Of a DNA stretch of 64,000 nt, positions 1 to 64,000 are shown in pieces. The stretch is from Holophagales bacterium. GTDB taxonomy: Bacteria; Acidobacteriota; Thermoanaerobaculia; Multivoradales; Multivoraceae. The notes beneath the pieces are model-generated. The model made no database searches and was not told the DNA's origin. It was given only the letters and a program-made list of their open reading frames with translations. Where the stretch lies: contig VXZQ01000001.1 in assembly GCA_009845425.1 (NCBI GenBank), positions 194,363-258,362 on the forward strand. The letters are read 5' to 3'. Positions within the stretch are counted from its first letter, which is position 1. Each line of letters opens with the position of its first letter. The position numbers were made by a program, and so were the translations under genes.

Positions 1-1962
1 TGGCAGGGCTTCCGCGACGGCCGCTCGGACATCCTCGCCCGCCGCCATGACGGTTCGCGCTGGTCGGCCGAGGAGACCGTCTCGACCTCGCCCGCCAACG
101 ACTGGACACCAGCGGTCGCGGCGTGCAGCGACGGTTCCGTCCACGTCGCCTGGGACACCTACGACCAGGGCAACTACGACGTGCTGATGCGGCGCTTCGA
201 GGGCGGCGCCTGGGGCGATGTCGCGCCGGTCGCCGACACCCCGAAGTTCGAGGCTCACGTCTCGGTCGCCTGCGACCGCCGCAACCGGCTCTGGGCGGCC
301 TGGAACGAGAGCGGTTTCCAGTGGGGCAAGGACTCGGGCTTCGAGATCTACAAGGAGGCGACCCGCCTCTACGAATGGCGCACCCTCGCCGTGGCGGTGT
401 GGGACGGCGTCCGCTGGCAGGTGCCCGAAGTCGACGTGAACGAGCTGCTCGAACGGGAGCTCCCCGAGTACATCCCGGGATTCAACGACCTGCCGGTGCT
501 CCGGGTCGACGCCGGCGGGCGGATGTGGCTCTTCTTCCGCCACCGCACGATCCGAGCCCGCGACACGCCGGACTTCACGCCGGCCCACCGGGCCGCCTGG
601 CAGATCTTCGGCACCGCCTACGTCGGCGGCGAATGGACCCGGCCGCTCCACCTGCCGTTCAGCCGCGGCCGCCAGGACGTGCGCTGGGAGCTGGCCTCGG
701 ACGGCCGCGGCAACCTGTTCGCGGCCTGGCCGACGGACAACCGGGACTCCGAGGAGTACCTCTTCGAACACTCCTCGATCAACGCGGCGAAGCTGCCGGC
801 GCTGACCGGCGAGGCCACGCCGCCCCGGCTCGTCGACCCGGACATCCGCGAGTACCACACCTATCCGGTCCATCCCAACGAAGCCGAGGATGTCGCCCGT
901 ATCCGTGCCTACACGATCGAGTCCGAAGGCCGCACTTACCGCATCTACCGCGGCGACACCCACCGCCACACCGAGTTCTCGCACGACGGCCTGAACGACG
1001 GCTCGTTGATGGAGGCTTACCGCTACGCCCTGGACGCCGCCGAACTCGACTTCCTCGGCGTCAGCGAGCACAACAACCGCGGCGGCCAGGACATCGAGTA
1101 CGTCAACTGGCTGCACCCGCAGATCGCCGACATCTTCCGCCTGCCGGGGAGCTTCGTGCCGGTCTACACCTACGAACGCAGCATCAGCTATCCGGACGGC
1201 CACCGGAACATCCTCTCGTCCAGGCGCGGCATCCCGACCCTGGAGATCACGGAGGCCGAACGACGGCACGAGGAGGGCGCGGCGCGGCTGTTCGCGTACC
1301 TCCGGGAGCACGACGCGATCTCGATCCCCCACACCTCGGCAACCGGCATGGGGACCGACTGGCGCGACAACGACCCCGAGGTGGAACCTCTCGTCGAGAT
1401 CTACCAGGGCGACCGGACTTCAGCCGAGTACGAGGGCGCTCCCCGGGCCGCCACCCGCGAGAAACCGATCGGCCAGCAGGGCGGCTTCCAGCCCGCCGGT
1501 TTCGTCTGGAACGCCTGGGCGAAGGGCTACAAGCTCGGCGTGCAGGCCGCGTCTGACCACATCTCGACCCACATCTCCTACGCCGCCACCATCGCCGAGG
1601 ACTTCACCGCCGGAGGCCTGCTCGACGCGATGAAGCAGCGGCACTCCTACGCCGCGACGGACAACATCATCCTCGACTACCGGATGCGCGCGAACGGCCG
1701 GGAGTACCTGCAGGGCGACATCGCCGAGGTCTCGGGGCGATTCGAGCTGGTCGTCAAGGTGATCGGCACCGCCCGCATCGAGCAGATCGACATCATCCGC
1801 GACCAGACCTTCCTCTACAACCGCCAGAACCTCGACCAGGAAGTGGACCTGACCTTCGTCGACAGCGACGTCGAGCCCGGCGAGCACTACTACTATGTGC
1901 GGGTGATCCAGAAGAACCGGGAGATCGCCTGGTCGTCGCCGATCTGGGTGACGGTCGAGTAG
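1..1962 (+). CDS. DUF3604-family (PHP-like metal-dependent phosphoesterase fold) protein with N-terminal BNR/sialidase-like repeats; 5' end lies outside the window
   Basis: Frame 1 is open from nt 1 and is the same frame as the listed ORF 181..1962. The translation has BNR-like S-x-D-x-G-x-W repeats (SxDGSVHVAWD), His-rich metal-site motifs (GDTHRHTEFSHDG, GVSEHNN) and the C-terminal '...EIAWSSPIWV' signature. That signature is shared with the C-terminus of the DUF3604 domain in the gene at 27545..31012 (EMAWTSPIWY). TAG stop at 1960-1962. Confidence 0.7.
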   Translation, partial: WQGFRDGRSDILARRHDGSRWSAEETVSTSPANDWTPAVAACSDGSVHVAWDTYDQGNYDVLMRRFEGGAWGDVAPVADTPKFEAHVSVACDRRNRLWAAWNESGFQWGKDSGFEIYKEATRLYEWRTLAVAVWDGVRWQVPEVDVNELLERELPEYIPGFNDLPVLRVDAGGRMWLFFRHRTIRARDTPDFTPAHRAAWQIFGTAYVGGEWTRPLHLPFSRGRQDVRWELASDGRGNLFAAWPTDNRDSEEYLFEHSSINAAKLPALTGEATPPRLVDPDIREYHTYPVHPNEAEDVARIRAYTIESEGRTYRIYRGDTHRHTEFSHDGLNDGSLMEAYRYALDAAELDFLGVSEHNNRGGQDIEYVNWLHPQIADIFRLPGSFVPVYTYERSISYPDGHRNILSSRRGIPTLEITEAERRHEEGAARLFAYLREHDAISIPHTSATGMGTDWRDNDPEVEPLVEIYQGDRTSAEYEGAPRAATREKPIGQQGGFQPAGFVWNAWAKGYKLGVQAASDHISTHISYAATIAEDFTAGGLLDAMKQRHSYAATDNIILDYRMRANGREYLQGDIAEVSGRFELVVKVIGTARIEQIDIIRDQTFLYNRQNLDQEVDLTFVDSDVEPGEHYYYVRVIQKNREIAWSSPIWVTVE

Positions 1963-1965
1963 CGG

Positions 1966-2721
1966 ATGGACGCAGTCTGGGTCCTGGTTTCGGCCGCGGT
2001 CGGCATCGGCTTCGTCCACACGCTGATCGGCATCGACCACACGCTGCCGTTCGTCGTCCTCGGCAAGGCGCGCGGATGGTCGTTGCGCCGAACGCTCTGG
2101 GTCACCGGACTGTGCGGAGGTGGGCACGTGGCCTCGTCGGTTCTGCTCGGCGGCGCCGGCATCGGGCTGGCCATCTTCGCGACCGGGCTGGACCTCCAGG
2201 AAGGGCACCACTGGATGGAGGGCCGCGTCGGCGTCTTCGAATCGATCGAGGCGGTCCGCGGCGACCTGGCGGCGTGGGCGCTCGTCCTGTTCGGTCTGTT
2301 GTACGCGGCGTGGTCCATGGCGCGCAGACGCCGGCAGCAGCGGCACGTCCACGAGCACGCCGGCGGGGTCGTCCATGCCCACGAGCATCCGGCGGCCGGC
2401 AGCCATCGCCACGCTCCCGGCGAAACCGTCGGCATTACCGGTCTCACCGCCTGGAGCCTGTTCGTCATCTTCGTGCTCGGGCCCTGCGAGCCGCTAATTC
2501 CGATCCTCATGGTGCCGGCCTTCCAGGTCGGCCTGTGGGCGGTGGTTCCGGTGACGCTGGCGTTCGCCGTGACGACGATCGCGACGATGGCTGGCGTCGT
2601 GGCGCTCGCCTACCGGGGCCTCGACTTCGTGCGGTTCCCCCGGCTACGGGCGCACGCGCACGCGCTCAGCGGGCTCGCGATCGCGAGTTCGGGCCTCGCC
2701 ATCCTGCTGTTCGCGGTCTAG
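1966..2721 (+). CDS. putative Ni/Co/Zn-type metal efflux permease (RcnA/NicO-like) with His-rich central loop
   Basis: ATG starts 4 nt after the upstream stop. The protein is polytopic: about six hydrophobic helices, split by a cytoplasmic loop RQQRHVHEHAGGVVHAHEHPAAGSHRHAPGE, with an HTLIGIDH motif in helix 1. This architecture is typical of RcnA-like Ni/Co efflux proteins, but the family assignment is an inference. Confidence 0.5.
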   Translation: MDAVWVLVSAAVGIGFVHTLIGIDHTLPFVVLGKARGWSLRRTLWVTGLCGGGHVASSVLLGGAGIGLAIFATGLDLQEGHHWMEGRVGVFESIEAVRGDLAAWALVLFGLLYAAWSMARRRRQQRHVHEHAGGVVHAHEHPAAGSHRHAPGETVGITGLTAWSLFVIFVLGPCEPLIPILMVPAFQVGLWAVVPVTLAFAVTTIATMAGVVALAYRGLDFVRFPRLRAHAHALSGLAIASSGLAILLFAV

Positions 2722-2734
2722 GACGCGCCGTCTA

Positions 2735-5700
2735 ATGGGCGCACACTTCCACGACGACGGGCACGGCCACTCGCACGGCCACGGGCTGCTGCAGCGGATC
2801 GGCTACATCGCGCTGTGCGTCGCGGTCGGCGTCCTGCTCCTGCTGTACCTGCTCGGGGTCGTCCGCACGGTCGCCGGCATCGACCTGGCGCTCATCCTCA
2901 CCCTGGTCGCCGGCTATCCGCTCATCCGCCACGCGATCCTGGACCTGCTCCAGGGACACTTCTCGTCGCACCTGACGATCGCGATCGCGGCCGGCGCGGC
3001 GGTGTGGATCGGCGAGTACTTCGCCGCCGCCGAGGTCATGTTCATCATGCTGATCGGCGAGGGGATCGAGCACTGGACGGTGGACCGCGCCAAGGGCGCG
3101 ATCGCCGGCTTCGTCGCCAGCCAGCCCGAGCAGGCGCGGGTGCTGCGCGACGGCACCGGGGAAACCGCGGAACTCGTGGCGCTCGGCGAGGTCGAGATCG
3201 GGGACCTGGTGCGGGTGCTCGCCGGCGAGCGCGTGCCGGTGGACGGGATGATCGAGCGCGGCGAGTCGTCCGTCGACCAGAGCAGCGTCACCGGCGAACC
3301 GTTGCCGGCGCAGCTCGGCGTCGGCGACGCGGTGTGGAGCGGCAGCCTGAACGAGTACGGCGTCCTCGACATCCGCTCCGAGCGGACCGGCAGCGACACG
3401 ACCGTCGCCCGGATCGCGAGTCTGATCGAGGACGCGCAGAGTCGCCGCGCCCGGGTCGTGCGTACTGCGGACAAACTGGCCCGGTTCTTCCTCCCCGCGG
3501 TGCTGGTCGCGGCCGGCGGGATCTACCTCTTCACCGGCGAGATGATGCGCACGGTGGCGGCGCTGATCGTGGCCTGTCCCTGCGCCCTAGTGCTGGCCAC
3601 GCCGGCGGCCATGGCTTCCGCGATCGCCCGGCTGGCCCGCGAGGGCGCGCTGGTCAAGGGCGGCGACGTGATCGAGTCGCTGTCGCGCATCGACGCCTGC
3701 GTGCTGGACAAGACGGGTACCCTCACCTGCGGGCGCCCCGCGCTGACCGCGATCGCGCCCGTCGGCGGCATGGCAGAGGATCGCCTGCTTCGAGCCGCCG
3801 CGAGCGCCGAGCTGACTTCCGAGCACCTGCTCGGCCGGGCCCTGGTCACCGAGGCCCGGGAGCGGCAGCTAGACCTTTCCGAGCCCGAGAACTTCAGGCT
3901 CCATCCGGGCCGCGGCGTGACGGCCACCGTCGATGGGCACGAGATCGCAGTGGGCAACCAGGCCTTGCTGGCGGAGGTCGTCGGCGAGGACGGGATGGAC
4001 GCCGTGGCCGCGAGCCTCGTGCCCACACCCGGCAGCGGCGAAACGCGGCTGGCCGTCGCCGTCGACGGCGCGCTGGCCGGCGCGCTCGCCCTTGCCGACC
4101 CGCTCCGCGATGAAGCGACCGAAGCGGTCGCCGACCTGCGTCAGGCCGGGGTCGATCCGATCGTCATGCTGACCGGCGACGCCGAGGGAACGGCGCGCAC
4201 GATCGGCCGCCGGGCCGGCATCGACCAGGTCCAGGCGGAACTGCTGCCCGAAGACAAGGTAGGCCGGCTCGGTGAGCTCTCCCGCGGCGACCGCAACGTC
4301 CTGATGGTCGGCGACGGGATCAACGACGCGCCGTCGCTCGCCGCTGCTTCCGTCGGCGTCGCGATCGGGCACGGCGCCGCCGACCTCTCGGCGGAAGCGG
4401 CCCAGGTCGTCCTGCTGCCCGACCGGCTCGACTACCTGGCGCCGCTGCTCCGCTACGCCCGCCGGGTCGTCGCCCGGATCCGGAGCAGCATCCTGATCTT
4501 CGCCTTCGGCATCAACTTCGTCGCCGTCGGCTTCGCCGCCTTCGGCTGGCTGCCTCCAGCCGCGGCGGCGATCGTCCACCAGGCCGCGTCGCTGCTCGTC
4601 ATCCTGAACTGCGTCCGCCTTCTCTACGAGGGACGGGCGGTGGCCGCGCGCGAAGACCGGGGCTTCGGCCGCTTCCGCATGCTGGCCGGTCCCGTCGACG
4701 GGCTGGTCGCCGCCTGGAAGGCGTTCAACGCCGGCCGCCGCGCGACGGTTCATCGCCTCGAACACGCGCTCGAGGACAGTCCCGCCCGCATCCGGTCGGC
4801 GGCCCCCCGGCTGCTGCGGGCGGCGCCGTTCGCGCTCGCCGCGATCTGGGCCGCGAGCGGCCTGCGCATGATCGATCCCCAGGAAGTGGGACTCGTCCAG
4901 CGCTTCGGCCAGCACCTCGGCGGCGAACTCGGCCCGGGCCTGCACCTGCGCTGGCCGTGGCCTGTCGATCGGGTGATTCGGGTCGAACCGGACCGCCTGC
5001 GGATGGCGGCAGTCGGCTCGCCGCGAGGAGCCGCTCCCGGCGAGGCCGGCGCAGAGCCGAGCTACGAGTGGAACGTGCGCCACGCCGGCTTCGACGAGAC
5101 GCCGCCGCTCGAACGCCTGATGCTGACCGGCGACGAGAACCTGGTCGAGGTCGCGGCCCGGATCCACTACCGGGTCGCCGACACCGCCGCATTCGCCTTC
5201 GCCGCGGCCGATCCCGCGCGACTGGTCGAAACGAGCGCCGAGCGGTCGCTGCGCACCGTGCTCGCCGGCCACTCGCTCGACGACGTGCTGACCGGCCAGC
5301 GCGACGGCATCGAGAAGGCCTGGCACACGCATCTCGCGGCGCTGCTCGAGAGCCTCGGCGCCGGCGTCGAGGTGGTGAACGCGACGGTTCAGGACGCCCA
5401 CCCGCCGCTCGACGTGGTCGACGCGTTCCGCGACGCGGCGAGCGCGCTCGAGGAGCGGGAGACCCTGATCGACGAGGCGGAAGGCTACGCGCTCGAGCGC
5501 CTGCCGATTGCCCGCGGCGAGGCCCGCCGGCAGCTCCTCGAAGCCGAGGCCTATCAGACCCGGCGCGTGGAGGCCGGCCGCGGCGAGAGCGAACGTTTCG
5601 CAATGCGCGCCGGAGCGTACCGACGCGCGAACGACCTGCACCGGTTCCGGCTCCAGCTTCAGACGATCGAAGATTCGCTTGCCGGCAAACCGAAACTGAT

Positions 5701-5815
5701 CACCGACGCGACCGGCGGCCGCAAGCGCTTCGTCTTCGTCGACGAAACGCCGGACCGCCTTCTCGATGTCTTCGTTCCTCCACCGGGTCCGGCCCAGAAC
5801 GAGGTTGACCAATGA
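2735..5815 (+). CDS. P1B-type heavy-metal translocating ATPase fused in frame to a C-terminal HflK-like SPFH (band-7) domain; His-rich N-terminus
   Basis: N-terminus MGAHFHDDGHGHSHGHG. The ATPase part has the CPC transmembrane motif (ACPCAL), DKTGTLT phosphorylation site, TGD and GDGINDAP motifs and a final TM helix. With no stop codon, the frame continues through a new TM helix (LLRAAPFALAAIWAASGL) into an SPFH domain with HflK hallmarks (LTGDENLVEV..., AFRDAASALEERETLIDEAEGYALERLPIARGEA...). Total length 1026 aa. Its TGA overlaps the next ATG (ATGA). Confidence 0.8.
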   Translation: MGAHFHDDGHGHSHGHGLLQRIGYIALCVAVGVLLLLYLLGVVRTVAGIDLALILTLVAGYPLIRHAILDLLQGHFSSHLTIAIAAGAAVWIGEYFAAAEVMFIMLIGEGIEHWTVDRAKGAIAGFVASQPEQARVLRDGTGETAELVALGEVEIGDLVRVLAGERVPVDGMIERGESSVDQSSVTGEPLPAQLGVGDAVWSGSLNEYGVLDIRSERTGSDTTVARIASLIEDAQSRRARVVRTADKLARFFLPAVLVAAGGIYLFTGEMMRTVAALIVACPCALVLATPAAMASAIARLAREGALVKGGDVIESLSRIDACVLDKTGTLTCGRPALTAIAPVGGMAEDRLLRAAASAELTSEHLLGRALVTEARERQLDLSEPENFRLHPGRGVTATVDGHEIAVGNQALLAEVVGEDGMDAVAASLVPTPGSGETRLAVAVDGALAGALALADPLRDEATEAVADLRQAGVDPIVMLTGDAEGTARTIGRRAGIDQVQAELLPEDKVGRLGELSRGDRNVLMVGDGINDAPSLAAASVGVAIGHGAADLSAEAAQVVLLPDRLDYLAPLLRYARRVVARIRSSILIFAFGINFVAVGFAAFGWLPPAAAAIVHQAASLLVILNCVRLLYEGRAVAAREDRGFGRFRMLAGPVDGLVAAWKAFNAGRRATVHRLEHALEDSPARIRSAAPRLLRAAPFALAAIWAASGLRMIDPQEVGLVQRFGQHLGGELGPGLHLRWPWPVDRVIRVEPDRLRMAAVGSPRGAAPGEAGAEPSYEWNVRHAGFDETPPLERLMLTGDENLVEVAARIHYRVADTAAFAFAAADPARLVETSAERSLRTVLAGHSLDDVLTGQRDGIEKAWHTHLAALLESLGAGVEVVNATVQDAHPPLDVVDAFRDAASALEERETLIDEAEGYALERLPIARGEARRQLLEAEAYQTRRVEAGRGESERFAMRAGAYRRANDLHRFRLQLQTIEDSLAGKPKLITDATGGRKRFVFVDETPDRLLDVFVPPPGPAQNEVDQ

Positions 5816-6783
5816 CCGATCACGACCATCATCAACACCACGACCACCACGGTCACCACCACGACGACGTGCACCGGCATGACGGCGGCGACGGGCACGA
5901 GCACTCGCCGCGCCGTGCCACGTCCTGGTGGCGCGCCGGCCTGGCCTTGCTGGCGATCGTTGCGCTGGCCCGGTCCGTCTTCGTCGTGCCGGAGACCGAA
6001 AGCGCGATCGTCACCCGCTTCGGCAAGCCGGTCCGAACCATCGAGAGTTCGGGACTCAAGCTGAAGTGGCCGATCGACCGGCGGCTTCGTTTCGACAACC
6101 GGGTGCTTCTCTACGATCCCGCCCCGGCCGAGTTCCTGACCCAGGACAAGAAGAACCTGGTCGTCGACACCGCGGTCGTCTGGCGGATTGCCGACCCGGC
6201 GCGGTTCCTGGAGACGATCGGCGACATCTCGGGCGCCGAGATGCGGCTTCACGACGTGGTCTGGGCCGGCCTCGCGGCCGCGCTCGGCCGCACGGAACTC
6301 TCGCAGCTCGTCTCCACGAAGCCGAAGCATCTCCGCATCGAGGAGGTCTCGGCCGAGGTCCGCGAGTCGGCGGTCGCCGTCTCCCTCCCCCAGCTCGGGG
6401 TCGAAATCCTCGAAGTCCAGCTCACCCGCCTGAGCTTCCCGGAGCAGAACCTCGAGTCCGTCTTCGCCCGCATGCGGGCGGAGCGCGAACGGATCGCGAA
6501 GGAGTACCGGGCCCAAGGCGAGGAACAGGCGATGATCATTCGCGCCGAGGCCGACCGGGACCGGGAGTTGATCCTGGCCGGCGCCTACCGTGAGGCCGAG
6601 ATCCTCCGCGGCCAGGGCGACGCCGAGGCGGCCGGCATCTACGGCGACGCCTACCGGCAGGACCCTTCCCTCTACCGCTTCCTGCGTACTCTCGAGTCCT
6701 ACGAGTCGATCCTCGACGACCAGACGACGGTCATCCTGTCGGCGGACTCGGAACTCTTCTCGCTGCTGGGCGGCTCCGAATGA
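5812..6783 (+). CDS. hflC: HflC-like SPFH-domain membrane protein with His-rich N-terminal tail
   Basis: N-terminus MTDHDHHQHHDHHGHHHDDVHRHDGGDGHEH, then a TM helix. The rest gives a strong HflC-like alignment by eye (VFVVPETESAIVTRFGK, LTQDKKNLVVDTAVVWRI, RMRAERERIAKEYRAQGEEQA...RGQGDAEAAGIYGDAYRQDPSLYRFLRTLESYES). ATGA overlap at both ends. Confidence 0.8.
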   Translation: MTDHDHHQHHDHHGHHHDDVHRHDGGDGHEHSPRRATSWWRAGLALLAIVALARSVFVVPETESAIVTRFGKPVRTIESSGLKLKWPIDRRLRFDNRVLLYDPAPAEFLTQDKKNLVVDTAVVWRIADPARFLETIGDISGAEMRLHDVVWAGLAAALGRTELSQLVSTKPKHLRIEEVSAEVRESAVAVSLPQLGVEILEVQLTRLSFPEQNLESVFARMRAERERIAKEYRAQGEEQAMIIRAEADRDRELILAGAYREAEILRGQGDAEAAGIYGDAYRQDPSLYRFLRTLESYESILDDQTTVILSADSELFSLLGGSE

Positions 6784-7712
6784 GGCGTCGCGCTATCCCG
6801 GCCGCGGCGCTGACCCTGGCGCTCATGTGGCTGGTCTGGGGCGTCTACTTCGTCGCCCCGGACGAGGAGGCGGTGACCCGCGTCCTGGGCAAGGCGCGCC
6901 CGACCGCGGCGGGGCCTGGCCTGCACTGGAACTGGCCGCGGCCCGTCGGCCGGGTGGACAAGCTGAAGGTGCGCGAAGCCAAGCGGCTGACGCTCGGCTT
7001 CGCGGCGGCCGACCGGGTGCTCGGCGGCGACGCGACGCCGGCCGAGGCGCGCTGGTTGACCGGCGACCGCAACGTCGTCCATGTGCGGCTCGTCGTCCTG
7101 TACGCGATCCACGATCCGCTCGCCTACTCGCTGCGCTTCGCCGGCGTCGAGTCGCTGCTCGAGACCAGCGGGCGCAGCGCGCTGCTCCGGGTGGTCGCCG
7201 GCATGGGTGTCGACGAACTGCTGACGACCGGCAAGGTGGCCGTGCAGCAAAGCGTCCAGGCCGCTTCGCAGGAGCTGTTCGATCGGTTCGGGACCGGCGT
7301 CACCGTCCTTTCCGCGAGTCTCGAAGGCGTCAGCCCGCCGAGTCTCGTCCGGGAGGCATTCAACGACGTCGCCAGCGCTCGCGAGGACCGCGACCGCCTG
7401 ATCCGCGAGGCGGAGAGCTACCGCAACGAGGTCGTACCGGTCGCGCGCGGCGAGGCGCGCGCCCTCGTCGCCGGGGCCGAGAGCTTCCGAACCGCCGAAG
7501 TCGAGCGCGCGACCGGCGAAGCCGACCGGTTCCGCTCGATCGCGAACGCCGACCAGGGGGCGCGCGCCGAGATCCGCACACGCACCTATCTCGAGACGAT
7601 GGAGCGGGTCCTGCCCCGCATGCGGAAGACGATCCTTGAACCCGGTCAGAGCACGATCGACATCGACTTCCTCCGCCGCGAGCTGACGACCGGGTCGAAC
7701 GGCCAACCGTGA
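6780..7712 (+). CDS. hflK: HflK-like SPFH-domain membrane protein (second HflK paralog in the operon)
   Basis: N-terminal TM helix, then LTGDRNVVHVRLVVLYAI... and AFNDVASAREDRDRLIREAESYRNEVVPVARGEA, which matches the HflK signature region. ATG overlaps the upstream TGA. Confidence 0.8.
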   Translation: MRRRAIPAAALTLALMWLVWGVYFVAPDEEAVTRVLGKARPTAAGPGLHWNWPRPVGRVDKLKVREAKRLTLGFAAADRVLGGDATPAEARWLTGDRNVVHVRLVVLYAIHDPLAYSLRFAGVESLLETSGRSALLRVVAGMGVDELLTTGKVAVQQSVQAASQELFDRFGTGVTVLSASLEGVSPPSLVREAFNDVASAREDRDRLIREAESYRNEVVPVARGEARALVAGAESFRTAEVERATGEADRFRSIANADQGARAEIRTRTYLETMERVLPRMRKTILEPGQSTIDIDFLRRELTTGSNGQP

Positions 7713-8188
7713 GGTTAAGCCGCAACCTCGGCGCGACCGCGCTGACCGTCGTGGTGCTCGCGGCCGGACTCGCCGTGGCGCTGCGCGACCGCCTGCCGGA
7801 GCGCGCCACGGATGCGGGTGATCCGAGCGACGTGTTCTGGGAGATGGTCGACGTCAGCCGCGAGGGCTCGACGGATGCCTATCTCGATCTCTTCGCCGGC
7901 GAGGTGCGCGAGCGACTGGAGACGGTACGCGACGAGATGGGCGAGGCCGCGTTCCAGCAGTATCTCCGCCAGCGGATCGCCGACCTCAAGGGGGTCGCCG
8001 TGACCGGCAGTGAAGATCTGGGCGGCACCGTGCGTCTCGAGGTCGAGTACGTCCGCGAGGCGAGCTACGAGACACAGAGCCTCGACCTGCGGGTCTCCCG
8101 CGGGCAGTGGCGCATCGTCGCCCTCGGACCGACGCACGAGCGCGAACCGCCGGTTCCCTACGGCACGCCGGTCGGCCCCGGCGACTGA
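7709..8188 (+). CDS. hypothetical membrane-anchored/secreted protein, last gene of the metal/SPFH operon
   Basis: ATGA overlap with the hflK-like stop. N-terminal hydrophobic segment ATALTVVVLAAGLAVAL. Codon usage is consistent with neighbouring genes. No recognisable domain. Confidence 0.45.
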   Translation: MRLSRNLGATALTVVVLAAGLAVALRDRLPERATDAGDPSDVFWEMVDVSREGSTDAYLDLFAGEVRERLETVRDEMGEAAFQQYLRQRIADLKGVAVTGSEDLGGTVRLEVEYVREASYETQSLDLRVSRGQWRIVALGPTHEREPPVPYGTPVGPGD

Positions 8189-8206
8189 CGGCGGGAGAAA
8201 GAAACG

Positions 8207-9400
8207 ATGAGAAAGCTCGTCATCGCTCTTCTCGGGCTCTTTCGCCGGATCTCGCTGGCGGTCCGAAAGCTCCGCGGCCAGTCCGAGGACGATGTCGCGG
8301 CGCAACGGGTCACGAGCGGCCGCGCCTGGGACGAGTTCTGCGACACGCTGAAGGCCGCCGGTGCATCGCTGAACTTCCCGGGAACTCCCCGTGACTCCTT
8401 CAACCAGGCCGAAGGCTACCGCTACCTGAGCCGGCTGACGCGGGCTGGTCTGATGGCCTTCGTCGAGCACGCGGACCCGCGCGCGCCCGTGCTGCACCGG
8501 GTCGCGAACGAGACGGTCAAGCTCGGCTCCGACAACCCGGACAACCACTACCTGACGGCCGCGCTCTCCGGCGCCTACGAGTACCGGATCACCGGACGCC
8601 GGAACACCGTCGCCTACCTGGGCTTCGGCACCCAGGCCGGCCACTACGGCGAGGGCGGCGGCCTGCCGCCGACCGGCTACATCGAGGCCGCGGAACTCGA
8701 GATGGACGACGACGGCCAGTTCGAACTCGTCCTCGGTTGCGAGCAGCAGGAAGGCAACTGGCTGCCGATGAAGCCCGACACGGGAATGCTCATCGTGCGC
8801 CAGACCTTCCTCGACCGGCGCACCGAGATCCCGGCCGAACTGCACATCGAGCGGATCAACTGCGCTCCCGAGGAGAAGCGCCCCGCGCCCCTGACGCCGA
8901 CTCAGGTCGACGTGGGGCTGCGCTCGGCGAGCACCCTGGTCGCCGGCGCCTCGCTGCTGTTCGCGAAGTGGGCGCGCGACTTCCAGAAGCACTCGAACAG
9001 GCTGCCCCGCTTCGACCAGGAGACGTCGAACCAGGCCGGCGGCGACCCGAACATCGCCTACTACCACTCGCACTGGCGACTCGCCGGGGACGAGGCGCTG
9101 GTCATCGAGGCCACACCGCCCGAGTGCGAACACTGGAACTTCCAGCTCAACAACTACTGGATGGAGTCGCTCGACTACCGCTACCACACGATCCACACGA
9201 ACAAGCACCTGGCGCAGTACGAGCCTGACGGCTCGGTGCGCCTGATCGTGGCCCACGAGGATCCGGGGCTGCCGAACTGGCTCGACACCGCCGGGCACAC
9301 CTCCGGCACGATGTGCTTCCGCTGGATCCGCGCCGAGGCGCACCCGGAGCCCGGGACGCGGGTCGTCAAGCTGGCCGAACTCTCGGCACTACGCCGCTGA
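8207..9400 (+). CDS. hypothetical protein (possibly DUF1214/DUF1254-like)
   Basis: 397-aa ORF with an RBS-like gggagaaag upstream. Balanced composition, not Arg/Ala artifact-like. Family guess only. Confidence 0.55.
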   Translation: MRKLVIALLGLFRRISLAVRKLRGQSEDDVAAQRVTSGRAWDEFCDTLKAAGASLNFPGTPRDSFNQAEGYRYLSRLTRAGLMAFVEHADPRAPVLHRVANETVKLGSDNPDNHYLTAALSGAYEYRITGRRNTVAYLGFGTQAGHYGEGGGLPPTGYIEAAELEMDDDGQFELVLGCEQQEGNWLPMKPDTGMLIVRQTFLDRRTEIPAELHIERINCAPEEKRPAPLTPTQVDVGLRSASTLVAGASLLFAKWARDFQKHSNRLPRFDQETSNQAGGDPNIAYYHSHWRLAGDEALVIEATPPECEHWNFQLNNYWMESLDYRYHTIHTNKHLAQYEPDGSVRLIVAHEDPGLPNWLDTAGHTSGTMCFRWIRAEAHPEPGTRVVKLAELSALRR

Positions 9401-9404
9401 CCCG

Positions 9405-10664
9405 ATGGCGAAGCGGGTTGCCGAAACGCCGACGGACTACGAGCGGCCGTACCGGCCGCTTCCGGTCGCGCTGCTGAACGCGGCCGGGCGGGCCGCACGC
9501 CACGTCGGCGCAAGCGGGAGGCTCGACGTCGACAGGATGGTCGCGAAGGCCCAGAGAAGAACCGGTCTGTCCAGCTTCGGCGACGAGTGGTTCATGGAAC
9601 CCCTGTCCGTCCTCGTCCGCTCGATCAACGAGGAGGCCGACCTCACGCTCCTGGGCCGGCTGATCCAGCGGCGGCGAATCGAGGGAGCGCTGGTTACCCG
9701 TCTGCGCGTCGAGGAACTCCTCCGCCGCCGGCCGAAGATCTGCAACATCGACCTCGGCCGGATCGTCGTGATCGCCGGCCTGCAGCGGACCGGCACGACC
9801 ACCCTGCATCGGCTGATCGCCTCCCACCCCGAGATGCGCGCCGTCGAGGCGTGGGAGGGACTGAATCCCCTGCCCCTGCCTCGCGAAGAGCCGGGCGATC
9901 CTCACACCCGGATCCGACGGGCGCTCATCGCGGAGAAAGCCGTCGCCTATCTCGCCCCCGCCTTCTTCGCCGTTCATCCCGCCGAACACGACGCTCCGGA
10001 GGAGGACGTGCTGCTGCTCGACGTGGCCTTCATGAGTCAGTCGGCGGAAGCGACCATGCACGTACCTGCCTACGCCCGCTGGCTGGAAGGCCAGGACCAC
10101 ACGCGCGCGTACGAAGAGTTCCGCACCCTGCTTCAGGTCCTGCACTGGCAACGGCCGCGGAGTCACTGGGTGCTCAAGACGCCGCACCACATGGAGTACC
10201 TCGACGTCCTCCTCGAGGTCTTTCCGGCAGCCACGGTCGTCCGGACACACCGCGATCCGCTGAAGACGATTCCCTCCTTCTGCAGCATGGTCGCCCACGG
10301 CCGCGGCCTGTTCAGCGACCGGGTCGACCCGAAGGAGATCGGCGCGCACTGGTTCGCCAAGACCTGCCGGCTGGTCGAACTGACCGCCCGCGTTCGGGAA
10401 GCCGCGGACCCGAGCCGCTTCGTCGACGTCTCCTACTACGACCTGGTCGACAATCCGATGGCGGTGCTGGGCAAGGTCTACCAACGGGCCGGCATTCCCT
10501 TCGGACCAGACGCGATGAAAGCCGCCGAGCGGACCGCGAGCCGCAACGTGCAGCACCGCTACGGGCGGCATGTCTACGAACCGGAGAGCTTCGGCCTGAG
10601 CCGGGAAGTGATCGAGCACGGAATGGCGGCCTACCGGAAGCGGCACTCCATTCCCCGTGAGTAA
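9405..10664 (+). CDS. sulfotransferase family protein
   Basis: P-loop-like 5'-PSB motif GLQRTGTTTLHRL and a downstream RxxxS-type 3'-PB region (VVRTHRDP), typical of PAPS-dependent sulfotransferases. Confidence 0.75.
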   Translation: MAKRVAETPTDYERPYRPLPVALLNAAGRAARHVGASGRLDVDRMVAKAQRRTGLSSFGDEWFMEPLSVLVRSINEEADLTLLGRLIQRRRIEGALVTRLRVEELLRRRPKICNIDLGRIVVIAGLQRTGTTTLHRLIASHPEMRAVEAWEGLNPLPLPREEPGDPHTRIRRALIAEKAVAYLAPAFFAVHPAEHDAPEEDVLLLDVAFMSQSAEATMHVPAYARWLEGQDHTRAYEEFRTLLQVLHWQRPRSHWVLKTPHHMEYLDVLLEVFPAATVVRTHRDPLKTIPSFCSMVAHGRGLFSDRVDPKEIGAHWFAKTCRLVELTARVREAADPSRFVDVSYYDLVDNPMAVLGKVYQRAGIPFGPDAMKAAERTASRNVQHRYGRHVYEPESFGLSREVIEHGMAAYRKRHSIPRE

Positions 10665-10677
10665 GCTGACGAGCCGC

Positions 10678-11655
10678 ATGAAGAAGCTCTTCAAGGTGCT
10701 CCGCAAGGCGGTCCGGGACCGGGCGGCCGAGCGGCCGGAGATCGAGCCTCTGCCGGCTTCCGTTCGGATCGACGGCAGGACCTGCCTGGTTACCGGAGCC
10801 AACAGCGGCGTCGGCAAGGCCGTCGCCATCGACCTGGCCAGACGCGGCGGCCACGTCCTGATGGCCTGCAGGAGCGGGCACCCGGAGGCCGGTGAAGAGG
10901 TACGGGCCGCCTCCGGTTCCGACCGGGTCGAGATGCTGCGTGTCGACCTTTCCGACATGCGCTCGGTGCATCGGCTCTGCGACGAGCTGCGCGACCGGCG
11001 AACGGTTCTCGACATCGCGGTCCTCAACGCCGGCCTCATGCCGCGCCGCGCCCGCCGCACGCCGCAGGGATTCGAGACGATGTTCGCCGTCCACTTCCTG
11101 GCCAACCGTGTCCTGGTCGACCGCTGGCTGACGGACGGAACGGTTCGCCCGGCGGGCCGGATCGAGGAAGCGCCCCGCATTGTCATTGTCTCCTCCGACG
11201 CCCACCGCTCCGCCGAGGCGATCGACTTCGACCGCTTCGGCGAGTTCACGGACTACGGCGTCCGGGACGGGATCAGGCACTACGGCGCGAGCAAGCTCGT
11301 CCTCTGCACCTACGCGACCGAGCTCTCGCGCCGCCTGAACCGCGACGGCGAGGGCCATGTCGTGGTCCACTCGCTCTGCCCCGGCCCCGTCAACACCGCC
11401 ATCGCGCGGGAAGCCCCGTGGTTCCTGAAGCCCCTGGTGGTCCCGATGATGAGGTTCTTCTTCCTGACGCCGGAGAAGGCCGCCAGGCCCGTCAGCTACC
11501 TGTGCTGCGCCGACGACGCCGGCAAGCGGACCGGCATCTACCTGCACATGCTGCGCGAGAAGCGCCCGTCCGAGCACGCCACCGAACCGGCCAACGGCGC
11601 CCGGCTATGGCAGGCCAGCGCGGCGCTGCTCAAGGCGCAGGCGCCGCCGAGCTGA
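10678..11655 (+). CDS. SDR-family oxidoreductase
   Basis: TGANSGVGKA Rossmann motif (TGxxxGxG) and a NAG motif (VLNAGLM). Alternative GTG start at 10657 overlaps the sulfotransferase stop. Confidence 0.75.
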   Translation: MKKLFKVLRKAVRDRAAERPEIEPLPASVRIDGRTCLVTGANSGVGKAVAIDLARRGGHVLMACRSGHPEAGEEVRAASGSDRVEMLRVDLSDMRSVHRLCDELRDRRTVLDIAVLNAGLMPRRARRTPQGFETMFAVHFLANRVLVDRWLTDGTVRPAGRIEEAPRIVIVSSDAHRSAEAIDFDRFGEFTDYGVRDGIRHYGASKLVLCTYATELSRRLNRDGEGHVVVHSLCPGPVNTAIAREAPWFLKPLVVPMMRFFFLTPEKAARPVSYLCCADDAGKRTGIYLHMLREKRPSEHATEPANGARLWQASAALLKAQAPPS

Positions 11656-11750
11656 CGCCCGTGGCCTACCGACCCGGATCCGGTATCTCGAAGGCCTTCC
11701 ACCACATGTGGGAGCTCTGCTCGCCGAAGCCGGTGGCCGAACGGGTCGAC

Positions 11751-12659
11751 ATGTCGGGCAGGAAGGTGATCGTCACCGGCGCGACGCCCGGGTCGATCGG
11801 CTACCAGGTCGCCAGAACGCTCGCCGCCTGGGGCGCCGACGTGACGGTCACCTGCCCTCGCGACAGCGACGCCGCCAGGGAGGCCCTGTTCCGGGATCTG
11901 CGGGACGCCGGGCGGCAACCGCACGGAATCGAGGCCCACCGGCTCGATCTCGCCGACGCCGGAAGCGTCGCCGATTTCGCCGCCTGGTACAGGGAGACCT
12001 CCGGCGGCCGCCTGGACGTGCTGATCAACAACGCCGGCATCCTCCGCGACGTGCTCTGGCGCTGGCGCGAGCAAAGGCTCTCCGCCGACGGGTTCGAGAT
12101 CCACTGGCGAACGAACTACCTCGGCACCTTCCACCTGACCCGCCTGCTGCTGCCGATGCTCCTCGAGTCCGGCCGGCGGAGCGGCGACGCCCGCGTGGTC
12201 AACGTCTCCTCGCACCAGCACGACAAGGGCAGCAACGACCGCTTCTTCGCGCCCCCGGACAGGCTCGACTCCTGGACCGCCTATGGCCAGTCCAAGCTGG
12301 CCCTGATCCACCACGCGTTCGCGTTGCAGCGCCGCTACGGCGCGGACGGCAACCTCCGATCGGCCGCCCTGCATCCGGGTTCCGCCTACTCGAACATGAC
12401 GTTCGGTTGGCAGGACGAACCCCTTTGGCTCAGGCGGACCAAGCGCCTGTTCACGCCGCTGGCGCCGCTGATCCTCCTGACGCCGAACCAGGCCGCGCAG
12501 ACGACGATCCACTGCGCCACGGATCCTCATCTGGAGGGCGGCCACTACCACGAACGCTGCGCCAAGGCCGAGCCCATCCCTGACGCCCGGGACGAAGCCG
12601 CGTCGCGACGCCTCTGGGAAGAGACGGACCGCTGGGTCCGGTCGCTCGGCCAGGAGTAG
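11751..12659 (+). CDS. SDR-family oxidoreductase
   Basis: MSGRKVIVTGATPGSIG glycine-rich motif, NNAG, and a YxxxK catalytic pair (YGQSK). The listed ORF start at 11418 overlaps the previous gene by more than 230 nt and is rejected. ATG at 11751 (or 11706) fits. Confidence 0.75.
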   Translation: MSGRKVIVTGATPGSIGYQVARTLAAWGADVTVTCPRDSDAAREALFRDLRDAGRQPHGIEAHRLDLADAGSVADFAAWYRETSGGRLDVLINNAGILRDVLWRWREQRLSADGFEIHWRTNYLGTFHLTRLLLPMLLESGRRSGDARVVNVSSHQHDKGSNDRFFAPPDRLDSWTAYGQSKLALIHHAFALQRRYGADGNLRSAALHPGSAYSNMTFGWQDEPLWLRRTKRLFTPLAPLILLTPNQAAQTTIHCATDPHLEGGHYHERCAKAEPIPDARDEAASRRLWEETDRWVRSLGQE

Positions 12660-12677
12660 CGGCGCAGGAGGCCCCCG

Positions 12678-13151
12678 ATGTTCAAGCACTCCATCGATTC
12701 AGAGCCGGTAGAGATCGACGCCCCGATCAAAGTGGCCTGGGACCTCCTCGTCGACCTCGACCGGTACCACGAATGGAACCCCTTCGCCCGGACCTACAGG
12801 AAGACCGATGTACGCGTCGGCTCCACGATCCACTTCGACGTCAAGCTCGACCGCTACAACCGGAAGCAGACCGAGCGCCTCGCGATCATCGAGCCGCCGA
12901 CTCGACTGGCCTGGAGCACGAACGTCGCCCTTGGCCTCGTCAAGGCGCTCCGCGTCCAGCGGCTTGAGAAGCGAAGCGAGACGAGTTGCACCTACTTCAA
13001 CACCGACACCCTCGAAGGCCCCCTAGCACCCGTGGCCCGCCTCCTGTTCGGCGGCGCCATGCACCGCGGCTTCGCGGCCGTCGGCAGGGCGCTCAAGCAG
13101 ACCGCGGAGGAACGGCACGGAGACCGGAGCCCAGATGAAGCATCGCCTTAG
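12678..13151 (+). CDS. SRPBCC (polyketide-cyclase/Bet v1-like) family protein
   Basis: About 157 aa. AGGAGG RBS 6 nt upstream. The [17 protein letters not shown] start is typical of SRPBCC/START-like small proteins. Confidence 0.6.
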
Positions 13152-15471
13152 CCGACGAGGCTTGCTCGGATTCCTGGCCGCGGTCGTTTCCCTGCCGAAG
13201 CGGATCGGACGGGCGGAGGCGGGGCAGCAGGAACATGACCAAGTGTCTGGCACCCGCGTCGACCGGTGGCACCGGACCCACGATCGAGTCTGGCTCGGGG
13301 AGCGGTTCTGGGCCAATCCGATGGAGGACTGGCGAGTTGTGGACGGTGCCGCGGAAGTGCAGACCTCCGGCGGCGATCGCAACGTCCACCTGATCACGCA
13401 TCGGTTGACCGGCGAGCGGGGGCGGTTTCGGATGTCGGTCCGCTGCAAGCGTGTCGAAGTTGGTGAGCGGGACGGCGGCGCGGGGTTCCGGATCGGTATC
13501 CGCAACCGCATCGATGACCATCGCAGCAACTGCTTCGCGCGCGGCGTCGGGGTCGACGCGGGGCTGATCGACGGGCGGCTGTTGCTCGGTATGGCGAGCA
13601 GCGACATCGACGGGGGTGATGCCGTTGTGAGCGACGGGGTCGTCGTGGTTCTCGACGGTGTTACGGCTTCCAACAGGTGTGTGCTCCTGCTCAGAGCTCT
13701 TGCCTCCGACGGAACCGAACTGGGCAGAGCTTCAAACATCATCTCGACGGCCGAGATCGAGGGAAACGTCGCAATCGTCAGCAACTTCGACCGCGAGATC
13801 CCGAAGGGCGAGGGTGCCCGGTACCGGTTCAGCGAGTGGACGGTGGACGGGGACGCCTTCGAGTTCGACGAGGACTACCGGTTCGGGCCGATCCTGTGGT
13901 CGATGTACTCGATGAGCGACTCCCGCTCTGACGAGGGGTTCGTCGTCAAGATGACGGCGCTGCTGCCGCCGCTGGGCGCCGACGACGACCGGCGGGTCGA
14001 GCTGCTGACGGAGCGGGACGGGAAATGGCGGTCCCACGGCTTCGCCGAACTCGACCCGGACGCCTGGACGGCGACCTTCCGCCTATCCAACTGGCACGAG
14101 CGTGTGGCGGCACCGTTTCGGCTCGTCTACCGCGAGCAGCACCCCGGCGGCGACGAGACGGAGCACGAATGGCGGGGAACGATCCGCCCGAATCCCGCAG
14201 GGCGGCCGGTGCGGCTGGCGGGCCTCACCTGCCAGAATGACTACTCGTTCCCCTACGCTCCGGTCGCGGACCACGTCCTGGCTCGCGACCCCGACCTGCT
14301 CTTCTTCTCGGGCGACCAGCTCTACGAGAACCACGGCGGCTACGGCCTGATCCGCGAGCCGGCCGAGCCCGCGATTCTCAACTACCTGCGCAAGTACTAC
14401 ATGTTCGGTTGGGCCTTCCGCGAAACGATGCGGGACCGCCCGACGTTATGTATTCCGGATGACCACGACGTGTTCCAGGGCAACATCTGGGGTGAGAGCG
14501 GCAAGGCGATGGACACCGGCCGGGGCACGTCCTCGCTCGGCGGCTACCGGGAGCCGGCGCGGATGGTCAACGTGGTCCACCGCACGAACGCCTCGCACCA
14601 CCCGGACCCGTTCGATCCGGCGCCGGTCGAGCAGGACATCAGTGTCTACTACGGCGACATGGTCTACGGCGGCGTGGGCTTCGCGATCCTCGCCGACCGC
14701 CAGTTCAAGAGCGGCCCGGAGCACGTGGACACCGGCTCCGGCCGGGCGGACCACGTGCTGGACGACAGTGTCGACACCTCGGCGCTCGACCGGCCAGGCC
14801 TCGCGCTGCTCGGGGAGCGGCAGGAAGCGTTCCTGGAAGAGTGGGCCGGCGACTGGCGGGGCCACACGATGAAAGTGCTGCTCAGCCAGACGGTGTTCGC
14901 CGGCGTCGCCACGCATCACGGTGGCCACGACGACTACCTGATCGCGGATCTCGACTGCGGCGGCTGGCCGCAGACACCGCGCAACCGCCTCGTCCGCATC
15001 CTGAGGAAGGCGAAGTGCCTGCACGTCTGCGGCGACCAGCACCTGCCGTCCCTCGTCCAGTACGGCGCGGACGCGCAGCGCGACGGTTGCTGGGCCTTCT
15101 GCACGCCAGCGATCAGCGCCGGCTACCCGCGCTGGTGGCGGCCCGACGAAGTGGGCACTCCGCACCAGAACCGGCCCCGGCACGGTCTGGCGCACACCGG
15201 CGAGTTCAGCGATCCCTTTGGCAACCACGTCTACGTCTACGCGGTCGGGAATCCGGAGGTCGGCACCGCGTCCGACCCCTACGAGCGGGCGCACCAGAAG
15301 AGCAGCGGCTTCGGCCTGGTCACGGTCGACACGGCGGCGAAGACCTACCGGATCGAGGCATTCCGCTTTCTGAGCACGGCCGACAGCGCGGACGGCGAGG
15401 ACGCCCAGTTCCCCGGCTGGCCGGTCACCCTGCACCAGGACGAGAACGCGGGCGAGAACCGGATCGGCTGA
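13135..15471 (+). CDS. PhoD-like phosphatase (metallophosphoesterase) with Tat signal peptide
   Basis: Twin-arginine signal [18 protein letters not shown]. Calcineurin-like/PhoD motifs [23 protein letters not shown] and CGDQH. Confidence 0.75.
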
Positions 15472-15474
15472 GGC

Positions 15475-17802
15475 ATGCGGCTACTCTCGCGCGGCATGGC
15501 GCGCATGCGCCTGGCGATCTGCCTGCTCGCCACCGGCCTCCTTCCGCCTCAAGCCGTCGAGGCACGCCAGGACGCAGGCCCCCCGCCCGGTTCACCGGCG
15601 CCGCTGACGGAGCCGCTGGATCTTCCTCCCACCTTCGACGGCCCGCCCCCGCCCGTGCCGCCGACTGTGATGAACCGGGACGAATCAGGCAAGGCCACGG
15701 TCCGGGCCGTTCGCCTCGCCACGCCGCTTCGGATCGACGGCCGGCTCGACGAGGCTCTCTACGAAGTCGTGCCTCCGATTTCGGACTTCCTCCAGGTCGA
15801 GCCGCGGCCGGGGGAGCCGGCCACCGACAGGACGGATGTCTGGATCACGTTCGACGAAACCACGGTCTTCGTGTCGCTCCGCTGCTGGCAGGACCCCGAC
15901 CGGATCGCGGCCAACGACATGAGACGCGACTCATTCAGCGAAGACGACTACTTCGACATCGCTCTCGACACGTTTTACGACGGTCGCAACGCCGCCGTCT
16001 TCACCGTCTACGCCTCGGGCGGCCGCTTCGACGCCCAGGTCACCGACGAGAGCCAGATGAACGTCGACTGGAATCCGGTCTGGGATCTCAGGACGGGAAG
16101 GTTCGAGGGCGGGTGGACGGCCGAAGCCGCGATCCCGTTCCGGTCGCTCAGGTATCGGCCCGGGCGCGCGCAGATCTGGGGCGTCAACCTGCAGCGCTAT
16201 ACGCAGTGGAAGAACGAGAGTTCGACCCTGAACCGCATCCCGGTGGCGCTCGGCTCGATGGGCATCATGCAGATGTCGCTGGCCGGACCCCTGGTTGGGC
16301 TGGAAGCCCCGCCGGCCTCGAGGAACCTGGAGTTCAAGCCCTATCTGGTGGCCGACATGGTGAGCGACCGCCTGGCCAACCCGGAGATCTCGAACGACGT
16401 AAGCGCCGACCTCGGCATCGACATCAAGTACGGAGTCAGCCAGAACCTCACCGCCGACTTCACGTACAACACCGACTTCGCCCAGGTCGAGGCCGACCAG
16501 CAGCAGGTCGATCTGACCCGCTTCAGCCTCTTCTTTCCAGAGAAGCGCGACTTCTTCCTGGAGAACCAGGGGACCTTCGGCTTTGGCGGCGCCCAGGCCG
16601 GCGGATTCGGTGGGCCAGACGACACGCCGTCCCTGTTCTACAGCCGCCGCATCGGCCTCCAGCACGGGCGCGCGATCCCGATCGAAGGCGGCGCCCGGCT
16701 GACCGGACGGACGGGCCGCTACACGCTCGGGCTGCTGAACATTCAGGCGGACGACGAACCGTTGTCGGGCGCCATGGCGACGAATTTCGGCGTCATGCGG
16801 CTCAAGCGGGACATTCTGCGCCGCAGCAGCGTCGGCGTCATCTACACCCGCCGTTCGATCGACCAGAGCGGCGCCGGGCGCAACGAAGCCTACGGCGTCG
16901 ACGGGACGTTCGCCTTCTTCGACAACCTCACCTTCAACACCTACTGGGCCGAAACGAGCACACTGGGGCTCACTGACGACGACGCCAGCTATCGCCTTCA
17001 GATGGACTACAACGGCGACCGCTACGGAGTCCAACTCGAGCGGCTGCGGGTTGGCGGCAACTTCAACCCGGGCATCGGCTTCGTCCGCCGCCACGACATG
17101 CGCCGTTCCTTCGGCGAGTTCCGGTTCAGCCCGCGGCCGGCCGACAGCAAGCTGGTGCGCAAGTACTCGTGGTCCGGGTCGATGGCCTACATCGAGAACG
17201 GCGCGGGCCTGGTCGAGACGCGCGAGGCCGAGGCCGAGTTCGGCATCGAGTTCCACAGCGGGGACGAGATCGAACTGACGTATGTACGGAGCTACGAGTT
17301 CCTCCCGCATCCGTTCCCCATCGCCTCGGACATCACGCTCGGGGTCGGCGGCTATGACTTCGACTACGTGCAGGCCCAACTACAACTGGGCCAGCAGCGG
17401 CGGATCTCGGGCGGGTTCTTCCTCGAGTACGGCGACTTCTACAGCGGCCGGAAGACGTCCTTCGGCTGGGGCTGGGGGCGCGTGAACCTAAACTCCCAGT
17501 TCCTGCTCGAACCCGGCATCTCGTTCAACCGCGTGGAGTTGCCGCAGGGCGACTTCGACGTGGAGCTCGTCGACGTGCGAGCGGTCTACACGATGACGCC
17601 GCGCATGTTCGTGAGCGCGCTGTTCCAATACGACTCCGAAAGCCGGGGACTGGCGGCAAACGTGCGGCTGCGCTGGGAGTACACGCCCGGCAGCGAGCTC
17701 TTCATCGTCTACAACGAACAGCGCGACACGCTGGGACAGGGCTTTCCGGGACTCAACAACAGCGCCCTGATCGTCAAGGTCACCCGCCTGTTCCAGCTGT
17801 AG
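15475..17802 (+). CDS. secreted DUF5916 / CBM9-like domain protein (putative outer-membrane beta-barrel hydrolase-like protein)
   Basis: Signal peptide, then a CBM9-like N-terminal region (LRIDGRLDEALYEVVPPISDFLQVEP) and a long beta-rich C-terminal domain with alternating hydrophobic patterns. Assignment from memory of the family architecture. Confidence 0.5.
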   Translation: MRLLSRGMARMRLAICLLATGLLPPQAVEARQDAGPPPGSPAPLTEPLDLPPTFDGPPPPVPPTVMNRDESGKATVRAVRLATPLRIDGRLDEALYEVVPPISDFLQVEPRPGEPATDRTDVWITFDETTVFVSLRCWQDPDRIAANDMRRDSFSEDDYFDIALDTFYDGRNAAVFTVYASGGRFDAQVTDESQMNVDWNPVWDLRTGRFEGGWTAEAAIPFRSLRYRPGRAQIWGVNLQRYTQWKNESSTLNRIPVALGSMGIMQMSLAGPLVGLEAPPASRNLEFKPYLVADMVSDRLANPEISNDVSADLGIDIKYGVSQNLTADFTYNTDFAQVEADQQQVDLTRFSLFFPEKRDFFLENQGTFGFGGAQAGGFGGPDDTPSLFYSRRIGLQHGRAIPIEGGARLTGRTGRYTLGLLNIQADDEPLSGAMATNFGVMRLKRDILRRSSVGVIYTRRSIDQSGAGRNEAYGVDGTFAFFDNLTFNTYWAETSTLGLTDDDASYRLQMDYNGDRYGVQLERLRVGGNFNPGIGFVRRHDMRRSFGEFRFSPRPADSKLVRKYSWSGSMAYIENGAGLVETREAEAEFGIEFHSGDEIELTYVRSYEFLPHPFPIASDITLGVGGYDFDYVQAQLQLGQQRRISGGFFLEYGDFYSGRKTSFGWGWGRVNLNSQFLLEPGISFNRVELPQGDFDVELVDVRAVYTMTPRMFVSALFQYDSESRGLAANVRLRWEYTPGSELFIVYNEQRDTLGQGFPGLNNSALIVKVTRLFQL

Positions 17803-19377
17803 CTACCGCGACATCAGCACCGTCAGGCGATGAGGCGCCGTCGCCGACGTGTGGTGCATCAGGACGTCCTGCCTGCCGTCCCGGTTCAGGTCAGCGAGCC
17901 ACGTGTACTCCTCGTCCTCGGGGACGGGGATCGTGATCCGCTGAGGTTTCCTTGCGAGCAACTCCGGACCTGGAACGCCCAGATGGACGTGCAGCCTCTT
18001 CCGGCTCCTCGCGATCACGGCGTCAGAAAGTCCGTCGCCGTTCATGTCCCCCAGCCGGACCGCCGGCCAGAACGTCCTCTCGCCAGTCTTCCTGGGAGAC
18101 CTCGGCCTGATCTCTCGCACGGCTGACGGACGTCGCGCGTAGCGGCCGTCCTCCATGCGGAAGAACTCGAGGTCGAACGATCCGGCGCCGGTGAAGATCG
18201 ACATGACGAGCACCCGGATGGCCGAGAAGACCGTCGGCTCGAAAGCCGTCACGATCACGTCGACCTGGCCGTCGCGGTCGAAGTCGTGCCGGTCGATTCC
18301 GGAGATGATGCCATCGGATTCGACCACCGCACCCGGTTCAGGTGAGAACACCACGCCGCCCGAACCCGGCGCGCCGAAGTACACCTCGTACGAGGAGCGC
18401 ATCTTCCACAGACTCGCGCCCTTCAACTCGAACACGACCAGGTCGGTCACGCCGTCTCCGTCCATGTCGGTCAGCGAGTGCAACACCCTGCCCTTGCTTT
18501 CGCCCTCGGGCATGTGATCCATGCGCCGGCTGCGGATTCCCGCCGGCGCGGCGAGCGAAGCGATCTGGTCGGAATCGAACGTGATTCCGGTCGTGAACAC
18601 CCGGACCTCCGGTGAGAAGAGTCCCTGTTCGGTCTGAAGATGCACCACGAAGTGGTCGCCGTTCCAGAACACCAGATCGTCGCGGCCGTCAAGGTCGTAG
18701 TCCATCTCGTGGATGCGGCCGCCCTCCTCCCAAGGGATGTAACGGTACCCATCGGCCCCGTAGACGCGGTCCAGGCCGGTAGACGGGCCGATCCTCAGCG
18801 GTTCCGAGAACGAGCCACCGCTCCCCTGAACGAGCACCTGGAATCCATGCCCATGCGGCACCGCCAGGTCGTCACGACCGTCGCCGTTGAGATCGCGAGT
18901 GACGTCCACATGGAGAACCTCGCTTCTCGGCGACGCGTTGAAGTCCGAGGTCACGGCAACGAGTTCCCGTTCCTCCCCGGAAGCCGGATCGAACCACGTC
19001 AGCCGGCCGTCGCCGTACGCGACCAGGCGGTCTCTACCGTCAATCTTCGCGATGTCCACGAACGACACGTCCCGGCGCAGCGAAGTCTCGACGACTGGCA
19101 ACCAGTCGCCGTCCAGGAAACTGAAGATGGTCAGCCGGCGCTCGCCGTCGCCGTCGATGTACAGGGCAGCCAGATCCGCGACCGGGCCGTTCGAGAGAGA
19201 CCCCGTCAACACGGTCAGGCGATCGGCGGCGCCGAGGACAACGTCGTGGCGGGTCGGTGAAAACGCCGGCGGCGGTTCGGTGCCGGCCTGTGTCGCGGCC
19301 GGCGCCACGCCTGCCGACAGGAACAGCCCGGCTATCAGTATGCAAACCCGGCTGCGCCGATAGTGCCGGCCCGTCAT
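17803..19377 (-). CDS. FG-GAP (integrin-alpha-like) repeat protein, secreted; paralog 1
   Basis: Signal peptide. Repeated Ca-binding DxNxDGxxD motifs (DLNGDGRDDL, DYDLDGRDDLV, DMDGDGVTDLVV, DMNGDGLSDAV, DLNRDGRQDV). Its ATG overlaps the stop of the upstream paralog (ATGA). Confidence 0.7.
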   Translation of the reverse strand: MTGRHYRRSRVCILIAGLFLSAGVAPAATQAGTEPPPAFSPTRHDVVLGAADRLTVLTGSLSNGPVADLAALYIDGDGERRLTIFSFLDGDWLPVVETSLRRDVSFVDIAKIDGRDRLVAYGDGRLTWFDPASGEERELVAVTSDFNASPRSEVLHVDVTRDLNGDGRDDLAVPHGHGFQVLVQGSGGSFSEPLRIGPSTGLDRVYGADGYRYIPWEEGGRIHEMDYDLDGRDDLVFWNGDHFVVHLQTEQGLFSPEVRVFTTGITFDSDQIASLAAPAGIRSRRMDHMPEGESKGRVLHSLTDMDGDGVTDLVVFELKGASLWKMRSSYEVYFGAPGSGGVVFSPEPGAVVESDGIISGIDRHDFDRDGQVDVIVTAFEPTVFSAIRVLVMSIFTGAGSFDLEFFRMEDGRYARRPSAVREIRPRSPRKTGERTFWPAVRLGDMNGDGLSDAVIARSRKRLHVHLGVPGPELLARKPQRITIPVPEDEEYTWLADLNRDGRQDVLMHHTSATAPHRLTVLMSR

Positions 19378-20972
19378 CGGGAGATCAGCATCGTCACGCG
19401 ATGCGGCTCGGTAGTGGACGGATGATGCATGAGGACGTCCTGCTTACCGTCCCTGTTGAGGTCCACGAGCCAGGTGTACTCCTCGTTGGGCATGGGGACG
19501 GTCAGCTTCTCAGGCCGCCGCGTGAACAACGCCGGCCCTTGCACGCCGAGATAGACACGCAGTTCTTCCGGGCCCTGTTGTACCAACAGGTCCGAGCGGC
19601 TGTCGCCGTTCACATCCCCGATCAACACCGAAGGGTGGAAGATGCTCTTTTGCCCTGAAACGCCGGGGGCGCGCCCCTTGACCCTGCGGGTGGCGTTCGG
19701 CTCGTCGGGGTAGATGCCACCCTTCATGCGGTAGAACTCCAGATGCATCCGCACGGAGCGAGTCAGCATCCCTCGGCCAACCATGCCCACGGTCTTGAAG
19801 AAGCCGAACTTCATCGTGGTGAACATCATGTCGACCTGGCCGTCGCCGTCGAAGTCGTGGGGTCCCAGCACGAACGGTAGGCCGTCCGACCGGATCGCGC
19901 TGCCCACGTCGGACGCGAAAGTGATGCCGCCATCGGGTGTCGGCGCGCCGAAGTACACCTCGTAGGCGGAGTGAACGCTCCACATGCTCCTGATCACAAG
20001 CGAGAAGACCACCAGGTCGGCAACGCCGTCGCCGTTCATGTCGGTCAGGGAGTGCAGCACACTTCCCTTCGTGGCCCCGGCCAACTGGTGATCCAGACGG
20101 CGGCGACGTACCTCCTGGGGAGCGGCGAGGAAGGCAGGGTCGTCCGAGTCGAAGGTCACTTCGGTCGTGAACGTCCGGGCCCGCGAGCTGAACAACCCGT
20201 GTTCATCCTGGAGATGCGCTTCGAAGCGATCCTCGTTCCAGAACACGAGATCGGTGCGGCCGTCCAGGTCGACGTCCACCTCGTGGATGCGGCCGCCCTG
20301 AACCCAGGGCTGGTACCGGTATCCGTCGGCAGCGTAGACGCGGTCGAGCCCACCCTTGGGGCCGATCTTCAGCGCTTCGGCGAACCCGCCGCCGCTCATC
20401 TGGACGAGCACCTGGAAGCCGTGGCCCTGCGGTATGACCAGGTCGTCGAGGCCGTCTCCGTTCAGGTCGCGGGTGATGTCGACATGGAGCACTTCAGCCC
20501 GGGAAGAGCCCCCGAAGTCGGAGGTTACTGCCGCGAGTTCCCGTTCCGCCGCCGCCTCGGGATCGAACCAGCTCAAACGGCCGGCGCCGTAGGCGATCAG
20601 GCGGTCAAGGCCGTTGATGTTGGCCACGTCCACGAAGGACACGTCGGGACGGAGAGTGGTCTCGACTCCCTGCTCCCAGCCACCGTCGACGAACGAGAAG
20701 AAGCGAAGGCGGCGGCCTCCGTTGACGTCCACATCCACCACGGCGAGATCCGCGACCGAACCACCCGAGAGGAACCCCGTCAGTACGGTCTGACGATTCG
20801 CGGCCCCCGTGACTACGTCGTAACGAGCGGGGACGTACGCCGGAGCAGGTCCGGTGTTGGCGTATGCCGTGACTGGCATCACGCACCCCCACATACAAAC
20901 CCGAAGCGCCAGCATGGAGGTCCGGCTTGATCGATACCGCCTCATGCCGCCGCTCGTCCGTTGCTTTCTCAT
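19374..20972 (-). CDS. FG-GAP repeat protein, secreted; paralog 2 (tandem duplicate of 17803..19377)
   Basis: Same motif set (DLNGDGLDDLV, DVDLDGRTDLVF, DMNGDGVADLVV, DVNGDSRSDLL, DLNRDGKQDV), and the two products are collinear over their full length. Confidence 0.7.
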   Translation of the reverse strand: MRKQRTSGGMRRYRSSRTSMLALRVCMWGCVMPVTAYANTGPAPAYVPARYDVVTGAANRQTVLTGFLSGGSVADLAVVDVDVNGGRRLRFFSFVDGGWEQGVETTLRPDVSFVDVANINGLDRLIAYGAGRLSWFDPEAAAERELAAVTSDFGGSSRAEVLHVDITRDLNGDGLDDLVIPQGHGFQVLVQMSGGGFAEALKIGPKGGLDRVYAADGYRYQPWVQGGRIHEVDVDLDGRTDLVFWNEDRFEAHLQDEHGLFSSRARTFTTEVTFDSDDPAFLAAPQEVRRRRLDHQLAGATKGSVLHSLTDMNGDGVADLVVFSLVIRSMWSVHSAYEVYFGAPTPDGGITFASDVGSAIRSDGLPFVLGPHDFDGDGQVDMMFTTMKFGFFKTVGMVGRGMLTRSVRMHLEFYRMKGGIYPDEPNATRRVKGRAPGVSGQKSIFHPSVLIGDVNGDSRSDLLVQQGPEELRVYLGVQGPALFTRRPEKLTVPMPNEEYTWLVDLNRDGKQDVLMHHPSTTEPHRVTMLISR

Positions 20973-20994
20973 GGTGTTTCTTCCTCCACCAATT

Positions 20995-21011
20995 TGTTGA
21001 CGGCGTCAACA
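20995..21011. promoter_or_regulatory. TetR-type operator 1: 17-bp palindrome TGTTGAC-ggc-GTCAACA
   Basis: Perfect 7-3-7 inverted repeat in the 89-bp divergent intergenic region between the FG-GAP operon and the TetR gene. Confidence 0.6.
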
Positions 21012-21021
21012 TACACCCCTT

Positions 21022-21038
21022 TGTTGACAATGTCAACA
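21022..21038. promoter_or_regulatory. TetR-type operator 2: 17-bp palindrome TGTTGAC-aat-GTCAACA
   Basis: Second perfect copy, 27 bp centre-to-centre from operator 1. It contains a TTGACA -35-like hexamer. Confidence 0.6.
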
Positions 21039-21061
21039 CCGTCCCCCTGCCATAATCGCTC

Positions 21062-21664
21062 ATGGCCGAACGGGCCCGTACCTACCACCACGGTGACCTG
21101 CGCGCGTCGCTGGTCGAGGAAGCCGCCGCCATGATCTCGGAGGGCGGCGCCGCCAGCGTGACGATGCGGGCCATCGGCAGTCGCCTCGGCGTTTCGCGAG
21201 CCGCGCCCTACCGCCACTTCCCGGACAAGACGGCGCTACTGGTCGCGGTCGCGGTCGAGGGGTTCCGGCGCCTCAACCAACGTCTCCGGGGCGACGGCAC
21301 CGGCGCATCGGGATCGAGCGTGGAGCGGCTCCGGCACATGGGAGAACAGTACGTCCGCTTCGCCCTCGAGAACCCGGCGCACTACCGCCTGATGTACGGC
21401 AGGGAGGCGCTGGCGCGCCAGGACCACCCCGAGCTGCGGCAGGCAGCCGGCGCCCTCCTCGAGCACCTGATCGGCGTGATCCGCCTACACCAGCAGCGCG
21501 GCGAGATCGAGCGAGCGGATCCGCGGGCCCAGGCCTACGTGGCCTGGAGCGCGGTGCATGGGCTGGCGTCGCTCCTGATCGAGCGGCAGATCGACCCGAA
21601 CGTCGACGTGAACGCGCTGCTCAGCCAGACCACTCAGACACTGCTTGACGGAATGCGGGACTAG
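21062..21664 (+). CDS. TetR/AcrR-family transcriptional regulator
   Basis: N-terminal HTH (SVTMRAIGSRLGVSRAAPYRHFPDKTALL) typical of TetR. 200 aa. Confidence 0.85.
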   Translation: MAERARTYHHGDLRASLVEEAAAMISEGGAASVTMRAIGSRLGVSRAAPYRHFPDKTALLVAVAVEGFRRLNQRLRGDGTGASGSSVERLRHMGEQYVRFALENPAHYRLMYGREALARQDHPELRQAAGALLEHLIGVIRLHQQRGEIERADPRAQAYVAWSAVHGLASLLIERQIDPNVDVNALLSQTTQTLLDGMRD

Positions 21665-21668
21665 GGAC

Positions 21669-22451
21669 TCAGCCCCACTCAGCCCTCCACACCTCCTGGT
21701 TGTCCGTCGGGACCCTCTTCGCCCGGCGAGCGTTGGGAGTCCGGAGTTCGACATTGACCCGCCGCGCGATCGCCCGGGCGATGTCCTCCTGAATCTGAAT
21801 CTCGGAAATCGTGCCGAGGACCCGGTCGTAGTGGCGGGACCAGAGATGGATGCCGTCGGCGACCCGGATGAGCTGAACCGAGATCCGCACGCGGTCGCCG
21901 GACCTTCGCACGCTGCCTTCGAGGATCGCCGACACGCCCGCCTTCCTTCCGAACCGGGGCGCGCTCAGGCCGGCCAGCCCCTGGTCGAAGGAGGAGGTCC
22001 GGGACAGGACCCGCAGTCCATCGACACGCACCAGCGCCTCGATGACCTCCTCCACCAACCCCTCGCAGAAGAAGTCCTGTTCCGGGTCGGAACTCATGTT
22101 CGCGAAGGGCCTGATCGCGATCGATCCTCCGACCGGGGTCTTCACCGGAGCCGTGAAGCGGTAGCCACGGCCGGGAACCGTGACGACGTACTGCGTCTCC
22201 CCATCCTGACCCAGGATCTTCCGCAGCACGGACAGGTTGTGCGTGAGGTTGCTCTCGGTGACGTTGGTGTCCGGCCACACCATCTCCATCAGCTCATCCT
22301 TGTGCACGAGACGGTCGCGGTTCTCGATCAGCACCTTCAGCGTCTGGAACACCTTCGGCCGCACCGGAACGACCCGCCCGCTGCGCAGCAACCGGCGCTC
22401 GGCAGCATCGAGAAGAAACGGCCCGAAGGCGTAGGTGGGACGCTCTGCCAC
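21669..22451 (-). CDS. winged-helix transcriptional regulator (OmpR/CadC-type DNA-binding domain at the N-terminus)
   Basis: N-terminal YAFGPFLLDAAERRLLRSGRVVPVRPKVFQTLKVLIENRDRLVHKDELMEMVWPDTNVTESNLTHNLSVLRKIL...VPGRGYRF matches the trans_reg_C winged helix. No receiver domain. Confidence 0.7.
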   Translation of the reverse strand: MAERPTYAFGPFLLDAAERRLLRSGRVVPVRPKVFQTLKVLIENRDRLVHKDELMEMVWPDTNVTESNLTHNLSVLRKILGQDGETQYVVTVPGRGYRFTAPVKTPVGGSIAIRPFANMSSDPEQDFFCEGLVEEVIEALVRVDGLRVLSRTSSFDQGLAGLSAPRFGRKAGVSAILEGSVRRSGDRVRISVQLIRVADGIHLWSRHYDRVLGTISEIQIQEDIARAIARRVNVELRTPNARRAKRVPTDNQEVWRAEWG

Positions 22452-22551
22452 CAGGAACCTCCGTCAGGGACCGGACGCCGGTCTTCACGCGGGTTGCACT
22501 CAGCGGCGCCGGGATTTGATTCGGATTCCTGGATCCTAGCAGCCTCGCGTC

Positions 22552-24342
22552 CTAGCGGCTCTCGGGCAGCGCGAAGACGTACAAGTTGCCGCCCCGGGGG
22601 CGGGCGGCGCCCTCCGGCGTGTGCCTGAGACTCCCCGGCCCGGTCGATATGGCGACGTACTGCCGACCGTCCACGGCGTAGGAGATCGGGTAGCCCATCG
22701 CCGGCGCGCCCAGGTTCACTTCCCACAGCACCTCGCCCGTCTCGTGGTCGAAGGCGCGGAAGGAGCCGCTCGAGTCGCCACCGAAGATCAGGCCGCCGCC
22801 CGTCGCCACGACCGAGTAGGTCGCGCCCTCGGTCTCGAACAGCCACTTCGTTTCGCCGGTCACGGCGGAGATCGCATACACCGTGCCGAGGTACTCCTCG
22901 CCGGGCGCCTGGATGTGGTCCGCGGCAAGGTTGTAGATCGCGACCTGCTGTTCGAACGCCTGCGCCCTCGGACTGTTCGTGTCCCCTGTCACCAGCATCC
23001 GCGCGCACATGTTGCGCAGTGGGTAGTACATCGTCCGGGTCAGCGGGCTGTAGGAGCCGGCTTCCCAGTCCTTGCCGCCGATCCAGGTCGGGCACACGAG
23101 CATCTCCTGGTCGAGCTCCGTGAAGATGATCTCGGTGTTCTCGACCGCCCGCCCCGTCGTTTCGTCGATGTCGACGACGACGTTCTGCGGCACGGTCGGC
23201 CGCGCCCACAGGAACTCGCCGGTCTCACGGTCCAGCGTATAGACGAAACCGGTCTTGCCGGGGATGCCCGTCATCAGCTTGCGGGTCTCGCCCGGTTCGA
23301 GGCCCTCCCGGATCCAGCGCACGGCCTCCGGGTCGGGCGACACCGGAAGGTCGACCAGGATGCGTTCGAACGGATGGTCGAGGTCCCAGTGGTCGTTCAG
23401 GTGCTGGAAGTACCACCGGATCTCGCCTGTGTCGGCCTCCAGCGCCAGGGTCGAGTTGTGGTACAGGTGCGTCAACTCCGTTCCACCCAGCATGAACTTC
23501 GGCGCCGGCGACGTAACGGCGGTGCCGAAGTAGATGAGTTCGAGCTCCGGGTCGTAGCTGGGCACCATCCAGGTGCCGACGTGGTGCCGCTTCTCGAACG
23601 GCACGTCGCCCCAGGTCTCGTCCCCGGGCTCGCCCGGCGCCGGCATCGTGCGGGTCCGCCAGAGCTCCTTTCCCGTCAGCGCGTCGAGCGCGATCATGAT
23701 GCAGGACTCCGGCCCGCCCCAGGGACGGCAGCTCCTCCCCGAAACGACGCGGCCATCCGCGACGATAGGGCCCGAGCTGTGGGTGGCGGGATTGACCTGC
23801 CAGTCCAGGATCTGTGTCTCCCAGACAAGCTCTCCGGTCTCGGCGTCCAGGGCGAAGGCGTGGTTGTCGTCGCTGTTGTTCAGGATCAGCCGGTCGTAGA
23901 TCGCGATGTTCCGGTTGTTCTTCGCGTTGAAGCCGACCTGCGCGTAGAGGCCCTCGGGCTGCTCCCGCGTGTAGCGCCAGATGAAGTCTCCGGTCGTCGA
24001 GTCGAACGCCTCGATCGTGTCCTCGAACGACGGAACGTAGAGAACCCCGTCGTAAGCCAGGGGCGTGATCTCGGAGGTCCCGACGGCTATCTCCCGTGAC
24101 CAGACCAGGCCCAGCCGGCCGACGTTCTCGCGGTCGACCTGGTCGAGCGGGCTGTAGCCCCAACTGTCGAACGTGCGACGGAACATCAGCCACTCCGACG
24201 CCGGTGGACTCCGGAGCATCTCGTCCGTGACCGGCACGAACGCCGATGTCGCGTCCTGGGCCGGGAGTTCGGCGCTGATTCCGATGCTCAGGGCCAAGGC
24301 CAGAACCGCCAGCCCGCGGCTGGGCCGGCGCGCACTCTTCAC
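22552..24342 (-). CDS. PQQ-dependent alcohol (methanol/ethanol-family) dehydrogenase, signal peptide
   Basis: W-motif beta-propeller repeats throughout (GxxYVP, DATTGDFIW, DAETGELVW, DALTGKELW...). The preferred start is GTG at 24342, preceded by GGAGG at a 7-nt spacing, and it yields a clean signal peptide (VKSARRPSRGLAVLALALSIGISA). The longest ORF (to 24507) would overlap the divergent gene. Confidence 0.8.
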   Translation of the reverse strand: MKSARRPSRGLAVLALALSIGISAELPAQDATSAFVPVTDEMLRSPPASEWLMFRRTFDSWGYSPLDQVDRENVGRLGLVWSREIAVGTSEITPLAYDGVLYVPSFEDTIEAFDSTTGDFIWRYTREQPEGLYAQVGFNAKNNRNIAIYDRLILNNSDDNHAFALDAETGELVWETQILDWQVNPATHSSGPIVADGRVVSGRSCRPWGGPESCIMIALDALTGKELWRTRTMPAPGEPGDETWGDVPFEKRHHVGTWMVPSYDPELELIYFGTAVTSPAPKFMLGGTELTHLYHNSTLALEADTGEIRWYFQHLNDHWDLDHPFERILVDLPVSPDPEAVRWIREGLEPGETRKLMTGIPGKTGFVYTLDRETGEFLWARPTVPQNVVVDIDETTGRAVENTEIIFTELDQEMLVCPTWIGGKDWEAGSYSPLTRTMYYPLRNMCARMLVTGDTNSPRAQAFEQQVAIYNLAADHIQAPGEEYLGTVYAISAVTGETKWLFETEGATYSVVATGGGLIFGGDSSGSFRAFDHETGEVLWEVNLGAPAMGYPISYAVDGRQYVAISTGPGSLRHTPEGAARPRGGNLYVFALPESR

Positions 24343-24430
24343 TGCGACGCCTCCGTTCCTCGCTGTCTTCAAGACGAACCGGGGACTGTAGCAGCAGCGA
24401 CAGGCGGTGAAGTAGCATCCCGCCTTCCGC

Positions 24431-26572
24431 ATGAAGTCGTTGACGCGCCTCGCCTGCTCGCTGGCCGCGATGTCGTTCCTGAGCGCCGGCCCCGCCGCCC
24501 GGGACACAGCCGCTCAGGAGACCGCCTTCGTACCGGTCACCCAGGAGATGCTGAACGACCCGGAACCGGGTCAGTGGCTGCACTGGCGGGGCACGCAGAA
24601 CGCCTGGGGCTACAGCCCGCTCGACCAGATCACGACGGACAACGTCGGCCGGCTTCAACTGGTCTGGGCGTGGGCGATGGACGACACCGGTCCCCAGGAG
24701 GCCGCGCCGCTCATCCACGACGGCGTCATGTACCTGCCGAATCCCGGCGCGGTGGTTCAGGCCCTCGACGCCGCCACCGGCGACCTGCTCTGGGAGTACC
24801 GGCCGGAGCCGGTGGGTGACGGATCGGGCGCCTTCGGCCGCGGCGTGCAGAAGAACATCGCGATCTTCGGCGACCGCATCTTCGGCGCGAGCCCCGCGGC
24901 GACGATCTTCGCGCTCGACGCCAGGAGCGGCAAGCTGATCTGGGAGACGAAGACCGCCGACACGAGCCTCGGCTACCGCTACACCGCCGGCCCCATCGTC
25001 GCCAACGGCAAGCTGGTCACCGGCATCACGGGCTGCGGCCGCTACAAGGACGACGTCTGCTTCATCACCGGCCACGATCCCGAAACCGGCGAGGAGCTCT
25101 GGCGCACGTCGACCATCGCGCGCCCCGGCGAGCCGGGGGGCGACACCTGGGGCGACCTGCCGCTCCGCTTCCGCGCCGGCAGCGACGCCTGGATCGCAGG
25201 CAGCTACGACCCGGAACTGAAGATCGTCTACTGGGCCACCTCCCAGGCCAAGCCCTGGGCCCGCTCCGTGCGCGGCACGGACGGCGACGCGCTGTACACG
25301 AACTCCAGCCTCGCGCTCGATCCCGACACCGGGGAGCTGCTCTGGTACTACCAGTACCTGCCCGGCGAGACCCACGACATGGACGAGGTGTTCGAGACGC
25401 TCCTCATCGACGTCGACGGCCGGAAGAAGCTGTACAAGATGGGCAAGCTCGGCATCCTCTGGCAGCTCGACCGGGAGACCGGCGAGTTCCTGGACGCGAT
25501 CGACATCGGCTACCAGAACCTCGTCGACGTGAATCGCGAGACGGGTGAGGTGACCTACCGCCCGGAACTCATTCCGGAGATCGGCGTCGAGATCAACATG
25601 TGCCCGAGCACGTCCGGCTTCAAGGGCTGGCGCGCCATGTCCTACGACCCGAACACCGGCGCGCTCTACATCCCGGTGACGATGAACTGCGAACTGGCGA
25701 CGTTCGGCCCGGTCGAGCGCGTCCTCGGCGGCGGCGGCGCGGGTCCGGTGAAGCGCATCAACACGCTGCATCCCTACTCCGGCGGCAACCTGGGCGAACT
25801 GCTCGTCATCGACGTGCGCGAGGGGGACATCATGTGGCGGCACCGCACGGAGTCGCCGATCAACACGGCCGCGCTCGCGACCGGAGGCGGCGTCGTCTTC
25901 GCTGGCGACTACGACCGCTACGTCTACGCGTACGAGGCGAGGACCGGCGGGATCCTCTGGCAGACGCGGCTACCCACTTCGGCCCAGGGCTTTCCGGTGT
26001 CCTACCTCGCCGGCGGCCGCCAGTACGTGGCAATCCCGGTCGGAACGGGCGGCGCCAGTTGGGCGACGATGCTGCCGCGCGACCTGACTCCCCACATCCG
26101 GCGGCCAACCAACGGCAACTCGATCCACGTGTTCGCCTTGCCGGCGGATCTGCCGGTTGCGACGGGGCGGAGCCGGACGGCAGCGACCGACCGCGACGGG
26201 GTAGCGGTCGCGGCCGGCACCTCCCTGACCGTCTGGGACGGCGTCTACACCGTCGAGCAGGCGGAGCGAGGCACCAGGCCGTATGTCCAGAACTGCGCCA
26301 CCTGCCACGGCGAGGACCTCGGCGGCGGCAGCAACTCCCCGGGTCTGGTCGGCGTCAGCTTCCAGTTCCTGTGGGGAGGCAAGACGCTGCACGAGCTGTA
26401 TGAGGCGATCCGGACCACCATGCCGACCGACAATCCGGCCAGCCTGCCGCGCGAGACCTACCTCGACATCCTGACCTACATGATGCAGGTGAATCAGTTC
26501 CCGGCGGGCGACGGGGAACTCGACGCCGAGGCTCTGGGCGACATCCTGATCACCGAAGAACCCGGCGCGTAG
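24431..26572 (+). CDS. quinohemoprotein alcohol dehydrogenase (PQQ beta-propeller plus C-terminal cytochrome c domain)
   Basis: Signal peptide and PQQ-ADH propeller motifs, then a C-terminal CATCHGEDLGG (CxxCH) heme-binding domain. Confidence 0.85.
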   Translation: MKSLTRLACSLAAMSFLSAGPAARDTAAQETAFVPVTQEMLNDPEPGQWLHWRGTQNAWGYSPLDQITTDNVGRLQLVWAWAMDDTGPQEAAPLIHDGVMYLPNPGAVVQALDAATGDLLWEYRPEPVGDGSGAFGRGVQKNIAIFGDRIFGASPAATIFALDARSGKLIWETKTADTSLGYRYTAGPIVANGKLVTGITGCGRYKDDVCFITGHDPETGEELWRTSTIARPGEPGGDTWGDLPLRFRAGSDAWIAGSYDPELKIVYWATSQAKPWARSVRGTDGDALYTNSSLALDPDTGELLWYYQYLPGETHDMDEVFETLLIDVDGRKKLYKMGKLGILWQLDRETGEFLDAIDIGYQNLVDVNRETGEVTYRPELIPEIGVEINMCPSTSGFKGWRAMSYDPNTGALYIPVTMNCELATFGPVERVLGGGGAGPVKRINTLHPYSGGNLGELLVIDVREGDIMWRHRTESPINTAALATGGGVVFAGDYDRYVYAYEARTGGILWQTRLPTSAQGFPVSYLAGGRQYVAIPVGTGGASWATMLPRDLTPHIRRPTNGNSIHVFALPADLPVATGRSRTAATDRDGVAVAAGTSLTVWDGVYTVEQAERGTRPYVQNCATCHGEDLGGGSNSPGLVGVSFQFLWGGKTLHELYEAIRTTMPTDNPASLPRETYLDILTYMMQVNQFPAGDGELDAEALGDILITEEPGA

Positions 26573-26608
26573 CTGACGTAGGACACAGCTCGCCGGTATT
26601 GCGAACTG

Positions 26609-26633
26609 CTACGGATCGTATTACGATCCGTAG
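26609..26633. promoter_or_regulatory. 25-bp near-perfect palindrome CTACGGATCGTA-t-TACGATCCGTAG, putative operator of the RHH antitoxin
   Basis: 12-bp arms perfectly complementary around a single central nucleotide. It ends 1 bp before the ATG of the RHH gene. Confidence 0.6.
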
Positions 26634-26634
26634 C

Positions 26635-26910
26635 ATGCACGCACTCTCCGTCAAGCTGCCGACCGAGCTCCACGCTGCCCTGGCAAGCGAAGCGCAACGA
26701 CGCAACATCACGCGGTCCGCTCTGCTGCGAGAGATCGTCGGGGAAGCGCTCGACCGCGTTCCGACGCCAGCGACGCCGAGTTGCGCCGAACTGGCTAGCG
26801 ATCTGATTGGCGCCGTTCGAAGCGGCCGCCGCGACTTGGCGACGAATCCCGATCTTCTCGAGCAGGCTGTCGTCTCGGACGCTCGACGTGCCGCCGACCG
26901 TCGTCGCTGA
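26635..26910 (+). CDS. vapB: ribbon-helix-helix (CopG/VapB-type) antitoxin
   Basis: MHALSVKLPTELHAALASEAQRRNITRSALLREIVGEAL is a classic RHH fold. Its stop overlaps the downstream PIN gene. Confidence 0.75.
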   Translation: MHALSVKLPTELHAALASEAQRRNITRSALLREIVGEALDRVPTPATPSCAELASDLIGAVRSGRRDLATNPDLLEQAVVSDARRAADRRR

Positions 26911-27310
26911 TACCGGTCCGATCGTCGCGCTGCTCGACGCGGATGAAGCTCATCACGAGTGGGCCCGGGAACAGTTCCAAACGCTCGCGGCGCCACTGCT
27001 CACCTGTGAGGCAGTCCTCTCCGAAGCCTCCTTTCTCCTGGCGCGCGTCGGTGAGGATCCGAGCCTGCCGGTGACGCTCGTCGAACGAGGAGTACTGAAC
27101 GTCACCCGAGTACTCGCGGCGCCAGAGGACGTTCTCGCCGTCGGTCGCCTGATCCGTCGCTACCGCAACGTGCCGATGTCCCTCGCCGACGCCTGCCTGG
27201 TGCGGATCGTGGAACGCTCGGACCAGGCTTCCGTGCTAACCCTCGACTCCGACTTCCGGATCTACCGGCAGGGCGACCGCCGCGTGATTCCCGTGCTCAC
27301 TCCTTCGTAG
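26888..27310 (+). CDS. vapC: PIN-domain ribonuclease toxin
   Basis: Conserved acidic residues in the PIN order (VADTGPIVALLD, DEAHH, TCEAVLSE, SLADACLV, TLDSDF). The GTG at 26888 overlaps the antitoxin 3' end by 23 nt. The listed ORF start at 26807 would overlap far more. Confidence 0.75.
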   Translation: MPPTVVADTGPIVALLDADEAHHEWAREQFQTLAAPLLTCEAVLSEASFLLARVGEDPSLPVTLVERGVLNVTRVLAAPEDVLAVGRLIRRYRNVPMSLADACLVRIVERSDQASVLTLDSDFRIYRQGDRRVIPVLTPS

Positions 27311-27497
27311 CTTCATCGAAGTCGGGCACGGTCTCGACCAGATGGGCCAGACTGCCGAAACGGAACGTCTTCGATGGCACGGGAACCAGCCTCACAGCGG
27401 GCCTGCCCCTACGGGCGATGATCACCTCGTCGCCCGCTTCGGCGGCGACGATGATCTTCGACAGTTGCGACTTGGCTTCGTGCACGTTGACGAGCAT
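27297..27497 (-). CDS. Phd/YefM-family type II antitoxin-like protein (orphan)
   Basis: The 66-aa product MLVNVHEAKSQLSKIIVAAEAGDEVIIARRGRPAVRLVPV... matches the Phd/YefM-type antitoxin N-terminus. AGGAGG RBS 6 nt upstream of the ATG (27495-27497). Hidden inside a longer spurious ORF (27297..28133). Confidence 0.65.
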   Translation of the reverse strand: MLVNVHEAKSQLSKIIVAAEAGDEVIIARRGRPAVRLVPVPSKTFRFGSLAHLVETVPDFDEATKE

Positions 27498-27544
27498 CGC
27501 TGTTCCTCCTGGCCGCCAGCCCCCAACCGGAGGCCCAAACGAGT

Positions 27545-30500
27545 CTATTCGTCGACAGCTAGCGGAATCGCCTCCACCAACAGCGCCAGCGCGCTCTGCA
27601 ACGAAGCATCGGCGTGCCCGCCGAACGAACCCTCGTACAGTCCGAGCCGGACGACCACCATCTCGTGTGACGGCACGATGATCGTGCTCTGACCGCCTGC
27701 GCCCTGCATGCTGAACGCGCTGTTCGGCAGTGACGGGTAGCGCTTGCTGCCGCCGCGCGGAGAGTTGTTGATCCAGAAGAAGCCGCCGTAGATCGGCCGG
27801 CCGTCGGCGACCCAGGCCGGCGCGGGAGTGCTGACGAACTCGACGAAGCCCTCGGGCAGCACGCGCTCGCCGGTCGGCGAGACGCCATCGTCCAGGTAGA
27901 GCTGGCCCAGCCGCGCCCAGGTGCGGCCGGATCCGAAGCCGTAGCCGTTCAGGAGGAAGTTGCCGTAGGGATCCGCTTCGGCGACGAAGCGCCGGACGCC
28001 GATCCGGTCGAAGAGGTGCTTCTGGGGGAACTGGTGGTAGTTCTCGCCGCGGCCCTCGACCGCCAGGCGCACCAGGTGGTTGGTCAGGATCGGGTCGCAG
28101 TTTCGGTAGCGGCCGATCGTGTTCGGCGGCCACTGCGGCGGCCGTTCGGTGGCCCAGAGGTGGGAGTTCACCGTGCCGGTGTAGAGGTAGAGGTGGTCCG
28201 GATAGCCCATGGCCGCCTCGTCGTACTCCGGGTCTCCGGCGTTCACGCAGCGCAGACCGCTCGACATGCGGAGGATGTCCTGGATGCGGATCGTGCCGCG
28301 GACGTCGTCCGGGTCCTCGTGCCAGGAGTCGACCGGCGCCAACTGGTCGAGCGTGTACTCGCCCTGCTCGATCAGCACGCCCATCAGGGTCGCCGACAGG
28401 CTCTTGTTCATCGACCAGCTCTCTAGCGGCGTGTCCTTGTCGATGCCCTCGCGGTAACGCTCGGCGATGAGGCGGCCGCGATGGAGCACGACGAACGCCA
28501 GGGTCATCGCCTCCGGCTCGAAGGCAGCCTCAGCGGCTGCCGCCAGCTTCTCCTCGTCCACGTCGTCGGAAAGCCGCTCGTCCGGTAGCGCGTCGCCCAT
28601 CGGCCAAGGTGCGTTCGCGTCGAGCGTGCTCGCCACCGGCACCGTCTCGTAGAACGGCGCGTCCTCCCCCTTGGGCAGCGCGACGCAGCCCTGGTCGCCG
28701 TGGAGCACCGCGGTCCGCGTCACGCCGGTGTCGGTGGTGATGTGAACACGCTGGTTCTCGCGGTCCAGCACCCGACCCGGCAACCGGTCGCGGTACCGGT
28801 GGCGGGAGGTGAAGCCGCCGATCTGCGTCCAGCCGTCCTCGAAGTCGAGCCCGGTCAGGAAGACCGCCGAGCACAGGACCTTGGCGAAACCGGCGGCTTC
28901 GTGCTCGATGAAGTCGCCCGGCGGCGGTACGCGGACGGTGTCCAACTCGTGTTCCTGGCCTCGCGCCACCAGGCTCTCGCCCAGCGTCGGTTCCTGGGCG
29001 GCGGACGCCGGTCGATACCAGATCGGCGACGTCCAGGCCATCTCCTGGATCGTCTCGGGGTAGGAGCCGTCCGAGCACACGGCCGGCCGGTCTTGCGCGG
29101 CGAGGCGCCGGCAGTCGTGCCAGCTCCAGCGCAGGCTGGGGTTCTCGACCACCCGCAGATAGTAGTAGGCGTGCTGGCCGGGATCGAACGTCTCGTCGCG
29201 ATGGACGGTGCAGAGGCTGTCGTGGCCCTCGCCGTTTCGTTCGCCGGTCTCGGGGTCGACGCTCGCCCCGTTGTCCGGCGAACCGGCGATCGGAATGACC
29301 TGGGTGCGGCCCGTCCCGTCGGCGTCGATCCAGCCCTTGACGAGCTGGAGTTGCTGCAGGAGTCCGGCGCCGTCCGCCGGGTCGCGGGCGGCGAAGGCGA
29401 GGAAGGTCGGCGCGGCGGCGTCGCCGGCCTCCGGCAGATCGCCGCCCATCGGCACGCCGCCGGCGTATGCCTGCTCGAGCAGATCGGTCTGGTCGCACAG
29501 GTTCCCGGCATAGCCCCAGCCGCCGAAGAACCGCGGGCGGATCCGCGGACCCGACGTGCCGAACACCTCGCGGCGCTCCATCGCCTCGAAGATCGCGTCA
29601 CGGGAGTTCTCCACCGCCCAGACGCCGGCCAGACCGCCGGCGTTGCCGTCGATGCCGCTGGTCAGGAGACCCGGCTGAAGGCGCTCCTCGGGCGTCGACT
29701 CGACGGAAACGGCGCCGCGCCAGTCCTCTTCGGCCACCGCCCCCGGGGTCGCCGTGTGCGTGTCGGTCGAGGCGATGATGCCGAGCTTGACCGGATTCAA
29801 CCCGGTCTCCATCTCCTCCTCCAGGCCGACGACGAGCGCGGAGCGAACGAAGTCCGTCCGGTCCACGCAACCGGCCCCGAGCATGCCCTGGTTGCCGTTC
29901 TCGCCCTCCGGACACTCCTCGGTGCGCAACGTGGTTTCGCCCGAGAGCAGGGACTGGACCGTCTCTTCGCGGCCCAGCACCCGCACCGCCTCCACGTCGC
30001 AGAGCTCGTCCGGCTCGGCGAACACGGAGGACAGGCCGTTGATGCATTCGGATCCGCCCTTGTGCTGGAAGATCTCGATGATCGGCTCCCGTTCCAGCCG
30101 CTTCTCCGCGTACGCGCGGCGCGCTTCCATCGTTCCGTCCAGGCCCCGGTACGGCGCCATCCGGCCGTTCGCGAGATTGCTGTTGTGCGGGATCGTCAAG
30201 TAGTCGCAACCGGGCCTCGCCGACCCGTCGCCGCAGACCTCGTCGAGCCGCTGCCAGAGCAGGCTGTCCGTCGGGGCGTCGATGTACGAGACCGGCAGCT
30301 CCGGCACATCCGCGCTCCGGAAGACGACGTTGCGGTGGTAGTTCGAGATCCCCGGCGTGCCGGTGTACTCGTAGCCCACGAAGGTGGTGAAGCTGCACGT
30401 CTCCGTCCGGTCGTAGGCGTCCTCGGCCGCTTCGATGATCTCCTGCCATGGGCTCATTGCCCATTCGCGGCAGAGCGACCCATCCTCGCCGCACAATTCC

Positions 30501-31012
30501 TCGGTCCTGCGCGGCGTCTCGGTCGTGATGACGGCGCCGAGCATCTGCATCCCCACCCGCTGGTCCGAGCGGAACGTCGTGCAGAACTCCGAGCCGTAAC
30601 GAGGCGACTCCGGATCCCGGCACAGGCGGCGTTCGCCCAGAAACTCGCCGTGGTCGGTCACCGCCACGAAGTCGAGCGGCCGATCGATCGTGATGCTGCC
30701 CGTAGGCCTGCCGTCCTCGCCGATCGGCCAGAACGGGATCGCCTCGCCCTTCGCGAACCGGTACGCATGCGCCGGCGTCGCGCCCGTGCTGTTGGCCGCC
30801 GCGTCGAACGAGAAGCTGGTGTGGACATGGAGATCGCCGAACAGCGCCTGGCGGAGCGGCGTGGCGTCGCGGCAGGCAGGCCGATGTTCGGTGCGCGTGA
30901 TGGCGGCGCCGGAGACGCTTCCGTCCCTGCCTCCGTCCTCGCCCGGCGCCGCACAGGCGGGAACGGCGAACACGAGCAAAGTCAACAGGAGGCGGATCGA
31001 ATCGGATCTCAT
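27545..31012 (-). CDS. DUF3604 domain protein fused to a C-terminal serine beta-lactamase/esterase-like domain, secreted
   Basis: Signal peptide. DUF3604 metal-site motifs (GDLHVHTSFSFDA, VAVTDHGEF, ...WTSPIWY) in about the first 700 aa. The C-terminal part has S-x-x-K (WSMNKSLSATLMG) and other class-C/PBP-like serine hydrolase features. 1155 aa. Confidence 0.8.
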   Translation of the reverse strand: MRSDSIRLLLTLLVFAVPACAAPGEDGGRDGSVSGAAITRTEHRPACRDATPLRQALFGDLHVHTSFSFDAAANSTGATPAHAYRFAKGEAIPFWPIGEDGRPTGSITIDRPLDFVAVTDHGEFLGERRLCRDPESPRYGSEFCTTFRSDQRVGMQMLGAVITTETPRRTEELCGEDGSLCREWAMSPWQEIIEAAEDAYDRTETCSFTTFVGYEYTGTPGISNYHRNVVFRSADVPELPVSYIDAPTDSLLWQRLDEVCGDGSARPGCDYLTIPHNSNLANGRMAPYRGLDGTMEARRAYAEKRLEREPIIEIFQHKGGSECINGLSSVFAEPDELCDVEAVRVLGREETVQSLLSGETTLRTEECPEGENGNQGMLGAGCVDRTDFVRSALVVGLEEEMETGLNPVKLGIIASTDTHTATPGAVAEEDWRGAVSVESTPEERLQPGLLTSGIDGNAGGLAGVWAVENSRDAIFEAMERREVFGTSGPRIRPRFFGGWGYAGNLCDQTDLLEQAYAGGVPMGGDLPEAGDAAAPTFLAFAARDPADGAGLLQQLQLVKGWIDADGTGRTQVIPIAGSPDNGASVDPETGERNGEGHDSLCTVHRDETFDPGQHAYYYLRVVENPSLRWSWHDCRRLAAQDRPAVCSDGSYPETIQEMAWTSPIWYRPASAAQEPTLGESLVARGQEHELDTVRVPPPGDFIEHEAAGFAKVLCSAVFLTGLDFEDGWTQIGGFTSRHRYRDRLPGRVLDRENQRVHITTDTGVTRTAVLHGDQGCVALPKGEDAPFYETVPVASTLDANAPWPMGDALPDERLSDDVDEEKLAAAAEAAFEPEAMTLAFVVLHRGRLIAERYREGIDKDTPLESWSMNKSLSATLMGVLIEQGEYTLDQLAPVDSWHEDPDDVRGTIRIQDILRMSSGLRCVNAGDPEYDEAAMGYPDHLYLYTGTVNSHLWATERPPQWPPNTIGRYRNCDPILTNHLVRLAVEGRGENYHQFPQKHLFDRIGVRRFVAEADPYGNFLLNGYGFGSGRTWARLGQLYLDDGVSPTGERVLPEGFVEFVSTPAPAWVADGRPIYGGFFWINNSPRGGSKRYPSLPNSAFSMQGAGGQSTIIVPSHEMVVVRLGLYEGSFGGHADASLQSALALLVEAIPLAVDE

Positions 31013-31066
31013 TCAGTCTCTCCAGGTCTGCGGATGTGGCGTATCGACCGCCTTGGGTCGGCGACC

Positions 31067-31104
31067 GACGCTATCGCCCTCTATAGTGACTTCAACTCAC
31101 TTCA
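31067..31104. repeat. 38-bp leader/promoter repeat, copy 1 (GACGCTATCGCCCTCTATAGTGACTTCAACTCACTTCA)
   Basis: Identical sequence recurs at 32475..32512, in both cases ending about 13 nt before an AAGGAG RBS and the ATG of an M24 paralog. It contains a TATAGT -10-like hexamer. Confidence 0.7.
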
Positions 31105-31117
31105 AAGGAGAACGAAG

Positions 31118-32458
31118 ATGAAGCACTCGCTGCCGGTGGTTTCCGCCGTGGCCTTCGCCTCCCTCGCCGCCAGCATCGCGGCCCAGCCCACCCTGAGCGA
31201 CGACGTGCGCTCGAGGTGGGAAGCCTCCTGCATGATCCGGCACGACAAGTTCGACTACGTGCTGCCGGGCGCCATGCGGCGCAACGACATCGACATGTGG
31301 ATCGTGACCGACCGGGGCCGCGGCACCCAGCCGATGACGCGCGACTTCGGCATCTCGACCGTCAACGGCCAGAACTTCTTCATCTTCACCGACCGCGGCG
31401 GCGACCGCATCGAACGGATCCAGCTCGGCCGCGAGAACGATCTGGCCACGGAATGCGGCGCCTACGACCGGTTCGGACGGTTCGAAGAGCTGCGGTCGAT
31501 CGTCGAAGAGCGCGATCCTCAGACCATCGGTCTCAACTACCTCGCGGTTCCCTACAGAGCCGAAGGCCTCCACGTAGCGGACGGACTCACGCACACGGAC
31601 TTCAAGTTCCTCGCGAGCGAACTCGGCGAGAAGTACGCGGCCCGCTTCACCTCGGCCCAGCACCTGATCGCCGACTTTCGCGGAGAGCGGGTCGCCAGCG
31701 AAATCGTCGAGTTCGCGAAGGTCGGCGACCTTACCCGGCGGCTCCTGGAGCGAGCGCTGTCCAACGAGGTCATCACCCCGGGCAAGACGACGCACAACGA
31801 CGTCGCCCGCTGGCTGGAGCAGAAGCTGCACGACCACTACCTGCTGCGCGGCTGGTTTCCGACCGTCTACACCCACCTCCCGGACGGCAGCGAGATCGGC
31901 GGCACCGAGCGCGTGATCCAGCGCGGCGATGTCCTGCAGATCGACTGGGGCACCGGCCGGAACCACTTCTCGACCGACATCAAGCGTTTCGCCTACGTCC
32001 TGCGCGAAGGCGAGACCGAGCCGCCCGCCGGCGTGCTGAACACGTTCGCCGAATCGAAGAAAGTGCAGGAGATCATCCGCAAGCACGTCCGCTCGGGCCG
32101 CACCGGCCGCGAGCAGCTCGACGAACTGAAGCAGATCCTCCGGGACGCCGGCTACGTCTACACCGAGCTGGAAGTGGCCGCCCAGGACGCGCCCGGCATC
32201 GAGGTCAACGTCGGCATGCACGGGGCCGGCAACATCGGCCACGAGATGGCCGCGAGCCTGTTCGAGATCTACCCGGAACGCACGAAGTACGTCGTCCGCC
32301 CCAACTCGATCATCTCCCTCGAGTACATCGTCTTCATGCCGGCCGAGGAATGGGACGGCAACAAGATCCCGATCAACGTCGAGGAGAACGCCCTGATCAC
32401 CGAACGCGGCATCGAGTGGCTGCATCCGCCGCAGGCACGGGTGCTGGTGATCCGGTGA
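31118..32458 (+). CDS. secreted M24-family (creatinase/prolidase-fold) metallopeptidase, paralog 1
   Basis: Signal peptide. A Pita-bread metal ligand pattern in the correct order (D in GDVLQIDWG, D in FSTDIKR, H in GHEMAA, E in SLEYIVF, E in NVEENALITERG). AAGGAG RBS. Confidence 0.75.
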   Translation: MKHSLPVVSAVAFASLAASIAAQPTLSDDVRSRWEASCMIRHDKFDYVLPGAMRRNDIDMWIVTDRGRGTQPMTRDFGISTVNGQNFFIFTDRGGDRIERIQLGRENDLATECGAYDRFGRFEELRSIVEERDPQTIGLNYLAVPYRAEGLHVADGLTHTDFKFLASELGEKYAARFTSAQHLIADFRGERVASEIVEFAKVGDLTRRLLERALSNEVITPGKTTHNDVARWLEQKLHDHYLLRGWFPTVYTHLPDGSEIGGTERVIQRGDVLQIDWGTGRNHFSTDIKRFAYVLREGETEPPAGVLNTFAESKKVQEIIRKHVRSGRTGREQLDELKQILRDAGYVYTELEVAAQDAPGIEVNVGMHGAGNIGHEMAASLFEIYPERTKYVVRPNSIISLEYIVFMPAEEWDGNKIPINVEENALITERGIEWLHPPQARVLVIR

Positions 32459-32474
32459 CGCGGCGGCGGGTGAC

Positions 32475-32512
32475 GACGCTATCGCCCTCTATAGTGACTT
32501 CAACTCACTTCA
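32475..32512. repeat. 38-bp leader/promoter repeat, copy 2
   Basis: Exact copy of 31067..31104 upstream of M24 paralog 2. Confidence 0.7.
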
Positions 32513-32526
32513 CAAGGAGAACCAGG

Positions 32527-33867
32527 ATGAAGCGTCCGCTCCCGACCGTTCTCGCCACGGTCCTGGCGACCATCGCCATCGCCGCACCGGTTTCGAGTGC
32601 CGAACCGGACGACGTGCGCTCGAGGTGGGAAACCTCCTGCATGATCCGGCACGACAAGTTCGACTACGTCTTGCCGGGCGCCATGCGCCGCAACGACATC
32701 GACATGTGGATCGTGATCGACCGGGGCCGCGGCACCCAGCCGATGACGCTCGACTTCGCCATCTCCACGGTCAATGGCCAAGGGTTCTTCATCTTCACCG
32801 ACCGCGGCGGCGACCGCATCGAACGAATCCAGCTCGGGCCCGAGACCGATCTCGCACGGGAATGCGGCGCCTACGACCGGTTCGGACGGTTCGAAGAGCT
32901 GCGGTCGATCGTCGAGGAGCGCGATCCTCAGACCATCGGCCTGAACTATCTCGCGGTTCCGTACGAGAGCGAAGGCCTTCACATCGCGGACGGCCTCACG
33001 TACACCGACTTCAAGTTCCTCACGAGCGAACTGGGCGAGAAGTACGCGGCCCGCTTCACCTCGGCCCAGCACCTGATCGCGGACTTCCATGGCGAGCGGG
33101 TCGCCGGCGAGATCGTCGAAATGGCCAAGATCGGCGACCTCACCCGGCGGCTCCTGGAACGGGCGCTCTCCAACGAGGTCATCACGCCCGGCAAGACGAC
33201 GCACAACGATGTCGCGCGCTGGCTGGAGCAGAAGCTGCACGACCACGATCTGCTGCGCGCCTGGTACCCGACGGTCTACAGCCACCGTCCGGACGGCAGC
33301 GAGATCGGCGGCACGGAGCGCGTGATCCAGCGCGGCGATGTCCTGCAGATCGACTGGGGCGGCGGCCGGAACAACTTCTCGACGGACATCAAGCGCTTTG
33401 CCTACGTCCTGCGCGAGGGCGAGACCGAGCCGCCCCCCGGCGTGCTGCGGACGTTCGCCGAATCGAAGAAAGTGCAGGAGATCATCCGCAAGCACGTCCG
33501 CTCGGGCCGCACCGGCCGCGAGCAGTTCGACGAACTGAAGCAGCTCATCCGGGACGCGGGCTACATCTACACCGAGCTCGAGGAGGCGGGTCCCGACGCG
33601 CCCGGTATCGAGGTCAACGTCGGCATGCACGCCGCCGGCAACATCGGCCACGACATGGCCGCCAGCCTGTTCGAGATCTTCCCCGAACGGACGAAGTACG
33701 TCGTCCGCCCCAACTCGATCATCTCGCTCGAGTACATCGTCTTCATGCCGGCCGAGGAATGGGGCGGCAACAAGATCCCCATCAACGTCGAGGAGAACGC
33801 GTTGATCACCGAGCGCGGCATCGAATGGCTCCACCCGCCGCAGTCGCGGGTGCTGGTGATTCGCTAG
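32527..33867 (+). CDS. secreted M24-family metallopeptidase, paralog 2
   Basis: Nearly identical over most of its length to paralog 1 (same motifs, the N-terminal signal peptide differs). Confidence 0.75.
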   Translation: MKRPLPTVLATVLATIAIAAPVSSAEPDDVRSRWETSCMIRHDKFDYVLPGAMRRNDIDMWIVIDRGRGTQPMTLDFAISTVNGQGFFIFTDRGGDRIERIQLGPETDLARECGAYDRFGRFEELRSIVEERDPQTIGLNYLAVPYESEGLHIADGLTYTDFKFLTSELGEKYAARFTSAQHLIADFHGERVAGEIVEMAKIGDLTRRLLERALSNEVITPGKTTHNDVARWLEQKLHDHDLLRAWYPTVYSHRPDGSEIGGTERVIQRGDVLQIDWGGGRNNFSTDIKRFAYVLREGETEPPPGVLRTFAESKKVQEIIRKHVRSGRTGREQFDELKQLIRDAGYIYTELEEAGPDAPGIEVNVGMHAAGNIGHDMAASLFEIFPERTKYVVRPNSIISLEYIVFMPAEEWGGNKIPINVEENALITERGIEWLHPPQSRVLVIR

Positions 33868-35153
33868 TGCACTCGCCAGTCCGGTCCGCGATCTCCGTAC
33901 TGATTCTGTGTCTGTGCGCACCGGCGGTTGGAGCGCAGACGATCCAGGAGGAGACGCTCCAGCGGATGCAGCAGCAGATCCGGAACGACAAGTTCGACCA
34001 TGTGCTGCCGAAGGCGATGCGGGACAACGGCGTCGACATGTGGATCCACGTGATTCGTGCTCGGAATCCCGATCCGATTGCCAGGAACCTGGGCGGCGAG
34101 TCCGGCGTCTTCGTGTTCACCGACCGGGGCGGCGACCGGATCGAACGGGCGATCCTCGGCGGGACCGACGAGGCGCTTTGGGGGGACGAGGCCTACGACC
34201 TGTTCGTGGGCGAGGAGGGGATCGAGGGTGATCCGGGCTGGCAGAACGTCGTCGGCGACTTCGTGGCCGAGCGCGACCCCGAGCGGATCGCGGTCAACTT
34301 CTCGAAACAGAACCCCGTCGCCGACGGCATCTCACACACGGACCACGAAGCGCTGGCCGCCGCCCTGGGCGAGAAGTACGCGTCCCGGATCGTCTCGGCG
34401 GAAGGCGTGATCGGCGACTTCCTGGCGGGCATCGTGGTCGGCGAAATCGCCCTCGCCGGCTACTTCGGGATGCTCACGATGCAGACCCTGGACGAGGAGT
34501 TCGCGAAGATCGAGCCGGGGGTCACCCGGCTCGAGGAACTCGACGGCAACGTCTTCGTCCGCGACCCGGACGGCAACGAGGACAACAACAACGAGTACGT
34601 GCTGCAGCGCGGCGACATCGTCACGATCCTGAACGGTGCCGGCGAGGGCTACTTCGTCGCCGACCTGGGAGGCAATGGCTATGTGCTGAAGGAGGGCGAA
34701 ACCGAGCTACCGGAACGCGTGCAACGGATCTGGGATCACGCGATGCAGGTCCGGGAGATCCTGCGCGCCAACATTCGGGTCGGCCCCACAGCCGGCGAGA
34801 CCCTGTCGCTGCTCGCCGGGAAGATCGAGGAGGCGGGCTTCCTCTACATCGACCGGGACCAGTACGACCCGGCGCTCGATCCCACGAAGACCCAGGTCCA
34901 CCTCGACCTCCACGCCCAGGGGCGCCGGGACATGGACGCGCCCCGGATCTCGCCGCTAGGCGGCGACTGGCAGCGCGAGATGAAGCTCCCCCTGTTTCAC
35001 AGCTTCACGCTCGAGTACATGGTCCACATGCCGGTGCCTGAATGGGGTCCCGGCAAGCACCTGTACATCGCCTTCCACGACGGCGCGATCGTCACCCCGC
35101 GCGGGATCGAGTTTCCGTATCCACCGGACCCCGGCATCCGGGTCATCCGCTAG
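33867..35153 (+). CDS. secreted M24-family metallopeptidase, paralog 3 (more divergent)
   Basis: GTG start overlapping the TAG of paralog 2 (TAGTG). Signal peptide SAISVLILCLCAPAVGA. Collinear with paralogs 1 and 2 at their N-terminus (DKFDHVLPKAMRDNGVDMWI, FTDRGGDRIER) and C-terminus (TLEYMVHMP...GIEFPYPPD...RVIR). Confidence 0.7.
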   Translation: MHSPVRSAISVLILCLCAPAVGAQTIQEETLQRMQQQIRNDKFDHVLPKAMRDNGVDMWIHVIRARNPDPIARNLGGESGVFVFTDRGGDRIERAILGGTDEALWGDEAYDLFVGEEGIEGDPGWQNVVGDFVAERDPERIAVNFSKQNPVADGISHTDHEALAAALGEKYASRIVSAEGVIGDFLAGIVVGEIALAGYFGMLTMQTLDEEFAKIEPGVTRLEELDGNVFVRDPDGNEDNNNEYVLQRGDIVTILNGAGEGYFVADLGGNGYVLKEGETELPERVQRIWDHAMQVREILRANIRVGPTAGETLSLLAGKIEEAGFLYIDRDQYDPALDPTKTQVHLDLHAQGRRDMDAPRISPLGGDWQREMKLPLFHSFTLEYMVHMPVPEWGPGKHLYIAFHDGAIVTPRGIEFPYPPDPGIRVIR

Positions 35154-35156
35154 CGG

Positions 35157-36503
35157 CTACTCCTCGTCGCCCCACCAGCGGCGGAGGCGCTCCGCGATCG
35201 CCTTCTCGGAGCCCTGGTCGGACGGCTCGTAGTAGCGGCGGCCGGAAAGGCCGGGCGGCAGGTACTCCTGCTCTTCGAAGTGGCCTTCGAAGTCGTGGCC
35301 GTACTTGTAGTCCCTGCCGTAGCCCATGCCGCGCATCAGCCCCGTGACCGCGTTGCGCAGGTGCAGCGGTACGGGTTCGTGCGGGGCGTTCCGCACGTCC
35401 TCCGTTGCCCGACCCAGGGCCACGTAGGCGGCGTTGCTCTTGGGCGAGGTCGCCAGGTAGATCGTTGCTTCGGCGAGCGGGATGCGGCCTTCGGGAAGTC
35501 CGATGAAATGAACGGCCTGCTGCGCGGCAACCGCGACCGGCAGCGCACCCGGGTTCGCCAGCCCGATGTCCTCGGCCGCCAGGATGACCAGCCGGCGGGC
35601 GATGAAGAGCGGATCCTCGCCGGCCTCCAGCATCCTGGCCAGCCAGTACAAGGCGCCGTCGGGCGAGGAGCCGCGGACGGACTTGATGAAGGCCGAGATC
35701 GTGTCGTAGTGGCTGTCGCCGGCCTTGTCGTACTGGGGTGTCCGGCGCTGTAGTGCGTCCGAGATGGCTTCCATATCGATCCGGCGCATCCCGTCTTCGC
35801 CCGGCTCGGCGGCGACCACCGCCATCTCCAGGGCGTTCAGAGCGACCCGGGCGTCCCCGTTCGCGATGTTCACCAGGTGCGCCACCGCGTCGGGCTCCAG
35901 TTCCGGGGCCAGCAGGCCCAGGCCGCGATCCTCGTCCGACAGCGCGCGCTCGACGATTCCGGTCATCGCTCCCTCGTCCAGGGCGTGCAGCGTGAACACG
36001 CGGCAGCGAGACAAGAGCGGCGCGTTGACCTCGAAGGACGGGTTCTCCGTCGTCGCCCCGATGAAGGTGATCGTGCCGTCCTCGACGTGGGGCAGGATGA
36101 CGTCCTGCTGAGCCTTGTTGAAGCGGTGGATCTCGTCGACGAACAGGATCGTCGGGCGGCCGTAGAGCGAGCGGAGGTCGTTGGCGCCCTTGACCGCCTT
36201 GCGCAGGTCCGCGACGCCGGCGGACACCGCGCTGACCGGCTCGAAGTGGGCGCGGGTCGTCGTCGCGATCAGCCGCGCCAGGGTCGTCTTGCCGGACCCG
36301 GGCGGACCCCAGAACAGGAGCGACGGCACGCGGTCCGCCTCGATGGACCGCCGCAGCACCTTGTCCTCGGCGAGGATGTGCTCCTGGCCGACGAACTCGT
36401 CGAACGTGGCCGGACGCATCCGCTCGGCGAGCGGCGCGGCCGAGCCGGTTCCCGACTCGCCGGCATCCTCGAACAGGCCGACGGTACTGGGCTGTCGGCT
36501 CAC
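35157..36503 (-). CDS. rarA: replication-associated recombination protein A (AAA+ ATPase, MgsA/RarA)
   Basis: PLAERMRP...FVGQEHIL N-terminus, Walker A GPPGSGKTT, Walker B ILFVDEIHRFNK and a C-terminal MgsA region. The start is uncertain (GTG at 36503 or TTG at 36509). The longest ORF (36635) would run into the sulfatase gene. Confidence 0.8.
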   Translation of the reverse strand: MSRQPSTVGLFEDAGESGTGSAAPLAERMRPATFDEFVGQEHILAEDKVLRRSIEADRVPSLLFWGPPGSGKTTLARLIATTTRAHFEPVSAVSAGVADLRKAVKGANDLRSLYGRPTILFVDEIHRFNKAQQDVILPHVEDGTITFIGATTENPSFEVNAPLLSRCRVFTLHALDEGAMTGIVERALSDEDRGLGLLAPELEPDAVAHLVNIANGDARVALNALEMAVVAAEPGEDGMRRIDMEAISDALQRRTPQYDKAGDSHYDTISAFIKSVRGSSPDGALYWLARMLEAGEDPLFIARRLVILAAEDIGLANPGALPVAVAAQQAVHFIGLPEGRIPLAEATIYLATSPKSNAAYVALGRATEDVRNAPHEPVPLHLRNAVTGLMRGMGYGRDYKYGHDFEGHFEEQEYLPPGLSGRRYYEPSDQGSEKAIAERLRRWWGDEE

Positions 36504-36564
36504 TTCCAACTGCGGCGAGAGGGCACGATTCGTCGAAGATAGCGCCCGGTGGCAGACTCCGGCA

Positions 36565-37962
36565 ATGACGAAGACCCCACCGAAGGCTTGCGCTGCCCCG
36601 CTTGGCGTCCTCACGACCGCCGCTGCTCTGGCCATCGGCTGCGCCGCACCCCCGGTCGAAGACGCTCAGCCGCCGAACGTCATCCTCATCATGGCCGACG
36701 ACCTCGGCTACGGCGACATCAGCCCGTTCGACGGCTGGATCGAGACGCCGAACCTGGAGCGGCTGGCCGCCTCCGGCATGCTGTTGACCGACTTCCACAC
36801 CAGCGGCGCCGTCTGTTCGCCCACACGAGCCGGCCTGGTCACGGGCCGCTACCAGCACCGGGCCGGAGTCCCCGCCGTGTTGCTCGCCAACTCGGACAGT
36901 CCGCTCTACCACCAGGGCATCGACGCCGAGGCCCACACGATCGCCGAGGGCTTCCGCGAGCTCGGCTACAGGACCGCCGTGCTCGGCAAGTGGCACCTCG
37001 GTTACCTGCCGCAGTTCAAGCCGCCGCTGCACGGTTTCGACGAGTTCAGGGGTTTCGTGAGCGGCAACATCGACTACCACTCGCACGTCGATCGGATGGG
37101 CCGTCCCGACTGGTGGAACGGCGAGACTCTCGAGGACGAAGACGGCTACCTCCCCGACCTGATCGGCGCTCACGCGGAGCGGTTCATCGACGGGCACCGG
37201 GAGGAACCGTTCTTCCTCTATCTCGCGCACCACGCTCCGCACTACCCGTACCAGGGGCCGGGCGATCCGGCGGAACGCTACGCCGGCGACGACCAGTTTC
37301 CGGGCGTCGGCTCGGTGACCGACCGGAAGCGCGCCTACCGCGAGATGGTCGAGTCGATGGACGACGCCATCGGTCGCGTCCTCGACGCCCTGGAGGAGCA
37401 GAGCCTCTCCGAGAACACGCTGGTGTGGTTCTTCTCGGACAACGGCGCAACGCGGCTGGGCTCCAACGGCCCGTTGCGCGGCCACAAGGCCAGCTACTGG
37501 GAGGGCGGCCACCGCGTCCCCTCGATCGCCGCCATGCCCGGCCGGATCGCTCCCGGTTCGACTTCCGACGCGATCACGTCGACGCTCGACGTGATGCCGA
37601 CCGTCCTCGCCATGGCCGGCGGCGCGGCGCATCCCGACCTGCCGTTCGACGGTATCGACGTCGGTGCGGTCCTCTTCGACGGCCAGGACGTGCCGCCCCG
37701 GCAACTCTTCTGGACCAGCGCCGGCCAGTTCTGGCGCGGCGCCGCCGTGCGCGACGGCCGCTACAAGCTGGTCATCGACCGCCGAACCCAGCGAGCCGCC
37801 GCGGGCGAAAGCGAGGAGGTCGCTGATCCCGTGCCCATGCTCTTCGACCTCGAGGCTGATCTCGGCGAGTCGACGAACCTCGCCGCCGGCGAACCGCAGC
37901 GGGTCGAGGAGATGATGGCGGCGCTCGCAAACTGGCGAGAGGACGTCGGCATCTCATCGTGA
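36565..37962 (+). CDS. arylsulfatase (Cys-type sulfatase), lipoprotein
   Basis: Lipobox LAIGC. Formylglycine motif CSPTRAGLVTGR (C-x-P-x-R). Sulfatase signatures IMADDLGYGD and GKWHLG. Confidence 0.85.
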   Translation: MTKTPPKACAAPLGVLTTAAALAIGCAAPPVEDAQPPNVILIMADDLGYGDISPFDGWIETPNLERLAASGMLLTDFHTSGAVCSPTRAGLVTGRYQHRAGVPAVLLANSDSPLYHQGIDAEAHTIAEGFRELGYRTAVLGKWHLGYLPQFKPPLHGFDEFRGFVSGNIDYHSHVDRMGRPDWWNGETLEDEDGYLPDLIGAHAERFIDGHREEPFFLYLAHHAPHYPYQGPGDPAERYAGDDQFPGVGSVTDRKRAYREMVESMDDAIGRVLDALEEQSLSENTLVWFFSDNGATRLGSNGPLRGHKASYWEGGHRVPSIAAMPGRIAPGSTSDAITSTLDVMPTVLAMAGGAAHPDLPFDGIDVGAVLFDGQDVPPRQLFWTSAGQFWRGAAVRDGRYKLVIDRRTQRAAAGESEEVADPVPMLFDLEADLGESTNLAAGEPQRVEEMMAALANWREDVGISS

Positions 37963-39383
37963 GCGACATCCCGACTTCGCCGCTTCTGGAAGAAGCGAGG
38001 GCGTACTACAAAACACTCCTGCGGCCCGTCTTCGAAGGCCGCAGGTTCGTGCTGCCCGGCAACATCGCCGTCGGGCTCGGCGACGTGGCGAGCGAACTCC
38101 GCGGGCTCGGCGCCGAGCGGCCCTTCGTAGTTGCGGGCAGCCGGGGCACGGGAACCGTACCCACCGAAGCCGAGGCGGCTCTGCGCGTGCTCGACGTGCG
38201 CGGCGCGGACCCCCTGGAACACAACCGCAACGTCCAGCGCGCACTCGCCCACCTGCCTTCCGAGGTACAGCACGCCATCGACGCCTGGGATCCGGACCGT
38301 TCGGCGAAGACCCTGCACACCGACCCGCTCGCCGAGCCCCGGCCGGTGGCCGGACGAGCGGCCTATGCCGCGCGGCCCGCGGCGTGGACGGCTCTCGAAG
38401 ACAAGATAGTCATCGACGCCTTCTGGGACGCGGTCGGCGTGCCGCGCGCACCGTCCCGGGTCGTTCCGGCCGAACACCAAGCGCTTCGCGTCGCCGCCGA
38501 CGCCCTGGACCGCGGCCACGGCACCGTCTGGGCGCCGGACGCCCGCGAAGGCACAAATGCCGGCGCCGTCGCCCTGCGCTGGGTCCGACCCGGCGACGAC
38601 GGACGGGCGGCCTCCGCAGACCTGGCGCGGATCGCCGACCGCGTCCGCGTCATGCCCTTCCTGGAGGGGATTCCAGCGAGCATCCATGGCGTCGTGTTTC
38701 CGGACGCCGTCGTCGCCTTCCGACCCGTCGAGATGCTGGTCCTGCGGCCGGCGACCGGCGACCGCCTCTTCTACGCCGGCTGCTCGACCTGGTTCGACCC
38801 AAACCCGGAAGACCGCGAGACGATGCGCGAACTCGCCCGCCGCGTCGGCGTCGCGCTGCGCAAGCACGTCGGCTTCCGTGGGTCGTTCGGCATCGACGGC
38901 GTCCTGGCCGAGGAGGGGTTCCTGCCCACCGAACTCAACCCGCGCCTCGGCGCCGGAGTGAGCACCCTCGCCGGCGCACTCGGCGACTTTCCGCTCGTCC
39001 TGCTCTGCCTGGCCATCGCCGAAGGCGAAGAACTCGACTACCGGCCGGAACTCCTCGAGCCCGCGGTGCTCGAGACGGCCGATAGCCACCGCGTCTGCGG
39101 CGGCGGCAGGACGACGGAAACCACGCTCACCGACACGAGCACCTTCGATCTCGTGGCGGACGTCGACGACTACCGCCAGGCGGCGGCCGGCGAGAACCCC
39201 GAGGCGACGCTCCTGTTCGGACCCGGGCCGATCGGCGGGTTCCTGCGGTTCACACTGAATCCCGATCGCAACGAACCCGGGCCACCTTCGGCGCCGCAAG
39301 CCGCGCGCGCCTTCCGCCTGGCCGATCGCCTGCTCGGCACAGACTTCGGAGACCTGGAGGCGGCGAAGAATGTGAGGCCGTAG
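37959..39383 (+). CDS. ATP-grasp domain protein, translationally coupled to the sulfatase
   Basis: GTG overlapping the sulfatase TGA (GTGA). ATP-grasp C-terminal hallmarks (FRGSFGIDGVLAEEGFLPTELNPRLGAG). Confidence 0.6.
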   Translation: MSDIPTSPLLEEARAYYKTLLRPVFEGRRFVLPGNIAVGLGDVASELRGLGAERPFVVAGSRGTGTVPTEAEAALRVLDVRGADPLEHNRNVQRALAHLPSEVQHAIDAWDPDRSAKTLHTDPLAEPRPVAGRAAYAARPAAWTALEDKIVIDAFWDAVGVPRAPSRVVPAEHQALRVAADALDRGHGTVWAPDAREGTNAGAVALRWVRPGDDGRAASADLARIADRVRVMPFLEGIPASIHGVVFPDAVVAFRPVEMLVLRPATGDRLFYAGCSTWFDPNPEDRETMRELARRVGVALRKHVGFRGSFGIDGVLAEEGFLPTELNPRLGAGVSTLAGALGDFPLVLLCLAIAEGEELDYRPELLEPAVLETADSHRVCGGGRTTETTLTDTSTFDLVADVDDYRQAAAGENPEATLLFGPGPIGGFLRFTLNPDRNEPGPPSAPQAARAFRLADRLLGTDFGDLEAAKNVRP

Positions 39384-39389
39384 TCGCGA

Positions 39390-41138
39390 CTAGCGCCGGC
39401 TTCGCTGGTACAGAAACGACACCGCCACCAGCAGCGCGCCGACGATCAGGAAGGAGAGGATCCGGTAGCCCTGTTCGAGAAAGGAGAGGTCGACCAGGAA
39501 CGTCTTGCCGACCACGACGAGCAGCAGCACGAGGCCCTGCCAGCGCAGGCCGGGGGCGTTGCGGCGGATGCCGGCCACGATCAGGCCCGCCGCCCACAGG
39601 AGCCAGACGGCCGACAGAACGACCTGGGCGGCCAGATCGAGGTCGAGGTCGACGTCGAGTCCCTGGACGACGTCCCACGACTCGGTCGACACGGCGACGA
39701 GCGCGACAACGTTGGCGACAACCAGCGCCACGGCCCAGACGGGCGCCTCCATCCGCACCTTGGTCCTCAACCGGCTCCGCACGTAGACCCCGGCGCCGAT
39801 CAGTCCGGCCGCTACTCCGGCCAGGGTCAGGAAGCGGAGGTTGATGAAAAGGAGGTCCCGCTGCCCGCCGAAGGCGGCCGGCGTCATCAGCAGCACGACG
39901 CCGAAGAGGGCAACCGAGAAGACGCGCATCCAGATCGACGGCAGCCGCGTTCCGGCGACCGCCAGCGCCACGGCCTCCGCGGTCCATGCCAGGGTGATCC
40001 AGTCGCCCTCGAGCCGCATCGGGAAGGCGATCGTGGCCAGCAAGGCGGCGAGGACGGCGAACAGCGACCGCAGTTGCCGGGTTCTCCGTTCTTCGCCGGC
40101 GCTCCAGCTCGCGAGCGCGCGGGACACCGCCATGTGGACCACGGCCAGGGCCAGGACGGCGCCGGTAAGCAACCACCGCTGGTTCTCGTAGAGGAGCCGC
40201 TGCAGCAACAGCACGTAGAACCCGAGCGCCAGAACCAGCACGCCGAGCTCGGTCGGGCGCAGCCGCCGGGCCAGTCGCGCCCGCGCAAGCGGCAAAGCGA
40301 AGTAGATGGCATAGAAGAGCGTGCCGAAGAGGGCGGTCGAGAGAAGCCGGTCGCCCTCGTAGAACTCGACGTACCATGCAATGAAGTAGACAGCCGTCGC
40401 GATCAGGGCGGCCGGCGCCAGGACGCGGAAGCCCCGCAACAGGGCTAGTGCAAGCAGGCTGGCGCTGAGCAGGGCGAGGTAGCTGAAGAGCACGACCTGG
40501 GCGTCCGTGCCGGTGCTGAGCAGTGCCGGCGTCAGGTACCCGCCGGCAAGCGCCAGGGCCGCCAGCCGCTGTGAGTCTCGTCGTACCGACTGGCCGATGA
40601 CCGCGGCGGTGACGAACGCGAGGAACGCGAACGCCGTCGGTTGCGGCACGAGGGCGTAGAAGTCCCACGCCGCGTAGCCCGAGAGATAGACGACGCCGGC
40701 GCCGAGTGCCGTCATCCCCTCGGCGAAGTACCGCATCTTGCGCTTGGCAAGCCATTCGCCGTAGCCGGCGAGAGCCAGGCCGCTCACCAGTCCGATCAGG
40801 ACGCGTCCCGTCGGCCCGATCCACTCGTTCTCGAAGGCGTAACGGAGGAAGAAGGCGGCCGCGATCAGGAGGGTGAGGATGCCGATCCGGTTCAACCAGC
40901 GGCCGCCGATCAGCGACTCGAAGTCGATGTCGCGCCAGGCGGCGGACTTGGGCTTTCGCGGTTCTCGCGCCGCCGGCGCGGTTGCTACGGGCGTCGCCGG
41001 CGGCGAAGTCGCCTCTGCCTGTGACGTCACTTCGGGGCGTTCGCCTTCGCCCTCGCCCCGCAGAGCCGCCACCTCTTCCTGCAACTCGCGCACTCGCGCC
41101 TCGAGCGCCTGCACCCGCTGATCGAGAGACTCGAGCAC
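39390..41138 (-). CDS. DUF2339-like polytopic membrane protein with N-terminal coiled coil
   Basis: N-terminal LEARVRELQEEVAALR heptad region, followed by more than 12 predicted TM helices. Sits immediately downstream of sorB on the same strand. Confidence 0.5.
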   Translation of the reverse strand: MLESLDQRVQALEARVRELQEEVAALRGEGEGERPEVTSQAEATSPPATPVATAPAAREPRKPKSAAWRDIDFESLIGGRWLNRIGILTLLIAAAFFLRYAFENEWIGPTGRVLIGLVSGLALAGYGEWLAKRKMRYFAEGMTALGAGVVYLSGYAAWDFYALVPQPTAFAFLAFVTAAVIGQSVRRDSQRLAALALAGGYLTPALLSTGTDAQVVLFSYLALLSASLLALALLRGFRVLAPAALIATAVYFIAWYVEFYEGDRLLSTALFGTLFYAIYFALPLARARLARRLRPTELGVLVLALGFYVLLLQRLLYENQRWLLTGAVLALAVVHMAVSRALASWSAGEERRTRQLRSLFAVLAALLATIAFPMRLEGDWITLAWTAEAVALAVAGTRLPSIWMRVFSVALFGVVLLMTPAAFGGQRDLLFINLRFLTLAGVAAGLIGAGVYVRSRLRTKVRMEAPVWAVALVVANVVALVAVSTESWDVVQGLDVDLDLDLAAQVVLSAVWLLWAAGLIVAGIRRNAPGLRWQGLVLLLVVVGKTFLVDLSFLEQGYRILSFLIVGALLVAVSFLYQRSRR

Positions 41139-41145
41139 GCGCTCC

Positions 41146-41571
41146 TTACCCTCCGTCAGCGACTGGGGGTTGTCGCAGTGGCGCCCGCCTTCGCCTCAGT
41201 TCGGTCGGCTTGACCTGCACGCCGTAAGTTGCCGCCAGGTAGTCGAGGATCGGCTTCTCCAGGTCACCCAGCGGCTCGAGACCCTCTTCCTTCTCCATGC
41301 GCCGGATCGTCCGGATCCAGCCATCGCGACTCGTGCGGTTCTGGGACAGCAACGTGGCGGAGTGGCACTCCGTGCAGCGATCGCGGGCCACCTTCCAGGT
41401 TCCGGCTTCGTCCTTGACGAGGCCGCTTTCGGGGTCGACTGGAGTGGCTGGCTTCTGAGCGGCAGCGACAGATGTCACGGTGACGAGCAGAGCCGGCCAG
41501 AAGGCCGGCGCACCGACACTCCGAATAGCGGACCCACCTCGGTTCCCGATACGCCGGTTTCTAGGCCACAT
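41146..41571 (-). CDS. monoheme c-type cytochrome (SorB-like subunit)
   Basis: Signal peptide and a single CTECH (CxxCH) motif. Overlaps the 3' end of the molybdoenzyme gene by 11 nt. Confidence 0.6.
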   Translation of the reverse strand: MWPRNRRIGNRGGSAIRSVGAPAFWPALLVTVTSVAAAQKPATPVDPESGLVKDEAGTWKVARDRCTECHSATLLSQNRTSRDGWIRTIRRMEKEEGLEPLGDLEKPILDYLAATYGVQVKPTELRRRRAPLRQPPVADGG

Positions 41572-42856
41572 ACACGGCGATCCGGTGGCAGGCGTTGTTC
41601 AGGTAGCCGCGCGGGTTCCAGCCGGGGAGGACCACCGGCTGCACATCGCCGTTCGCATCGGCGGCCCGCGCCCAGACCTCGTAGTAGCCGGTCTCGGGGA
41701 ACTCGAGGTCGAGATCCCAGTTCTGCCAGGCGAGGCGGTTCACCGGCGACTGCAGATCGGCCCGGATCCAGGTCCGGCCGAAGTCGATCGAGACGTCCAG
41801 CCGTTCGACCCGGTTGTCACCGGTCCAGGCATGGCCGTGGAGCGACAGAACCTCACCTGCCGGATGCTGGTACCCGCTCTGCGGATAGGTGATCAAGGAC
41901 TTGACCGGCATCGCCTCGATGATGCACATGTCCTCGGGGGCGACTTCGGTACCTGGCGCCACCGGTTCGCGCGGCACCTTGTACGACATGCCGGTCATCT
42001 TCGGCCCGTCGTGGACGATGTTCCGGATCGCGATCCGTTGCAGCCACTTGCCGGACGTGGACCCTGGCCACCCGCCGAACACCAGGCGCAGCGGATGGCC
42101 GTTCATCGGGTGGAGCGGCTCGCTGTTCATGCCCCAGGCGATCATCGACTCGGCCTCGAGCGCCTTGGCGATCGTCACGCCCCTCGAGATGGGGACGCCT
42201 CCATCGGCCGTGCGGTCCGCGCCGTAGTAGGCCACGTACACCGCGTCGTCCCGGTAGCCGCAATCCTCCAGGACGTCCCGCAAGCGGATGCCGTCCCAGC
42301 GCGGACACCCGACCGCGCCGACGGTCCACTGGTTGCCCGACGCCGGGGGGTCGTACTCGGAGCGGCCGTTGCCGCCGCATTCCATGATGAGCTGGCGGCT
42401 GACGTTCCCGAAGCGCTGCTTGAGTTCGCCGAGGGTGTACGTCTTCGTGCGGGCCGCCGACTCGCCGTCGACCGTCAAGGTCCAGCTCATGGCGTCCACG
42501 TCCTCCGGCGGAAGGCCGTTGTTGCGGACGAACAGCCGGCTCGCGGGCGTCACGTCGTCGTTCAGCAGGTGCGCCGGTGTCTCCGCGCAGAGCGGGCGGT
42601 CGTTCAGCACGGTCAGGCCGTCCTTGCCCTCGATCGTGAACGGCTCGGCCTGGTTCGCGTACGCAGCCGGAATCAGGCCGGCGGGCATGAAGTCGGAGAA
42701 CACGATCTTCGAACCGACCAGCGCGGTCATCGCGCCCAGTCCCTTGATGAACCCGCGCCGGGTACGGGGATCCGTGCGCCGGCCCCAGACTTCCCAATCG
42801 GCCCGTGTCGGGTCGGCGGCGAAGACCTCGTGAATGCCTCGCACCTTTCTTCTCAT
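41561..42856 (-). CDS. sulfite-oxidase-family molybdopterin oxidoreductase (SorA-like sulfite dehydrogenase), Tat signal
   Basis: Tat motif TRRGFIKGLGAMTAL. 431 aa with a Moco-domain plus dimerisation-domain layout. The size and the downstream small cytochrome c match sorAB architecture. Confidence 0.7.
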   Translation of the reverse strand: MRRKVRGIHEVFAADPTRADWEVWGRRTDPRTRRGFIKGLGAMTALVGSKIVFSDFMPAGLIPAAYANQAEPFTIEGKDGLTVLNDRPLCAETPAHLLNDDVTPASRLFVRNNGLPPEDVDAMSWTLTVDGESAARTKTYTLGELKQRFGNVSRQLIMECGGNGRSEYDPPASGNQWTVGAVGCPRWDGIRLRDVLEDCGYRDDAVYVAYYGADRTADGGVPISRGVTIAKALEAESMIAWGMNSEPLHPMNGHPLRLVFGGWPGSTSGKWLQRIAIRNIVHDGPKMTGMSYKVPREPVAPGTEVAPEDMCIIEAMPVKSLITYPQSGYQHPAGEVLSLHGHAWTGDNRVERLDVSIDFGRTWIRADLQSPVNRLAWQNWDLDLEFPETGYYEVWARAADANGDVQPVVLPGWNPRGYLNNACHRIAVYVA

Positions 42857-42957
42857 GGTGACTCTCCGAATCGGCCGCGCTGTTCCTCCAGCCTACAACC
42901 GTCGGCCGGCGGCTTCGTTACTCTCGCCGCGACTCCCCTGAAAGGCCACCCCGCGAA

Positions 42958-44376
42958 ATGACGATCGGCACCAGACGACAAGCCTCTGTCGCCATGGCGG
43001 CGCTAGTCCTCCTCTTCGGCGCCTGCGGACCGGGGGCGGAGCCAGGCGAACAGTCTTCGACCGCTCCACCCAACGTCGTCATCATCCTCGCCGACGATAT
43101 GGGCTACGGCGACCTGTCCTCCTACGGTCACCCGCTCATCCGCACACCGAACATCGACCGGCTGGCGGCCGATGGCCAGCGTTGGACCTCGTTCTACGCC
43201 TCGAGCCCGCTGTGCAACCCGAGCCGCATCGCGCTCGCCACCGGCCGAATGCCGATCCGCATCCAAGGCGGGGAGCTGAACCGCTGGTCGAACCTGCCGG
43301 CGGACGAGACGACCCTCGGCGACATGCTCAGGGCCGCCGGCTACGCGACCGCCTACATCGGCAAGTGGGGCATGTCCGGCCGCTTCGAGTCCGGCGGCGT
43401 CCACCCCAACGGCGCGGGCTTCGACTACTTCTACGGCGTCGAGGACTTCAACGACGGCGGCCGGCGTCCCGAGATCCCCCACACGTACGAAGGGATCAAG
43501 AACGCGACCAGCGAGGACTTCGTCTTCTCGCTGTTCCGGCAACGAGAGGCCATCGAGACGCCGACGCACCAGCCGACGTCGACCCGGCGCTATACGGAGG
43601 AGTCCGTGGCCTGGCTGGAGCAGCAGATCGAGGCCGGTTCGCCGTTCTTCCTCTACCTCAGCCACACGATGCCGCACGTGCCGATCTTCCGTTCGCCCGA
43701 GTTCGAAGGTCAAAGCCGGGCCGGGCTCTACGGCGACGTGATCGAGGAGCTGGACTGGTCGGTCGGTGAAGTCGTCGCCGCTCTGGAGGAGGGCGGCGTC
43801 GCGGGCGACACGCTGGTCATCTTCTCCAGCGACAACGGCCCCTGGCTCACGTACTACGACCTGGGCGGCTCGCCAGGGCCCTTCCGCGACGGCAAGCACA
43901 CCGCCTGGGAAGGTGGTTTCCGGGTTCCCGGCGTCTTCTGGTGGCCGGGGACGATCGAACCGGCGACCATCGACGACATCGGCGTCCAGGTCGACCTCAT
44001 GGCGACGCTCGCCCCGATCACGGGGGCGGCGGCGCCCGATCGCCCGATGGACTCGATCGACCTCTCCGGTACCTTGCTTCGCGGCGAGGCGAGCCCGCGC
44101 GACGAGTGGTCTTACTACGGCACCCGCGGCCGCCTCTGGGCCTACCGGGTCGGCGATCACAAGCTCGTCCTCGAATCCTGGGAATCGCTGGGCAAGGAGG
44201 GCGAACTCGCCTGGCGGGGCTTTGACAACGAGCAGGTTCACGACCCGCCGCTGCTGTTCGACCTCAGCACGGATCTCGGCGAGCGCTTCGACATCGCCGC
44301 CGAACACCCGGAGATCGTCGCGCGGATCGAGAAGGCGATCCGCAAGCATCGGGAGTCCGTGAAGACCGCGCAGTAG
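42958..44376 (+). CDS. arylsulfatase (Cys-type), lipoprotein
   Basis: Lipobox LLFGAC. CNPSRIALATGR formylglycine motif. ILADDMGYGD and GKWGMS motifs. Confidence 0.85.
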   Translation: MTIGTRRQASVAMAALVLLFGACGPGAEPGEQSSTAPPNVVIILADDMGYGDLSSYGHPLIRTPNIDRLAADGQRWTSFYASSPLCNPSRIALATGRMPIRIQGGELNRWSNLPADETTLGDMLRAAGYATAYIGKWGMSGRFESGGVHPNGAGFDYFYGVEDFNDGGRRPEIPHTYEGIKNATSEDFVFSLFRQREAIETPTHQPTSTRRYTEESVAWLEQQIEAGSPFFLYLSHTMPHVPIFRSPEFEGQSRAGLYGDVIEELDWSVGEVVAALEEGGVAGDTLVIFSSDNGPWLTYYDLGGSPGPFRDGKHTAWEGGFRVPGVFWWPGTIEPATIDDIGVQVDLMATLAPITGAAAPDRPMDSIDLSGTLLRGEASPRDEWSYYGTRGRLWAYRVGDHKLVLESWESLGKEGELAWRGFDNEQVHDPPLLFDLSTDLGERFDIAAEHPEIVARIEKAIRKHRESVKTAQ

Positions 44377-44400
44377 AGGTCGCCCGATACAATCCCGCCG

Positions 44401-45066
44401 ATGAGCTGGTTCTCCAACAAGGCCCGCATGCCGCAACCGGGCGAAGCGCTTCCCGGCCGCGCCGAGACGATGCCCGTCGCTCCGCGCCACTACGTCCTCG
44501 ACGCCCCGATCGCGCCGCCCTACCCGGAAGGGAGCGAACTGGCGATGTTCGGCCTCGGCTGCTTCTGGGGCGCTGAGCGCAAGTTCTGGGAGGCCCCCGG
44601 AGTCATCACGACCGCCGTCGGTTACGCCGCGGGCGCCACACCGAACCCGACCTACCAGGAGGTCTGCAGCGGCCTGACCGGACACAACGAGGTCGTGCGG
44701 GTCGTGTTCGACCCCGAACGCATCTCGTACGACGAGCTGCTGCGCATCTTCTGGGAGAGCCACGACCCGACCCAGGGGATGCGGCAGGGGAACGACGTCG
44801 GCACCCAGTACCGCTCCGGCATCTACGCCTGCTCCAGGAAGCAGCGACAGGCGGCGAAGGCCTCGCTGGCGGCCTACCGGGAGCGGCTCGCCGCCGCCGG
44901 CTACGGCCCGATCACGACCGAGATCCTCGACGCTCCCGACTTCTACTTCGCCGAGGACTACCACCAGCAGTACCTGGCCAAGAACCCCGGCGGCTACTGC
45001 GGCCTGGGCGGCACCGGGGTGACCTGCCCGGTCGGTACCGAGGTCGCCGTCGAGCAGGCGGTCTGA
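44401..45066 (+). CDS. msrA: peptide methionine-S-sulfoxide reductase
   Basis: Catalytic GCFWG motif and conserved MsrA core ([15 protein letters not shown]). Confidence 0.9.
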
Positions 45067-45090
45067 ACGCCACACACAGGAGGCACAGCA

Positions 45091-45327
45091 ATGGCAGACA
45101 CCACGGTCGGTATCACCCGCGGTCTCGGCTGGCTGCTCTTCCTCGCCGGAGTGCTCGCGCTCGGGGCTGTCGCGATCTACGCCCTCGTCATCGACGACGG
45201 GGCGCCGCTCTACATCAAGCTGGGCGTCGGCGCTCTGTACGGCGGCCTGGCTCTGCTGCTGCTTTCCGTACTCCGGCAGCAGTTGATCGCCCGCAAGACG
45301 GACAAGTACAAGGACGTGCAGCGATGA
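45091..45327 (+). CDS. small two-helix membrane protein, hypothetical
   Basis: AGGAGG RBS at about 7 nt. 78 aa with two hydrophobic helices. Confidence 0.45.
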   Translation: MADTTVGITRGLGWLLFLAGVLALGAVAIYALVIDDGAPLYIKLGVGALYGGLALLLLSVLRQQLIARKTDKYKDVQR

Positions 45328-45337
45328 GGGCCCCTGA

Positions 45338-45658
45338 ATGCTGATTGCAACCACCGAGACGATCGCCGGCCACGACATCACGCAGACACTGGGACTGGTA
45401 CGCGGCAACACGATCCGCGCCCGCCACGTCGGCAGGGACATCACCGCGGCACTCCGCAACCTCGTCGGCGGCGAGGTCACCGAGTACACGAAGATGGTCG
45501 CCGAGAGCCGCGAACAGGCGCTCGACCGCATGGTCGGGGAGGCGGAGGCGTTGGACGCCGACGCCATCGTCGCGGTGCGGTTCACGACGTCGGTGATCAC
45601 GAGCGGCGCCGCGGAGCTGCTGGCGGTCGGGACCGCAGTGAAACTGCAGCGCCGTTAG
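45338..45658 (+). CDS. YbjQ/DUF74-family protein (UPF0145)
   Basis: 106 aa. MLIATTETIAGHDITQTLGLVRGNTIRARHVGRDITAALRNLVGGEV is characteristic of the YbjQ family. Confidence 0.7.
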   Translation: MLIATTETIAGHDITQTLGLVRGNTIRARHVGRDITAALRNLVGGEVTEYTKMVAESREQALDRMVGEAEALDADAIVAVRFTTSVITSGAAELLAVGTAVKLQRR

Positions 45659-46737
45659 CGCAAGTCCATCCGCTCCAGCACGCCAGCCACGAGCAGCGGC
45701 CACACCAGCGTCGCGTCGGCGGGGACCTCCGCGAAGCGGCCACCCTCTTCGACCGGGACGAACTTGCCCCAGGACACCCCCTCGCTGTAGCCGCAACCCG
45801 AGAGGCCGCCCCAGTGCTCCGGCTCGGGGCAGATCCGTACACCGTAGCGAAACCGCTGCGGCGGCGTGTCCTCTCCTGCCCGGCGCGCCGCCGCCTCCAG
45901 GTACGGCGCCACCTGCTGCGCCCAGTTCCGTGGCACGCCGCCGCCGACCGTGAAGATGCCGAGCCGCTTCGCCCCGGCGACGACTTCCGTGTAGTGCTCC
46001 AGGTCGAGGAACGGGTCGAACCGTATCGGCGCCCGTCCCTGCCGCTCCCTCGCCCGGTTGAAGAGCGCGAAGTCGAGCCCGATCTCGGAGTCGGTGAACG
46101 CGGGCACGTAGACCGGCACGCCGCGACGCCAGGCCGAGGACAACACGCCGCGGACCGGCGAGACTTCCCCCTCCGCTTCGGTCAGCCACCGCCCGAACGC
46201 CTCGTTCAGCAGGCGCGAGCAGGCGACCTCACCCTCGGGCCACTGCTCCAGGACCGAGTGGACGATCAACTCGACCCGGTCCAGGTTGCTCTCCAGTTCC
46301 AGCGTGTCGTAGATCCGGTCGTAGCCGGAGTAGTACGCGGCGCGATCGTCGAGCTTGCCTGCCGGAGCCTTGAAGTGGATCATCCCGGCGGACTCGACGA
46401 AGCCGTGGACCATCAGCGCTCCCGTGCAGACGATCGCGTCGAGAAGCCCGTGGTCGATCATGTCGCACAGGACCAGCCCCTGCTTGGCCGCGGTCATCGC
46501 GCCGGTGAAGGTGCCAACGACGAGGCAGTCCGGATCCTCCGCCATCTCCTGGAGCACGTCCGCCGCCTCGCCGAGCTGGCGACCGCCGAAGGAGGTCGAC
46601 TTCATCGCCGCCAGCAGGTCCGAGAAGGAACCGACGGCACTCAGATCGAGCGGCGCGAGCGGTTCCAGTCCCTCCCCGTCGGCGAACTCGGCCGGGCGGC
46701 GCGCACCCTCCGGGGACTTGGGCGTTGGATCGTTCAT
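45655..46737 (-). CDS. deoxyhypusine-synthase-like (DHS-family) NAD-dependent aminobutyl transferase homolog
   Basis: Collinear with the DHS fold (GTFTGAMTAAKQGLV, CTGALMVHG, GVPVYVPAFTDSEIGLD, FTVGGGVPRNW). The ATG at 46737 is chosen over the upstream TTG of the listed ORF. Confidence 0.65.
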   Translation of the reverse strand: MNDPTPKSPEGARRPAEFADGEGLEPLAPLDLSAVGSFSDLLAAMKSTSFGGRQLGEAADVLQEMAEDPDCLVVGTFTGAMTAAKQGLVLCDMIDHGLLDAIVCTGALMVHGFVESAGMIHFKAPAGKLDDRAAYYSGYDRIYDTLELESNLDRVELIVHSVLEQWPEGEVACSRLLNEAFGRWLTEAEGEVSPVRGVLSSAWRRGVPVYVPAFTDSEIGLDFALFNRARERQGRAPIRFDPFLDLEHYTEVVAGAKRLGIFTVGGGVPRNWAQQVAPYLEAAARRAGEDTPPQRFRYGVRICPEPEHWGGLSGCGYSEGVSWGKFVPVEEGGRFAEVPADATLVWPLLVAGVLERMDLR

Positions 46738-46819
46738 GGGAGCGGAATCCGAACCTATCGCGGCAGGCGGACACGCCTGCCGCACCGGCTCGGCTCGACT
46801 CTTGCAGCAAGCGACCCTC

Positions 46820-48478
46820 ATGACCGACCGGACTCGGCCTGTGACAGGATCGTCGCTCAAGGCAACGCACGTTTCGCCGCCGAACGAGGGAGAAGGCGGA
46901 CGCGATTCCGCGACGAGCTTCGCCCCGACGACGCTGGCGATCGGCTGGACCGTTGTGAACTCACGCGAACCCAGGGAACTCGAGCTCCTCTACCGGCTGA
47001 GCCAGACCCTTGGCGAGAGCCTCGAGTTGCGTGACGTCACGCGGCCCGCGCTCGAGACCCTGGCCGAACACCTGAACCTGAAGCACGGCACGATCACGCT
47101 GCTCAACCGGAAGACCGGCGAGATCCGGATCGAGGTCGCGCACGGACTGAGTGGCGAACAGATCGCGGAAGCTCGCTACCGCCTCGGCGAAGGCGTGACC
47201 GGCCAGGTGATCGAGACGGGCGAGGCCCGGGTGATCCCGAAGACCAGCGAGTCCGAGACCTTCCTCGACCGCACGCGGCGCGGCAAGAGCGCGGAAGTCT
47301 CGTTTCTCTGCGTGCCCATCCGCACCGGCAACGAGACATACGGCGCGCTGAGCGTCGACCGCACCTACGAGCCCGACCACGACCTGAACGACGACGTCCG
47401 TCTGCTTCTGATCGCGGGCTCCCTGATCGCCCAGGCGGTCAAACTCCGCCGCACCGCGGAGGAGGAGAGGGAGCAGCTCGAGGAGGAGAACGAGCGTCTG
47501 CGCGCCCAGCTCCGCGACCGCTTCCGGCCCGCGAACATCGTCGGCAACTCGCACGAGATGCAGGAGGTCTACGACCAGATCGCCACGGTCTCGAGCAGCA
47601 ACACGAGCGTCCTGATCACCGGTGAGACCGGCACCGGCAAGGAGCTCGTCGCCCAGGCGATCCACTACAACAGCGCTCGTTCGGACCGACCCTTCGTCAA
47701 GGTCCACTGCGCCGCCCTTCCCGATGGCGTGATCGAGAGCGAGCTGTTCGGGCACGAGCGCGGAGCCTTCACCGGCGCGATCCAGCAACGAAAGGGCCGC
47801 TTCGAACTCGCCCACACCGGCACGATCTTCCTCGACGAGGTCGGCGACGTGCCGCTCCTGATCCAGATCAAGATGCTGCGGGTGCTGCAGGAACGCGAGT
47901 TCGAGCGGGTCGGCGGCACGCGGACCCTACGGGCGGACGTTCGGATCATCGCCGCCACGAACAAGGACCTGTCCGCGATGACCGTGAACGGCGCGTTCCG
48001 CGAGGACCTGTTCTACCGCCTGAACGTCTTCCCGATCCACGTGCCGCCGCTGCGCAAGCGCAAGTCGGACATCGTCCAGCTGGCCGACTTCTTTCTCGAG
48101 CGCTATGCGCGCGTGAACGGCGGCAACGTGCGCCGGCTGTCGAGCGCCGTGATCGACATGCTGATGAGCTACCACTGGCCCGGCAACGTTCGCGAGCTGG
48201 AAAGCTGCATCGAGCGCGCCGTCCTCGTGGCGAGGGACGACGTCATCCACCCCCACCACCTGCCGCCGACCCTCCAGACCGCGGAGAGCTCCGGCACCGA
48301 GCCCCCGGGGAGTTTTCAGTACCTGGTCGAGAACTACGAGCGGGATCTGTTGCGCGACGCGCTCAAGAGCGCCCGCGGCAACATCGCCGCCGCCTCGCGC
48401 AAGCTGCGCACCACGCCCCGGATCACCGGCTACAAGATCAAGAAGTACGGCATCGACCCGAGCCGTTACGCGAACTAA
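46820..48478 (+). CDS. sigma-54-dependent transcriptional activator (bEBP) with N-terminal GAF domain
   Basis: GAF region, then AAA+ sigma-54 interaction motifs: GETGTGKE Walker A, the GAFTGA loop (ERGAFTGA), DEVGD Walker B, and a C-terminal HTH. The ATG at 46820 gives 553 aa. Confidence 0.8.
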   Translation: MTDRTRPVTGSSLKATHVSPPNEGEGGRDSATSFAPTTLAIGWTVVNSREPRELELLYRLSQTLGESLELRDVTRPALETLAEHLNLKHGTITLLNRKTGEIRIEVAHGLSGEQIAEARYRLGEGVTGQVIETGEARVIPKTSESETFLDRTRRGKSAEVSFLCVPIRTGNETYGALSVDRTYEPDHDLNDDVRLLLIAGSLIAQAVKLRRTAEEEREQLEEENERLRAQLRDRFRPANIVGNSHEMQEVYDQIATVSSSNTSVLITGETGTGKELVAQAIHYNSARSDRPFVKVHCAALPDGVIESELFGHERGAFTGAIQQRKGRFELAHTGTIFLDEVGDVPLLIQIKMLRVLQEREFERVGGTRTLRADVRIIAATNKDLSAMTVNGAFREDLFYRLNVFPIHVPPLRKRKSDIVQLADFFLERYARVNGGNVRRLSSAVIDMLMSYHWPGNVRELESCIERAVLVARDDVIHPHHLPPTLQTAESSGTEPPGSFQYLVENYERDLLRDALKSARGNIAAASRKLRTTPRITGYKIKKYGIDPSRYAN

Positions 48479-48486
48479 GCGGCCGT

Positions 48487-48663
48487 CAGCGGAGGCGCCC
48501 GGAGGGGGAGGGTCCCAGCGGACGCTCACCCCAGCTTGGTGAGTGGAGGGATGGGGGTTCGCTTCGGTCGACTGCGCTCCGCTAGGGCTTGGATTGATGG
48601 AAGTTCTCGGCAGTCGCTTGTCTCCAGCCCGCTGGGGCCCTCCCCCTCCGGGTGCCTCCGCTG
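48487..48663. repeat. long imperfect inverted repeat (35-nt arms, 2 mismatches) flanking a 107-nt spacer; predicted multi-hairpin structure
   Basis: Arm 1 (48487-48521) is CAGCGGAGGCGCCCGGAGGGGGAGGGTCCCAGCGG. Arm 2 (48629-48663) is CCGCTGGGGCCCTCCCCCTCCGGGTGCCTCCGCTG. The spacer contains two further stem-loops (CTCACC...GGTGAG and CGACTGC...GCAGTCG). Confidence 0.55.
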
Positions 48664-48823
48664 ACTGGAACACGTCGAGGACCACGTTTGTCAGCCGCAA
48701 CCCTGTTTGCTACAAATCTGTCTCGCCCATCGGGTCGCGTGGGACCATACGAGAGTCGCGCATGGGAGCTCAAGGCCTTGAGTGGGGACGGATTGCTTTC
48801 AGAGAGTGGGTCGAACCCAACGT

Positions 48824-48840
48824 TGGCATCCGTGTTGCTA
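48824..48840 (+). promoter_or_regulatory. sigma-54 (-24/-12) promoter TGGCAT-ccgtg-TTGCT
   Basis: GG and GC dinucleotides are separated by exactly 10 nt. It lies about 50 nt upstream of the ATG at 48890 and about 350 nt downstream of the bEBP gene. Confidence 0.6.
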
Positions 48841-48889
48841 CTCAAGCCGCGTAACCGGCAATTTGCCCTTTCAAGGAGGTTCTACCCCA

Positions 48890-49582
48890 ATGTTCCGGAA
48901 AGCAGCCATTCTTCTGACCGTAGCCGCGCTTGGCCTGGCGGCCGCGCCGGCTTCCGCCGATACCTCGTACAGCCTCGACTTCGCGTCCGCCTACGTCTGG
49001 CGCGGCATCACCTTCACCGACGGGGCCGTGTGGCAGCCGTCGGTCACCGCCTCGAATGACAGTGGCTTCGCGATCAACGTCTGGGGCAACCTCGACATCG
49101 ACGACGCGAACGACATGAGCGGCGAGTTCAACGAGATCGATCTCACCGCCTCCTACGGGTTCGGCTCGGACGCCGTCTCCGCCGAGGTCGGCTTCATCGA
49201 GTACCTGTTCCCGAACACGGAGTTCGCCGGCACGCGCGAGGTCTACCTGTCCCTTGGTTTTGACGTGACGGCGTCCCCCAGTATCTCCGTGTACTACGAC
49301 ATCGACGAGGTCAAGGACTTCTATGCGAACGTCGGCGTCTCGTTCGGCGGCGACGTGAGCGACGCACTGGCCTGGAGTGTCGACGTCTCGGCCGGCTACG
49401 CGGGCGACGACTTCGCCGCCGCCTACGGCGGAACCTCCGGAGGCATGTACGACGGCAACGTGACGTTCGGTCTCTCCGGCGGAGCGTGGTCCGCGTTCGT
49501 CAGCTACGTCGACGCACTGGACGACGACGCGCTGCCGGAGCAGCCCGTCGACTTCCTGGCCGGCATCGGCTTCTCGTTCTAG
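48890..49582 (+). CDS. secreted small beta-barrel protein, TIGR02001-like
   Basis: AAGGAGG RBS at a 10-nt spacing. Signal peptide MFRKAAILLTVAALGLAAAPASA. Alternating beta-strand pattern ending in an aromatic C-terminus (GIGFSF), typical of outer-membrane barrels. The family guess comes from ASAYVWRGITFTDG. Confidence 0.55.
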   Translation: MFRKAAILLTVAALGLAAAPASADTSYSLDFASAYVWRGITFTDGAVWQPSVTASNDSGFAINVWGNLDIDDANDMSGEFNEIDLTASYGFGSDAVSAEVGFIEYLFPNTEFAGTREVYLSLGFDVTASPSISVYYDIDEVKDFYANVGVSFGGDVSDALAWSVDVSAGYAGDDFAAAYGGTSGGMYDGNVTFGLSGGAWSAFVSYVDALDDDALPEQPVDFLAGIGFSF

Positions 49583-49585
49583 CGG

Positions 49586-50404
49586 TCAGCGCCCCGTGAA
49601 CTTGGGCGCCCGCTTCTCCATGAACGCGGTGACGCCTTCCTTGTGGTCGTCCGTCTGGCCGCAGCGGATGTGAGAGATGGCCTCGCGGTCGAGGATGGAC
49701 CGGAAATCCGAGTTGACCGCGAGGTTCACGTTCTCCTTCATCCAGCGGTAACTCACGAGCGGTCCGTGAGCTAGCCGGGACGCGTACTCCATCGCCTCGT
49801 CGCGGAAGGTCTCCGCGTCGTAGATGCGATTGACCAGACCGATGCGGCGCGCCTCCTCGGCGTCGATGATGTCGGCCGTGAAGAACAACTCCTTGGCCAC
49901 GGCCGGGCCGACCAGCCGGGTGAGCTGCCAGGTCGTACCCCAGTCGCCGCCGAATCCGACCTTCGAGTACGCGGTTCCGAACTTCGCCGCGCTCGAGGCC
50001 AGGCGAAGGTCGCAGCTTGCCGCCAGACCGAGGCCGGCGCCCATCGCGAAGCCGTTGACCATCGCGATCGTCACCTTGGGCACCGAGTGGACGAGCCAGG
50101 CGGCTTCCTGGCCGCGACGCAGACTGTCGATGCGTTCCTCGAGCGTGGTTGGTGCCCCGCTCGACCCGCCCATGCCCGAAACGTCGCCGCCGGCGCAGAA
50201 GGCGCGTCCCTCGCCGGTGAGAACGATGACTCCGACATCCGGGTCGGCTGCCAGCCGCGGTACTTCCTCCTGAAGCCCGGCGGTGATTTCCGCGGACAGG
50301 GCGTTCAGCTTCTTGGGGCGGTTCAGCGTCAGCAAAGCGACGCGATCCTGGACGTCGACCCGGAACTCCGGCTCGGGGGCGGTCTTCATCTCGGCTACGG
50401 TCAT
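49586..50404 (-). CDS. enoyl-CoA hydratase/isomerase (crotonase) family protein
   Basis: Crotonase fold motifs (VIVLTGEGRAFCAGGD, MVNGFAMGAGLGLAASCDLRLA). AGGAGG RBS 7 nt upstream of the ATG at 50404. Confidence 0.8.
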   Translation of the reverse strand: MTVAEMKTAPEPEFRVDVQDRVALLTLNRPKKLNALSAEITAGLQEEVPRLAADPDVGVIVLTGEGRAFCAGGDVSGMGGSSGAPTTLEERIDSLRRGQEAAWLVHSVPKVTIAMVNGFAMGAGLGLAASCDLRLASSAAKFGTAYSKVGFGGDWGTTWQLTRLVGPAVAKELFFTADIIDAEEARRIGLVNRIYDAETFRDEAMEYASRLAHGPLVSYRWMKENVNLAVNSDFRSILDREAISHIRCGQTDDHKEGVTAFMEKRAPKFTGR

Positions 50405-50466
50405 TCGCGTTCCTCCTGTTTCCTGACTCTCAAGGGAAGGCCCGGAGTGTAGCCCGTCGCTGAGCG

Positions 50467-50491
50467 GGAACACTTCGCGCTCCCGCGCGTT
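50467..50491 (+). promoter_or_regulatory. ECF-sigma-type promoter GGAAC-N16-CGTT
   Basis: GGAAC (50467-50471) and CGTT (50488-50491) separated by exactly 16 nt. It sits 12 nt upstream of the first in-frame ATG (50503) of the ECF sigma gene, consistent with an autoregulated, near-leaderless transcript. Confidence 0.5.
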
Positions 50492-50502
50492 ACAACATTG
50501 AG

Positions 50503-51171
50503 ATGCCAGTGGCCGCGCTGAGGCCTGACCCGCTGGCGGCGCCGACGACGAGACCCCGACGCGCCCCGGCGCAGATGACCGCCACGCAAGCGGCGGTACG
50601 GGTGGACCGCGCGCTGGAGGACGGCGTGCTCATGGCTCGCGTCAAGGACGGCGACGAGCAGGCCTTTGCCGACCTGGTGAATCGCTACAAGAACCCCCTC
50701 GTGAACTACCTGACCCGGATGACGCGCAGCCGCGAGCGTGCCGAAGACCTGGCGCAGGAGGCGTTCGTGCGGGTGTACCGCTCGGCCGACCGCTACCGGG
50801 AACGGGGCCAGTTCCAGGCCTTCCTGTTCCGGATCGCCACGAATCAACTGCGGAGCGAAGAGCGCCGCGCGGCCCGCTGGCGAGGCCTGCTGCCGTCCCT
50901 TGCGGCCGAGCAGAAGCTCCGGCCGCCGGCGCCGTCTCCGCAGGGTGCGGCACTGTGCGACGAGGCCGCCTCTGCCGTCACCGCCGCGATTCGACGACTG
51001 CCCCTCCACTACCGCGCGCCTGTAGTGCTCCGCGAGATCGAGGGCTGGCCCTACGCCCGCATCGCCAAGGCGCTCGCCTGCCGCGAGGGAACGGTCAAGT
51101 CCCGAGTCCACCGCGCCAAGGACCTGCTGCGAGAAGACCTCCACGACTACTGGAACGGAGGATCGAAGTGA
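50503..51171 (+). CDS. ECF (group IV) RNA polymerase sigma factor
   Basis: Sigma-70 region 2 (AQEAFVRVYRSADRY...FLFRIATNQ) and region 4 (LPLHYRAPVVLREIEGWPYARIAKALACREGTVKSRVHRA). An alternative start at ATG 50575 would give 198 aa. Confidence 0.8.
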   Translation: MPVAALRPDPLAAPTTRPRRAPAQMTATQAAVRVDRALEDGVLMARVKDGDEQAFADLVNRYKNPLVNYLTRMTRSRERAEDLAQEAFVRVYRSADRYRERGQFQAFLFRIATNQLRSEERRAARWRGLLPSLAAEQKLRPPAPSPQGAALCDEAASAVTAAIRRLPLHYRAPVVLREIEGWPYARIAKALACREGTVKSRVHRAKDLLREDLHDYWNGGSK

Positions 51172-51581
51172 CCGAGCACCTCGACCTGAAACGCCTGCCC
51201 CGCGTCGACGCCTCCGACGGCTTCACCGCCGACGTGCTGCGCCGTGTGCGGACGGACCAGGCTCGCCAGCCCGCACCGCGACTCAGGCTGGCCATGGCCG
51301 CCATCGCGGTCGTCGTCGTATCGGCCGCGGCCGGCGCATGGTGGACACGGCAGTCCGCGCCTATCGAACCGGCGACCGTCACCGCGGAGAGCCTTGAACA
51401 ACTCAGGTCGGAGTACGAGGAACTGAGCCGGGAATTGGAGTCCTTCCACCGACTGGCCGAAGACACGCAGCCCTTCGTACCGGTTTCCATCGATCCCCGG
51501 ACCGAGGTCCTCTTCGACCTTCGCGACATCGAACCGCTTCCCGTCAGCCTTGCGTCTACGGGGAGCCGCAGAATCCAATAG
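51168..51581 (+). CDS. putative anti-sigma factor (single-pass membrane protein)
   Basis: GTG overlapping the sigma gene stop (GTGA). Short cytoplasmic N-terminus, one TM helix (LAMAAIAVVVVSAAAGAWW) and a periplasmic tail. The position is canonical for a cognate anti-sigma. Confidence 0.55.
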   Translation: MTEHLDLKRLPRVDASDGFTADVLRRVRTDQARQPAPRLRLAMAAIAVVVVSAAAGAWWTRQSAPIEPATVTAESLEQLRSEYEELSRELESFHRLAEDTQPFVPVSIDPRTEVLFDLRDIEPLPVSLASTGSRRIQ

Positions 51582-51593
51582 GAGCATTCCGTC

Positions 51594-52463
51594 ATGACCA
51601 AAAGCAGTTTCCTCGTGCCCGGCCTCACGCCCCGACTCACTCTCGTCACGACCCTGGCCGCGATCTTCGCGGCGGGCTCGGGCGTCGCAGCCTTCGCCCA
51701 GGAATCCGAAGAAGAGAAGCGCTCCGTCCGCGTCATGGTGCTCGGGGACGGGCAGGTCGAAGTCGTCGAGGATGGCCAGGACGACCGCGTGCTGGCGGTG
51801 AAGCTCGCCGCCGCGGCCCAGCAGGAGGCCCAGGTAGCCCGCGAGTTCGCCGATCGAATCCGGCCGACACTCGCCCTCCACTGGGGCGGTGCGTATCTCG
51901 GCGTCGAGCTCGTCAATCTCAACGAACCGCTTCGAGCTCACTTCGGTGTGCCCGAGGGCAGCGGAGTACTGGTCTCGAACGTCATGGACGGCAGCCCGGC
52001 GGCCCGCGCCGGCATCCAGGTCGGAGACATCCTGACCCGCTTCGACGGCGAGGACGTAGCGAGTTCACGGAAGCTGACGACCATGGTGCGGAAGGCGGAA
52101 GCCGGAGATCCGGCCGACATCGAGATCTGGCGTGACGGCAAGGTCGAGACGGTCAGCACGACCCTCGATGAACGTCCACGCCCTGATCTCAGGGCCAACT
52201 ACTTCTCCTTCCTGCGCGGGAGCGAAGATCTGGACGGCGACGGTGAGATCGAGGTGTTCGTCAGTCCCGAGAACGTGCACGAGAAGATTCAGGAGTACTT
52301 CGACGGCGACGAGTGGAAGGAGCGCCACGAGCACATGCAGCGCTTCCTCCACGAGCGACGCCCCGACATGAAGGCGCTAGAGGATCGCCTCGCGACCCTG
52401 AAGGAGCAGTTGGAAGCGCTGGAGCGCCGCCTGGAGGAAAAGGGTCTCGCCGAAGAGAACTAG
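51594..52463 (+). CDS. periplasmic PDZ-domain protein
   Basis: Signal peptide. PDZ core (YLGVELVNLNEPLRAHFGVPEGSGVLVSNVMDGSPAARAGIQVGDILTRFDGEDV). Confidence 0.65.
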   Translation: MTKSSFLVPGLTPRLTLVTTLAAIFAAGSGVAAFAQESEEEKRSVRVMVLGDGQVEVVEDGQDDRVLAVKLAAAAQQEAQVAREFADRIRPTLALHWGGAYLGVELVNLNEPLRAHFGVPEGSGVLVSNVMDGSPAARAGIQVGDILTRFDGEDVASSRKLTTMVRKAEAGDPADIEIWRDGKVETVSTTLDERPRPDLRANYFSFLRGSEDLDGDGEIEVFVSPENVHEKIQEYFDGDEWKERHEHMQRFLHERRPDMKALEDRLATLKEQLEALERRLEEKGLAEEN

Positions 52464-52531
52464 CGCCGTCCTCCCACTCGGACAGGGGGGGTCAAACGGA
52501 TAGGGTTGCCGGCACCCACTTGAGGCGCCCT

Positions 52532-54292
52532 ATGAGATCGGGGTACACGGTTGCCATCATCGGCGGTGGGGCGTCGGGCGTTGCTCTGGCGGCCCGGATC
52601 GTCGAGCACCTTCCTGCCGGACTGAGCACGGCCAACCTGACCATCGCGCTATTCGACGCTCGCGGCTGCGACGGCGGCAACGCCTACGCACCCGACGCGC
52701 CCAGCAACCTGATGAACACCACCTGCGGTGCGATCGATCGAGTCTTCGGCGGCAGCTTCGGGATTCTCCATTGGGCCGAGGAGAACCCAGCCAAATGGCG
52801 GCCCTACGTCGAGCGAGCGGACCTCGAGGCCGGCGCCTACATCCCCAGGCCGGTGGTGGGTCTGTACCTGTCGGACCTCCTCGACCATGCCCGACGACAG
52901 GCCGCCGATCGCGGGTTCTGCCTCGACCTGATCGTCGACGAGGTAGTCGATGTCTCGCCGCCCGGCGATCCCAACGCCGACTACCTCGTACACAGCCTCT
53001 CCAGCGGGCACTGCAAGGCCCGTTACGTCTACCTCGCGGTCGGGCACCTAGAACGATGCCGCACCGAGGACTACCAGCATCACGCCCGCTACCGCCACAA
53101 CCCCTACCCCATTGCCGGCCTGGTCGAGGAGATTCCCAAGCGGGCATCCGTCGGCGTGATCGGAACCCGGCTCACCGCGATCGACGTGGCGCTCGGCCTC
53201 GCCGCCGCAGGCCATTCGGGGAGCATCCATTGCGTCTCGAGACGAGGACGCCTGCCGGCCGTACGGGCTGACCGGGGCAAGTACCGCTTCAAGGAACTCG
53301 AGCGCGAGGATCTGCGGCGGCGACTTCTGCGCGAGACGCGGTCGAAACTCCGTCTCTCCGACATCGCCGCGATGCTCGGCAGGGAGATCGAGCACGCCGA
53401 GGGGCGCCACCTGTCTCTTGGCGAGATCGTCCACGACGATCGGTCGCCGATCGACTACTACGAGCGGGAGATCGCCCTGGCCGCTGGCAAAGCCAGACCC
53501 TGGCAGGCAGTGCTGTACGCGACGAACCGCAACATCGACCTTCTATGGCATCACCTCCACGAAGACGACAGGCAGCTCCTGATGTCCGAGTGGCTGAACG
53601 ACTGGCTGACCTATCGCGCGTCCATACCACGAGAAAACGCGGAGAGAGTGCTGGCGATGATGAAGTCCGGTCAACTGACGGTCCAGGGCGGGGCCCGGAA
53701 GTTCGAGTACGACTCCGAGGCCGGATCGTTCCGCATCCAGCTGGCCTCCGGCGGCCCCCTGCAAGTGGAGTACCTGGTGTCCGCCACCGGCTTCGCCAAC
53801 CGTATCGAGCAGGCGGACAGCCGGCTGATGAAGAACCTGCTGTCCAGGGGACTCGTCGTGCCCCATCGGTACGGCGGGGTCGACTGCGTCTTCGAAACGG
53901 GACAGGTTCGCCCACGTGCCGGCGCGGCGGCGGGTGAATCGCGGATCTTCGCCTTGGGACCGCTCACCAGCGGCGTGTACTTCTTCACGACCGCTCTCGA
54001 GATCATCGCCAGGCAGGCGGCCCAGCGGACACACGACCTGGCGTTCATGCTGGGTGTGGAATGGCTCGACCAGCCCGAAACCGAGGCGTGGGTCGATGAC
54101 TTCCAGGCCGGACGCGCCGGAGACGCCGAAGGTCCCGGTCTACGCCATGGCGAAGGTCCGGACCTCCTCGGACATCTGCTGTCGAGCGATCAGACGGAGT
54201 TCATCGACTTCAAGCAACTCCGGCTTCTGAACGATCAGATACGGGACGAGGACTTCGAGACGGCGATCGACCGCGACCCGTCCGCTCCCTGA
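52532..54292 (+). CDS. FAD/NAD(P)-binding oxidoreductase
   Basis: The N-terminal dinucleotide-binding motif VAIIGGGASGVALAARI and a second Rossmann-like motif VGVIGTRLTAIDVALGLA suggest a two-dinucleotide-domain flavoprotein. 586 aa. Confidence 0.6.
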   Translation: MRSGYTVAIIGGGASGVALAARIVEHLPAGLSTANLTIALFDARGCDGGNAYAPDAPSNLMNTTCGAIDRVFGGSFGILHWAEENPAKWRPYVERADLEAGAYIPRPVVGLYLSDLLDHARRQAADRGFCLDLIVDEVVDVSPPGDPNADYLVHSLSSGHCKARYVYLAVGHLERCRTEDYQHHARYRHNPYPIAGLVEEIPKRASVGVIGTRLTAIDVALGLAAAGHSGSIHCVSRRGRLPAVRADRGKYRFKELEREDLRRRLLRETRSKLRLSDIAAMLGREIEHAEGRHLSLGEIVHDDRSPIDYYEREIALAAGKARPWQAVLYATNRNIDLLWHHLHEDDRQLLMSEWLNDWLTYRASIPRENAERVLAMMKSGQLTVQGGARKFEYDSEAGSFRIQLASGGPLQVEYLVSATGFANRIEQADSRLMKNLLSRGLVVPHRYGGVDCVFETGQVRPRAGAAAGESRIFALGPLTSGVYFFTTALEIIARQAAQRTHDLAFMLGVEWLDQPETEAWVDDFQAGRAGDAEGPGLRHGEGPDLLGHLLSSDQTEFIDFKQLRLLNDQIRDEDFETAIDRDPSAP

Positions 54293-54331
54293 CGATCGGG
54301 GACCTACGCCGCGGCGGATGCCTCGCTATCG

Positions 54332-55981
54332 CTAGCGGAGCTCCGGCAACCGGTACCCGGCGGCGCCGAGGTCGGCGCGCACTGTCTTCTTGTCCATCTT
54401 CCCGGTGGACGTGAGCGGAATCGAATCGACGACCAGGACATCATCCGGCAGTTGCCACTTCGCAAACCGTCCGGCGCAGTGCGTGAGCACCCGTTCCCGG
54501 TCGACGCTGGCGCCTTCGTCGAGAACGATGAGCGCGACCGGACGTTGCTCCCAGCGAGGATGCGGCTGTGCGACCACGCATGCCTGGGCGACGCCATCGA
54601 GCGAAAGGATGTGGTTCTCCAGATCAACCGAGGAGATCCACTCGCCGCCGCTCCTCACGAGATCCTTCGAGCGATCCGAGATGACCAGGCACTCCCGGCG
54701 GTCGATGCTGCCCACATCGCCAGTGATGAGCCAGTCGTCATGGAACTGCTCCGGCCGCGGGCTCCGGTAGTACTCCGAGCACACCCAGGGTCCCCGGACC
54801 AGAACGTCGCCGGTCGCGCGGCCGTCGTGCGGCAGGCGATTGAAGTCCGGGTCGAAGATCTCCACCTCCACGCCGGGCAACGCCTGGCCGGCCTTCTCCA
54901 CCTCCGCAAGGTACGCCTCAGGCGCCGCCGTCGCGCGCCGGCCGCTGTCGGGACGCGCGACACGACGGGAGAACGTGACCAGCGGGCTCGTCTCCGTCAT
55001 GCCCCACTCCTGGATCATCTCGACGCCCAGGGCCTCCCAGTACCAGCGTGCCAGGGCCGCCGGCACGGCGGAGCCGCCGCTGACGATGCGGGACAGCCTC
55101 GACAGATCGAACGCACCGGGGCGGTCCACACAGACCGCGCGGACGTCCTGCCATACGGTGGGCACGCCCGCGGCCAGAGTGACGCCCTCCTCCGCGATCA
55201 ATCGGACGAGCCGCTCGGGGCGCGTGAAGCGATGCGGCATGACCTGCTTGCACCCAAGTGTCAGCGCGGCCCATGGAAGGCCCCAGCCCATGACGTGGAA
55301 CATGGGCACCACGCCGCAAACCGTGTCGGCTGAGGAGAGGCTCATGGCGTCCGTCATGCACATCGCCATGGTGTGCAGGTACTGCGAGCGGTGCTCGTAC
55401 TGCACGCCCTTGGGATGTCCGGTCGTGCCGCTCGTGTAGCAGAGGCCGAGCGGCGCGGTTTCGTCGATTCGCGGCCACGCGAAGCGCCCGGACCACGGGG
55501 CGATGAAGTCCTCGTAGTCGACGGCGCCCGGGAGCGACGTCGACCAGCCCTCGTCGCCTTCCTCGACCGCGACCACGACCTTTTCGACCGTGGGCAGGCG
55601 GTCCGCCAGCGGTTCGAGCCGCACAAGCAGGTCGGCGTCCGAGACAATCAGCCGGGGCTCGGCATGGTTGACGATGTAAGCGATGTCCCTGCCGTGCAGA
55701 CGGACGTTCAGGTTGACCAGAACGGCGCCCATTCCCGCGAGTGCGCAGTAGACCTCAAGGTGGCGCGACCCGTTCCACATGAAGACGCCGACCCGGTCGC
55801 CGCCGACGACGCCGGCATCCCGGAGCGCGTGGGCGAGTCGATGCGCCCGAAACAGCGTCTCGCGCAAGTCCTGGCGTCGCGTGCCGTTGGCTGTTGCCGT
55901 GACGATCTCAGCGTCCGGCGCGAGCCGGGCCCCACGCTCGATCAGCCGCGACATCAGCAGCGGAGTGCGTTGCATTCCCAT
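54332..55981 (-). CDS. AMP-dependent synthetase / fatty-acyl-CoA ligase
   Basis: AMP-binding motif YTSGTTGHPKGV, then GWGLPW and WLITGDVGSIDRRECLVISDRSKDLV, and the terminal IPLTSTGKMDKK lysine motif. Confidence 0.85.
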   Translation of the reverse strand: MGMQRTPLLMSRLIERGARLAPDAEIVTATANGTRRQDLRETLFRAHRLAHALRDAGVVGGDRVGVFMWNGSRHLEVYCALAGMGAVLVNLNVRLHGRDIAYIVNHAEPRLIVSDADLLVRLEPLADRLPTVEKVVVAVEEGDEGWSTSLPGAVDYEDFIAPWSGRFAWPRIDETAPLGLCYTSGTTGHPKGVQYEHRSQYLHTMAMCMTDAMSLSSADTVCGVVPMFHVMGWGLPWAALTLGCKQVMPHRFTRPERLVRLIAEEGVTLAAGVPTVWQDVRAVCVDRPGAFDLSRLSRIVSGGSAVPAALARWYWEALGVEMIQEWGMTETSPLVTFSRRVARPDSGRRATAAPEAYLAEVEKAGQALPGVEVEIFDPDFNRLPHDGRATGDVLVRGPWVCSEYYRSPRPEQFHDDWLITGDVGSIDRRECLVISDRSKDLVRSGGEWISSVDLENHILSLDGVAQACVVAQPHPRWEQRPVALIVLDEGASVDRERVLTHCAGRFAKWQLPDDVLVVDSIPLTSTGKMDKKTVRADLGAAGYRLPELR

Positions 55982-56052
55982 GAGAACCCCGGAAGCAACC
56001 GCGCAACGACGGCCCAGCTACCCTCCCGGTCCGTTCCGCCGACCCATCGCCG

Positions 56053-57447
56053 CTACAGGACCGCGTCCTCCCACTCGGAGAGCATCGTCAGCAACCTGCC
56101 CATCATCTCGTCGACCTGATCGGAGTCGATGGAGAGCGGCGGCGCGACCCAGATCGGCAGGCCCCGTGCCATCGCGGGATGGCGGGCGGCGCCGTAGAGC
56201 GAGCTGTACATCGCCAGACCATTCTTCAGCGCCAGGGACTGGAAGAGGGTCTGGGCATCGACGCTCTTGTCGAAGAAGGCCATCGTCTCCTTGTCGGCGA
56301 CGAGTTCGATCGCCATCATCAGACCCCAGCCCCGTACGTCCGCGACGGTCGGATGAGCTAGCAGTTCGTCGCGGTAGGAGAAGAGCCGCGGGCTCTGCTC
56401 GTTGCAGTTCTCGATCAGCCTCTCGTCCCGGATGATGTTGATGGCCTCGCAGGCTGCCGCGCAGCCCAGAGGGTGACCGCCGAACGTGAAACCGTGCACG
56501 AACGAGTAGCCCTTCTCGAAGGGCTCGTTGAGCCTGCGAGACACCGACACCGCGCCGAACGGCACGTAGCAACTCGTGATGCCCTTGGCCATCGTGATGA
56601 TGTCGGGATCGACGCTGAAGTGGTCCATGGCGAACCACTTCCCGGTGCGGCCGAATCCGGTGACGACCTCGTCGGCGATGATCAACACCTCGTGGCGATC
56701 GCAGATCTCCCGGATCGTGCGCCAGTAGCTGTCCGGTGGCACGCAGGCGTAGTCCGCGCCGCAGCCGTGGGGTGTCGCCAGGAAGGCGGCCACGGTCTTC
56801 GGGCCGGCGTAGTGAATCGCGGTCTCCAGCGCATGGGCGCACTGAACGCCCCACTCTTCGCGGTTCGTTCCCTCCGGCCGATCGAAGTCCGAGTACTGCC
56901 GGATGCCCGGCCACTTCGGCAACATCGGCTCGAACCGCGACTGGCTGGCGGGGTTGTGCGACACGCCCAGCGTGGCCAGCGTCATGCCGTGGTACGAGTC
57001 CCGGTGGCTGATGATCTTGTACTTCGTCGGATTGCCCAGCGCGATCTGCGCCTGGCGGGCCAGCTTGATCGCGGTCTCGACGGCCTCGGAACCGCCCGAA
57101 ACGAGGTAGGTGTGGTCGAGGTCGGCCGGCGTGATCTCGGCGAGCAGCCGACAGAACTCGGCCCGTTTCGGGCTGGCGAGAGAGGGATGGGTGTAGGCGT
57201 AGTCCTCGAGCTGCGCCGCGATCGCCCGCTTCATCCTGGGGTGGTTGTGCGGCAGGTTGACAGCCATCGGCCCACCCGAGGCGTCGAAGTAGCGATTGCC
57301 TTCCCGGTCGTAGATGAACACGCCTTCGGCGCGCTCGATCTCCACGTCCATCGGGTGATACGAGAAGACATGACGCCAGTCGCCCTCGGGGCGGAGGGGG
57401 TGGGCCAGCGGCTGCTCCAGGGTCGCGGTTGCGGGCGCGGTTGCCAT
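56053..57447 (-). CDS. class III (omega-type) PLP-dependent aminotransferase
   Basis: Class-III aminotransferase fold motifs (LVSGGSEAVETAIKLARQ, LIIADEVVTGFGRTGKWFA, PDIITMAKGITS with the PLP lysine). AGGAG RBS 8 nt before the ATG at 57447. The competing ORF 56018..57484 in another frame is rejected. Confidence 0.8.
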   Translation of the reverse strand: MATAPATATLEQPLAHPLRPEGDWRHVFSYHPMDVEIERAEGVFIYDREGNRYFDASGGPMAVNLPHNHPRMKRAIAAQLEDYAYTHPSLASPKRAEFCRLLAEITPADLDHTYLVSGGSEAVETAIKLARQAQIALGNPTKYKIISHRDSYHGMTLATLGVSHNPASQSRFEPMLPKWPGIRQYSDFDRPEGTNREEWGVQCAHALETAIHYAGPKTVAAFLATPHGCGADYACVPPDSYWRTIREICDRHEVLIIADEVVTGFGRTGKWFAMDHFSVDPDIITMAKGITSCYVPFGAVSVSRRLNEPFEKGYSFVHGFTFGGHPLGCAAACEAINIIRDERLIENCNEQSPRLFSYRDELLAHPTVADVRGWGLMMAIELVADKETMAFFDKSVDAQTLFQSLALKNGLAMYSSLYGAARHPAMARGLPIWVAPPLSIDSDQVDEMMGRLLTMLSEWEDAVL

Positions 57448-57540
57448 CGATCTTGCTCCTGACTGGGAAGGGGGAAGAAGGCATCGTAGCAAGCTGCTAC
57501 CGTTACCCGCTTCCCCGCCGGAGCCGGGGCTGGAGGAGCG

Positions 57541-59064
57541 ATGTCAGAACCCACAGGCAACGAACGGATGGAACGGATCGTGGCGCTCGCGAAGCGCCGC
57601 GGATTCGTGTTCCCGGCCTCCGACATCTACGGCGGGATCAACGGCTTCTGGGACTACGGGCCGCTCGGCGTCCAGCTCAAGAACAACCTCCGCGATGCCT
57701 GGTGGCGCGACATGGTCGAGTGCCCCCCGATCGGCCCCGACGGCACGCCGCTGTCGATCGTCGGCATCGACTCGTCGATCATCCAGAACCCCAGAGCGTG
57801 GGAGGCGAGCGGTCACGTGGGCGGCTTCTCCGACCCGATGGTCGACTGCCGCGAGACGAAGGCGCGCTTCCGGGCGGACCACCTGCACGTGCTGCGGCCG
57901 AAGCGCGAGCTCGATCCGCCCGCGTACTTCGCCTACCTCGAGGGCGAACCGGATCCGGCGGTGAGGACCGCCCGCAAGGCGATACGCGGCCGGCCGAGCG
58001 TCGACGACTTCGACTCGGTTCCCCTCTCCGAACTCGACGAGTCCGAACGGGCTCACGTCTGGGCCCCCGGCGCATCGGAGGCGGGAAGCCTGACCGAAGC
58101 GCGCGACTTCAACCTGATGTTCAAGACCTTCGTCGGCGCCGCCTCCGGCGAGGAGAACACCGCCTACCTGCGGCCCGAAACCGCCCAGGGCATCTTCCTG
58201 AACTACAAGGGCGTGCTGGACACATCGCGAGTCCGCCTGCCGTTCGGCATCGCGCAGATCGGCAAGGCCTTCCGCAACGAGGTGACCCCCAGGAACTACA
58301 TCTTCCGCACTCGCGAGTTCGAGCAGATGGAGATGGAGTGGTTCTGCCATCCCTCCGAGGCGAAGGTCTGGTTCGAGTTCTGGACCCGTTCGCGGATGGA
58401 CTGGTGGAGCGGCCTCGGTCTCGCCGGCGACCGCCTGCGTCTGCGCCGCCACGAAGCGTCCGAACTCGCCCACTACGCCCAAACCGGCGAAGGCACCTTC
58501 GACGTCGAGTACCAGTATCCGTTCACCGAGCCGGACTACGGCGAGCTGGAAGGCGTCGCCCACCGCGGCAGCTTCGACCTGGAGCAGCACCAGGAATGGA
58601 GCGGCGTCAAGCTGGAGACGTTCGACCCGGAGACGCGGGAACGGTTCGTGCCGCACGTGATCGAACCCGCCGCCGGCCTCACCCGCGGCGTCCTGGCCCT
58701 GCTCTGCGAGGCCTACTCGGTCGACGAGAGCCGGCCTTCCTCCGAACTGATGCGCTTCCCTCACCGCCTGGCGCCGATCCACGCCGGCGTCTTCCCTCTG
58801 GTCAACAAGGGCGGCATGCCGGAGATCGCGGAGGCCCTCTACCTCGAGCTGCGCCGCCGCTACCGCATCCAGTACGACGCGAAGCAGTCGATCGGCAAGC
58901 GCTACGCGCGAATGGACGAGGCCGGAACCCCTTACTGCTTCACGGTCGACGGCGAGACCGTCGAGGACCGGACGGTGACCGTGCGCGACCGCGACACGGG
59001 CACCCAGGAGCGGCTGTCGCTCGACGCCGTGCCGCGCTACCTGGACGAACGCCTCAGTCTCTGA
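57541..59064 (+). CDS. glyQS: glycine--tRNA ligase, alpha2 homodimeric type
   Basis: Class II aaRS motifs and hallmark alpha2-GlyRS segments (FVFPASDIYGGINGFWDYGPLG, GIAQIGKAFRNEVTPRNYIFRTREFEQMEMEWF), plus a C-terminal anticodon-binding domain. Confidence 0.9.
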   Translation: MSEPTGNERMERIVALAKRRGFVFPASDIYGGINGFWDYGPLGVQLKNNLRDAWWRDMVECPPIGPDGTPLSIVGIDSSIIQNPRAWEASGHVGGFSDPMVDCRETKARFRADHLHVLRPKRELDPPAYFAYLEGEPDPAVRTARKAIRGRPSVDDFDSVPLSELDESERAHVWAPGASEAGSLTEARDFNLMFKTFVGAASGEENTAYLRPETAQGIFLNYKGVLDTSRVRLPFGIAQIGKAFRNEVTPRNYIFRTREFEQMEMEWFCHPSEAKVWFEFWTRSRMDWWSGLGLAGDRLRLRRHEASELAHYAQTGEGTFDVEYQYPFTEPDYGELEGVAHRGSFDLEQHQEWSGVKLETFDPETRERFVPHVIEPAAGLTRGVLALLCEAYSVDESRPSSELMRFPHRLAPIHAGVFPLVNKGGMPEIAEALYLELRRRYRIQYDAKQSIGKRYARMDEAGTPYCFTVDGETVEDRTVTVRDRDTGTQERLSLDAVPRYLDERLSL

Positions 59065-59066
59065 AT

Positions 59067-59083
59067 CGCGCCATTCTGGCGCG
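59067..59083 (+). terminator. GC-rich hairpin CGCGCCA-ttc-TGGCGCG, 2 nt after the glyQS stop
   Basis: 7-bp perfect stem with a 3-nt loop. No U-tract, which is common in high-GC genomes. It lies in a 360-bp intergenic gap. Confidence 0.35.
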
Positions 59084-59422
59084 GTCGGTCGCCGCTGCCG
59101 ACAGGTAAGGGGCGGCAACGGCGACCAGGAGAACAAACTGAGGACGTGGCGCGGAGGAGGTCCGGGTGGAGGGACTCTGGAAGGGCTCGTCGCGTCGTGA
59201 ACGCGCGAGTCGGAGGTTCCGAGCAGGAGGCTCTACCGGCATATCGGCACTGGCAAACGGCTGACCAAGCGTGTCGAGCACGCGGCGGCGCCGCCGGTTC
59301 GCTCGCTGTAAAGGAAGGAATCTGTTCTGGAGGGGACCTCCTCCGATGGTTTCCACATCTTCGGGATGACGCTTGCAATCCCGACGCACAGGGAACAAGC
59401 AAGGGTCGTGCCAGAACGTTTG

Positions 59423-60682
59423 CTAGAGGGCTGGCTCGCGCGCCGCCCGCCGCGGGTCCTCGATCCGAATCAACTTCCGTAGCGCCAGCAGATGCAGGAC
59501 GATCGCCATCAGGAAGACGCTCTCGATCGGGGCTAGCTGGCTGACCACGCCCGCGGTCAGGAACCCCGCCACGCCACTCGCCTCGGCCAGCGAGTGGGTG
59601 GCGGCGATCCGCATGGGACGGTCACGCTCGCGGCCGAACTCGAGGACGAGGTTCTGGGACGCCAGCATCACACCTGAGAACCCCGCGCCCACCAACAGGA
59701 AGACCGCGTACGCGATCGGAAAAGCCGGTGCCCAGAGGACGGTCAGGCTGCCGAGAATCCAGGAACCGAGCGCCAGCACGTAGACGGCGCGATACCCCGA
59801 GCGGTCGCCCAGCAGGCCCCACATCAGCGCACCCACCGACTGCGCGGCCGCGAAGGTGACGGTCAGACCGGCCAGACGCGCGCCGCTGACGCCGAACCGT
59901 TCACCGACGAGGAGGACGTAGAACGGCAGGGCGCCCCGGCCGGCCCCGGTCAGCAGCCGCGCAGTGAGGAAGCGAGCGTAGTGCGGGTCGGACCGCAGAA
60001 GGTCGGGCAGCTTGCCGAGTCGGGCGCGCAGGTCGAGTCCCGCGTCGTGAACATCGAGGGCCGCCGGCTCGCGAATGAAGCCCATGAACGCCAGCCCGGT
60101 CGCGGCCAGCAGCGCGGCGCCCAGGAAGGTCAGGCCATAGCCGCGGGGAAAGCCGTGCCGGTCAAGCACCCAGCCCGCGGCCACCGAGAGGAGAATCACC
60201 GAGGTCCCGGCAGCCAGGTTTCGCGTCCCCTGGAGGCGCCCGCGACGACCGACCGGCACGGACTTCGCGAACAGCAGGTTGAACGCGACCATCTGCATGC
60301 CGCTGGAGAAACCCCACACCAGCAGCACCGGCCAGACCAGGAACACCGCGACCTCGACCGGGGCCAGCAGCGCCACCAGCGCCAGCAGCAGCATCTGGAA
60401 GCGCATCACGCCACCGAACAGCAGGGCGACCCACTTGACGTGGCGGCGGTGCTCGACCAGGGCCGCGCTCAGGACCGGCGACACGAACATGCCCAGGCTC
60501 TGGCAGGCGGAAGCCACGCCCACCGCGGCGTTGGCGCCGGTCAGGAGGTTGATGTAGGTTGGCAGGAAGGTCGGGGCCTGGAGCAGCCGGAACCCCGTCA
60601 TCCCGAGCAGGCCGTGGGCCAGGAGGGCGGCGTAGTTGCGCCGCCGGTCGAGGCGGCTGTGACCTCGGTCGGCGGAGGACAT
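59423..60682 (-). CDS. MFS transporter
   Basis: 12 predicted TM helices. The MFS loop motif (GLLGDRSGYR, resembling G-x-L-x-D-R-x-G-R-R) lies between TM2 and TM3 of the second half. Start chosen at ATG 60682. Confidence 0.7.
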   Translation of the reverse strand: MSSADRGHSRLDRRRNYAALLAHGLLGMTGFRLLQAPTFLPTYINLLTGANAAVGVASACQSLGMFVSPVLSAALVEHRRHVKWVALLFGGVMRFQMLLLALVALLAPVEVAVFLVWPVLLVWGFSSGMQMVAFNLLFAKSVPVGRRGRLQGTRNLAAGTSVILLSVAAGWVLDRHGFPRGYGLTFLGAALLAATGLAFMGFIREPAALDVHDAGLDLRARLGKLPDLLRSDPHYARFLTARLLTGAGRGALPFYVLLVGERFGVSGARLAGLTVTFAAAQSVGALMWGLLGDRSGYRAVYVLALGSWILGSLTVLWAPAFPIAYAVFLLVGAGFSGVMLASQNLVLEFGRERDRPMRIAATHSLAEASGVAGFLTAGVVSQLAPIESVFLMAIVLHLLALRKLIRIEDPRRAAREPAL

Positions 60683-60716
60683 GCCTGACCTCAAGGTAGC
60701 ACGCAGCCGGACGACG

Positions 60717-61049
60717 ATGACACTCGGAAACCAGGGCCTCAACGGCGTGCACGAGATCTTCAAGCGCATCGTCCGGCTGATTCCGGAGGGTCGCGTGGCG
60801 ACCTACGGTCAGATCGCCGCGCTGGCGAATCTCCCGCGCAACGCCCGGCAGGTCGGCTACGCGCTGGCCCGGCTGAACGACGAGACCGTGCCGTGGCACC
60901 GTGTGGTCAACGTCAGGGGCTCGATCAGCGATCGCGGATTCGACCCGCTCGAGAGCGTGGAGCGCCAGCGCTTCCTGCTCCAGGAAGAGGGCGTCGTCTT
61001 CGACCGCCGGGGCCGCATCGACCTGGAACGCTTCGGATGGAGGCCATGA
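60717..61049 (+). CDS. alkyltransferase-like (ATL) protein: MGMT-fold DNA-binding domain with Trp replacing the active-site Cys
   Basis: In VPWHRVVN the canonical MGMT site PCHRVV has W in place of C. The helix-turn-helix segment is ATYGQIAALAN. 110 aa. Confidence 0.7.
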   Translation: MTLGNQGLNGVHEIFKRIVRLIPEGRVATYGQIAALANLPRNARQVGYALARLNDETVPWHRVVNVRGSISDRGFDPLESVERQRFLLQEEGVVFDRRGRIDLERFGWRP

Positions 61050-61060
61050 GCCCGAGGGAG

Positions 61061-61972
61061 GCCATGAGCCCAGTGCGGCTCTCCACGCGCTACGGCGCGC
61101 TGCTCGCGATCGGGTTGCTCACCGCCGTGGCATGCGGCGACGCCGGACAGCGCGCCTCGGAAGCCTCGGTTCCCTCCCAGGCCCTCGCGACCGCGCCGCC
61201 GCCCGAAGGGATGGTCCGGGTGCCCGCGGGTGCCGTTCCACGTCCCGGCGGGGACCGGCAGGTCGCCGCCTTCGACCTGGACGCCTACGAAGTGACGAAC
61301 CGCGACTTCGCCGAGTTCGTCGAGACGACCGGCTTCGTGACCGAAGCCGAGCGCTGGGGCTGGTCCCTCGTCTTCCATCCGGAGGCCACCGCGAACCCCG
61401 ACCAGGAACAGCGCGTAGCCCCGACTCCCTGGTGGCTGGCCGTCGAGGGCGCGTACTGGCGTCAACCCCGCGGACCCGGTTCCGAAGCAGAAGCTGATCT
61501 CCCGGCAGTCCATGTGAGTTGGGGCGATGCAAAGGCCTACTGCGAGTGGAGCGGCAAGCGCCTGCCGACCGAGGCCGAATGGGACCTGGCCGCCGGCGCC
61601 GGCAACGCCAGCGAAGGCCACTCCCGCTACCCCTGGGGCAACGAACCCGCACCGGAAGGCGAGTGGGTTGCGAACGTCTGGCAGGGCGACTTTCCCGGCC
61701 GGGACGACGCGGTCGACGGTCACACGTACCTGGCGCCGGTCGGCTCGTATCCGCCGAACGCTTTGGGCGTCTTCGACCTCGGCGGCAACGTGTGGGAGTG
61801 GTGCGACGACTGGTACCACCCCGGAGGCGCAGGCGGCGAGAAGGTCCTGAAGGGCGGCTCCTGGCTCTGCGCGGCGAGCTACTGCGAGGGCTATCGGAAC
61901 GCGAACCGGAACCACTCCGCGCCCGACTCCGGCCTCGACAACACCGGCTTTCGTTGCGCCCGCAGCATGTAG
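61061..61972 (+). CDS. formylglycine-generating enzyme (FGE/SUMF1 family), lipoprotein
   Basis: Lipobox LLTAVAC. FGE motifs (RVPAGAVPRPGGD, AYEVTNRDFAEFV, LPTEAEWDLAA, RGGSW, and a C-terminal FRCARS). Three in-frame ATGs (61037, 61046, 61061) lie inside a 14-bp direct repeat. The exact start is uncertain. Confidence 0.8.
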   Translation, partial: AMSPVRLSTRYGALLAIGLLTAVACGDAGQRASEASVPSQALATAPPPEGMVRVPAGAVPRPGGDRQVAAFDLDAYEVTNRDFAEFVETTGFVTEAERWGWSLVFHPEATANPDQEQRVAPTPWWLAVEGAYWRQPRGPGSEAEADLPAVHVSWGDAKAYCEWSGKRLPTEAEWDLAAGAGNASEGHSRYPWGNEPAPEGEWVANVWQGDFPGRDDAVDGHTYLAPVGSYPPNALGVFDLGGNVWEWCDDWYHPGGAGGEKVLKGGSWLCAASYCEGYRNANRNHSAPDSGLDNTGFRCARSM

Positions 61973-62203
61973 CCGCGAAGCGGCGACGATCAGGCCACGA
62001 GTGCGCCCCCGGAGGGGACTTTCACGAATTCCTGAAAGTTCCAATAGTTCAGTTATATTTCGAAAAGAAAAACTCCCGCAACCAGGATTTTCGTGCTATT
62101 GTCCTTTCTCGTTTCATTTCGTACCGGCTGATCGGCGACACTTCGGCCCAATCCAGAGCCTGCACGCGTCAGCAGATCACCCCGATTCAGCGAGGAGAGA
62201 CAA

Positions 62204-63307
<1,104 letters not shown>

Positions 63308-63351
63308 GTCGACCCGCGGACGCCGGCCCCTCAGGTGGCCGGGCTACGGTT

Positions 63352-64000
63352 CTACGGATCCCGTAGCCCGGCCATCTGTTCCAACTGCTCCGCGTAGGCG
63401 GCCAGTACGCCGGCGGTGATGTCGATCTGCCATTGGGCCTCGTCCCAATCGCGCTGCTCGATCGCCTCCCGCACTCCCGGCAACGTCTTCACACCGTAGC
63501 CGGTGTACATGCCCGGCGCATAGAGATGATGCCGGAACCAGGGCCGACGCGGCAGACCCTCGCTCCGGGTCAGCCGGCGCTCGCTCTTTGTGACCAACTC
63601 GTCGAGCGCCGCCTGCGTGGCCGCGTCCCCACTCCGGACGGCATCCACCAGCGCGCGATCGGCGGCCTTCGCCGCCAGCGCAAGACGATCGTGCGCGTTC
63701 CTGAGCGGCGCGAAGTTCAGGTGCGGCGCCGGCGGATCAGCCTCCGGCTCGACGAACGGTTTCGTCGGATCGGCCGCCAGGCGCAACGCGGCGCTGTCGA
63801 GAAGCTCGTTCTCGCGCTCGATCTTCCGGCGCTCCTCGTCGGCCAGGTCCGCCACCTCGTTGATGTACCGGCCGGCGGTCGCGGCCGTCGTGCCGAACTC
63901 GAACGGGAGCACGTCGGCGTTGGCGAGCCGCAGCGTCAGACGCAGCCCGGTGCGGGCAAGCACGGCGCCGTAGACCGCACCGGGGTCGACAAACCGACGG
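63352..64000 (-). CDS. M28-family peptidase / transferrin-receptor-like dimerisation domain protein (3' part only; N-terminus beyond window end)
   Basis: The C-terminal TFR-dimer-like segment (LPRRPWFRHHLYAPGMYTGYG) resembles PSMA/NAALADase-like proteins. The frame stays open to nt 64000. Confidence 0.55.
   Translation of the reverse strand, partial: RRFVDPGAVYGAVLARTGLRLTLRLANADVLPFEFGTTAATAGRYINEVADLADEERRKIERENELLDSAALRLAADPTKPFVEPEADPPAPHLNFAPLRNAHDRLALAAKAADRALVDAVRSGDAATQAALDELVTKSERRLTRSEGLPRRPWFRHHLYAPGMYTGYGVKTLPGVREAIEQRDWDEAQWQIDITAGVLAAYAEQLEQMAGLRDP

Follow-up and report, generated by a model that had tools for sequence, protein, structure and literature searches.

Proposed SPFH cages and platforms for metal pumps

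HflK/C cages enclose FtsH (PDB 7vhp, 7wi3, 9cz1), and stomatin encapsulates AQP1 and UT-B (PMC12407830). The role of bacterial SPFH proteins beyond the restraining of FtsH is a long-standing question, and deletion studies have mostly given no phenotype. A 2026 survey of all nine SPFH genes of P. aeruginosa also found no phenotype and did not mention a link to an ATPase. In this bacterium, the SPFH genes PA2437, PA2438 and PA2439 stand beside hmtA (PA2435), together with one small gene for a hypothetical protein. Levels of the proteins from this cluster increase under Zn depletion, and HmtA has been reported as a Zn/Cu importer. Clustering and stabilization of P1B ATPases have been described for the PacL proteins, which carry the Zn-binding motif DLHDHDH; in PacL1 this motif has a KD of ~6 uM for Zn and is required only at high Zn (PMC9374683, PMC13043812).

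The locus considered here lies in a stretch of 64,000 nucleotides from a Holophagales bacterium, the whole of which is called the window below. Its core is a conserved operon of four genes, which encode a P1B-ATPase::HflK fusion, then an HflC-like and a free HflK-like protein, and lastly a small NTF2-like protein with a membrane anchor. The module shares with the E. coli HflK/HflC-FtsH cage the K and C subunits (29-33% identity), the N-terminal anchor and the SPFH and coiled-coil regions, predicted to be periplasmic, and a ring or cage around a membrane client is presumed for it as well. Unlike the E. coli system, it has three SPFH genes in the order K-C-K, one K being fused to the P1B ATPase. 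It also adds a YEWNxxH insert, His-rich cytosolic tails and an NTF2-like gene, and lacks the hfq-hflX context.

The likeness to the PacL/CtpC effluxosomes would consist in P1B ATPases placed in membrane platforms with operon-encoded single-pass partners bearing a His/Asp motif; the HflC tail of the module starts with MTDHDHHQHHDHH, which can be compared with DLHDHDH of PacL1. However, PacL is a small DUF1490 protein known from Actinobacteria only, which does not belong to the SPFH proteins, is not part of a fusion, forms foci independently of flotillin and carries its metal motif C-terminally. No protein of the module matches DUF1490 in Pfam, and the likeness is functional or conceptual. The P. 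aeruginosa hmtA cluster (PA2434-PA2439, the SPFH proteins being PaFlo5-7) has a similar parts list and is metal-regulated, as judged by published description only; its hmtA is not fused to the SPFH genes.

Modules of the composition CDF::HflK-HflC-HflK-PPIase were found in Alphaproteobacteria and Chloroflexi (for example on plasmid NZ_CP018172 of Aquibium oceanicum, in Rhizobium sp. AN80A and in MAGs of Anaerolineales and Caldilinea), often beside heavy-metal two-component systems, YHS, SCO and ZntA-type genes. In these modules, too, a transporter with both ends cytoplasmic is joined via an extra helix to the first HflK of K-C-K, and their C subunit shows 44% identity with the HflC-like protein of the window. 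They differ in having a cation-diffusion-facilitator membrane domain in place of the ATPase, a large rotamase as the fourth gene and hosts from other phyla. The CDF::HflK proteins would represent an independent 'Rosetta-stone' case, the phylogeny being compatible with or without a shared ancestral triple. The searched literature contained no publication on CDF::HflK-HflC-HflK modules and no description of P1B ATPase::HflK fusions. The initial annotation regarded the locus as a possible new type of system, a claim narrowed by the partial precedents of the PacL/CtpC effluxosomes, the hmtA cluster and the CDF::HflK fusions.

Gene layout and conservation of the operon

The genes at the left end of the window are as follows:

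1..1962, + strand: 3' portion of a gene for a PHP-like metallohydrolase of the DUF3604/CehA-McbA type (Pfam DUF3604, NF038032)
1966..2721, + strand: accessory membrane protein ('permease'), 251 aa, ~6 TM
2344-2412, + strand: His-rich loop of the permease, aa 127-149, HVHEHAGGVVHAHEHPAAGSHRH
2735..5815, + strand: P1B-type heavy-metal ATPase::HflK-type SPFH fusion, 1026 aa
5812..6783, + strand: HflC-like SPFH protein, 323 aa
6780..7712, + strand: free HflK-like SPFH protein, 310 aa
7709..8188, + strand: small NTF2-like protein, GTG start, 159 aa

All ORFs of the region 1966-8188 were found on the + strand at the coordinates first assigned to them, and the gap of 13 nt between the permease and ATPase genes was verified on the sequence. 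Three consecutive ATGA overlaps had been described; two are present (5812-5815 and 6780-6783), whereas the third (7709-7712) reads GTGA. The co-directional string of genes runs past the proposed limits both ways: the DUF3604-like gene, which extends past the left edge of the window, stops 3 nt 5' of the permease, and a DUF1214 gene begins 18 nt downstream of the small protein gene.

The four core genes are translationally coupled and kept across Acidobacteriota. The fusion is ancient; its homologues form >100 full-length clusters with 42-97% identity. Scanning the genomes of GTDB species yielded 414 relatives, of which the best 80 loci, almost all of them from Acidobacteriota, were examined. 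Over 84 related loci, nearly all from Acidobacteriota MAGs, the fusions are 33-97% identical, and the order fusion-HflC-HflK-small protein is kept in nearly every locus, with the free HflK-like gene third in nearly all and the small protein gene fourth in most. The three junctions fall within +/-20 nt in 61/78, 67/75 and 59/65 cases, and overlaps of 4 nt predominate at two of them. The suspected association of HflC/HflK paralogs with P1B ATPases was borne out in nearly all of the 84 loci, where the two are linked and in fact fused. Ordinary hflK-hflC pairs taken as controls had no transporter neighbours.

The permease had been counted as part of the module. Among the loci examined it was found only in the clade of the window, L005-L018 (the 78-95% identity group), and is therefore a clade-specific addition. 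It had no Pfam or NCBIfam match even at E<=10, and tblastn against 72,556 plasmids gave zero matches. The label 'RcnA-like' was not upheld: a single BLASTP comparison with E. coli RcnA gave E=0.096, the hhalign probability was 3.8%, and PF03824 was unmatched. The resemblance to RcnA is weak and co-linear and concerns the layout only (a TM bundle followed by a His loop and a helix with G..PC). The permease carries H-x5-D-H in TM1 and G-P-C-E-P after the His loop. We take H-x5-D-H together with a His loop to be typical of Ni/Co/Zn permeases.

The pump-HflK fusion and its partners

The features of the three SPFH proteins, including the pump, are listed below; the six ATPase motifs listed singly are invariant in alignment A1.

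2735..2785, + strand: cytosolic N-terminal stretch of the ATPase, rich in His, MGAHFHDDGHGHSHGHG, with 6 His among 17 residues as read from the sequence
2792..4624, + strand: P1B ATPase core, aa 20-630, with the motifs TGE, CPC, DKTGT, GDGxNDxP, N594 and HQ
aa 186-188 of the fusion: TGE
3575-3583, + strand: CPC in M4, aa 281-283
3707-3721, + strand: DKTGT phosphorylation site, aa 325-329
aa 526-533 of the fusion: GDGxNDxP hinge (G526-D-G-I-N-D-A-P533)
4514-4516, + strand: N594 in M5
4577-4582, + strand: H615-Q616 in M6
4625..4858, + strand: cytosolic linker of variable length, aa 631-688, followed by the ninth hydrophobic segment, aa ~689-708 (with FALAAIWAASGL)
4856..5746, + strand: HflK-type SPFH and coiled-coil region, aa 708-1004, matching E. 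coli HflK
5812-5904, + strand: His/Asp-rich N-terminal tail of the HflC-like protein, aa 1-31
5935-5991, + strand: single membrane anchor of the HflC-like protein, aa 42-60
aa 8-26 of the free HflK-like protein: membrane anchor

The fusion contains the Pfam domains E1-E2_ATPase, Hydrolase and Band_7. It scores 530 bits against the heavy-metal ATPase model TIGR01525 (cut-off 346), 443 bits against TIGR01512 (cut-off 313.5) and 175.9 bits against the HflK model TIGR01933 (cut-off 159.4); the ZntA 'exception' and equivalog models stay far under their cut-offs. The pump half is a P1B-type heavy-metal ATPase by its DKTGT, TGE, GDGxNDxP and CPC motifs and its TIGR01525 score. CPC is present in 74/74 intact fusions and HQxx[S/A] in 71/74. 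The best PDB match of the pump is the Zn/Cd/Co exporter sCoaT (7qbz), aligned over residues 4-630 with E 2.5e-99. The His-rich N-terminus of the ATPase aligns with that of sCoaT; it is longer in L001 and L021 and missing in the 42-45% identity group.

Assignment to the subgroups P1B-4 and P1B-2 failed. The pump is similar to the P1B-4 ATPases (sCoaT, CzcP, CtpD, PfeT type) in its whole-pump match, the MA/MB helices and the His of M6, but differs from them in having CPC, HQxxS, no Pro in the HP motif and a C-terminal HflK fusion. The P1B-4 subgroup (Co/Zn/Cd/Fe exporters) is marked by SPC in M4 and HEGxT in M6, and the sCoaT alignment shows the changes SPC to CPC and HEGST to HQAAS. The P1B-2 subgroup (Zn/Cd/Pb exporters, ZntA/CadA) has CPC, a Lys in M5 and an Asp (DxG) in M6. 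CPC is present in the pump, with N594 and H615 aligned to the Lys and the Asp of the ZntA-type pump. The CPC...N...HQ signature stands outside all defined P1B subgroups, and the metal specificity cannot be read from the sequence. The HP motif of the N-domain (SEHPL in P1B ATPases) is also altered: H364 is invariant, while Pro is replaced (SEHLL, SEHTL or SEHAI) in 13/13 fusions of A1, compared with SDHPL in sCoaT. The ATPase may have unusual kinetics due to the family-wide loss of this Pro. In NCBI, these pumps of ~1000 residues are labelled 'FtsH protease activity modulator HflK', a systematic mis-annotation by which pump fusions are named merely as an HflK modulator.

In A1, the linker following the pump varies in length, and the position of the hydrophobic segment is constant. 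The alignment to E. coli HflK begins straight after this ninth segment, at the 'SG' that follows the anchor of E. coli HflK, and covers residues 95-357 of the latter with 29% identity (BLASTP, E 2e-33). The fused HflK bears an insert of ~30 residues with Y-E-W-N-x-x-H, which has no counterpart in E. coli HflK. YEWN, at nt 5063-5074 of the window, was found in 70/74 fusions.

The HflC-like protein scores 217.9 bits against TIGR01932 (HflC; cut-off 134.4) and is 33% identical to E. coli HflC (BLASTP, E 6e-51). The free HflK-like protein scores 182.3 bits against TIGR01933 (cut-off 159.4). All three SPFH proteins thus pass the equivalog HMM cut-offs and belong to the HflK/HflC family by sequence, with alignments to E. 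coli HflK and HflC starting directly past the membrane anchors of these proteins. The HflC-like start ATG overlaps the preceding stop and has GAGG 8 nt upstream. Residue 19 of E. coli HflC aligns with residue 55, so the N-terminal tail of ~35 residues is extra compared with the canonical protein, as had been claimed.

The small protein has an N-terminal hydrophobic anchor or signal (aa 7-25) and an NTF2-like domain (aa 40-145), and P-Y-G is a conserved motif of its C-terminus. Its family comprises 440 'hypothetical' proteins without a Pfam domain, and no conserved Cys, His or Met was found in it. The AF2 model, based on a 37-sequence alignment, reaches pLDDT >90 for residues 40-145 and has the helices 40-52, 55-60, 64-77 and 79-91 and the strands 93-103, 108-116, 120-130 and 133-145. 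Foldseek matches in the PDB were SgcJ, ketosteroid isomerase (KSI), SnoaL and NTF2-like proteins (E ~1e-4, TM <=0.58). By its predicted fold the protein belongs to the NTF2-like superfamily; no sequence match was found at the family level.

The His-rich stretches noticed in the permease, ATPase and HflC are real and far above chance. Within its first 31 residues, the HflC tail contains 14 His and 7 Asp. With 12 His, its richest stretch of 25 residues ranks first among the 297 six-frame ORFs of >=100 aa in the window, and the loop of the permease (8 His) comes second, against a background of 3.05% His. Depending on the lineage, His-rich tails are borne by different subunits: HflC has one in 26 loci, the free HflK in 7 (L002, L019, L021, L024, L027, L037 and L040) and the ATPase in 4. 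The HflC tail is kept in the orthologues L005-L018 and arose again in Bryobacterales. It is missing from most Terriglobia-type loci, and many loci have no tail at all. The His tail on HflC was thus rightly noticed, and such tails recur on SPFH subunits in independent lineages, but it is not a defining feature of the module. Given the many loci without tails, buffering cannot be the core function. The occurrence of tails on any of three N-termini is what would be expected if these N-termini share one face of one complex.

Proposed assembly around the pump and other readings

The region probably encodes a dedicated SPFH-scaffolded metal-pump complex, serving as a platform for the export of divalent metal. 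We infer from the sequence the metal, the direction of transport, the formation of the complex, its stoichiometry and the geometry of the cage. The cage around a transporter proposed in the initial annotation is the most economical reading of the P1B linkage in nearly all loci, including the fusion itself, and of the recurring His tails. The pump would have an even number of helices and both ends in the cytoplasm. The ninth hydrophobic segment would then return the chain across the membrane and place the SPFH domain in the periplasm, as is usual for HflK. Both HflK-type proteins, fused and free, may co-assemble with HflC as an alternating HflK/C-like ring, in which the free HflK would dilute the bulky pump-bearing subunit, so that the ATPase stands at only some of the ring positions. 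Such a ring would fence or cage the pumps in a single membrane microdomain, where it would stabilize and perhaps also regulate them. The tails rich in His and Asp, each predicted to be on the cytoplasmic face, could be metal-capturing or buffering antennae that feed or gate the pump, in analogy to N-terminal metal-binding domains and to DLHDHDH of mycobacterial PacL1. The pump would export a borderline divalent metal (Zn2+/Co2+/Ni2+-type) into the periplasm, either for detoxification or for the supply of exported metalloenzymes. Metal resistance, as suggested earlier, would be one candidate role; expression of the possibly analogous unfused hmtA-PA2437-2439 goes up under zinc depletion.

P1B ATPases that load periplasmic or secreted enzymes exist. 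The SPFH cage could be a periplasmic metallation chamber that roofs the pump exit and confines a space with much metal in it, where exported apo-enzymes are metal-loaded or folded; the function would then be delivery and not resistance. Candidate clients or helpers are the signal-peptide DUF3604/PHP metallohydrolase, the NTF2-like protein and the large PPIase of the CDF version. The DUF3604 frame of the window is open from nt 1, and its full-length orthologues have ~970-1008 aa and signal peptides. Among the best 80 genome-scan loci (67/80 of which have an upstream flank of >=3 kb), 18 have a DUF3604 copy of the same orientation within 1.2 kb before the fusion ORF, and 29 have one anywhere in the neighbourhood, across distant lineages. 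This exported metallohydrolase recurs as a neighbour more widely than the permease, which opens metal delivery as an alternative to detoxification and makes the upstream DUF3604 protein a candidate exported metalloenzyme client. A second DUF3604 paralogue is located in the window at 27545-31012. The fourth gene of the CDF version always encodes a periplasmic rotamase or chaperone of 700-775 aa, and that of the present module a membrane-anchored protein with a predicted periplasmic NTF2-like domain. However, a DUF3604 neighbour is missing from ~60% of the loci, these genomes commonly contain DUF3604 paralogues, the small protein lacks conserved residues suggestive of metal hand-over, and clients are not known to get into HflK/C-type cages from the periplasmic side. 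We regard the metallation chamber as rather unlikely. The same low standing is given to a bolder idea, according to which HflK/HflC-type cages are a general housing of metal transporters and not of FtsH alone: a pump tethered below a periplasmic SPFH dome (P1B ATPase in Acidobacteriota, CDF in Proteobacteria and Chloroflexi) would make a private periplasmic metallation compartment and set the metal concentration in it, with the His tails of any subunit as its loading dock. The DUF3604/PHP hydrolase would be a candidate apo-enzyme, and the NTF2-like protein (the PPIase in the CDF version) its helper.

Acquisition of the HmtA type is unlikely. The ATPase would import Zn (or Cu, Co) under limitation, with the His tails receiving the ion and the ring organizing the uptake. 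This is consistent with the 5.6-14.4-fold induction of the hmtA cluster in a znuA mutant, with the raised cellular Zn and Cu upon over-expression of HmtA and with the H-x5-D-H and His loop of the window-clade permease. On the other hand, import by a P1B ATPase is viewed as needing confirmation even for HmtA, sCoaT, the nearest relative with a known structure, works as an exporter, and the neighbours of the CDF version (CusS-like sensor, ZntA-type pump) indicate metal excess.

It is quite improbable that a true HflK/C cage also holds FtsH here and that fusion to HflK subjects a potentially harmful pump to regulated proteolysis and thereby to conditional turnover. FtsH is the only well-established partner of HflK/C, and the passing of the NCBIfam HflK/HflC equivalog cut-offs by all three SPFH proteins would agree with such quality control. 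However, the K-C-K triple with a fused transporter is unlike the canonical arrangement, in which hflK and hflC form a pair with no transporter gene beside it; the fused HflK has its family-specific 30-residue insert; and the C subunits are nearer to the CDF-linked ones (44% identity) than to canonical HflC (31-35%). No FtsH gene was present in four domain-annotated neighbourhoods, although canonical hflKC is likewise not located beside ftsH. Finally, the tails, which are missing in many loci and variable in length and position, could be neutral low-complexity drift of a kind tolerated by high-GC genomes, and the fusion a convenient co-expression of two independent functions, but this is very improbable, as the fusion, gene order and 4-nt overlaps persist to 33% identity, the His runs stand only at the cytoplasmic N-termini of the fusion, HflC and HflK and are top outliers in the window, and a metal transporter of another class (CDF) is joined, in an independent fusion, to such a triple.

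At the level of sequence, no evidence for physical partnership is stronger than a covalent fusion, and the client that it names is a transition-metal pump. The client is named twice, by the unrelated transporter classes of P1B ATPases and CDF proteins. Such cages have so far been linked chiefly to the protease FtsH; the fusion of a pump to HflK suggests that they can also form around metal transporters. Whether the pump sits inside an SPFH ring, whether the His tails feed it and whether the same holds for hmtA-PaFlo5-7 of a tractable pathogen can be tested now. For the pumps organized in membrane platforms, the 'effluxosome' idea would thereby be extended from Actinobacteria to a highly abundant soil phylum.

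The four-gene unit and its spread

The window has a G+C content of about 70%, and the plus-strand genes from its left edge through the module form one unbroken co-directional series:

1–1962, plus strand: 3' part of a gene cut by the left edge, open frame from nt 1, encoding a DUF3604/CehA-McbA-type (PHP-like) metallohydrolase
1966–2721, plus strand: permease, 251 aa
2735–5815, plus strand: P1B-ATPase::HflK fusion, 1026 aa (Pfam E1-E2_ATPase, HAD hydrolase and Band_7)
5812–6783, plus strand: HflC-like protein, 323 aa (Pfam Band_7; NCBIfam HflC 218 bits, cut-off 134)
6780–7712, plus strand: free HflK-like protein, 310 aa (Pfam Band_7; NCBIfam HflK 182 bits, cut-off 159)
7709–8188, plus strand: small protein, 159 aa, GTG start
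8207–9400, plus strand: DUF1214 protein, 18-nt gap after the small protein
9405–10664, plus strand: sulfotransferase (Sulfotransfer_3), 4-nt gap after the DUF1214 gene
downstream of the sulfotransferase, plus strand: short-chain dehydrogenase ORFs, the whole string spanning 8207–12659

The initial annotation had linked the genes of the module by three consecutive ATGA overlaps and placed the permease 13 nt upstream; all of these junctions are as described except the third overlap, which reads GTGA. Short gaps or overlaps join the co-directional genes past the module as well (8207–12659). A promoter and terminator scan of 1–14000 returned counts no higher than in shuffled sequence and is thus uninformative on the operon limits. 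The DUF1214 gene was found beside the module in the 84-locus survey only in the window's clade (loci L005–L018) and at L035. No tRNA or Rfam family was detected in the whole 64 kb window. Exported hydrolase and redox genes abound elsewhere in it (13135–26572 and 42958–44376), including a PhoD-like phosphatase, DUF5916, a PQQ dehydrogenase with a cytochrome c domain and a sulfatase, and two FG-GAP repeat paralogues lie in tandem at 17803–20972 on the minus strand.

The fusion is not an artefact. Its pump part matches TIGR01525 with 530 bits (cut-off 346) and its C-terminal part matches NCBIfam HflK with 176 bits (cut-off 159). More than 100 clusters of full-length homologues, at 42–97% identity, share its three Pfam domains; their members come from MAGs of Acidobacteriota, among them Holophagales, Thermoanaerobaculia and Blastocatellia. 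A scan in which each GTDB species was represented by one genome, with the region around the fusion junction (M5/M6, linker and SPFH domain) as the query, gave 414 relatives. The best 80 of these 414 loci all belong to Acidobacteriota save three oddly labelled bins; the window's clade ('Ca. Multivorans'/Thermoanaerobaculia) is found among them at 78–95% identity, and Blastocatellia, Bryobacterales, Terriglobia and Acidobacteriaceae at 33–47%. The three odd bins, labelled Clostridia, Nevskia soli and Planctomycetota (L025, L068 and L082), carry the full acidobacterial-type module. They are probably mis-binned acidobacterial contigs, and lateral transfer may be the other reading. In four Bryobacterales/Solibacteraceae loci (L041, L043, L048 and L051) the ATPase part is broken into two or three ORFs, either as frameshift pseudogenes or through assembly errors. 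The fusions are mis-annotated in public databases, and inconsistently so: in the set P0001–P0120, pump fusions of about 1000 residues bear no other NCBI name than 'FtsH protease activity modulator HflK', and the JGI names are 'Cu+-exporting ATPase' or 'HflK protein'.

The conserved unit comprises four genes forming an operon. In all four distant loci for which gene and domain tables were drawn up (56, 50, 45 and 42% identity), the fusion is followed by a Band_7 protein of about 295 aa, a second one of about 306–343 aa and a small protein without a domain match, with no flanking gene in common around the unit. In a phmmer survey of 84 loci this order was found almost throughout wherever the sequence suffices, and under this comparison, which the initial annotation had proposed, the core of its interpretation holds and its underlying observation proves correct. 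Junctions lay within ±20 nt in 61/78 cases for the first, 67/75 for the second and 59/65 for the third, with 4-nt overlaps in 37 cases at the second junction and 36 at the third, all of these being upper estimates because the choice of start favours short gaps.

The pump, the fused SPFH domain and the small protein

The closest solved relative of the pump is sCoaT, a P1B-4 Zn/Cd/Co exporter (PDB 7qbz), aligned across residues 4–630. The alignment takes in the His-rich N-terminus of sCoaT, with HTPDDGHNHAHG set against HFHDDGHGHSHG. Homology with sCoaT predicts eight helices for the pump, with its two ends cytoplasmic. No variation is seen among the aligned fusions in the catalytic motifs TGE, DKTGT and GDGxNDxP. 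The membrane metal site is distinctive: CPC occurs in M4 of 74/74 fusions and HQxx[S/A] in M6 of 71/74, and an Asn in M5 is part of the site. Compared with sCoaT, the pump has CPC for SPC and HQAAS for HEGST, and in comparison with a ZntA-type pump N594 and H615 replace the P1B-2 Lys and Asp. The CPC...N...HQ combination thus places the pump outside every defined subgroup. The Cys2/His/Asn/Gln ligand set, the relationship to sCoaT and the His/Asp tails suggest a borderline divalent metal of the Zn, Co or Ni type as the substrate.

The HP motif of the N-domain lacks its Pro in all 13 fusions aligned, L, T, A or V standing in its place, while the His is retained; the variant in the window is SEHLLG (aa 362–367, nt 3818–3835). 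This Pro of the nucleotide-binding domain is otherwise highly conserved across P1B ATPases. When representative sequences were searched with the pump domain, the fusions ranked first, followed by unfused pumps with CPC and H(Q/N/E). The nearest unfused relatives are scattered over such phyla as Armatimonadota, Bathyarchaeota and Elusimicrobia, and no Pseudomonas was among the named matches of this exhaustive search.

M6 is followed by a linker varying in length and sequence (aa 631–688) and then by a conserved hydrophobic segment (...FALAAIWAASGL...). E. coli HflK aligns with the C-terminal part of the fusion over about 300 residues (29% identity, E 2e-33), and this alignment opens just past the hydrophobic segment, which is where E. 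coli HflK exits the membrane. The SPFH domain of the fusion is therefore predicted to be periplasmic, like that of canonical HflK. Relative to E. coli HflK it carries about 30 additional residues (aa ~765–795, window 5027–5120), an insert peculiar to this family that includes an invariant Y-E-W-N-x-x-H, occurs in 70/74 fusions and could serve in contacts or in ligand binding. A single N-terminal hydrophobic segment is found in each of HflC, the free HflK and the small protein.

The small protein belongs to a family of 440 unnamed proteins, none of which has a Pfam domain. A model built from 37 sequences (pLDDT >90 for residues 40–145) assigns it an NTF2-like fold. Most of its invariant positions are occupied by aromatic, aliphatic or acidic residues, and a P-Y-G at the C-terminus is invariant as well. 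Since the family conserves no Cys, His or Met, the role of a classical metallochaperone is unlikely.

Histidine-rich tails and neighbouring genes

The N-terminal tail of the window's HflC holds 14 His and 7 Asp within 31 residues. It corresponds to about 35 extra residues, E. coli HflC residue 19 aligning with residue 55. Among 297 six-frame ORFs the most His-dense 25-residue window is this tail and the second is the permease loop, which bears out the His-rich stretches pointed out in the initial annotation; the ATPase of the window's clade has a shorter His run. The interpretation given there has to be trimmed with regard to the HflC tail, which turned out to be optional and mobile. HflC has no tail in 4/4 distant loci; at one locus (L002) the tail sits on the free HflK, which starts MGPDNSHHHDHPHHHHGHDESDRH. 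With at least 5 His per 25-residue window at the N-terminus as the criterion, 26/84 loci have the tail on HflC (the window's clade and many Bryobacterales), 7/84 on the free HflK and 4/84 on the ATPase, two of the last being chance or short matches. Many Terriglobia-type loci have no such tail on any of the three proteins.

The Bryobacterales HflC tails, such as MHDHSHTHHHHG right behind the start codon, arose independently of those in the window's clade. HflC, the free HflK and the ATPase are all predicted to have their N-termini in the cytoplasm. On the simplest account, selection favours the presence of a His/Asp peptide at the cytoplasmic side of a single common complex, whatever subunit bears it; the movement of tails between subunits is taken as pointing indirectly to co-assembly of the three proteins. 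[quoted passage not shown]

The permease was confined to loci L005–L018 in the 84-locus survey, being a local add-on. It has no Pfam or NCBIfam match even at E<=10, and tblastn found no homologues in PLSDB. Its description as 'RcnA-like' is upheld in layout alone: the BLASTP match to E. coli RcnA is weak and co-linear (E 0.096), spanning the His loop and the next G..PC helix, and hhalign gave a probability of 3.8%. A single-sequence AF2 model (pLDDT 57.6, pTM 0.35) was too poor for a fold search.

All-against-all clustering of the flanking ORFs of 70 diverse loci revealed no conserved regulator. The only flanking family recurring across lineages in these loci is DUF3604-like, with the caveat that DUF3604 paralogues are evidently common in these genomes; other clusters were discarded as lineage-specific synteny or antisense shadows. 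In 18/80 genome-scan loci a DUF3604-like gene precedes the fusion ORF on the same strand at a distance of no more than 1.2 kb, 67 of the 80 loci having an upstream flank of 3 kb or more, and in 29/80, distant Bryobacteraceae and Terriglobia included, one lies anywhere in the locus. In full-length orthologues (about 970–1008 aa) a signal peptide is clearly recognisable and the middle part resembles a propeller. The window itself encodes a second, full-length DUF3604 protein (27545–31012, minus strand; PF12228 with 520 bits), to which a beta-lactamase/transpeptidase-like domain is fused. The module might accordingly be read as a periplasmic chamber for the metallation of exported enzymes, for example the DUF3604 hydrolase; with the recurrence of this neighbour on one side and the abundance of its paralogues on the other, such a role is considered unlikely, if worth keeping in mind.

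Related architectures and the proposed function

In the literature searched, no account of P-type ATPase::SPFH or CDF::SPFH fusions was found. The closest described gene cluster is PA2434-2439 of P. aeruginosa, likened here by its published parts list, in which the gene for the P1B ATPase HmtA stands together with a small hypothetical gene and three genes of the HflK/HflC family. It is induced 5.6–14.4-fold in a znuA mutant, and Zn depletion raises the levels of the encoded proteins. Over-expressed HmtA raised cellular Zn and Cu and was termed an importer, for which reviews want confirmation. A 2026 survey names the SPFH trio PaFlo5-7 and describes their genes as a single operon whose distribution is patchy and transfer-like; it reports no phenotype, and the pump goes unmentioned. 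An HmtA-like acquisition system, suggested by this cluster, is rather improbable for the acidobacterial module, the pump of which is related to an exporter.

A second fusion type links SPFH proteins to another transporter family. The window's HflC has its best match in PLSDB on an Aquibium oceanicum plasmid (NZ_CP018172; L085:5367-9012), where a 515-aa 'HflK' consists of Cation_efflux (CDF) and Band_7. A two-component system lies upstream of it, and downstream come HflC, another HflK, a PPIase, a ZntA-type pump whose N-terminus is His-rich, PCuAC and SCO. Among 8000 candidates scored, the Aquibium-type HflC had 986 relatives, and the order CDF::Band_7, Band_7, Band_7, rotamase was observed in 4/4 neighbourhoods (Rhizobium, two Chloroflexi and one metagenome). 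These CDF modules (L085, L088–L091) have a rotamase of 700–775 aa, occur in Alphaproteobacteria and Chloroflexi, and frequently neighbour heavy-metal sensor kinases, YHS, SCO1, DsbA or another CDF. CDF::HflK is apparently a second undescribed fusion family following the same topological logic as the window's pump, with both transporter ends cytoplasmic and one extra helix leading to HflK. The plasmid-borne hflKC genes of Azospirillum, Ralstonia, Tistrella, Vibrio and Phaeobacter were rejected as further examples; all five are plain K-C pairs without a transporter and therefore serve as negative controls.

The ATPase-linked and CDF-linked C subunits share 44% identity, and each has 31–35% identity to canonical HflC. 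In the SPFH tree, four K groups are each monophyletic with 99–100% bootstrap, the branching order among them being uncertain. A firm claim of one ancestor for the ATPase- and CDF-linked triples was therefore abandoned, and common descent and convergence are both possible.

There are two conceptual precedents. In mycobacterial effluxosomes, P1B pumps are stabilised by PacL scaffolds that bear a His/Asp motif binding Zn (PMC9374683, PMC13043812), and stomatin cages encapsulate AQP1 and UT-B (PMC12407830). In the mechanism favoured for the window's module, HflC, the free HflK and the fused HflK, all three of which are HflK/HflC proteins, would build one alternating K/C ring. The free HflK would occupy K positions, since not all of these could bear the bulky pump. 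The ring would confine and stabilise the pumps, the cytosolic tails would concentrate or sense the metal, and the pump would export a Zn/Co/Ni-type ion. This general picture of a pump-bearing ring is considered probable, albeit with some reserve. Pump turnover might instead be coupled to FtsH, the SPFH parts being of the HflK/HflC kind, but this is given little credence. An absence of any functional coupling is hardly credible for four genes kept in one order almost throughout the survey.

Metal resistance, suggested in the initial annotation, is a candidate role of the pump-bearing ring. The novelty first suggested for the module has to be narrowed: the hmtA cluster, the CDF fusions and the PacL platforms are related arrangements. 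The module is phylum-wide in Acidobacteriota and undescribed in the searched literature, and not a wholly new class. It offers a direct handle on the role of SPFH cages.

Follow-up and report, generated by a model that had tools for sequence, protein, structure and literature searches.

Eukaryotic proteins of the stomatin family regulate ion channels, as in the stomatin-ASIC, MEC-2-MEC-4 and podocin-TRPC6 pairs, and P1B-5 metal pumps carry C-terminal hemerythrin domains. E. coli HflK and HflC enclose membrane proteins in cages or nautilus-like structures (PMC12048511), and in M. tuberculosis the P1B exporters CtpC, CtpG and CtpV depend on and cluster with single-pass scaffolds encoded alongside them, PacL1-3, in so-called effluxosomes (PMC13460109). 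PacL scaffolds are small DUF1490 proteins that contain EA repeats and a GxxG motif in the TM; their genes lie beside that of the pump, and some of the scaffolds bear metal-binding tails (PMC13460109). The locus we describe here lies in a 64-kb window, meaning the whole stretch of 64,000 nucleotides of Holophagales bacterium DNA that was analysed, and joins a heavy-metal pump and an HflK-type scaffold in one polypeptide, followed in order by HflC, a second, free HflK (HflK2) and a membrane-anchored NTF2-like protein, P159 (Table 1). By curated HMMs the C-terminal 340 residues of the fusion and two downstream proteins are HflK/HflC, as in the E. coli HflK/HflC-FtsH complex (PDB 7vhp, 7wi3, 9cz1), and the likeness extends to the cytoplasmic N-terminal side, one TM, periplasmic SPFH domain and long coiled coil, as well as to the adjacent K-type and C-type genes, which are translationally coupled in the window. 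Unlike in E. coli HflK, the short cytoplasmic N-tail is replaced by a whole 8-TM P1B pump, and unlike E. coli HflK/C, the module has two K-type paralogs and one C-type, an NTF2-like fourth protein, His-rich HflC tails in many lineages and a clade-specific YEWNxxH insertion.

The PacL-Ctp effluxosomes are the nearest functional analogue and a precedent for scaffold-dependent P-type metal pumps, but the scaffold here is SPFH and covalently fused, whereas PacL are separate polypeptides, and profile searches found no DUF1490 or any PacL sequence relationship in any module protein. As in the stomatin pairs, an SPFH protein would act on a specific transport protein, and as in the P1B-5 pumps a domain has been added at the pump's C-terminus, but the stomatin pairs are non-covalent and involve cytoplasmic-face stomatins, not periplasmic HflK/C, and hemerythrin is a soluble sensor domain, unlike the fusion's scaffold. 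The arrangement appears to be undescribed. Our literature search found no paper on a pump::HflK fusion, in keeping with the initial annotation, which knew of no description of this architecture; the fusion is nonetheless present in databases as hundreds of entries under partial names only ('HflK' or 'Cu+-exporting ATPase').

Table 1. Features of the fusion gene and its neighbours, in window coordinates.
Feature	Position	Strand	Remarks
CehA/McbA-like PHP (DUF3604-like) metallohydrolase	1..1962	+	5' end cut by window; NF038032, PF12228
U251, 251-aa polytopic membrane protein, His-rich loop	1966..2721	+	clade-specific neighbour
Fusion gene (ATG start)	2735..5815	+	1026 aa: P1B-type metal ATPase, linker, ninth TM helix, HflK-type SPFH domain
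Pump His-rich cytoplasmic N-tail, residues 1-16, MGAHFHDDGHGHSHGH	2735..2782	+	pLDDT <50
P1B ATPase core, residues 17-631	2783..4627	+	8 TM helices + A, P, N domains
TM4 CPC metal-site motif, C281-P282-C283	3575..3583	+	invariant in alignments; 71/73 loci
DKTGT phosphorylation motif, D325-T329	3707..3721	+	invariant
TM6 H615-Q616, subtype signature HQxxS...N...RL	4577..4582	+	invariant in alignments; HQ in 69/73 loci
Cytoplasmic linker, residues 632-683	4628..4783	+	Arg-rich, sequence poorly conserved
Ninth TM helix, residues 684-707	4784..4855	+	equivalent of HflK's single N-terminal TM
Periplasmic HflK-type SPFH domain + long coiled-coil helix, residues 708-1000	4856..5734	+	TIGR01933 above cut-off
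SPFH insertion, residues 763-802, with YEWNxxH motif (777-783)	5021..5140	+	low pLDDT
HflC-type SPFH partner, 323 aa	5812..6783	+	TIGR01932 217.9 bits vs cut-off 134.4
HflC His-rich cytoplasmic N-tail, residues 1-31, MTDHDHHQHHDHHGHHHDDVHRHDGGDGHEH	5812..5904	+	ORF sequence
HflK2, free HflK paralog, 310 aa	6780..7712	+	TIGR01933 182.3 bits vs cut-off 159.4
P159, membrane-anchored NTF2-like protein, 159 aa	7709..8188	+	invariant C-terminal PYGTPV

Pfam matches to E1-E2_ATPase (residues 129-302), Hydrolase (319-538) and Band_7 (712-918) run along the fusion, the heavy-metal P-type ATPase model TIGR01525 scores 530.3 bits over residues 80-629 against a cut-off of 346.25, which places the protein in the P1B family, and the HflK model TIGR01933 scores 175.9 bits over residues 711-993 against 159.4. 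In the AlphaFold model, a prediction of the monomer, eight TM helices precede residue 631, pLDDT in the pump core is mostly 80-90, and the best Foldseek matches are the P1B ATPases 7r0g, 4bbj, 4umw and 7qbz (E 1e-41 to 1e-44). The linker, with a helix predicted at 651-681, has pLDDT below 50, and the gap between pump and HflK measures 42-73 aa in nearly all fetched loci. The helix at 684-707 (pLDDT 72-88) aligns with E. coli HflK residues 79-100 and is followed by SPFH strands (710-889) and a coiled-coil helix (892-964); the SPFH part matches E. coli HflK (7vhp_E) at E = 2.4e-32, the alignment covering E. coli residues 79-353. The predicted layout of this part, an N-in single TM, a periplasmic SPFH domain and a long coiled coil, is that of HflK. 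Profiles and model together bear out what the initial annotation had read from the sequence, a complete P1B ATPase in one stop-free frame that continues through an extra TM helix into a full HflK-like band-7 domain, and the C-terminal part does match the Band_7 and HflK models.

The genome has a GC content of 72%, and GC at the three codon positions of the fusion ORF is 0.78/0.49/0.91. GC3 is unbroken over the junction (0.90 for residues 601-650, 0.90 for 651-700 and 0.86 for 701-750), so linker and junction are coded in the same frame. The exact 1026-aa sequence stands in GenBank as MYA06700.1, MYG32364.1 and MYI78468.1, on 4 contigs from several independent assemblies, and over 500 relatives from several phyla, at 34-97% identity, retain the fusion. 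Among the 120 best database relatives, 117 have all three Pfam domains at identities from 97% down to 42%, and 112 of these 117 are about 980-1115 aa long; shorter relatives include P0059 (980 aa), P0086 (904 aa), P0088 (868 aa) and a few others, and three near-identical entries (P0090-P0092) consist of the ATPase part only. Pump and HflK share a single stop-free frame at 74 of the 81 fetched genomic loci; six of the remaining seven are cut by contig ends and one (L041) is broken inside the pump, as is L073 among the 74. The hosts are hundreds of soil and water bacteria, every one of them an uncultured MAG.

The start of HflC overlaps the fusion's stop (ATGA), and HflC lies immediately 3' of the fusion in every locus with room. 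HflK2, whose start also overlaps the preceding stop, matches E. coli HflK at E = 3.6e-32. Both HflC and HflK2 occur at each of the 60 loci that have more than 3 kb left downstream; P159, which we presume to be periplasmic, follows in 55 of these 60, and partner genes are kept even at a locus just 44-46% identical. The initial annotation did not include HflC, HflK2 and P159 as parts of the same conserved system.

P1B pumps share an N-domain SEHP (HP) motif at the nucleotide site; P1B-2 pumps (ZntA/CadA) combine CPC in TM4 with a Lys in TM5 and DxG in TM6 and usually have an HMA domain at the N-terminus, and P1B-1 pumps (Cu+/Ag+ CopA) a YN in TM5 with MxxSS in TM6. The fused pump has TGEP at 186, CPC at 281, DKTGT at 325, LTGD at 479 and GDGINDAP at 526, which includes all four motifs listed by the initial annotation, and an alignment of 38 sequences of 42-96% identity shows no variation in TGE, CPC, DKTGT, TGD, GDGxNDxP, the His of TM6 or that of the N-domain. 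In the N-domain motif S362-E363-H364 is kept, and Pro is replaced by L, A, T or I throughout the family (SEHL here). TM5 N594 lies upstream of H615-Q616 with the spacing N594-X20-H615-Q-A-A-S, and H(Q/E) in TM6 recurs in a wider set of pump::HflK representatives. We rejected P1B-1, as the Cu-family model TIGR01511 stays below its cut-off (385.1 bits vs 397) and TM5 and TM6 carry no YN or MxxSS. P1B-2 was also rejected: CPC is present, but TM5 has N594 and TM6 H615-Q616, a Pfam search found no HMA domain in the fusion, and the ZntA equivalog models fall far below their cut-offs (340 vs 1240 and 377 vs 1005 bits).

The best solved relative by phmmer is 7qbz (335 bits over pump residues 4-630), the P1B-4 Co/Zn/Cd pump sCoaT of Sulfitobacter ('cadmium translocating P-type ATPase'), and the Cd-family model TIGR01512 scores above its cut-off. 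Like sCoaT, the fused pump lacks an HMA domain and has an 8-TM core, a His-rich N-terminus of similar kind (H..DDGHNHAHG in sCoaT), the TM6 His in place and an ...N..RLL ending, and its H615-Q616 aligns with the HE of HEGST in 7qbz. Unlike sCoaT, which has no C-terminal extension, it carries CPC rather than SPC in TM4 and HQAAS rather than HEGST in TM6; SPC is the TM4 motif of P1B-4 (PMC13460109), and we rejected membership of that group by signature. P1B-6 pumps have SCA in TM4 and N-X18-H-N-X-(S/T) between TM5 and TM6 (PMC13460109), and we rejected that assignment too: TM4 here is CPC and the spacing N594-X20-H615-Q-A-A-S, an arrangement of similar style. CtpC, which has CPC and has been termed 'P1B-6-like' (PMC13460109), is similar in style as well. 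Judged by its sequence, the pump forms a CPC/HQ subtype of its own, nearest to P1B-4, with a TM signature (CPC/N/HQ) that fits no characterised subgroup, which makes it probable that it exports a divalent metal (Zn/Co/Ni/Cd/Fe class) rather than Cu(I). The profile scores, the identity of the best solved relative and the absence of Cu(I) residues all favour the initial annotation's choice of Zn/Co/Ni/Cd over Cu.

That choice had been drawn from a His-rich N-terminus (MGAHFHDDGHGHSHGHG), which can be read in the translated ORF. Such a pump tail is found in the window's clade and in some relatives and is absent in many others. HflC tails with at least four His occur at 27 of 69 loci, in several separate clades and often where the pump tail is His-poor, which links the scaffold to metal. 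Such an HflC tail is missing in L001 and in about 60% of loci, and is therefore not essential to the system. Potential metal ligands also occur in a conserved periplasmic insertion of the fused HflK, which carries the motif YEWNxxH and is absent from HflK2 and from E. coli HflK in alignments. Of 83 fused ORFs, 77 contain the motif, against none of 74 HflK2 and none of 77 HflC, and it is specific to certain clades (25 of 59 among pump-fused representatives, 3 of 29 among CDF-fused and 0 of 6 among ArsP-fused ones).

Pumps are not the only exporters joined to an HflK domain. Among 50%-identity clusters, the 150 closest to the linker and HflK part comprise 59 that are pump-fused, 29 fused to a CDF transporter and 6 fused to an ArsP permease. 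The CDF- and ArsP-fused HflK domains (for example P0142, P0154 and P0177) score 150-225 bits against the window's linker and HflK part, and the order is that of the pump fusion, with the transporter N-terminal and then the TM and SPFH domain. HflC and HflK2 lie downstream at an ArsP locus (L083) and a CDF locus (L084), and HflC only at another CDF locus (L087). These fusions differ from pump::HflK in that the cargo is a secondary transporter and not an ATPase, the three loci have neither P159 nor a His-rich HflC tail, and the YEWNxxH insertion is mostly absent; our neighbour-joining tree of the pump-, CDF- and ArsP-fused HflK domains carries no support values. The CDF::HflK and ArsP::HflK fusions are, as far as we found, also undescribed, and the fusion of unrelated exporter families in the same way suggests that the link between HflK scaffold and metal handling is general.

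We think it moderately probable that the fusion is a self-scaffolded divalent-metal efflux platform. The protein would be a working divalent-metal export pump, a P1B ATPase of the CPC/HQ subtype, whose cytoplasmic C-terminus would lead, by way of some 50 flexible linker residues and an extra TM, to the periplasmic HflK domain, and the topology, with a cytoplasmic pump C-terminus, an Arg-rich linker and a ninth TM aligned with that of HflK, is consistent with such a platform. The fused HflK, the co-translated HflC and the free HflK2 would form an HflK/C-type SPFH ring or cage, which the NTF2-like protein would probably join; by homology this may be an alternating K/C hetero-oligomer enclosing a membrane patch. 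With its HflK domain held in that ring or cage, the pump would be permanently tethered to its own membrane scaffold. The His-rich N-tails of HflC in many lineages, together with the pump's own in this window, could sit along the assembly's cytoplasmic rim, where they would capture or buffer metal beside the pump entry site. Co-assembly in a cage, stoichiometry, metal hand-over and the identity of the metal are things that we infer. The initial annotation had offered two suggestions on function, and the HflC and HflK2 partners, the His-rich HflC tails and the CDF and ArsP fusions strengthen the first of them, a scaffold or microdomain organisation of the pump. The fusion supplies a definite client for a family of scaffolds about whose role in bacteria little is understood.

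The second suggestion, coupling to FtsH-type quality control, gained no support. Here fused HflK, HflC and HflK2 would be a canonical enclosure holding FtsH hexamers, with the pump exposed to or shielded from FtsH and its abundance set by proteolysis, possibly in a metal-dependent manner. HflK/C of E. coli is a binding partner of FtsH and regulates how it reaches membrane substrates (PMC12048511), and all three SPFH proteins score above the HflK/HflC equivalog cut-offs ('FtsH protease activity modulator' models), with E. coli HflK matches at E ~ 1e-32. The nearly invariant R840 of the fusion falls opposite R193 of E. coli HflK in the alignment, near 'Arg191', which is reported to contact FtsH, but the mapping of contact residues is ambiguous and HflK2 differs at that position. 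Against it, no FtsH-like ORF is found in the 64-kb window or, at any of 81 loci, in the flanks that were fetched (up to ~8 kb per side), but this carries little weight, since in E. coli, too, ftsH is unlinked to hflKC. FtsH coupling would also leave unexplained why the fused partners, drawn from three unrelated families, all export a metal or metalloid, and why HflC has His-rich tails, and a canonical complex needs no second K-type paralog. We regard FtsH coupling of the module as a rather unlikely account of the fusion.

Some P1B pumps, such as CtpC and CcoI/FixI, serve the metallation of exported enzymes. In an extension of the platform that we consider unlikely, HflK/C-type SPFH cages would in many bacteria be enclosures dedicated to exporters of metals and metalloids, with the transporter (P1B, CDF or ArsP) covalently part of the cage wall, export into or from a walled-off patch and periplasmic vault, the His-tails as a metal antenna, and the vault as a discharge or metallation chamber for NTF2-like and CehA-like partners. 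If true, a bacterial SPFH cage would for the first time have a defined client other than a protease and a function of the compartment type. A narrower possibility is that exporters with a putative position in the SPFH enclosure release metal under the vault to load a CehA/PHP-type metallohydrolase or the NTF2-like protein, and not merely for detoxification. HflK/C does enclose periplasmic space (PMC12048511), the conserved fourth gene encodes a membrane-anchored and presumably periplasmic NTF2-like protein, and the fused HflK of the window's clade has its YEWNxxH insertion on the periplasmic side. The CehA-like protein has an apparent N-terminal signal sequence and a PF12228 match, its NF038032 score (50 bits) being below the cut-off, and its gene is found upstream on the same strand in 13 of 13 same-clade loci (L002-L014), directly adjoining U251 or the module in all but three of them (L005, L011 and L012), which have it a further 0.6-3.6 kb upstream. 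Of 68 distant loci, 22 have it close to the module, mostly upstream on the same strand. The CehA-like metallohydrolase is a possible accessory or client, but most distant loci have no such gene, the CDF and ArsP fusion loci lack P159 and YEWNxxH is confined to certain clades, and we hold a metallation chamber to be quite improbable.

One might also suppose that the pump moiety is a metal-sensing or regulatory module in control of an HflK/C assembly that has its real function elsewhere. The altered HP motif, whose Pro is never conserved in the family, and the missing HMA domain could be read in this way, but the catalytic and transport motifs are invariant across the 38 aligned sequences and the CDF and ArsP fusion partners are transporters too, and such a role appears very improbable. 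Finally, an artefact in which a lost stop or frameshift merged two separate genes has negligible probability and is refuted by the conservation data: high-GC genomes do yield long chance ORFs, and P0090-P0092 do carry the ATPase part alone, but GC3 stays at ~0.9 throughout the junction, the same protein comes from several assemblies and the fusion is kept across phyla. The initial annotation had asked whether homologs preserve the fusion, and they do.

A minor observation concerns U251, which gave no family match in Pfam and NCBIfam profile searches even at E <= 10, has no match in L001, and occurs only in loci of the 'Ca. Multivorans' clade.

The initial annotation had read a heavy-metal P1B-type ATPase that runs on, in a single frame, into an HflK-type SPFH domain, and the ORF together with its Pfam and NCBIfam matches bears this out, with every motif quoted there found in the protein. 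Pfam places E1-E2_ATPase at residues 129-302, the HAD Hydrolase domain at 319-538 and Band_7/SPFH at 712-918, and NCBIfam assigns residues 80-629 to TIGR01525 (heavy-metal P-type ATPase; 530 bits, cut-off 346) and residues 711-993 to TIGR01933 (HflK equivalog; 175.9 bits, cut-off 159.4). A 72% GC genome yields long stop-free frames by chance, and the window's ORF listing holds many of them, so we tested the junction specifically. The two bins of residues 601-700 each have a GC3 of 0.90 and the next one, 701-750, of 0.86, in keeping with 0.91 for the whole gene. GenBank holds the identical 1026-aa sequence from Holophagales MAGs as MYA06700.1, MYG32364.1 and MYI78468.1, on four contigs, and all three domains are present in 117 of the 120 best relatives in a 5.8-billion-protein collection, at identities from 97% down to 42%; these relatives are mostly about 980-1115 aa, the few shorter ones being partial entries. 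Codon-position GC, identical sequences from independent assemblies and conservation thus rule out an artefact in which a frameshift or lost stop joined two genes, a concern the initial annotation had itself raised. The public names of these proteins of about 1000 aa reflect one half only: 'FtsH protease activity modulator HflK', 'HflK protein', 'Cu+-exporting ATPase' or 'cadmium-translocating P-type ATPase'.

An AlphaFold model of the fusion, built from a 38-sequence alignment (mean pLDDT 74), gives the domain limits in the table. Its best structural matches in Foldseek are the P1B pumps 7r0g, 4bbj, 4umw and 7qbz, and over its C-terminal part it can be aligned to residues 79-353 of E. coli HflK (7vhp_E), starting in the TM helix (E = 2.4e-32). 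The C-terminus of P1B pumps is cytoplasmic, as is the N-terminus of HflK, and with one extra TM helix between them the SPFH domain should be periplasmic, just where authentic HflK has it. The pump in effect stands in place of the cytoplasmic N-tail of HflK. The SPFH domain is broken by an insertion, poorly modelled by AlphaFold, that carries an EPxxYEWNxxHxxGR motif and is without counterpart in E. coli HflK, HflC or HflK2 (the second, free HflK encoded downstream). In the fetched loci, YEWNxxH occurs in 77 of 83 fused ORFs and in no HflK2 or HflC; of the pump-fused representatives overall, only 25 of 59 have it.

Features of the pump::HflK locus (window positions) and of the fused protein (residues, from the AlphaFold model)
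Feature	Position	Strand	Remarks
CehA/McbA-like PHP/DUF3604-type metallohydrolase	1..1962	+	neighbour upstream; cut by window start
251-aa polytopic membrane protein	1966..2721	+	HTLIGIDH near N-terminus; His-rich loop HVHEHAGGVVHAHEHPAAGSHRHAPGE
Pump::HflK fusion	2735..5815	+	ATG start, 1026 aa; ORF listing
HflC	5812..6783	+	TIGR01932, 218 bits, cut-off 134
HflK2 (second, free HflK)	6780..7712	+	TIGR01933, 182 bits
P159, 159 aa	7709..8188	+	no family assignment; ORF listing
DUF1214 protein, 397 aa	8207..9400	+	3' of module
Sulfotransfer_3 family sulfotransferase, 419 aa	9405..10664	+	3' of DUF1214 gene
His-rich tail	residues 1-16		disordered
P1B core	residues 17-631		eight TM helices and A, P and N domains; confident
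Arg-rich linker	residues 632-683		low confidence, partly helical
Ninth TM helix	residues 684-707		pLDDT 72-88
SPFH domain	residues 710-889		broken by insertion
Insertion in SPFH domain	residues 763-802 (window 5021..5140)		low confidence
70-residue helix	residues 892-964		HflK-like
C-tail	after helix 892-964		disordered

The three genes directly 3' of the fusion follow with stop/start overlaps (ATGA at 5812-5815, ATGA at 6780-6783 and GTGA at 7709-7712), and we found no convincing terminator inside the resulting four-gene module; a promoter/terminator scan gave little information: the terminator count lay below shuffle expectation, and the sigma-70 consensus may not be that of this phylum. A genome scan with a junction-plus-HflK alignment returned at least 581 confirmed relatives, of which the best 80 all span pump TM5 to the HflK end of the query and come mainly from Acidobacteriota. 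Among the matches listed are the window's own clade, Thermoanaerobaculia / 'Ca. Multivorans' (79-95% identity), further Acidobacteriota (Bryobacterales, Blastocatellia, Terriglobia, Acidobacteriaceae) and single MAGs labelled Gemmatimonadaceae, Armatimonadia, Acidimicrobiia, Clostridia and Ca. Zipacnadia; no cultured host was found among the named matches, all of which are MAGs. When 81 loci were re-annotated by phmmer, pump and HflK shared one stop-free frame in 74, including one (L073) broken inside the pump; contig ends truncate six of the remaining seven, and the seventh (L041) is likewise broken inside the pump. Sixty loci have more than 3 kb downstream; in every one of them HflC and then HflK2 follow, and 55 also have P159. 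At only 44-46% identity, locus L001 still shows all four genes, its 160-aa protein being 37% identical to P159. P159 has no Pfam match, only a weak one to the Rv0361 C-terminal model below cut-off, and a fold search suggests a generic NTF2-like fold, without a functional lead.

By its TM signature, the pump itself falls outside the described P1B classes. TGE, CPC, DKTGT, TGD and GDGxNDxP are invariant in the 38-sequence alignment, and the TM signature reads (A/G)CPCAL(V/I)LATP in TM4, N594 in TM5 and H615-Q616-x-x-S...N...RL in TM6, with CPC in 71 and HQ in 69 of 73 loci and a TM6 pair of HQ, less often HE, across the wider pump::HflK diversity. P1B-1 pumps are marked by YN and MxxSS, and P1B-2 pumps by a TM5 Lys and TM6 DxG. 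The former class is ruled out since YN and MxxSS are missing and TIGR01511 falls below cut-off, and the latter since the TM5 Lys, TM6 DxG and HMA domain are missing and the ZntA models fall far below their cut-offs. P1B-4 is excluded by signature (SPC and HEGST are absent), as is P1B-6 (SCA and N-X18-H-N-X-S/T are absent, the spacing here being N-X20-H-Q-A-A-S). Judged by its sequence, the CPC / N / HQ combination has no match among the described subgroups (PMC13460109). Among solved structures, the best relative is nonetheless a P1B-4 pump, sCoaT (7qbz, 335 bits), whose TM6 His aligns with H615 and whose N-terminus, H..DDGHNHAHG, resembles the His-rich tail of our pump, and the Cd-family model TIGR01512 scores above its cut-off. 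We therefore think it most likely that this is a distinct, P1B-4-related subtype exporting a divalent transition metal, and the 'Cu+' label in databases is probably wrong for a CPC/HQ pump. The nucleotide-binding 'HP' motif of the N-domain, SEHP in P1B pumps, is SEHL here (residues 362-365, window 3818..3829); across the pump::HflK family the His is kept and the Pro never, with L, A, T or I instead.

The HflK domain has been joined to other exporters as well. With fusion residues 601-1026 as query, HMMER was run exhaustively against 1.84 billion cluster representatives and gave, among the 150 best matches, 59 fused to a pump, 29 fused to a CDF transporter (Cation_efflux, PF01545; e.g. P0141, P0142, P0154, P0174, P0224), 6 fused to an ArsP_1 permease (PF03773; e.g. 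P0177, P0212, P0247, P0265) and 4 with other N-extensions of more than 200 aa, the rest being free proteins or fragments. One HflK lineage is thus joined to three unrelated metal or metalloid exporter families. The fetched loci of these other fusions have a layout similar to that of the pump::HflK module: ArsP::HflK, HflC, HflK2 in L083; CDF::HflK, HflC, HflK2 in L084; and CDF::HflK, HflC in L087, where the pair adjoins a DtxR-family repressor and FeoB. A rough NJ tree of HflK domains, drawn without support values and including fragments, places the CDF- and ArsP-fused domains among the pump-fused ones, a hint that they are nested there. Four further HflK-like proteins of 576-627 aa (P0217, P0246, P0248, P0258) have N-extensions of about 270-300 aa to which no pump, CDF or ArsP query gave a match, and these may be further cargo types on this lineage.

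A second, independent link between scaffold and metal lies in HflC. The window's HflC starts MTDHDHHQHHDHHGHHHDDVHRHDGGDGHEH, and because this stretch precedes the TM helix it lies on the cytoplasmic side. Taking N-terminal tails from stop-to-stop ORFs, for which gene starts are approximate, we find HflC tails with at least four His in 27 of 69 loci. These belong to the window's clade but also to separate ones, Bryobacterales among them (e.g. MHEHSHHHGHDHGHHH), in which the pump N-tail is His-poor. Going by these sequences, a metal-binding tail on the scaffold partner would be hard to explain unless the scaffold shares in metal handling.

In the fusion, an exporter whose catalytic motifs are intact forms one chain with an HflK domain of the correct topology. 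The best explanation, which we hold to be probable, is that the fused HflK, HflC and HflK2 form a scaffold that holds the pump, with the His tails handling metal. E. coli HflK/C forms a ring or cage (PMC12048511), and the three proteins here, invariably co-encoded, would co-assemble into a similar structure and would thereby keep the pump permanently in an SPFH microdomain of its own. On the cytoplasmic side, the His-rich tails could capture or buffer metal near the pump entrance. As a speculation, unfused HflK2 may thin out the fused subunit and so keep the bulky pumps apart along the ring. Functionally, the closest precedent is found in M. tuberculosis, whose PacL-Ctp 'effluxosome' relies on small scaffold proteins, non-SPFH unlike those here, to stabilise P1B pumps and gather them into clusters (PMC13460109).

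The second suggestion of the initial annotation, FtsH-coupled quality control of the pump, seems to us unlikely. The SPFH proteins are HflK and HflC by HMM, as such coupling would have it, but it would leave the exporter-specific fusions and the His tails unexplained. A scan for HExGH plus Walker A found no ftsH in the window or in any ORF of the 81 loci; E. coli ftsH, too, is unlinked to hflKC. The reported FtsH-contact residue of HflK, Arg191, maps ambiguously, chain numbering giving A191 and R193, and we gave it no weight. Less probable still is that the SPFH assembly serves as a periplasmic discharge or metallation chamber. Such a chamber might account for the conserved periplasmic YEWNxxH insertion in the window's clade and for the CehA-like metallohydrolase, which at full length is about 930-970 aa, appears to start with a signal peptide and is rich in repeats over its N-terminal half (e.g. 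L003 2589..5501, L064 3426..6221), and whose gene lies upstream on the same strand in 13 of 13 same-clade loci and close to the module in 22 of 68 distant ones; however, neither neighbour nor motif is universal. The enzyme may serve as a client or as an accessory. Conservation of every catalytic motif makes it unlikely that the pump moiety is a sensor and not a transporter.

We found no description of a pump::HflK fusion in the literature, in a search that omitted most subscription journals, and the CDF::HflK and ArsP::HflK fusions also appear undescribed. A systematic study of prokaryotic SPFH evolution mentions neither transporters nor metals (PMC2636767). The component families are already known, and database records of the fusion run into hundreds under partial names; what appears new is the combination of a covalent pump::HflK architecture, a four-gene module and one HflK lineage joined to three exporter families, along with CPC / N / HQ as a P1B signature. 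Since annotation names one half of the protein, surveys of metal resistance and of SPFH proteins each miss the other. Beyond FtsH, little is settled, to our knowledge, about what bacterial SPFH assemblies do and on which membrane proteins. Few comparative-genomic signs of physical interaction are as strong as a gene fusion, and the repeated fusions name a client class for this HflK lineage, metal efflux. For workers on SPFH proteins the high interest lies in this defined client and in a naturally tethered, stoichiometric complex ready for structural work, and for those on metal homeostasis in the principle of a scaffolded pump, present in Acidobacteriota and other phyla and comparable to the PacL-Ctp effluxosomes of mycobacteria.

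Clustering flanking ORFs all-against-all, with high-GC antisense ORFs filtered out, revealed no conserved metal-sensing regulator or other neighbour beyond the CehA-like enzyme and a TonB-receptor-like protein, the latter in 16 loci and common in Acidobacteria. The DUF1214 and sulfotransferase genes lie on the same strand as the module with gaps of 4-18 bp, and the DUF1214 gene is linked to it only in the window's own clade. The 251-aa membrane protein is limited to the 'Ca. Multivorans' clade, with no counterpart in a distant locus and no Pfam or NCBIfam match at E <= 10. Its N-terminal motif presumably resembles the HupE/UreJ-like HxxxGxDH, and the protein may be an uncharacterised metal permease.

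Follow-up and report, generated by a model that had tools for sequence, protein, structure and literature searches.

The window analysed here is a 64,000-nt stretch of a Holophagales bacterium genome assembly (GCA_009845425.1, contig VXZQ01000001.1, positions 194,363-258,362, forward strand). Its features of interest center on one unbroken reverse-strand open reading frame (ORF) of 1155 aa, recorded as such in the ORF list (Table 1). A sequence-only reading of this DNA had proposed that the ORF joins a DUF3604 domain to a beta-lactamase-like serine hydrolase, and Pfam searches bear this out: both domains score above cutoff (519.8 bits against 20.4 for PF12228 and 54.3 bits against 27 for PF00144) without interruption of the frame. 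The C-terminal S-x-x-K motif that it had noticed is found as SMNK at residues 867-870, and the sequence retains the catalytic motifs of both domains intact.

Table 1. Features of the fused locus, its neighbors, and the window start (positions within the 64,000-nt window).
Feature	Position	Strand	Description
Window-start ORF	1..1962	+	653 aa; 3' part of a roughly 945-aa protein
PIN toxin	26807-27310	+	Pfam PIN; between fused gene and PQQ dehydrogenase
Phd/YefM antitoxin	27297-27497	-	Between fused gene and PQQ dehydrogenase
Fused ORF	27545..31012	-	Signal peptide, DUF3604 (PHP-type) domain, short linker, complete mature serine hydrolase
Mature serine hydrolase	27548..29008	-	Residues 669-1155; "CubicO/class-C-like", family protein of roughly 500 aa
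PF00144 Beta-lactamase match	27644..28504	-	Residues 837-1123; 54.3 bits, cutoff 27, E=1.5e-14
Fusion junction/linker	28973..29008	-	Residues about 669-680, ASAAQEPTLGES; breakpoint near 29005/29006
DUF3604 domain	29009..30856	-	Residues 53-668; Pfam PF12228, E=1.2e-155
N-terminal signal sequence	30953..31012	-	Residues 1-20, MRSDSIRLLLTLLVFAVPAC, ends in Cys
M24 peptidase paralog 1	31118..32458	+	446 aa, signal peptide; divergent from fused gene; 87% identical to paralog 2
M24 peptidase paralog 2	32527..33867	+	446 aa; Pfam PF00557
Third M24-like paralog	33825..35153	+	442 aa; 34% identical to paralog 2, BLASTP E=3e-70

The fused gene stands head-to-head with a tandem array of three M24 paralogs, as had been described. 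The PF00557 match fell on an overlapping ORF (31216-33867) that ends with paralog 2, and the third paralog matched no Pfam family. An M24 gene also lies upstream of DUF3604 in all close relatives. The predicted Phd/YefM-PIN pair is missing from the corresponding position in one relative (L002). Two sulfatase regions do lie near the fused gene, at about 36.2-38.0 kb and 42.9-44.4 kb.

The same reading had placed a second DUF3604 copy, joined to a BNR/sialidase-like region, at the start of the window. The related signature WSSPIWV does close that ORF. DUF3604 itself, however, is matched only weakly and in part, with residues 373-476 aligned to model positions 141-252 of 591 (24.6 bits, E=1e-5). 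The BNR assignment had to be dropped: no BNR family matched the ORF at E<=10, and it contains no instance of the S-x-D-x-G-x-x-W motif. The ORF instead comprises a repeat-rich N-region, which is probably a propeller, and a divergent PHP/DUF3604-like, CehA/McbA-like metallohydrolase domain whose motif matches are collinear with those of the fused gene. Homologs of about 945 aa carry PF12228 and, in some cases, PF07494 Reg_prop propeller repeats. Against the CehA/McbA profile NF038032 the ORF scores 49.8 bits (E=3e-13), below the cutoff of 80 despite covering model positions 3-314 of 315, and it is thus CehA/McbA-related and not a member of NF038032.

The DUF3604 half of the fused protein is a full-length match to its family, aligning to model positions 3-591 of 591 and ending on WTSPIWY. 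It contains a series of metal-ligand motifs (GDLHVH 59-64, TDHGE 119-123, YEYT 214-217, PHNSN 275-279, QHKG 316-319, and TDTH 416-419), within which D60, H62, H64, D120, H121, E123, E215, H276, H317, D417, and H419 are invariant among 30 sequences. These residues supply the His/Asp/Glu ligand pattern of the PHP superfamily (HxH, D/H-x-E, E, H, H, DxH). An AlphaFold2 model (pLDDT 79.7, pTM 0.86) has the distorted (beta/alpha)7-barrel of solved PHP proteins, followed by a C-terminal beta-sandwich; 16 cysteines in this half are invariant. Foldseek returned the PHP-like phosphoesterase 3E38 as the best match (E=7e-6). The DUF3604 half is therefore a PHP-type metallohydrolase fold, most likely that of a hydrolase using metal-activated water on a phosphoester or (carbamate) ester-type bond, a chemistry that we infer solely from fold and motifs. 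Our searches found thousands of homologs of DUF3604, whose exported proteins form a large and widespread family; in the literature we found no characterized member.

Export of the 1155-aa protein, as proposed earlier, is predicted from its N-terminal signal sequence, which is probably of the lipoprotein type. Cys20 is conserved in >=90% of sequences in an alignment of DUF3604 homologs (A3), and the structural model begins with a helix (residues 4-19) that leads into a disordered stretch. Many homologs have LAGC, LTGC, or LAAC at the putative lipobox; the window protein has VPAC, and the proline at position -2 makes its lipoprotein status uncertain.

The serine-hydrolase half is the complete mature part of a family protein: stand-alone homologs, 500-540 aa long, align over 97-100% of it, and its first 160 aa or so form a conserved subdomain (alignment A2). 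Its PF00144 match, SMNK motif, and YRN motif (969-971) assign it to the class-C-like (COG1680) group, and the invariant columns of A2 (S199, K202, Y301, N303, and G436-A437-G438) include the catalytic motifs. In class C (AmpC) beta-lactamases the third conserved box is K-T-G (K315-T-G in AmpC numbering). The aligned position here reads GAGGQ (1104-1108), which is invariant across the hydrolase family, and by this criterion the protein falls outside the true class C enzymes. Among solved structures, both sequence and fold place the protein closest to the PIB-1/NylB-like subgroup: its model (pLDDT 73.3) matched PIB-1 (8RLJ) at 6e-15 and NylB at about 1e-13 in Foldseek, with Lsa45 and EstG also recovered, and phmmer gave 1.1e-17 to 8RLJ and about 1e-5 to NylB. 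This half thus resembles amidases and esterases (PIB-1, NylB, family VIII) and is most likely a PIB-1/NylB-like acyl-enzyme amidase or esterase.

Comparison with relatives reveals how the two halves came together. All 11 close relatives with flanking sequence encode them as separate genes: the DUF3604 gene has its own stop after ...WYRPE, and the hydrolase gene lies in a different frame and begins with a lipobox signal (..LLAGC, ..LLGGC, or ..LLPGC). A DNA alignment shows that this hydrolase lipoprotein signal (L-[AS]-[GA]-C) has been deleted from the fused gene of the window, which is short of 83-200 nt relative to these loci (721 nt relative to L009), a segment that holds the stop, the spacer, and the lipoprotein signal peptide. 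The breakpoints fall inside GC-rich CCG/GCC microrepeats, the junction length differences are never a multiple of 3, and a linker of about 10 residues now separates the halves. At the level of aligned sequence, then, a deletion joined the hydrolase to the DUF3604 frame.

The exact fused protein appears under three NCBI accessions (MYA06681.1, MYG32345.1, and MYI78486.1), and the fused allele is present on at least 8 contigs. Four of these (L004-L007), one of them a Logan assembly of SRR9841440, match the window at 100% identity over all 3468 nt, and the concern that the ORF might be two genes split by a frameshift is thereby removed. The fused contigs apparently all come from one study population or related samples, which limits their independence, and a single acidobacterial population, associated with sponges and showing zero allelic diversity, carries the fusion. 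Relative to the nearest unfused relatives, dN/dS is 0.08-0.15 for both halves, a low value that largely mirrors pre-fusion history; because all fused alleles are identical, post-fusion selection is beyond measurement.

We consider a recent, lineage-specific deletion fusion to be the probable origin of this gene, with both halves keeping their separate ancestral activities, now tethered outside the cytoplasm. The ancestor would have carried co-directional neighbors, an exported DUF3604 gene and a gene for a hydrolase lipoprotein of roughly 510 aa in another frame. As the alignments show, a deletion of about 83-200 nt with its breakpoints in the microrepeats took away the terminal codon(s) and stop codon of the DUF3604 gene and the spacer, along with the start codon and lipoprotein signal peptide of the hydrolase, and placed the mature hydrolase in the DUF3604 frame. 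The product would be a polypeptide exported by the DUF3604 signal sequence, its halves tethered to each other and no longer separately lipid-anchored. Alignments and models show that it has a complete set of PHP metal ligands together with a complete hydrolase bearing Ser-x-x-Lys and Tyr-x-Asn. The fusion would have been tolerated because both partners presumably already occupied one compartment. A common substrate of the two halves is possible but not indicated, and one half could be compromised, either because the hydrolase no longer has its own lipid anchor or because the short linker restricts it sterically.

A doubtful, though still plausible, alternative is a Rosetta-stone fusion in which DUF3604 and the hydrolase, perhaps together with the M24 peptidases, process a single extracellular substrate one after the other (e.g., a modified peptide or amide) and were joined under selection for channeling or stoichiometry. 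The components do occur separately elsewhere, the nearest homologs of the two halves being stand-alone proteins of about 670 aa and 500-540 aa, respectively, and the gene order M24 / DUF3604 / hydrolase is kept in 11/11 close loci with flanks. In L002 and L008 the DUF3604 stop and hydrolase start overlap or lie 8 nt apart, which suggests co-translation, and both halves show the purifying selection described above. The deletion, moreover, restored the frame and took out exactly the signal peptide. A frame-restoring outcome is expected of one deletion in three, however, and the wider linkage that this explanation would require did not emerge from our searches, which recovered neither a recurrent fusion nor adjacency in a distant lineage. 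The 11 close loci contrast with 0/62 more distant loci (hydrolase identity <=77%), and none of four other DUF3604 contexts (L001, L088, L090, and L092) has an adjacent serine hydrolase. The spacer is hypervariable, in L009 a third gene sits between the pair, and 0 of the best 150 matches among 1.84 billion representatives span both halves.

Other fusions involve different partners, and none joins DUF3604 with a serine hydrolase. P0444, the only other detected fusion of this hydrolase family, links it to Peptidase_M28, a point in favor of the Rosetta-stone explanation that hints at peptide-related work for the hydrolase. P0380 and P0414 fuse HupE/UreJ_2 to DUF3604, a recurrence that suggests a metal-supply link for DUF3604. 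These three proteins show that each half tolerates fusion.

It is unlikely that the fusion is a working bifunctional exo-enzyme and the M24 / DUF3604 / hydrolase cluster of this sponge-associated acidobacterial clade a dedicated module for degrading a modified peptide or amide of host or dietary origin. In such a module, an ester or phosphoester group that blocks the substrate would be taken off by DUF3604, leaving the backbone to be cut by the PIB-1/NylB-like amidase together with the M24 peptidases. The natural fusion would in that case offer, for the first time, an experimentally tractable hint at the class of substrate on which DUF3604 acts. The earlier suggestion that the locus degrades sulfated or esterified glycoconjugates found no support: Pfam identified no glycoside hydrolase or polysaccharide-utilization genes within the window, the housekeeping gene mgsA stands between the nearest sulfatase and the fused locus, the hydrolase is amidase/esterase-like, and its family's other fusion partner is M28.

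It is quite improbable that the fusion is a mildly deleterious accident en route to gene loss, with one half, most likely the hydrolase, misfolded, mislocalized, or inactive. In symbiont populations restricted to their host, deletions of slight disadvantage could become fixed by drift, and the restriction to one population, the zero allelic diversity, and the very short linker agree with such a history. Against it, the gene has no stop codons, frameshifts, or changes at invariant catalytic positions, and N/S on the window branch (8/19 and 3/9) is inside the range of, and not above, that of unfused lineages. An artefact of assembly or sequencing, in which a collapsed GC-rich microrepeat feigned a deletion between two real genes, is hardly credible: although the breakpoints lie in CCG/GCC-rich low-complexity sequence and the fused contigs apparently share one project, an identical junction in at least three separately deposited MAG proteins, two GenBank assemblies, an ENA assembly, and a separate Logan assembly makes a one-off error unlikely, and a reproducible frame-restoring loss of this size is atypical of assemblers.

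The recent deletion is the preferred account. In principle, a fusion found in nature could reveal the pathway to which DUF3604 belongs, and the sequence-only reading had valued this one as a functional hook. The fusion is genuine but ordinary and recent, and as a hook it is weak: a young, population-specific deletion accident combined with clade-limited adjacency, interrupted in L009 and lacking any spanning match among the best 150, is not strong guilt-by-association evidence. Because it is recent and lineage-specific, it says little about DUF3604 function. More useful leads are the PHP-type metal site, the HupE/UreJ_2-DUF3604 fusions, and the CehA/McbA relatedness of the window-start copy. 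The locus is also a clean natural example of how two genes for lipoproteins can become a single gene for an exported two-domain protein through a microhomology-flanked deletion.

Among known systems, the closest counterparts are the stand-alone DUF3604 proteins of related Acidobacteriota (e.g., P0001 and the 669-aa P0242, MDE2692128.1), which share 79-90% identity over residues 1-668, a range that refers to the listed cluster representatives (the genomic relative L009 reaches 96.6%). They have the signal sequence, PHP motifs, 16 cysteines, and W-T-SPIW-Y end of the fusion but terminate after ...WYRPE without a serine-hydrolase domain. The sole significant solved-structure match of the DUF3604 half, 3E38 (BVU_3505, Bacteroides vulgatus; probability 1.0), likewise combines a PHP barrel with a second beta-sandwich domain. 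The two differ in size (343 aa versus about 620 aa), share 10% identity with a low TM-score (0.26/0.46), and the DUF3604 half, unlike 3E38, has large insertions and many disulfide cysteines; 3E38 is a structural-genomics entry whose title states a predicted function only.

Characterized enzymes offer precedents for an exported PHP hydrolase. Sb-PDE of Sphingobium TCM1 is a zinc-containing, exported PHP-type enzyme that cleaves phosphodiesters (PMC5460133), and CehA/McbA enzymes cleave carbamate esters by means of essential histidines (PMC8292978). [quoted passage not shown] The PF02811 member Sb-PDE would resemble the DUF3604 half in export and motifs, and the NF038032 profile did not match the DUF3604 half of the fused gene.

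For the hydrolase half, the best match in both sequence and fold is PIB-1 (PA5542, Pseudomonas aeruginosa, PDB 8RLJ), itself an atypical AmpC-fold carbapenem hydrolase (bioRxiv 10.1101/2024.03.05.583521). S-x-x-K and Y-x-N align at 22-25% identity, whereas the third box reads GIFGQ in PIB-1 and GAGGQ here, and PF00144 begins about 170 residues into the window hydrolase, behind a conserved N-terminal subdomain that PIB-1 lacks. The NylB 6-aminohexanoate-dimer hydrolase (1WYB, 2ZMA, and others), a serine amidase acting on linear amides, belongs to the same fold family at about 20% identity and is cytoplasmic, whereas the family of the window hydrolase consists of lipoproteins. The polyamide hydrolase Nyl4Apx is reported to have a catalytic domain similar to both 8RLJ and NylB (PMC13269358).

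A single ORF encodes a 1155-amino-acid protein in which a Pfam search finds a full-length DUF3604 domain (PF12228) at residues 53-668 (E=1.2e-155, 519.8 bits vs cutoff 20.4) and a beta-lactamase-family domain (PF00144) at residues 837-1123 (E=1.5e-14, 54.3 bits vs cutoff 27), bearing out the combination that had been proposed from the DNA alone. G+C content of the window is 68%. The DUF3604 part closes with WTSPIWY (residues 660-666), and the hydrolase part carries SMNK (867-870) and YRN (969-971); NCBIfam returned nothing meaningful for the fused protein (sole match 15.8 bits).

A frameshift or two-gene artefact in the window genome is ruled out, as the ORF is continuous and identical across several assemblies. 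The exact protein is deposited under three NCBI accessions (MYA06681.1, MYG32345.1, and MYI78486.1, all 'Holophagales bacterium' MAGs) and occurs on at least eight contigs, whose independence is limited because all apparently derive from one study population. At the nucleotide level, the gene is 100% identical between assemblies from GenBank (two) and ENA (one) and a separate Logan assembly of SRR9841440. A one-off assembly artefact is thus unlikely, and the fusion is a genuine sequence feature, the earlier observation being largely correct. Record names identify the MAGs as ENGE20-1 and SB06xx bins, and our literature search found no paper describing them. These names point to a sponge origin, presumably work on Ircinia ramosa.

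The origin of the fusion is apparent from 11 close relatives, comprising two syntenic contigs (L002 and L003) and nine named-genome loci. Each of the 11 has a DUF3604 ending in ...WYRP(E)-stop and, in another reading frame, a hydrolase whose N-terminus is a lipoprotein-type signal peptide (e.g. ...LLAGC, ...LLGGC). The DUF3604 end in L002 (10022) is the start base of a 514-aa hydrolase (TGATG overlap), and the L003 hydrolase starts 78 nt downstream of DUF3604, opening MRAGPAFLAAALLAGC... A base-level alignment places the window junction at ...TGG TAT CGA CCG GCG|TCC GCC GCC CAG GAA..., the point at which stop codon, spacer, and signal peptide stand in the relatives. The window is shorter than its relatives by 83-200 nt (721 nt relative to the L009 locus), in no case a multiple of three, as is needed to put the downstream frame in register. 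The deletion breakpoints sit in CCG/GCC microrepeats. Parsimony indicates that the fused state is derived; the deletion demonstrably merged the two products into a single exported polypeptide that retains both catalytic sets, and the fusion is recent and specific to one population.

The intergenic region of the DUF3604/hydrolase pair is hypervariable, ranging from overlapping stop and start codons to roughly 640 nt. At L009, which has the most similar DUF3604 of all (96.6%), DUF3604 and the serine hydrolase are separated by an extra gene (5288-5908), which encodes a hydrophobic protein of ~205 aa (MKPDHRALVLAVALVYAV...).

The window sequence keeps all invariant columns of both family alignments, and each half has a dN/dS of 0.08-0.15 relative to the closest unfused relatives (dS ~0.2), a value that gives no measure of post-fusion selection since the fused alleles are all identical. 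Codon changes on the window branch (8 non-synonymous and 19 synonymous for DUF3604, 3 and 9 for the hydrolase) lie within what unfused lineages show, with no change at an invariant position, catalytic ones included.

An ancient or widespread two-domain architecture is ruled out, as none was found among the best 120-150 matches to each half and to the whole protein, which reach down to ~345 bits and place very remote, lower-scoring fusions outside this scope. The best matches of a whole-protein search of 5.8 billion proteins were exclusively DUF3604-only proteins of ~670 aa (79-90% identical, query coverage 58%), and the matches listed for residues 669-1155 are all stand-alone PF00144 proteins of ~500-540 aa (coverage 97-100%). 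Similarly, when the full fusion was compared by phmmer with 1.84 billion cluster representatives, 0 of the best 150 matches spanned both halves.

We then considered adjacency of the two genes by scanning the hydrolase-family alignment against one genome per species (GTDB), keeping the best 80 loci, and searching these by tblastn for DUF3604 and M24. Where the hydrolase is at least 88% identical, every locus with flanks has DUF3604 immediately upstream and an M24 gene divergent from DUF3604; these loci are labelled Holophagales, Candidatus Multivorans (classified as Acidobacteriota, class Thermoanaerobaculia), Thermoanaerobaculia, Vicinamibacteraceae, and Acidobacteria bacterium. Taxonomy labels are inconsistent between submissions for L008-L015 and L026 (hydrolase 88-96% identical). 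Among the best 80 loci, all 62 with a hydrolase at most 77% identical have no DUF3604 within 6 kb. Contig L001 has an 88%-identical DUF3604 between PMSR and TetR with no hydrolase, and more distant DUF3604 genes, taken from Pseudomonadales, Myxococcales, and another genome, are surrounded by unrelated genes. The adjacency is clade-restricted, and an operon conserved across phyla is ruled out by the hydrolase-side loci and the distant DUF3604 contexts.

Pfam searches of the longest matches revealed other fusion partners, namely HupE/UreJ_2 with DUF3604 (P0380 and P0414) and Peptidase_M28 with the same hydrolase family (P0444). In P0444 (1184 aa), Peptidase_M28 is N-terminal to a 55%-identical member of the serine-hydrolase family, which hints at peptide-related substrates.

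Features of the window around the fused gene and the window-start gene
Position (nt)	Strand	Feature	Location
1-1962		DUF3604-like gene	window start
1975-2721	+	membrane protein	directly after DUF3604-like gene
2573-5815	+	long ORF, P-type ATPase domains (E1-E2_ATPase, HAD hydrolase) and C-terminal SPFH/Band 7	
5809-6783, 6594-7712		two more SPFH/Band 7 genes	after the long ORF
8189-11655 and 13027-15471		DUF1214 protein, PF13469 sulfotransferase, short-chain dehydrogenase, large PhoD-like phosphatase	
22552-26572		two PQQ-dependent dehydrogenases, divergent, one with cytochrome c domain	flanking locus
26807-27497		Phd/YefM antitoxin and PIN toxin	between fused gene and PQQ dehydrogenase
31012 down to 27545	-	fused gene (DUF3604 and serine hydrolase)	
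31118-33867	+	two tandem M24 genes	

Three tandem M24 paralogs lie divergently to the fused gene, confirming the head-to-head arrangement that the sequence-only reading had described. Two of the paralogs share 87% identity, the third 34% (E=3e-70). The 87%-identical pair is represented by a single copy in L002 and L003 and thus looks like a recent tandem duplication beside the recent fusion. L002 has its PQQ dehydrogenase directly after the hydrolase and lacks the toxin-antitoxin pair there, so the pair was apparently inserted in this lineage. In a Pseudomonadales genome (L088), DUF3604 has a similar PQQ/cytochrome c dehydrogenase (2842-4938) at a distance of ~2 kb, which may be coincidence. 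In L001, DUF3604 directly adjoins TetR, FG-GAP, and DUF5916 genes that are found at 15.5-21.7 kb of the window (compared region 15472-31012); because an OmpR-type regulator, the two PQQ dehydrogenases, and the serine hydrolase are missing in L001, this block is suggested to be an indel unit.

Further window genes include TetR and OmpR-type regulators, FG-GAP proteins, DUF5916, mgsA, a sulfite-oxidase-like enzyme, and two sulfatases, the last of which had been correctly anticipated. Taken with the sulfatases and the sulfite-oxidase-like gene further on, the tabulated sulfotransferase/phosphatase region contains numerous sulfur-ester and phosphate-ester enzymes, which form no obvious operon. The role in degrading sulfated or esterified glycoconjugates that had been suggested from this setting was not borne out: among ~30 neighbouring ORFs there are no glycoside hydrolase, lyase, or Sus-like genes, so the glycoconjugate reading is unsupported and this gene content rules out a polysaccharide or glycoconjugate locus.

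The gene at the window start had been described as a second DUF3604 gene fused to BNR repeats. It shares the W-[ST]-SPIW-[VY] ending of the fused gene (here WSSPIWV), the PHP motifs of the two genes are collinear, and the DUF3604 match is weak and partial (24.6 bits), but BNR repeats are ruled out, none being detectable by family or motif search. The ORF is the 3' part of a widespread ~945-aa family, some members of which have PF07494 propeller repeats; this architecture is conserved family-wide, so the ORF is not a rare fusion. Its C-terminal half aligns with the NCBIfam CehA/McbA metallohydrolase model over the model's whole length (E=3e-13), at a score under the curated cutoff (49.8 vs 80 bits).

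In the membrane protein that follows, VHTLIGIDH at the start is an H-x-x-x-G-x-D-H-like motif, and HVHEHAGGVVHAHEHPAAGSHRH forms a His-rich loop. Both are reminiscent of HupE/UreJ Ni/Co transporters, a resemblance that is not statistically significant, and such an identity is not established (no Pfam or NCBIfam match; BLASTP against P0380, E=2.3). The long ORF after it may represent a further unusual fusion or a problem of gene boundaries.

As to what the fusion means, both halves would retain the separate extracytoplasmic activities of their ancestors, the first as a putative metal-dependent hydrolase and the second as a probable acyl-enzyme amidase or esterase. Export of the hydrolase would now proceed via the DUF3604 signal sequence, its own lipid anchor presumably having been lost. 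The cysteine closing the DUF3604 signal peptide is nearly invariant, and many homologs have a clear lipobox there. One substrate common to both halves is possible but unsupported. The fusion had been offered as a functional hook for DUF3604; it is real, but as a recent, population-specific deletion with clade-restricted adjacency it gives a weak clue to DUF3604 function. The domain combination is new, the families are known, and its interest is modest.

The DUF3604 alignment has 16 invariant cysteines and invariant D60-x-H62-x-H64, D120-H121-x-E123, E215, H276, H317, and D417-x-H419. An AF2 model of this half (pLDDT 79.7, pTM 0.86) has one significant match among solved structures, the fold of the Bacteroides two-domain PHP-like metal-dependent phosphoesterase 3E38 (E=7e-6), and its C-terminal part has weak beta-sandwich matches. 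In the literature searched, DUF3604 receives a single incidental mention. Among PHP relatives, Sb-PDE is a secreted Zn enzyme that cleaves phosphoesters (PMC5460133), and CehA and McbA cleave carbamate esters (PMC8292978).

The C-terminal half (AF2 model, pLDDT 73.3) resembles PIB-1 (8RLJ; phmmer 1e-17, Foldseek 6e-15), an atypical AmpC-fold carbapenem hydrolase (bioRxiv 10.1101/2024.03.05.583521). Whereas AmpC enzymes have a canonical K-T-G box, this half has an invariant G-A-G-G-Q instead and should thus not be counted among the class C beta-lactamases. Further matches are NylB 6-aminohexanoate-dimer hydrolases, Lsa45, EstG, and family VIII esterases, and a polyamide-4 hydrolase has been reported to be structurally similar to the same PIB-1/NylB set (PMC13269358). 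If anything, the M24 neighbours, the M28 fusion, and these NylB-like folds point to peptide or amide substrates.
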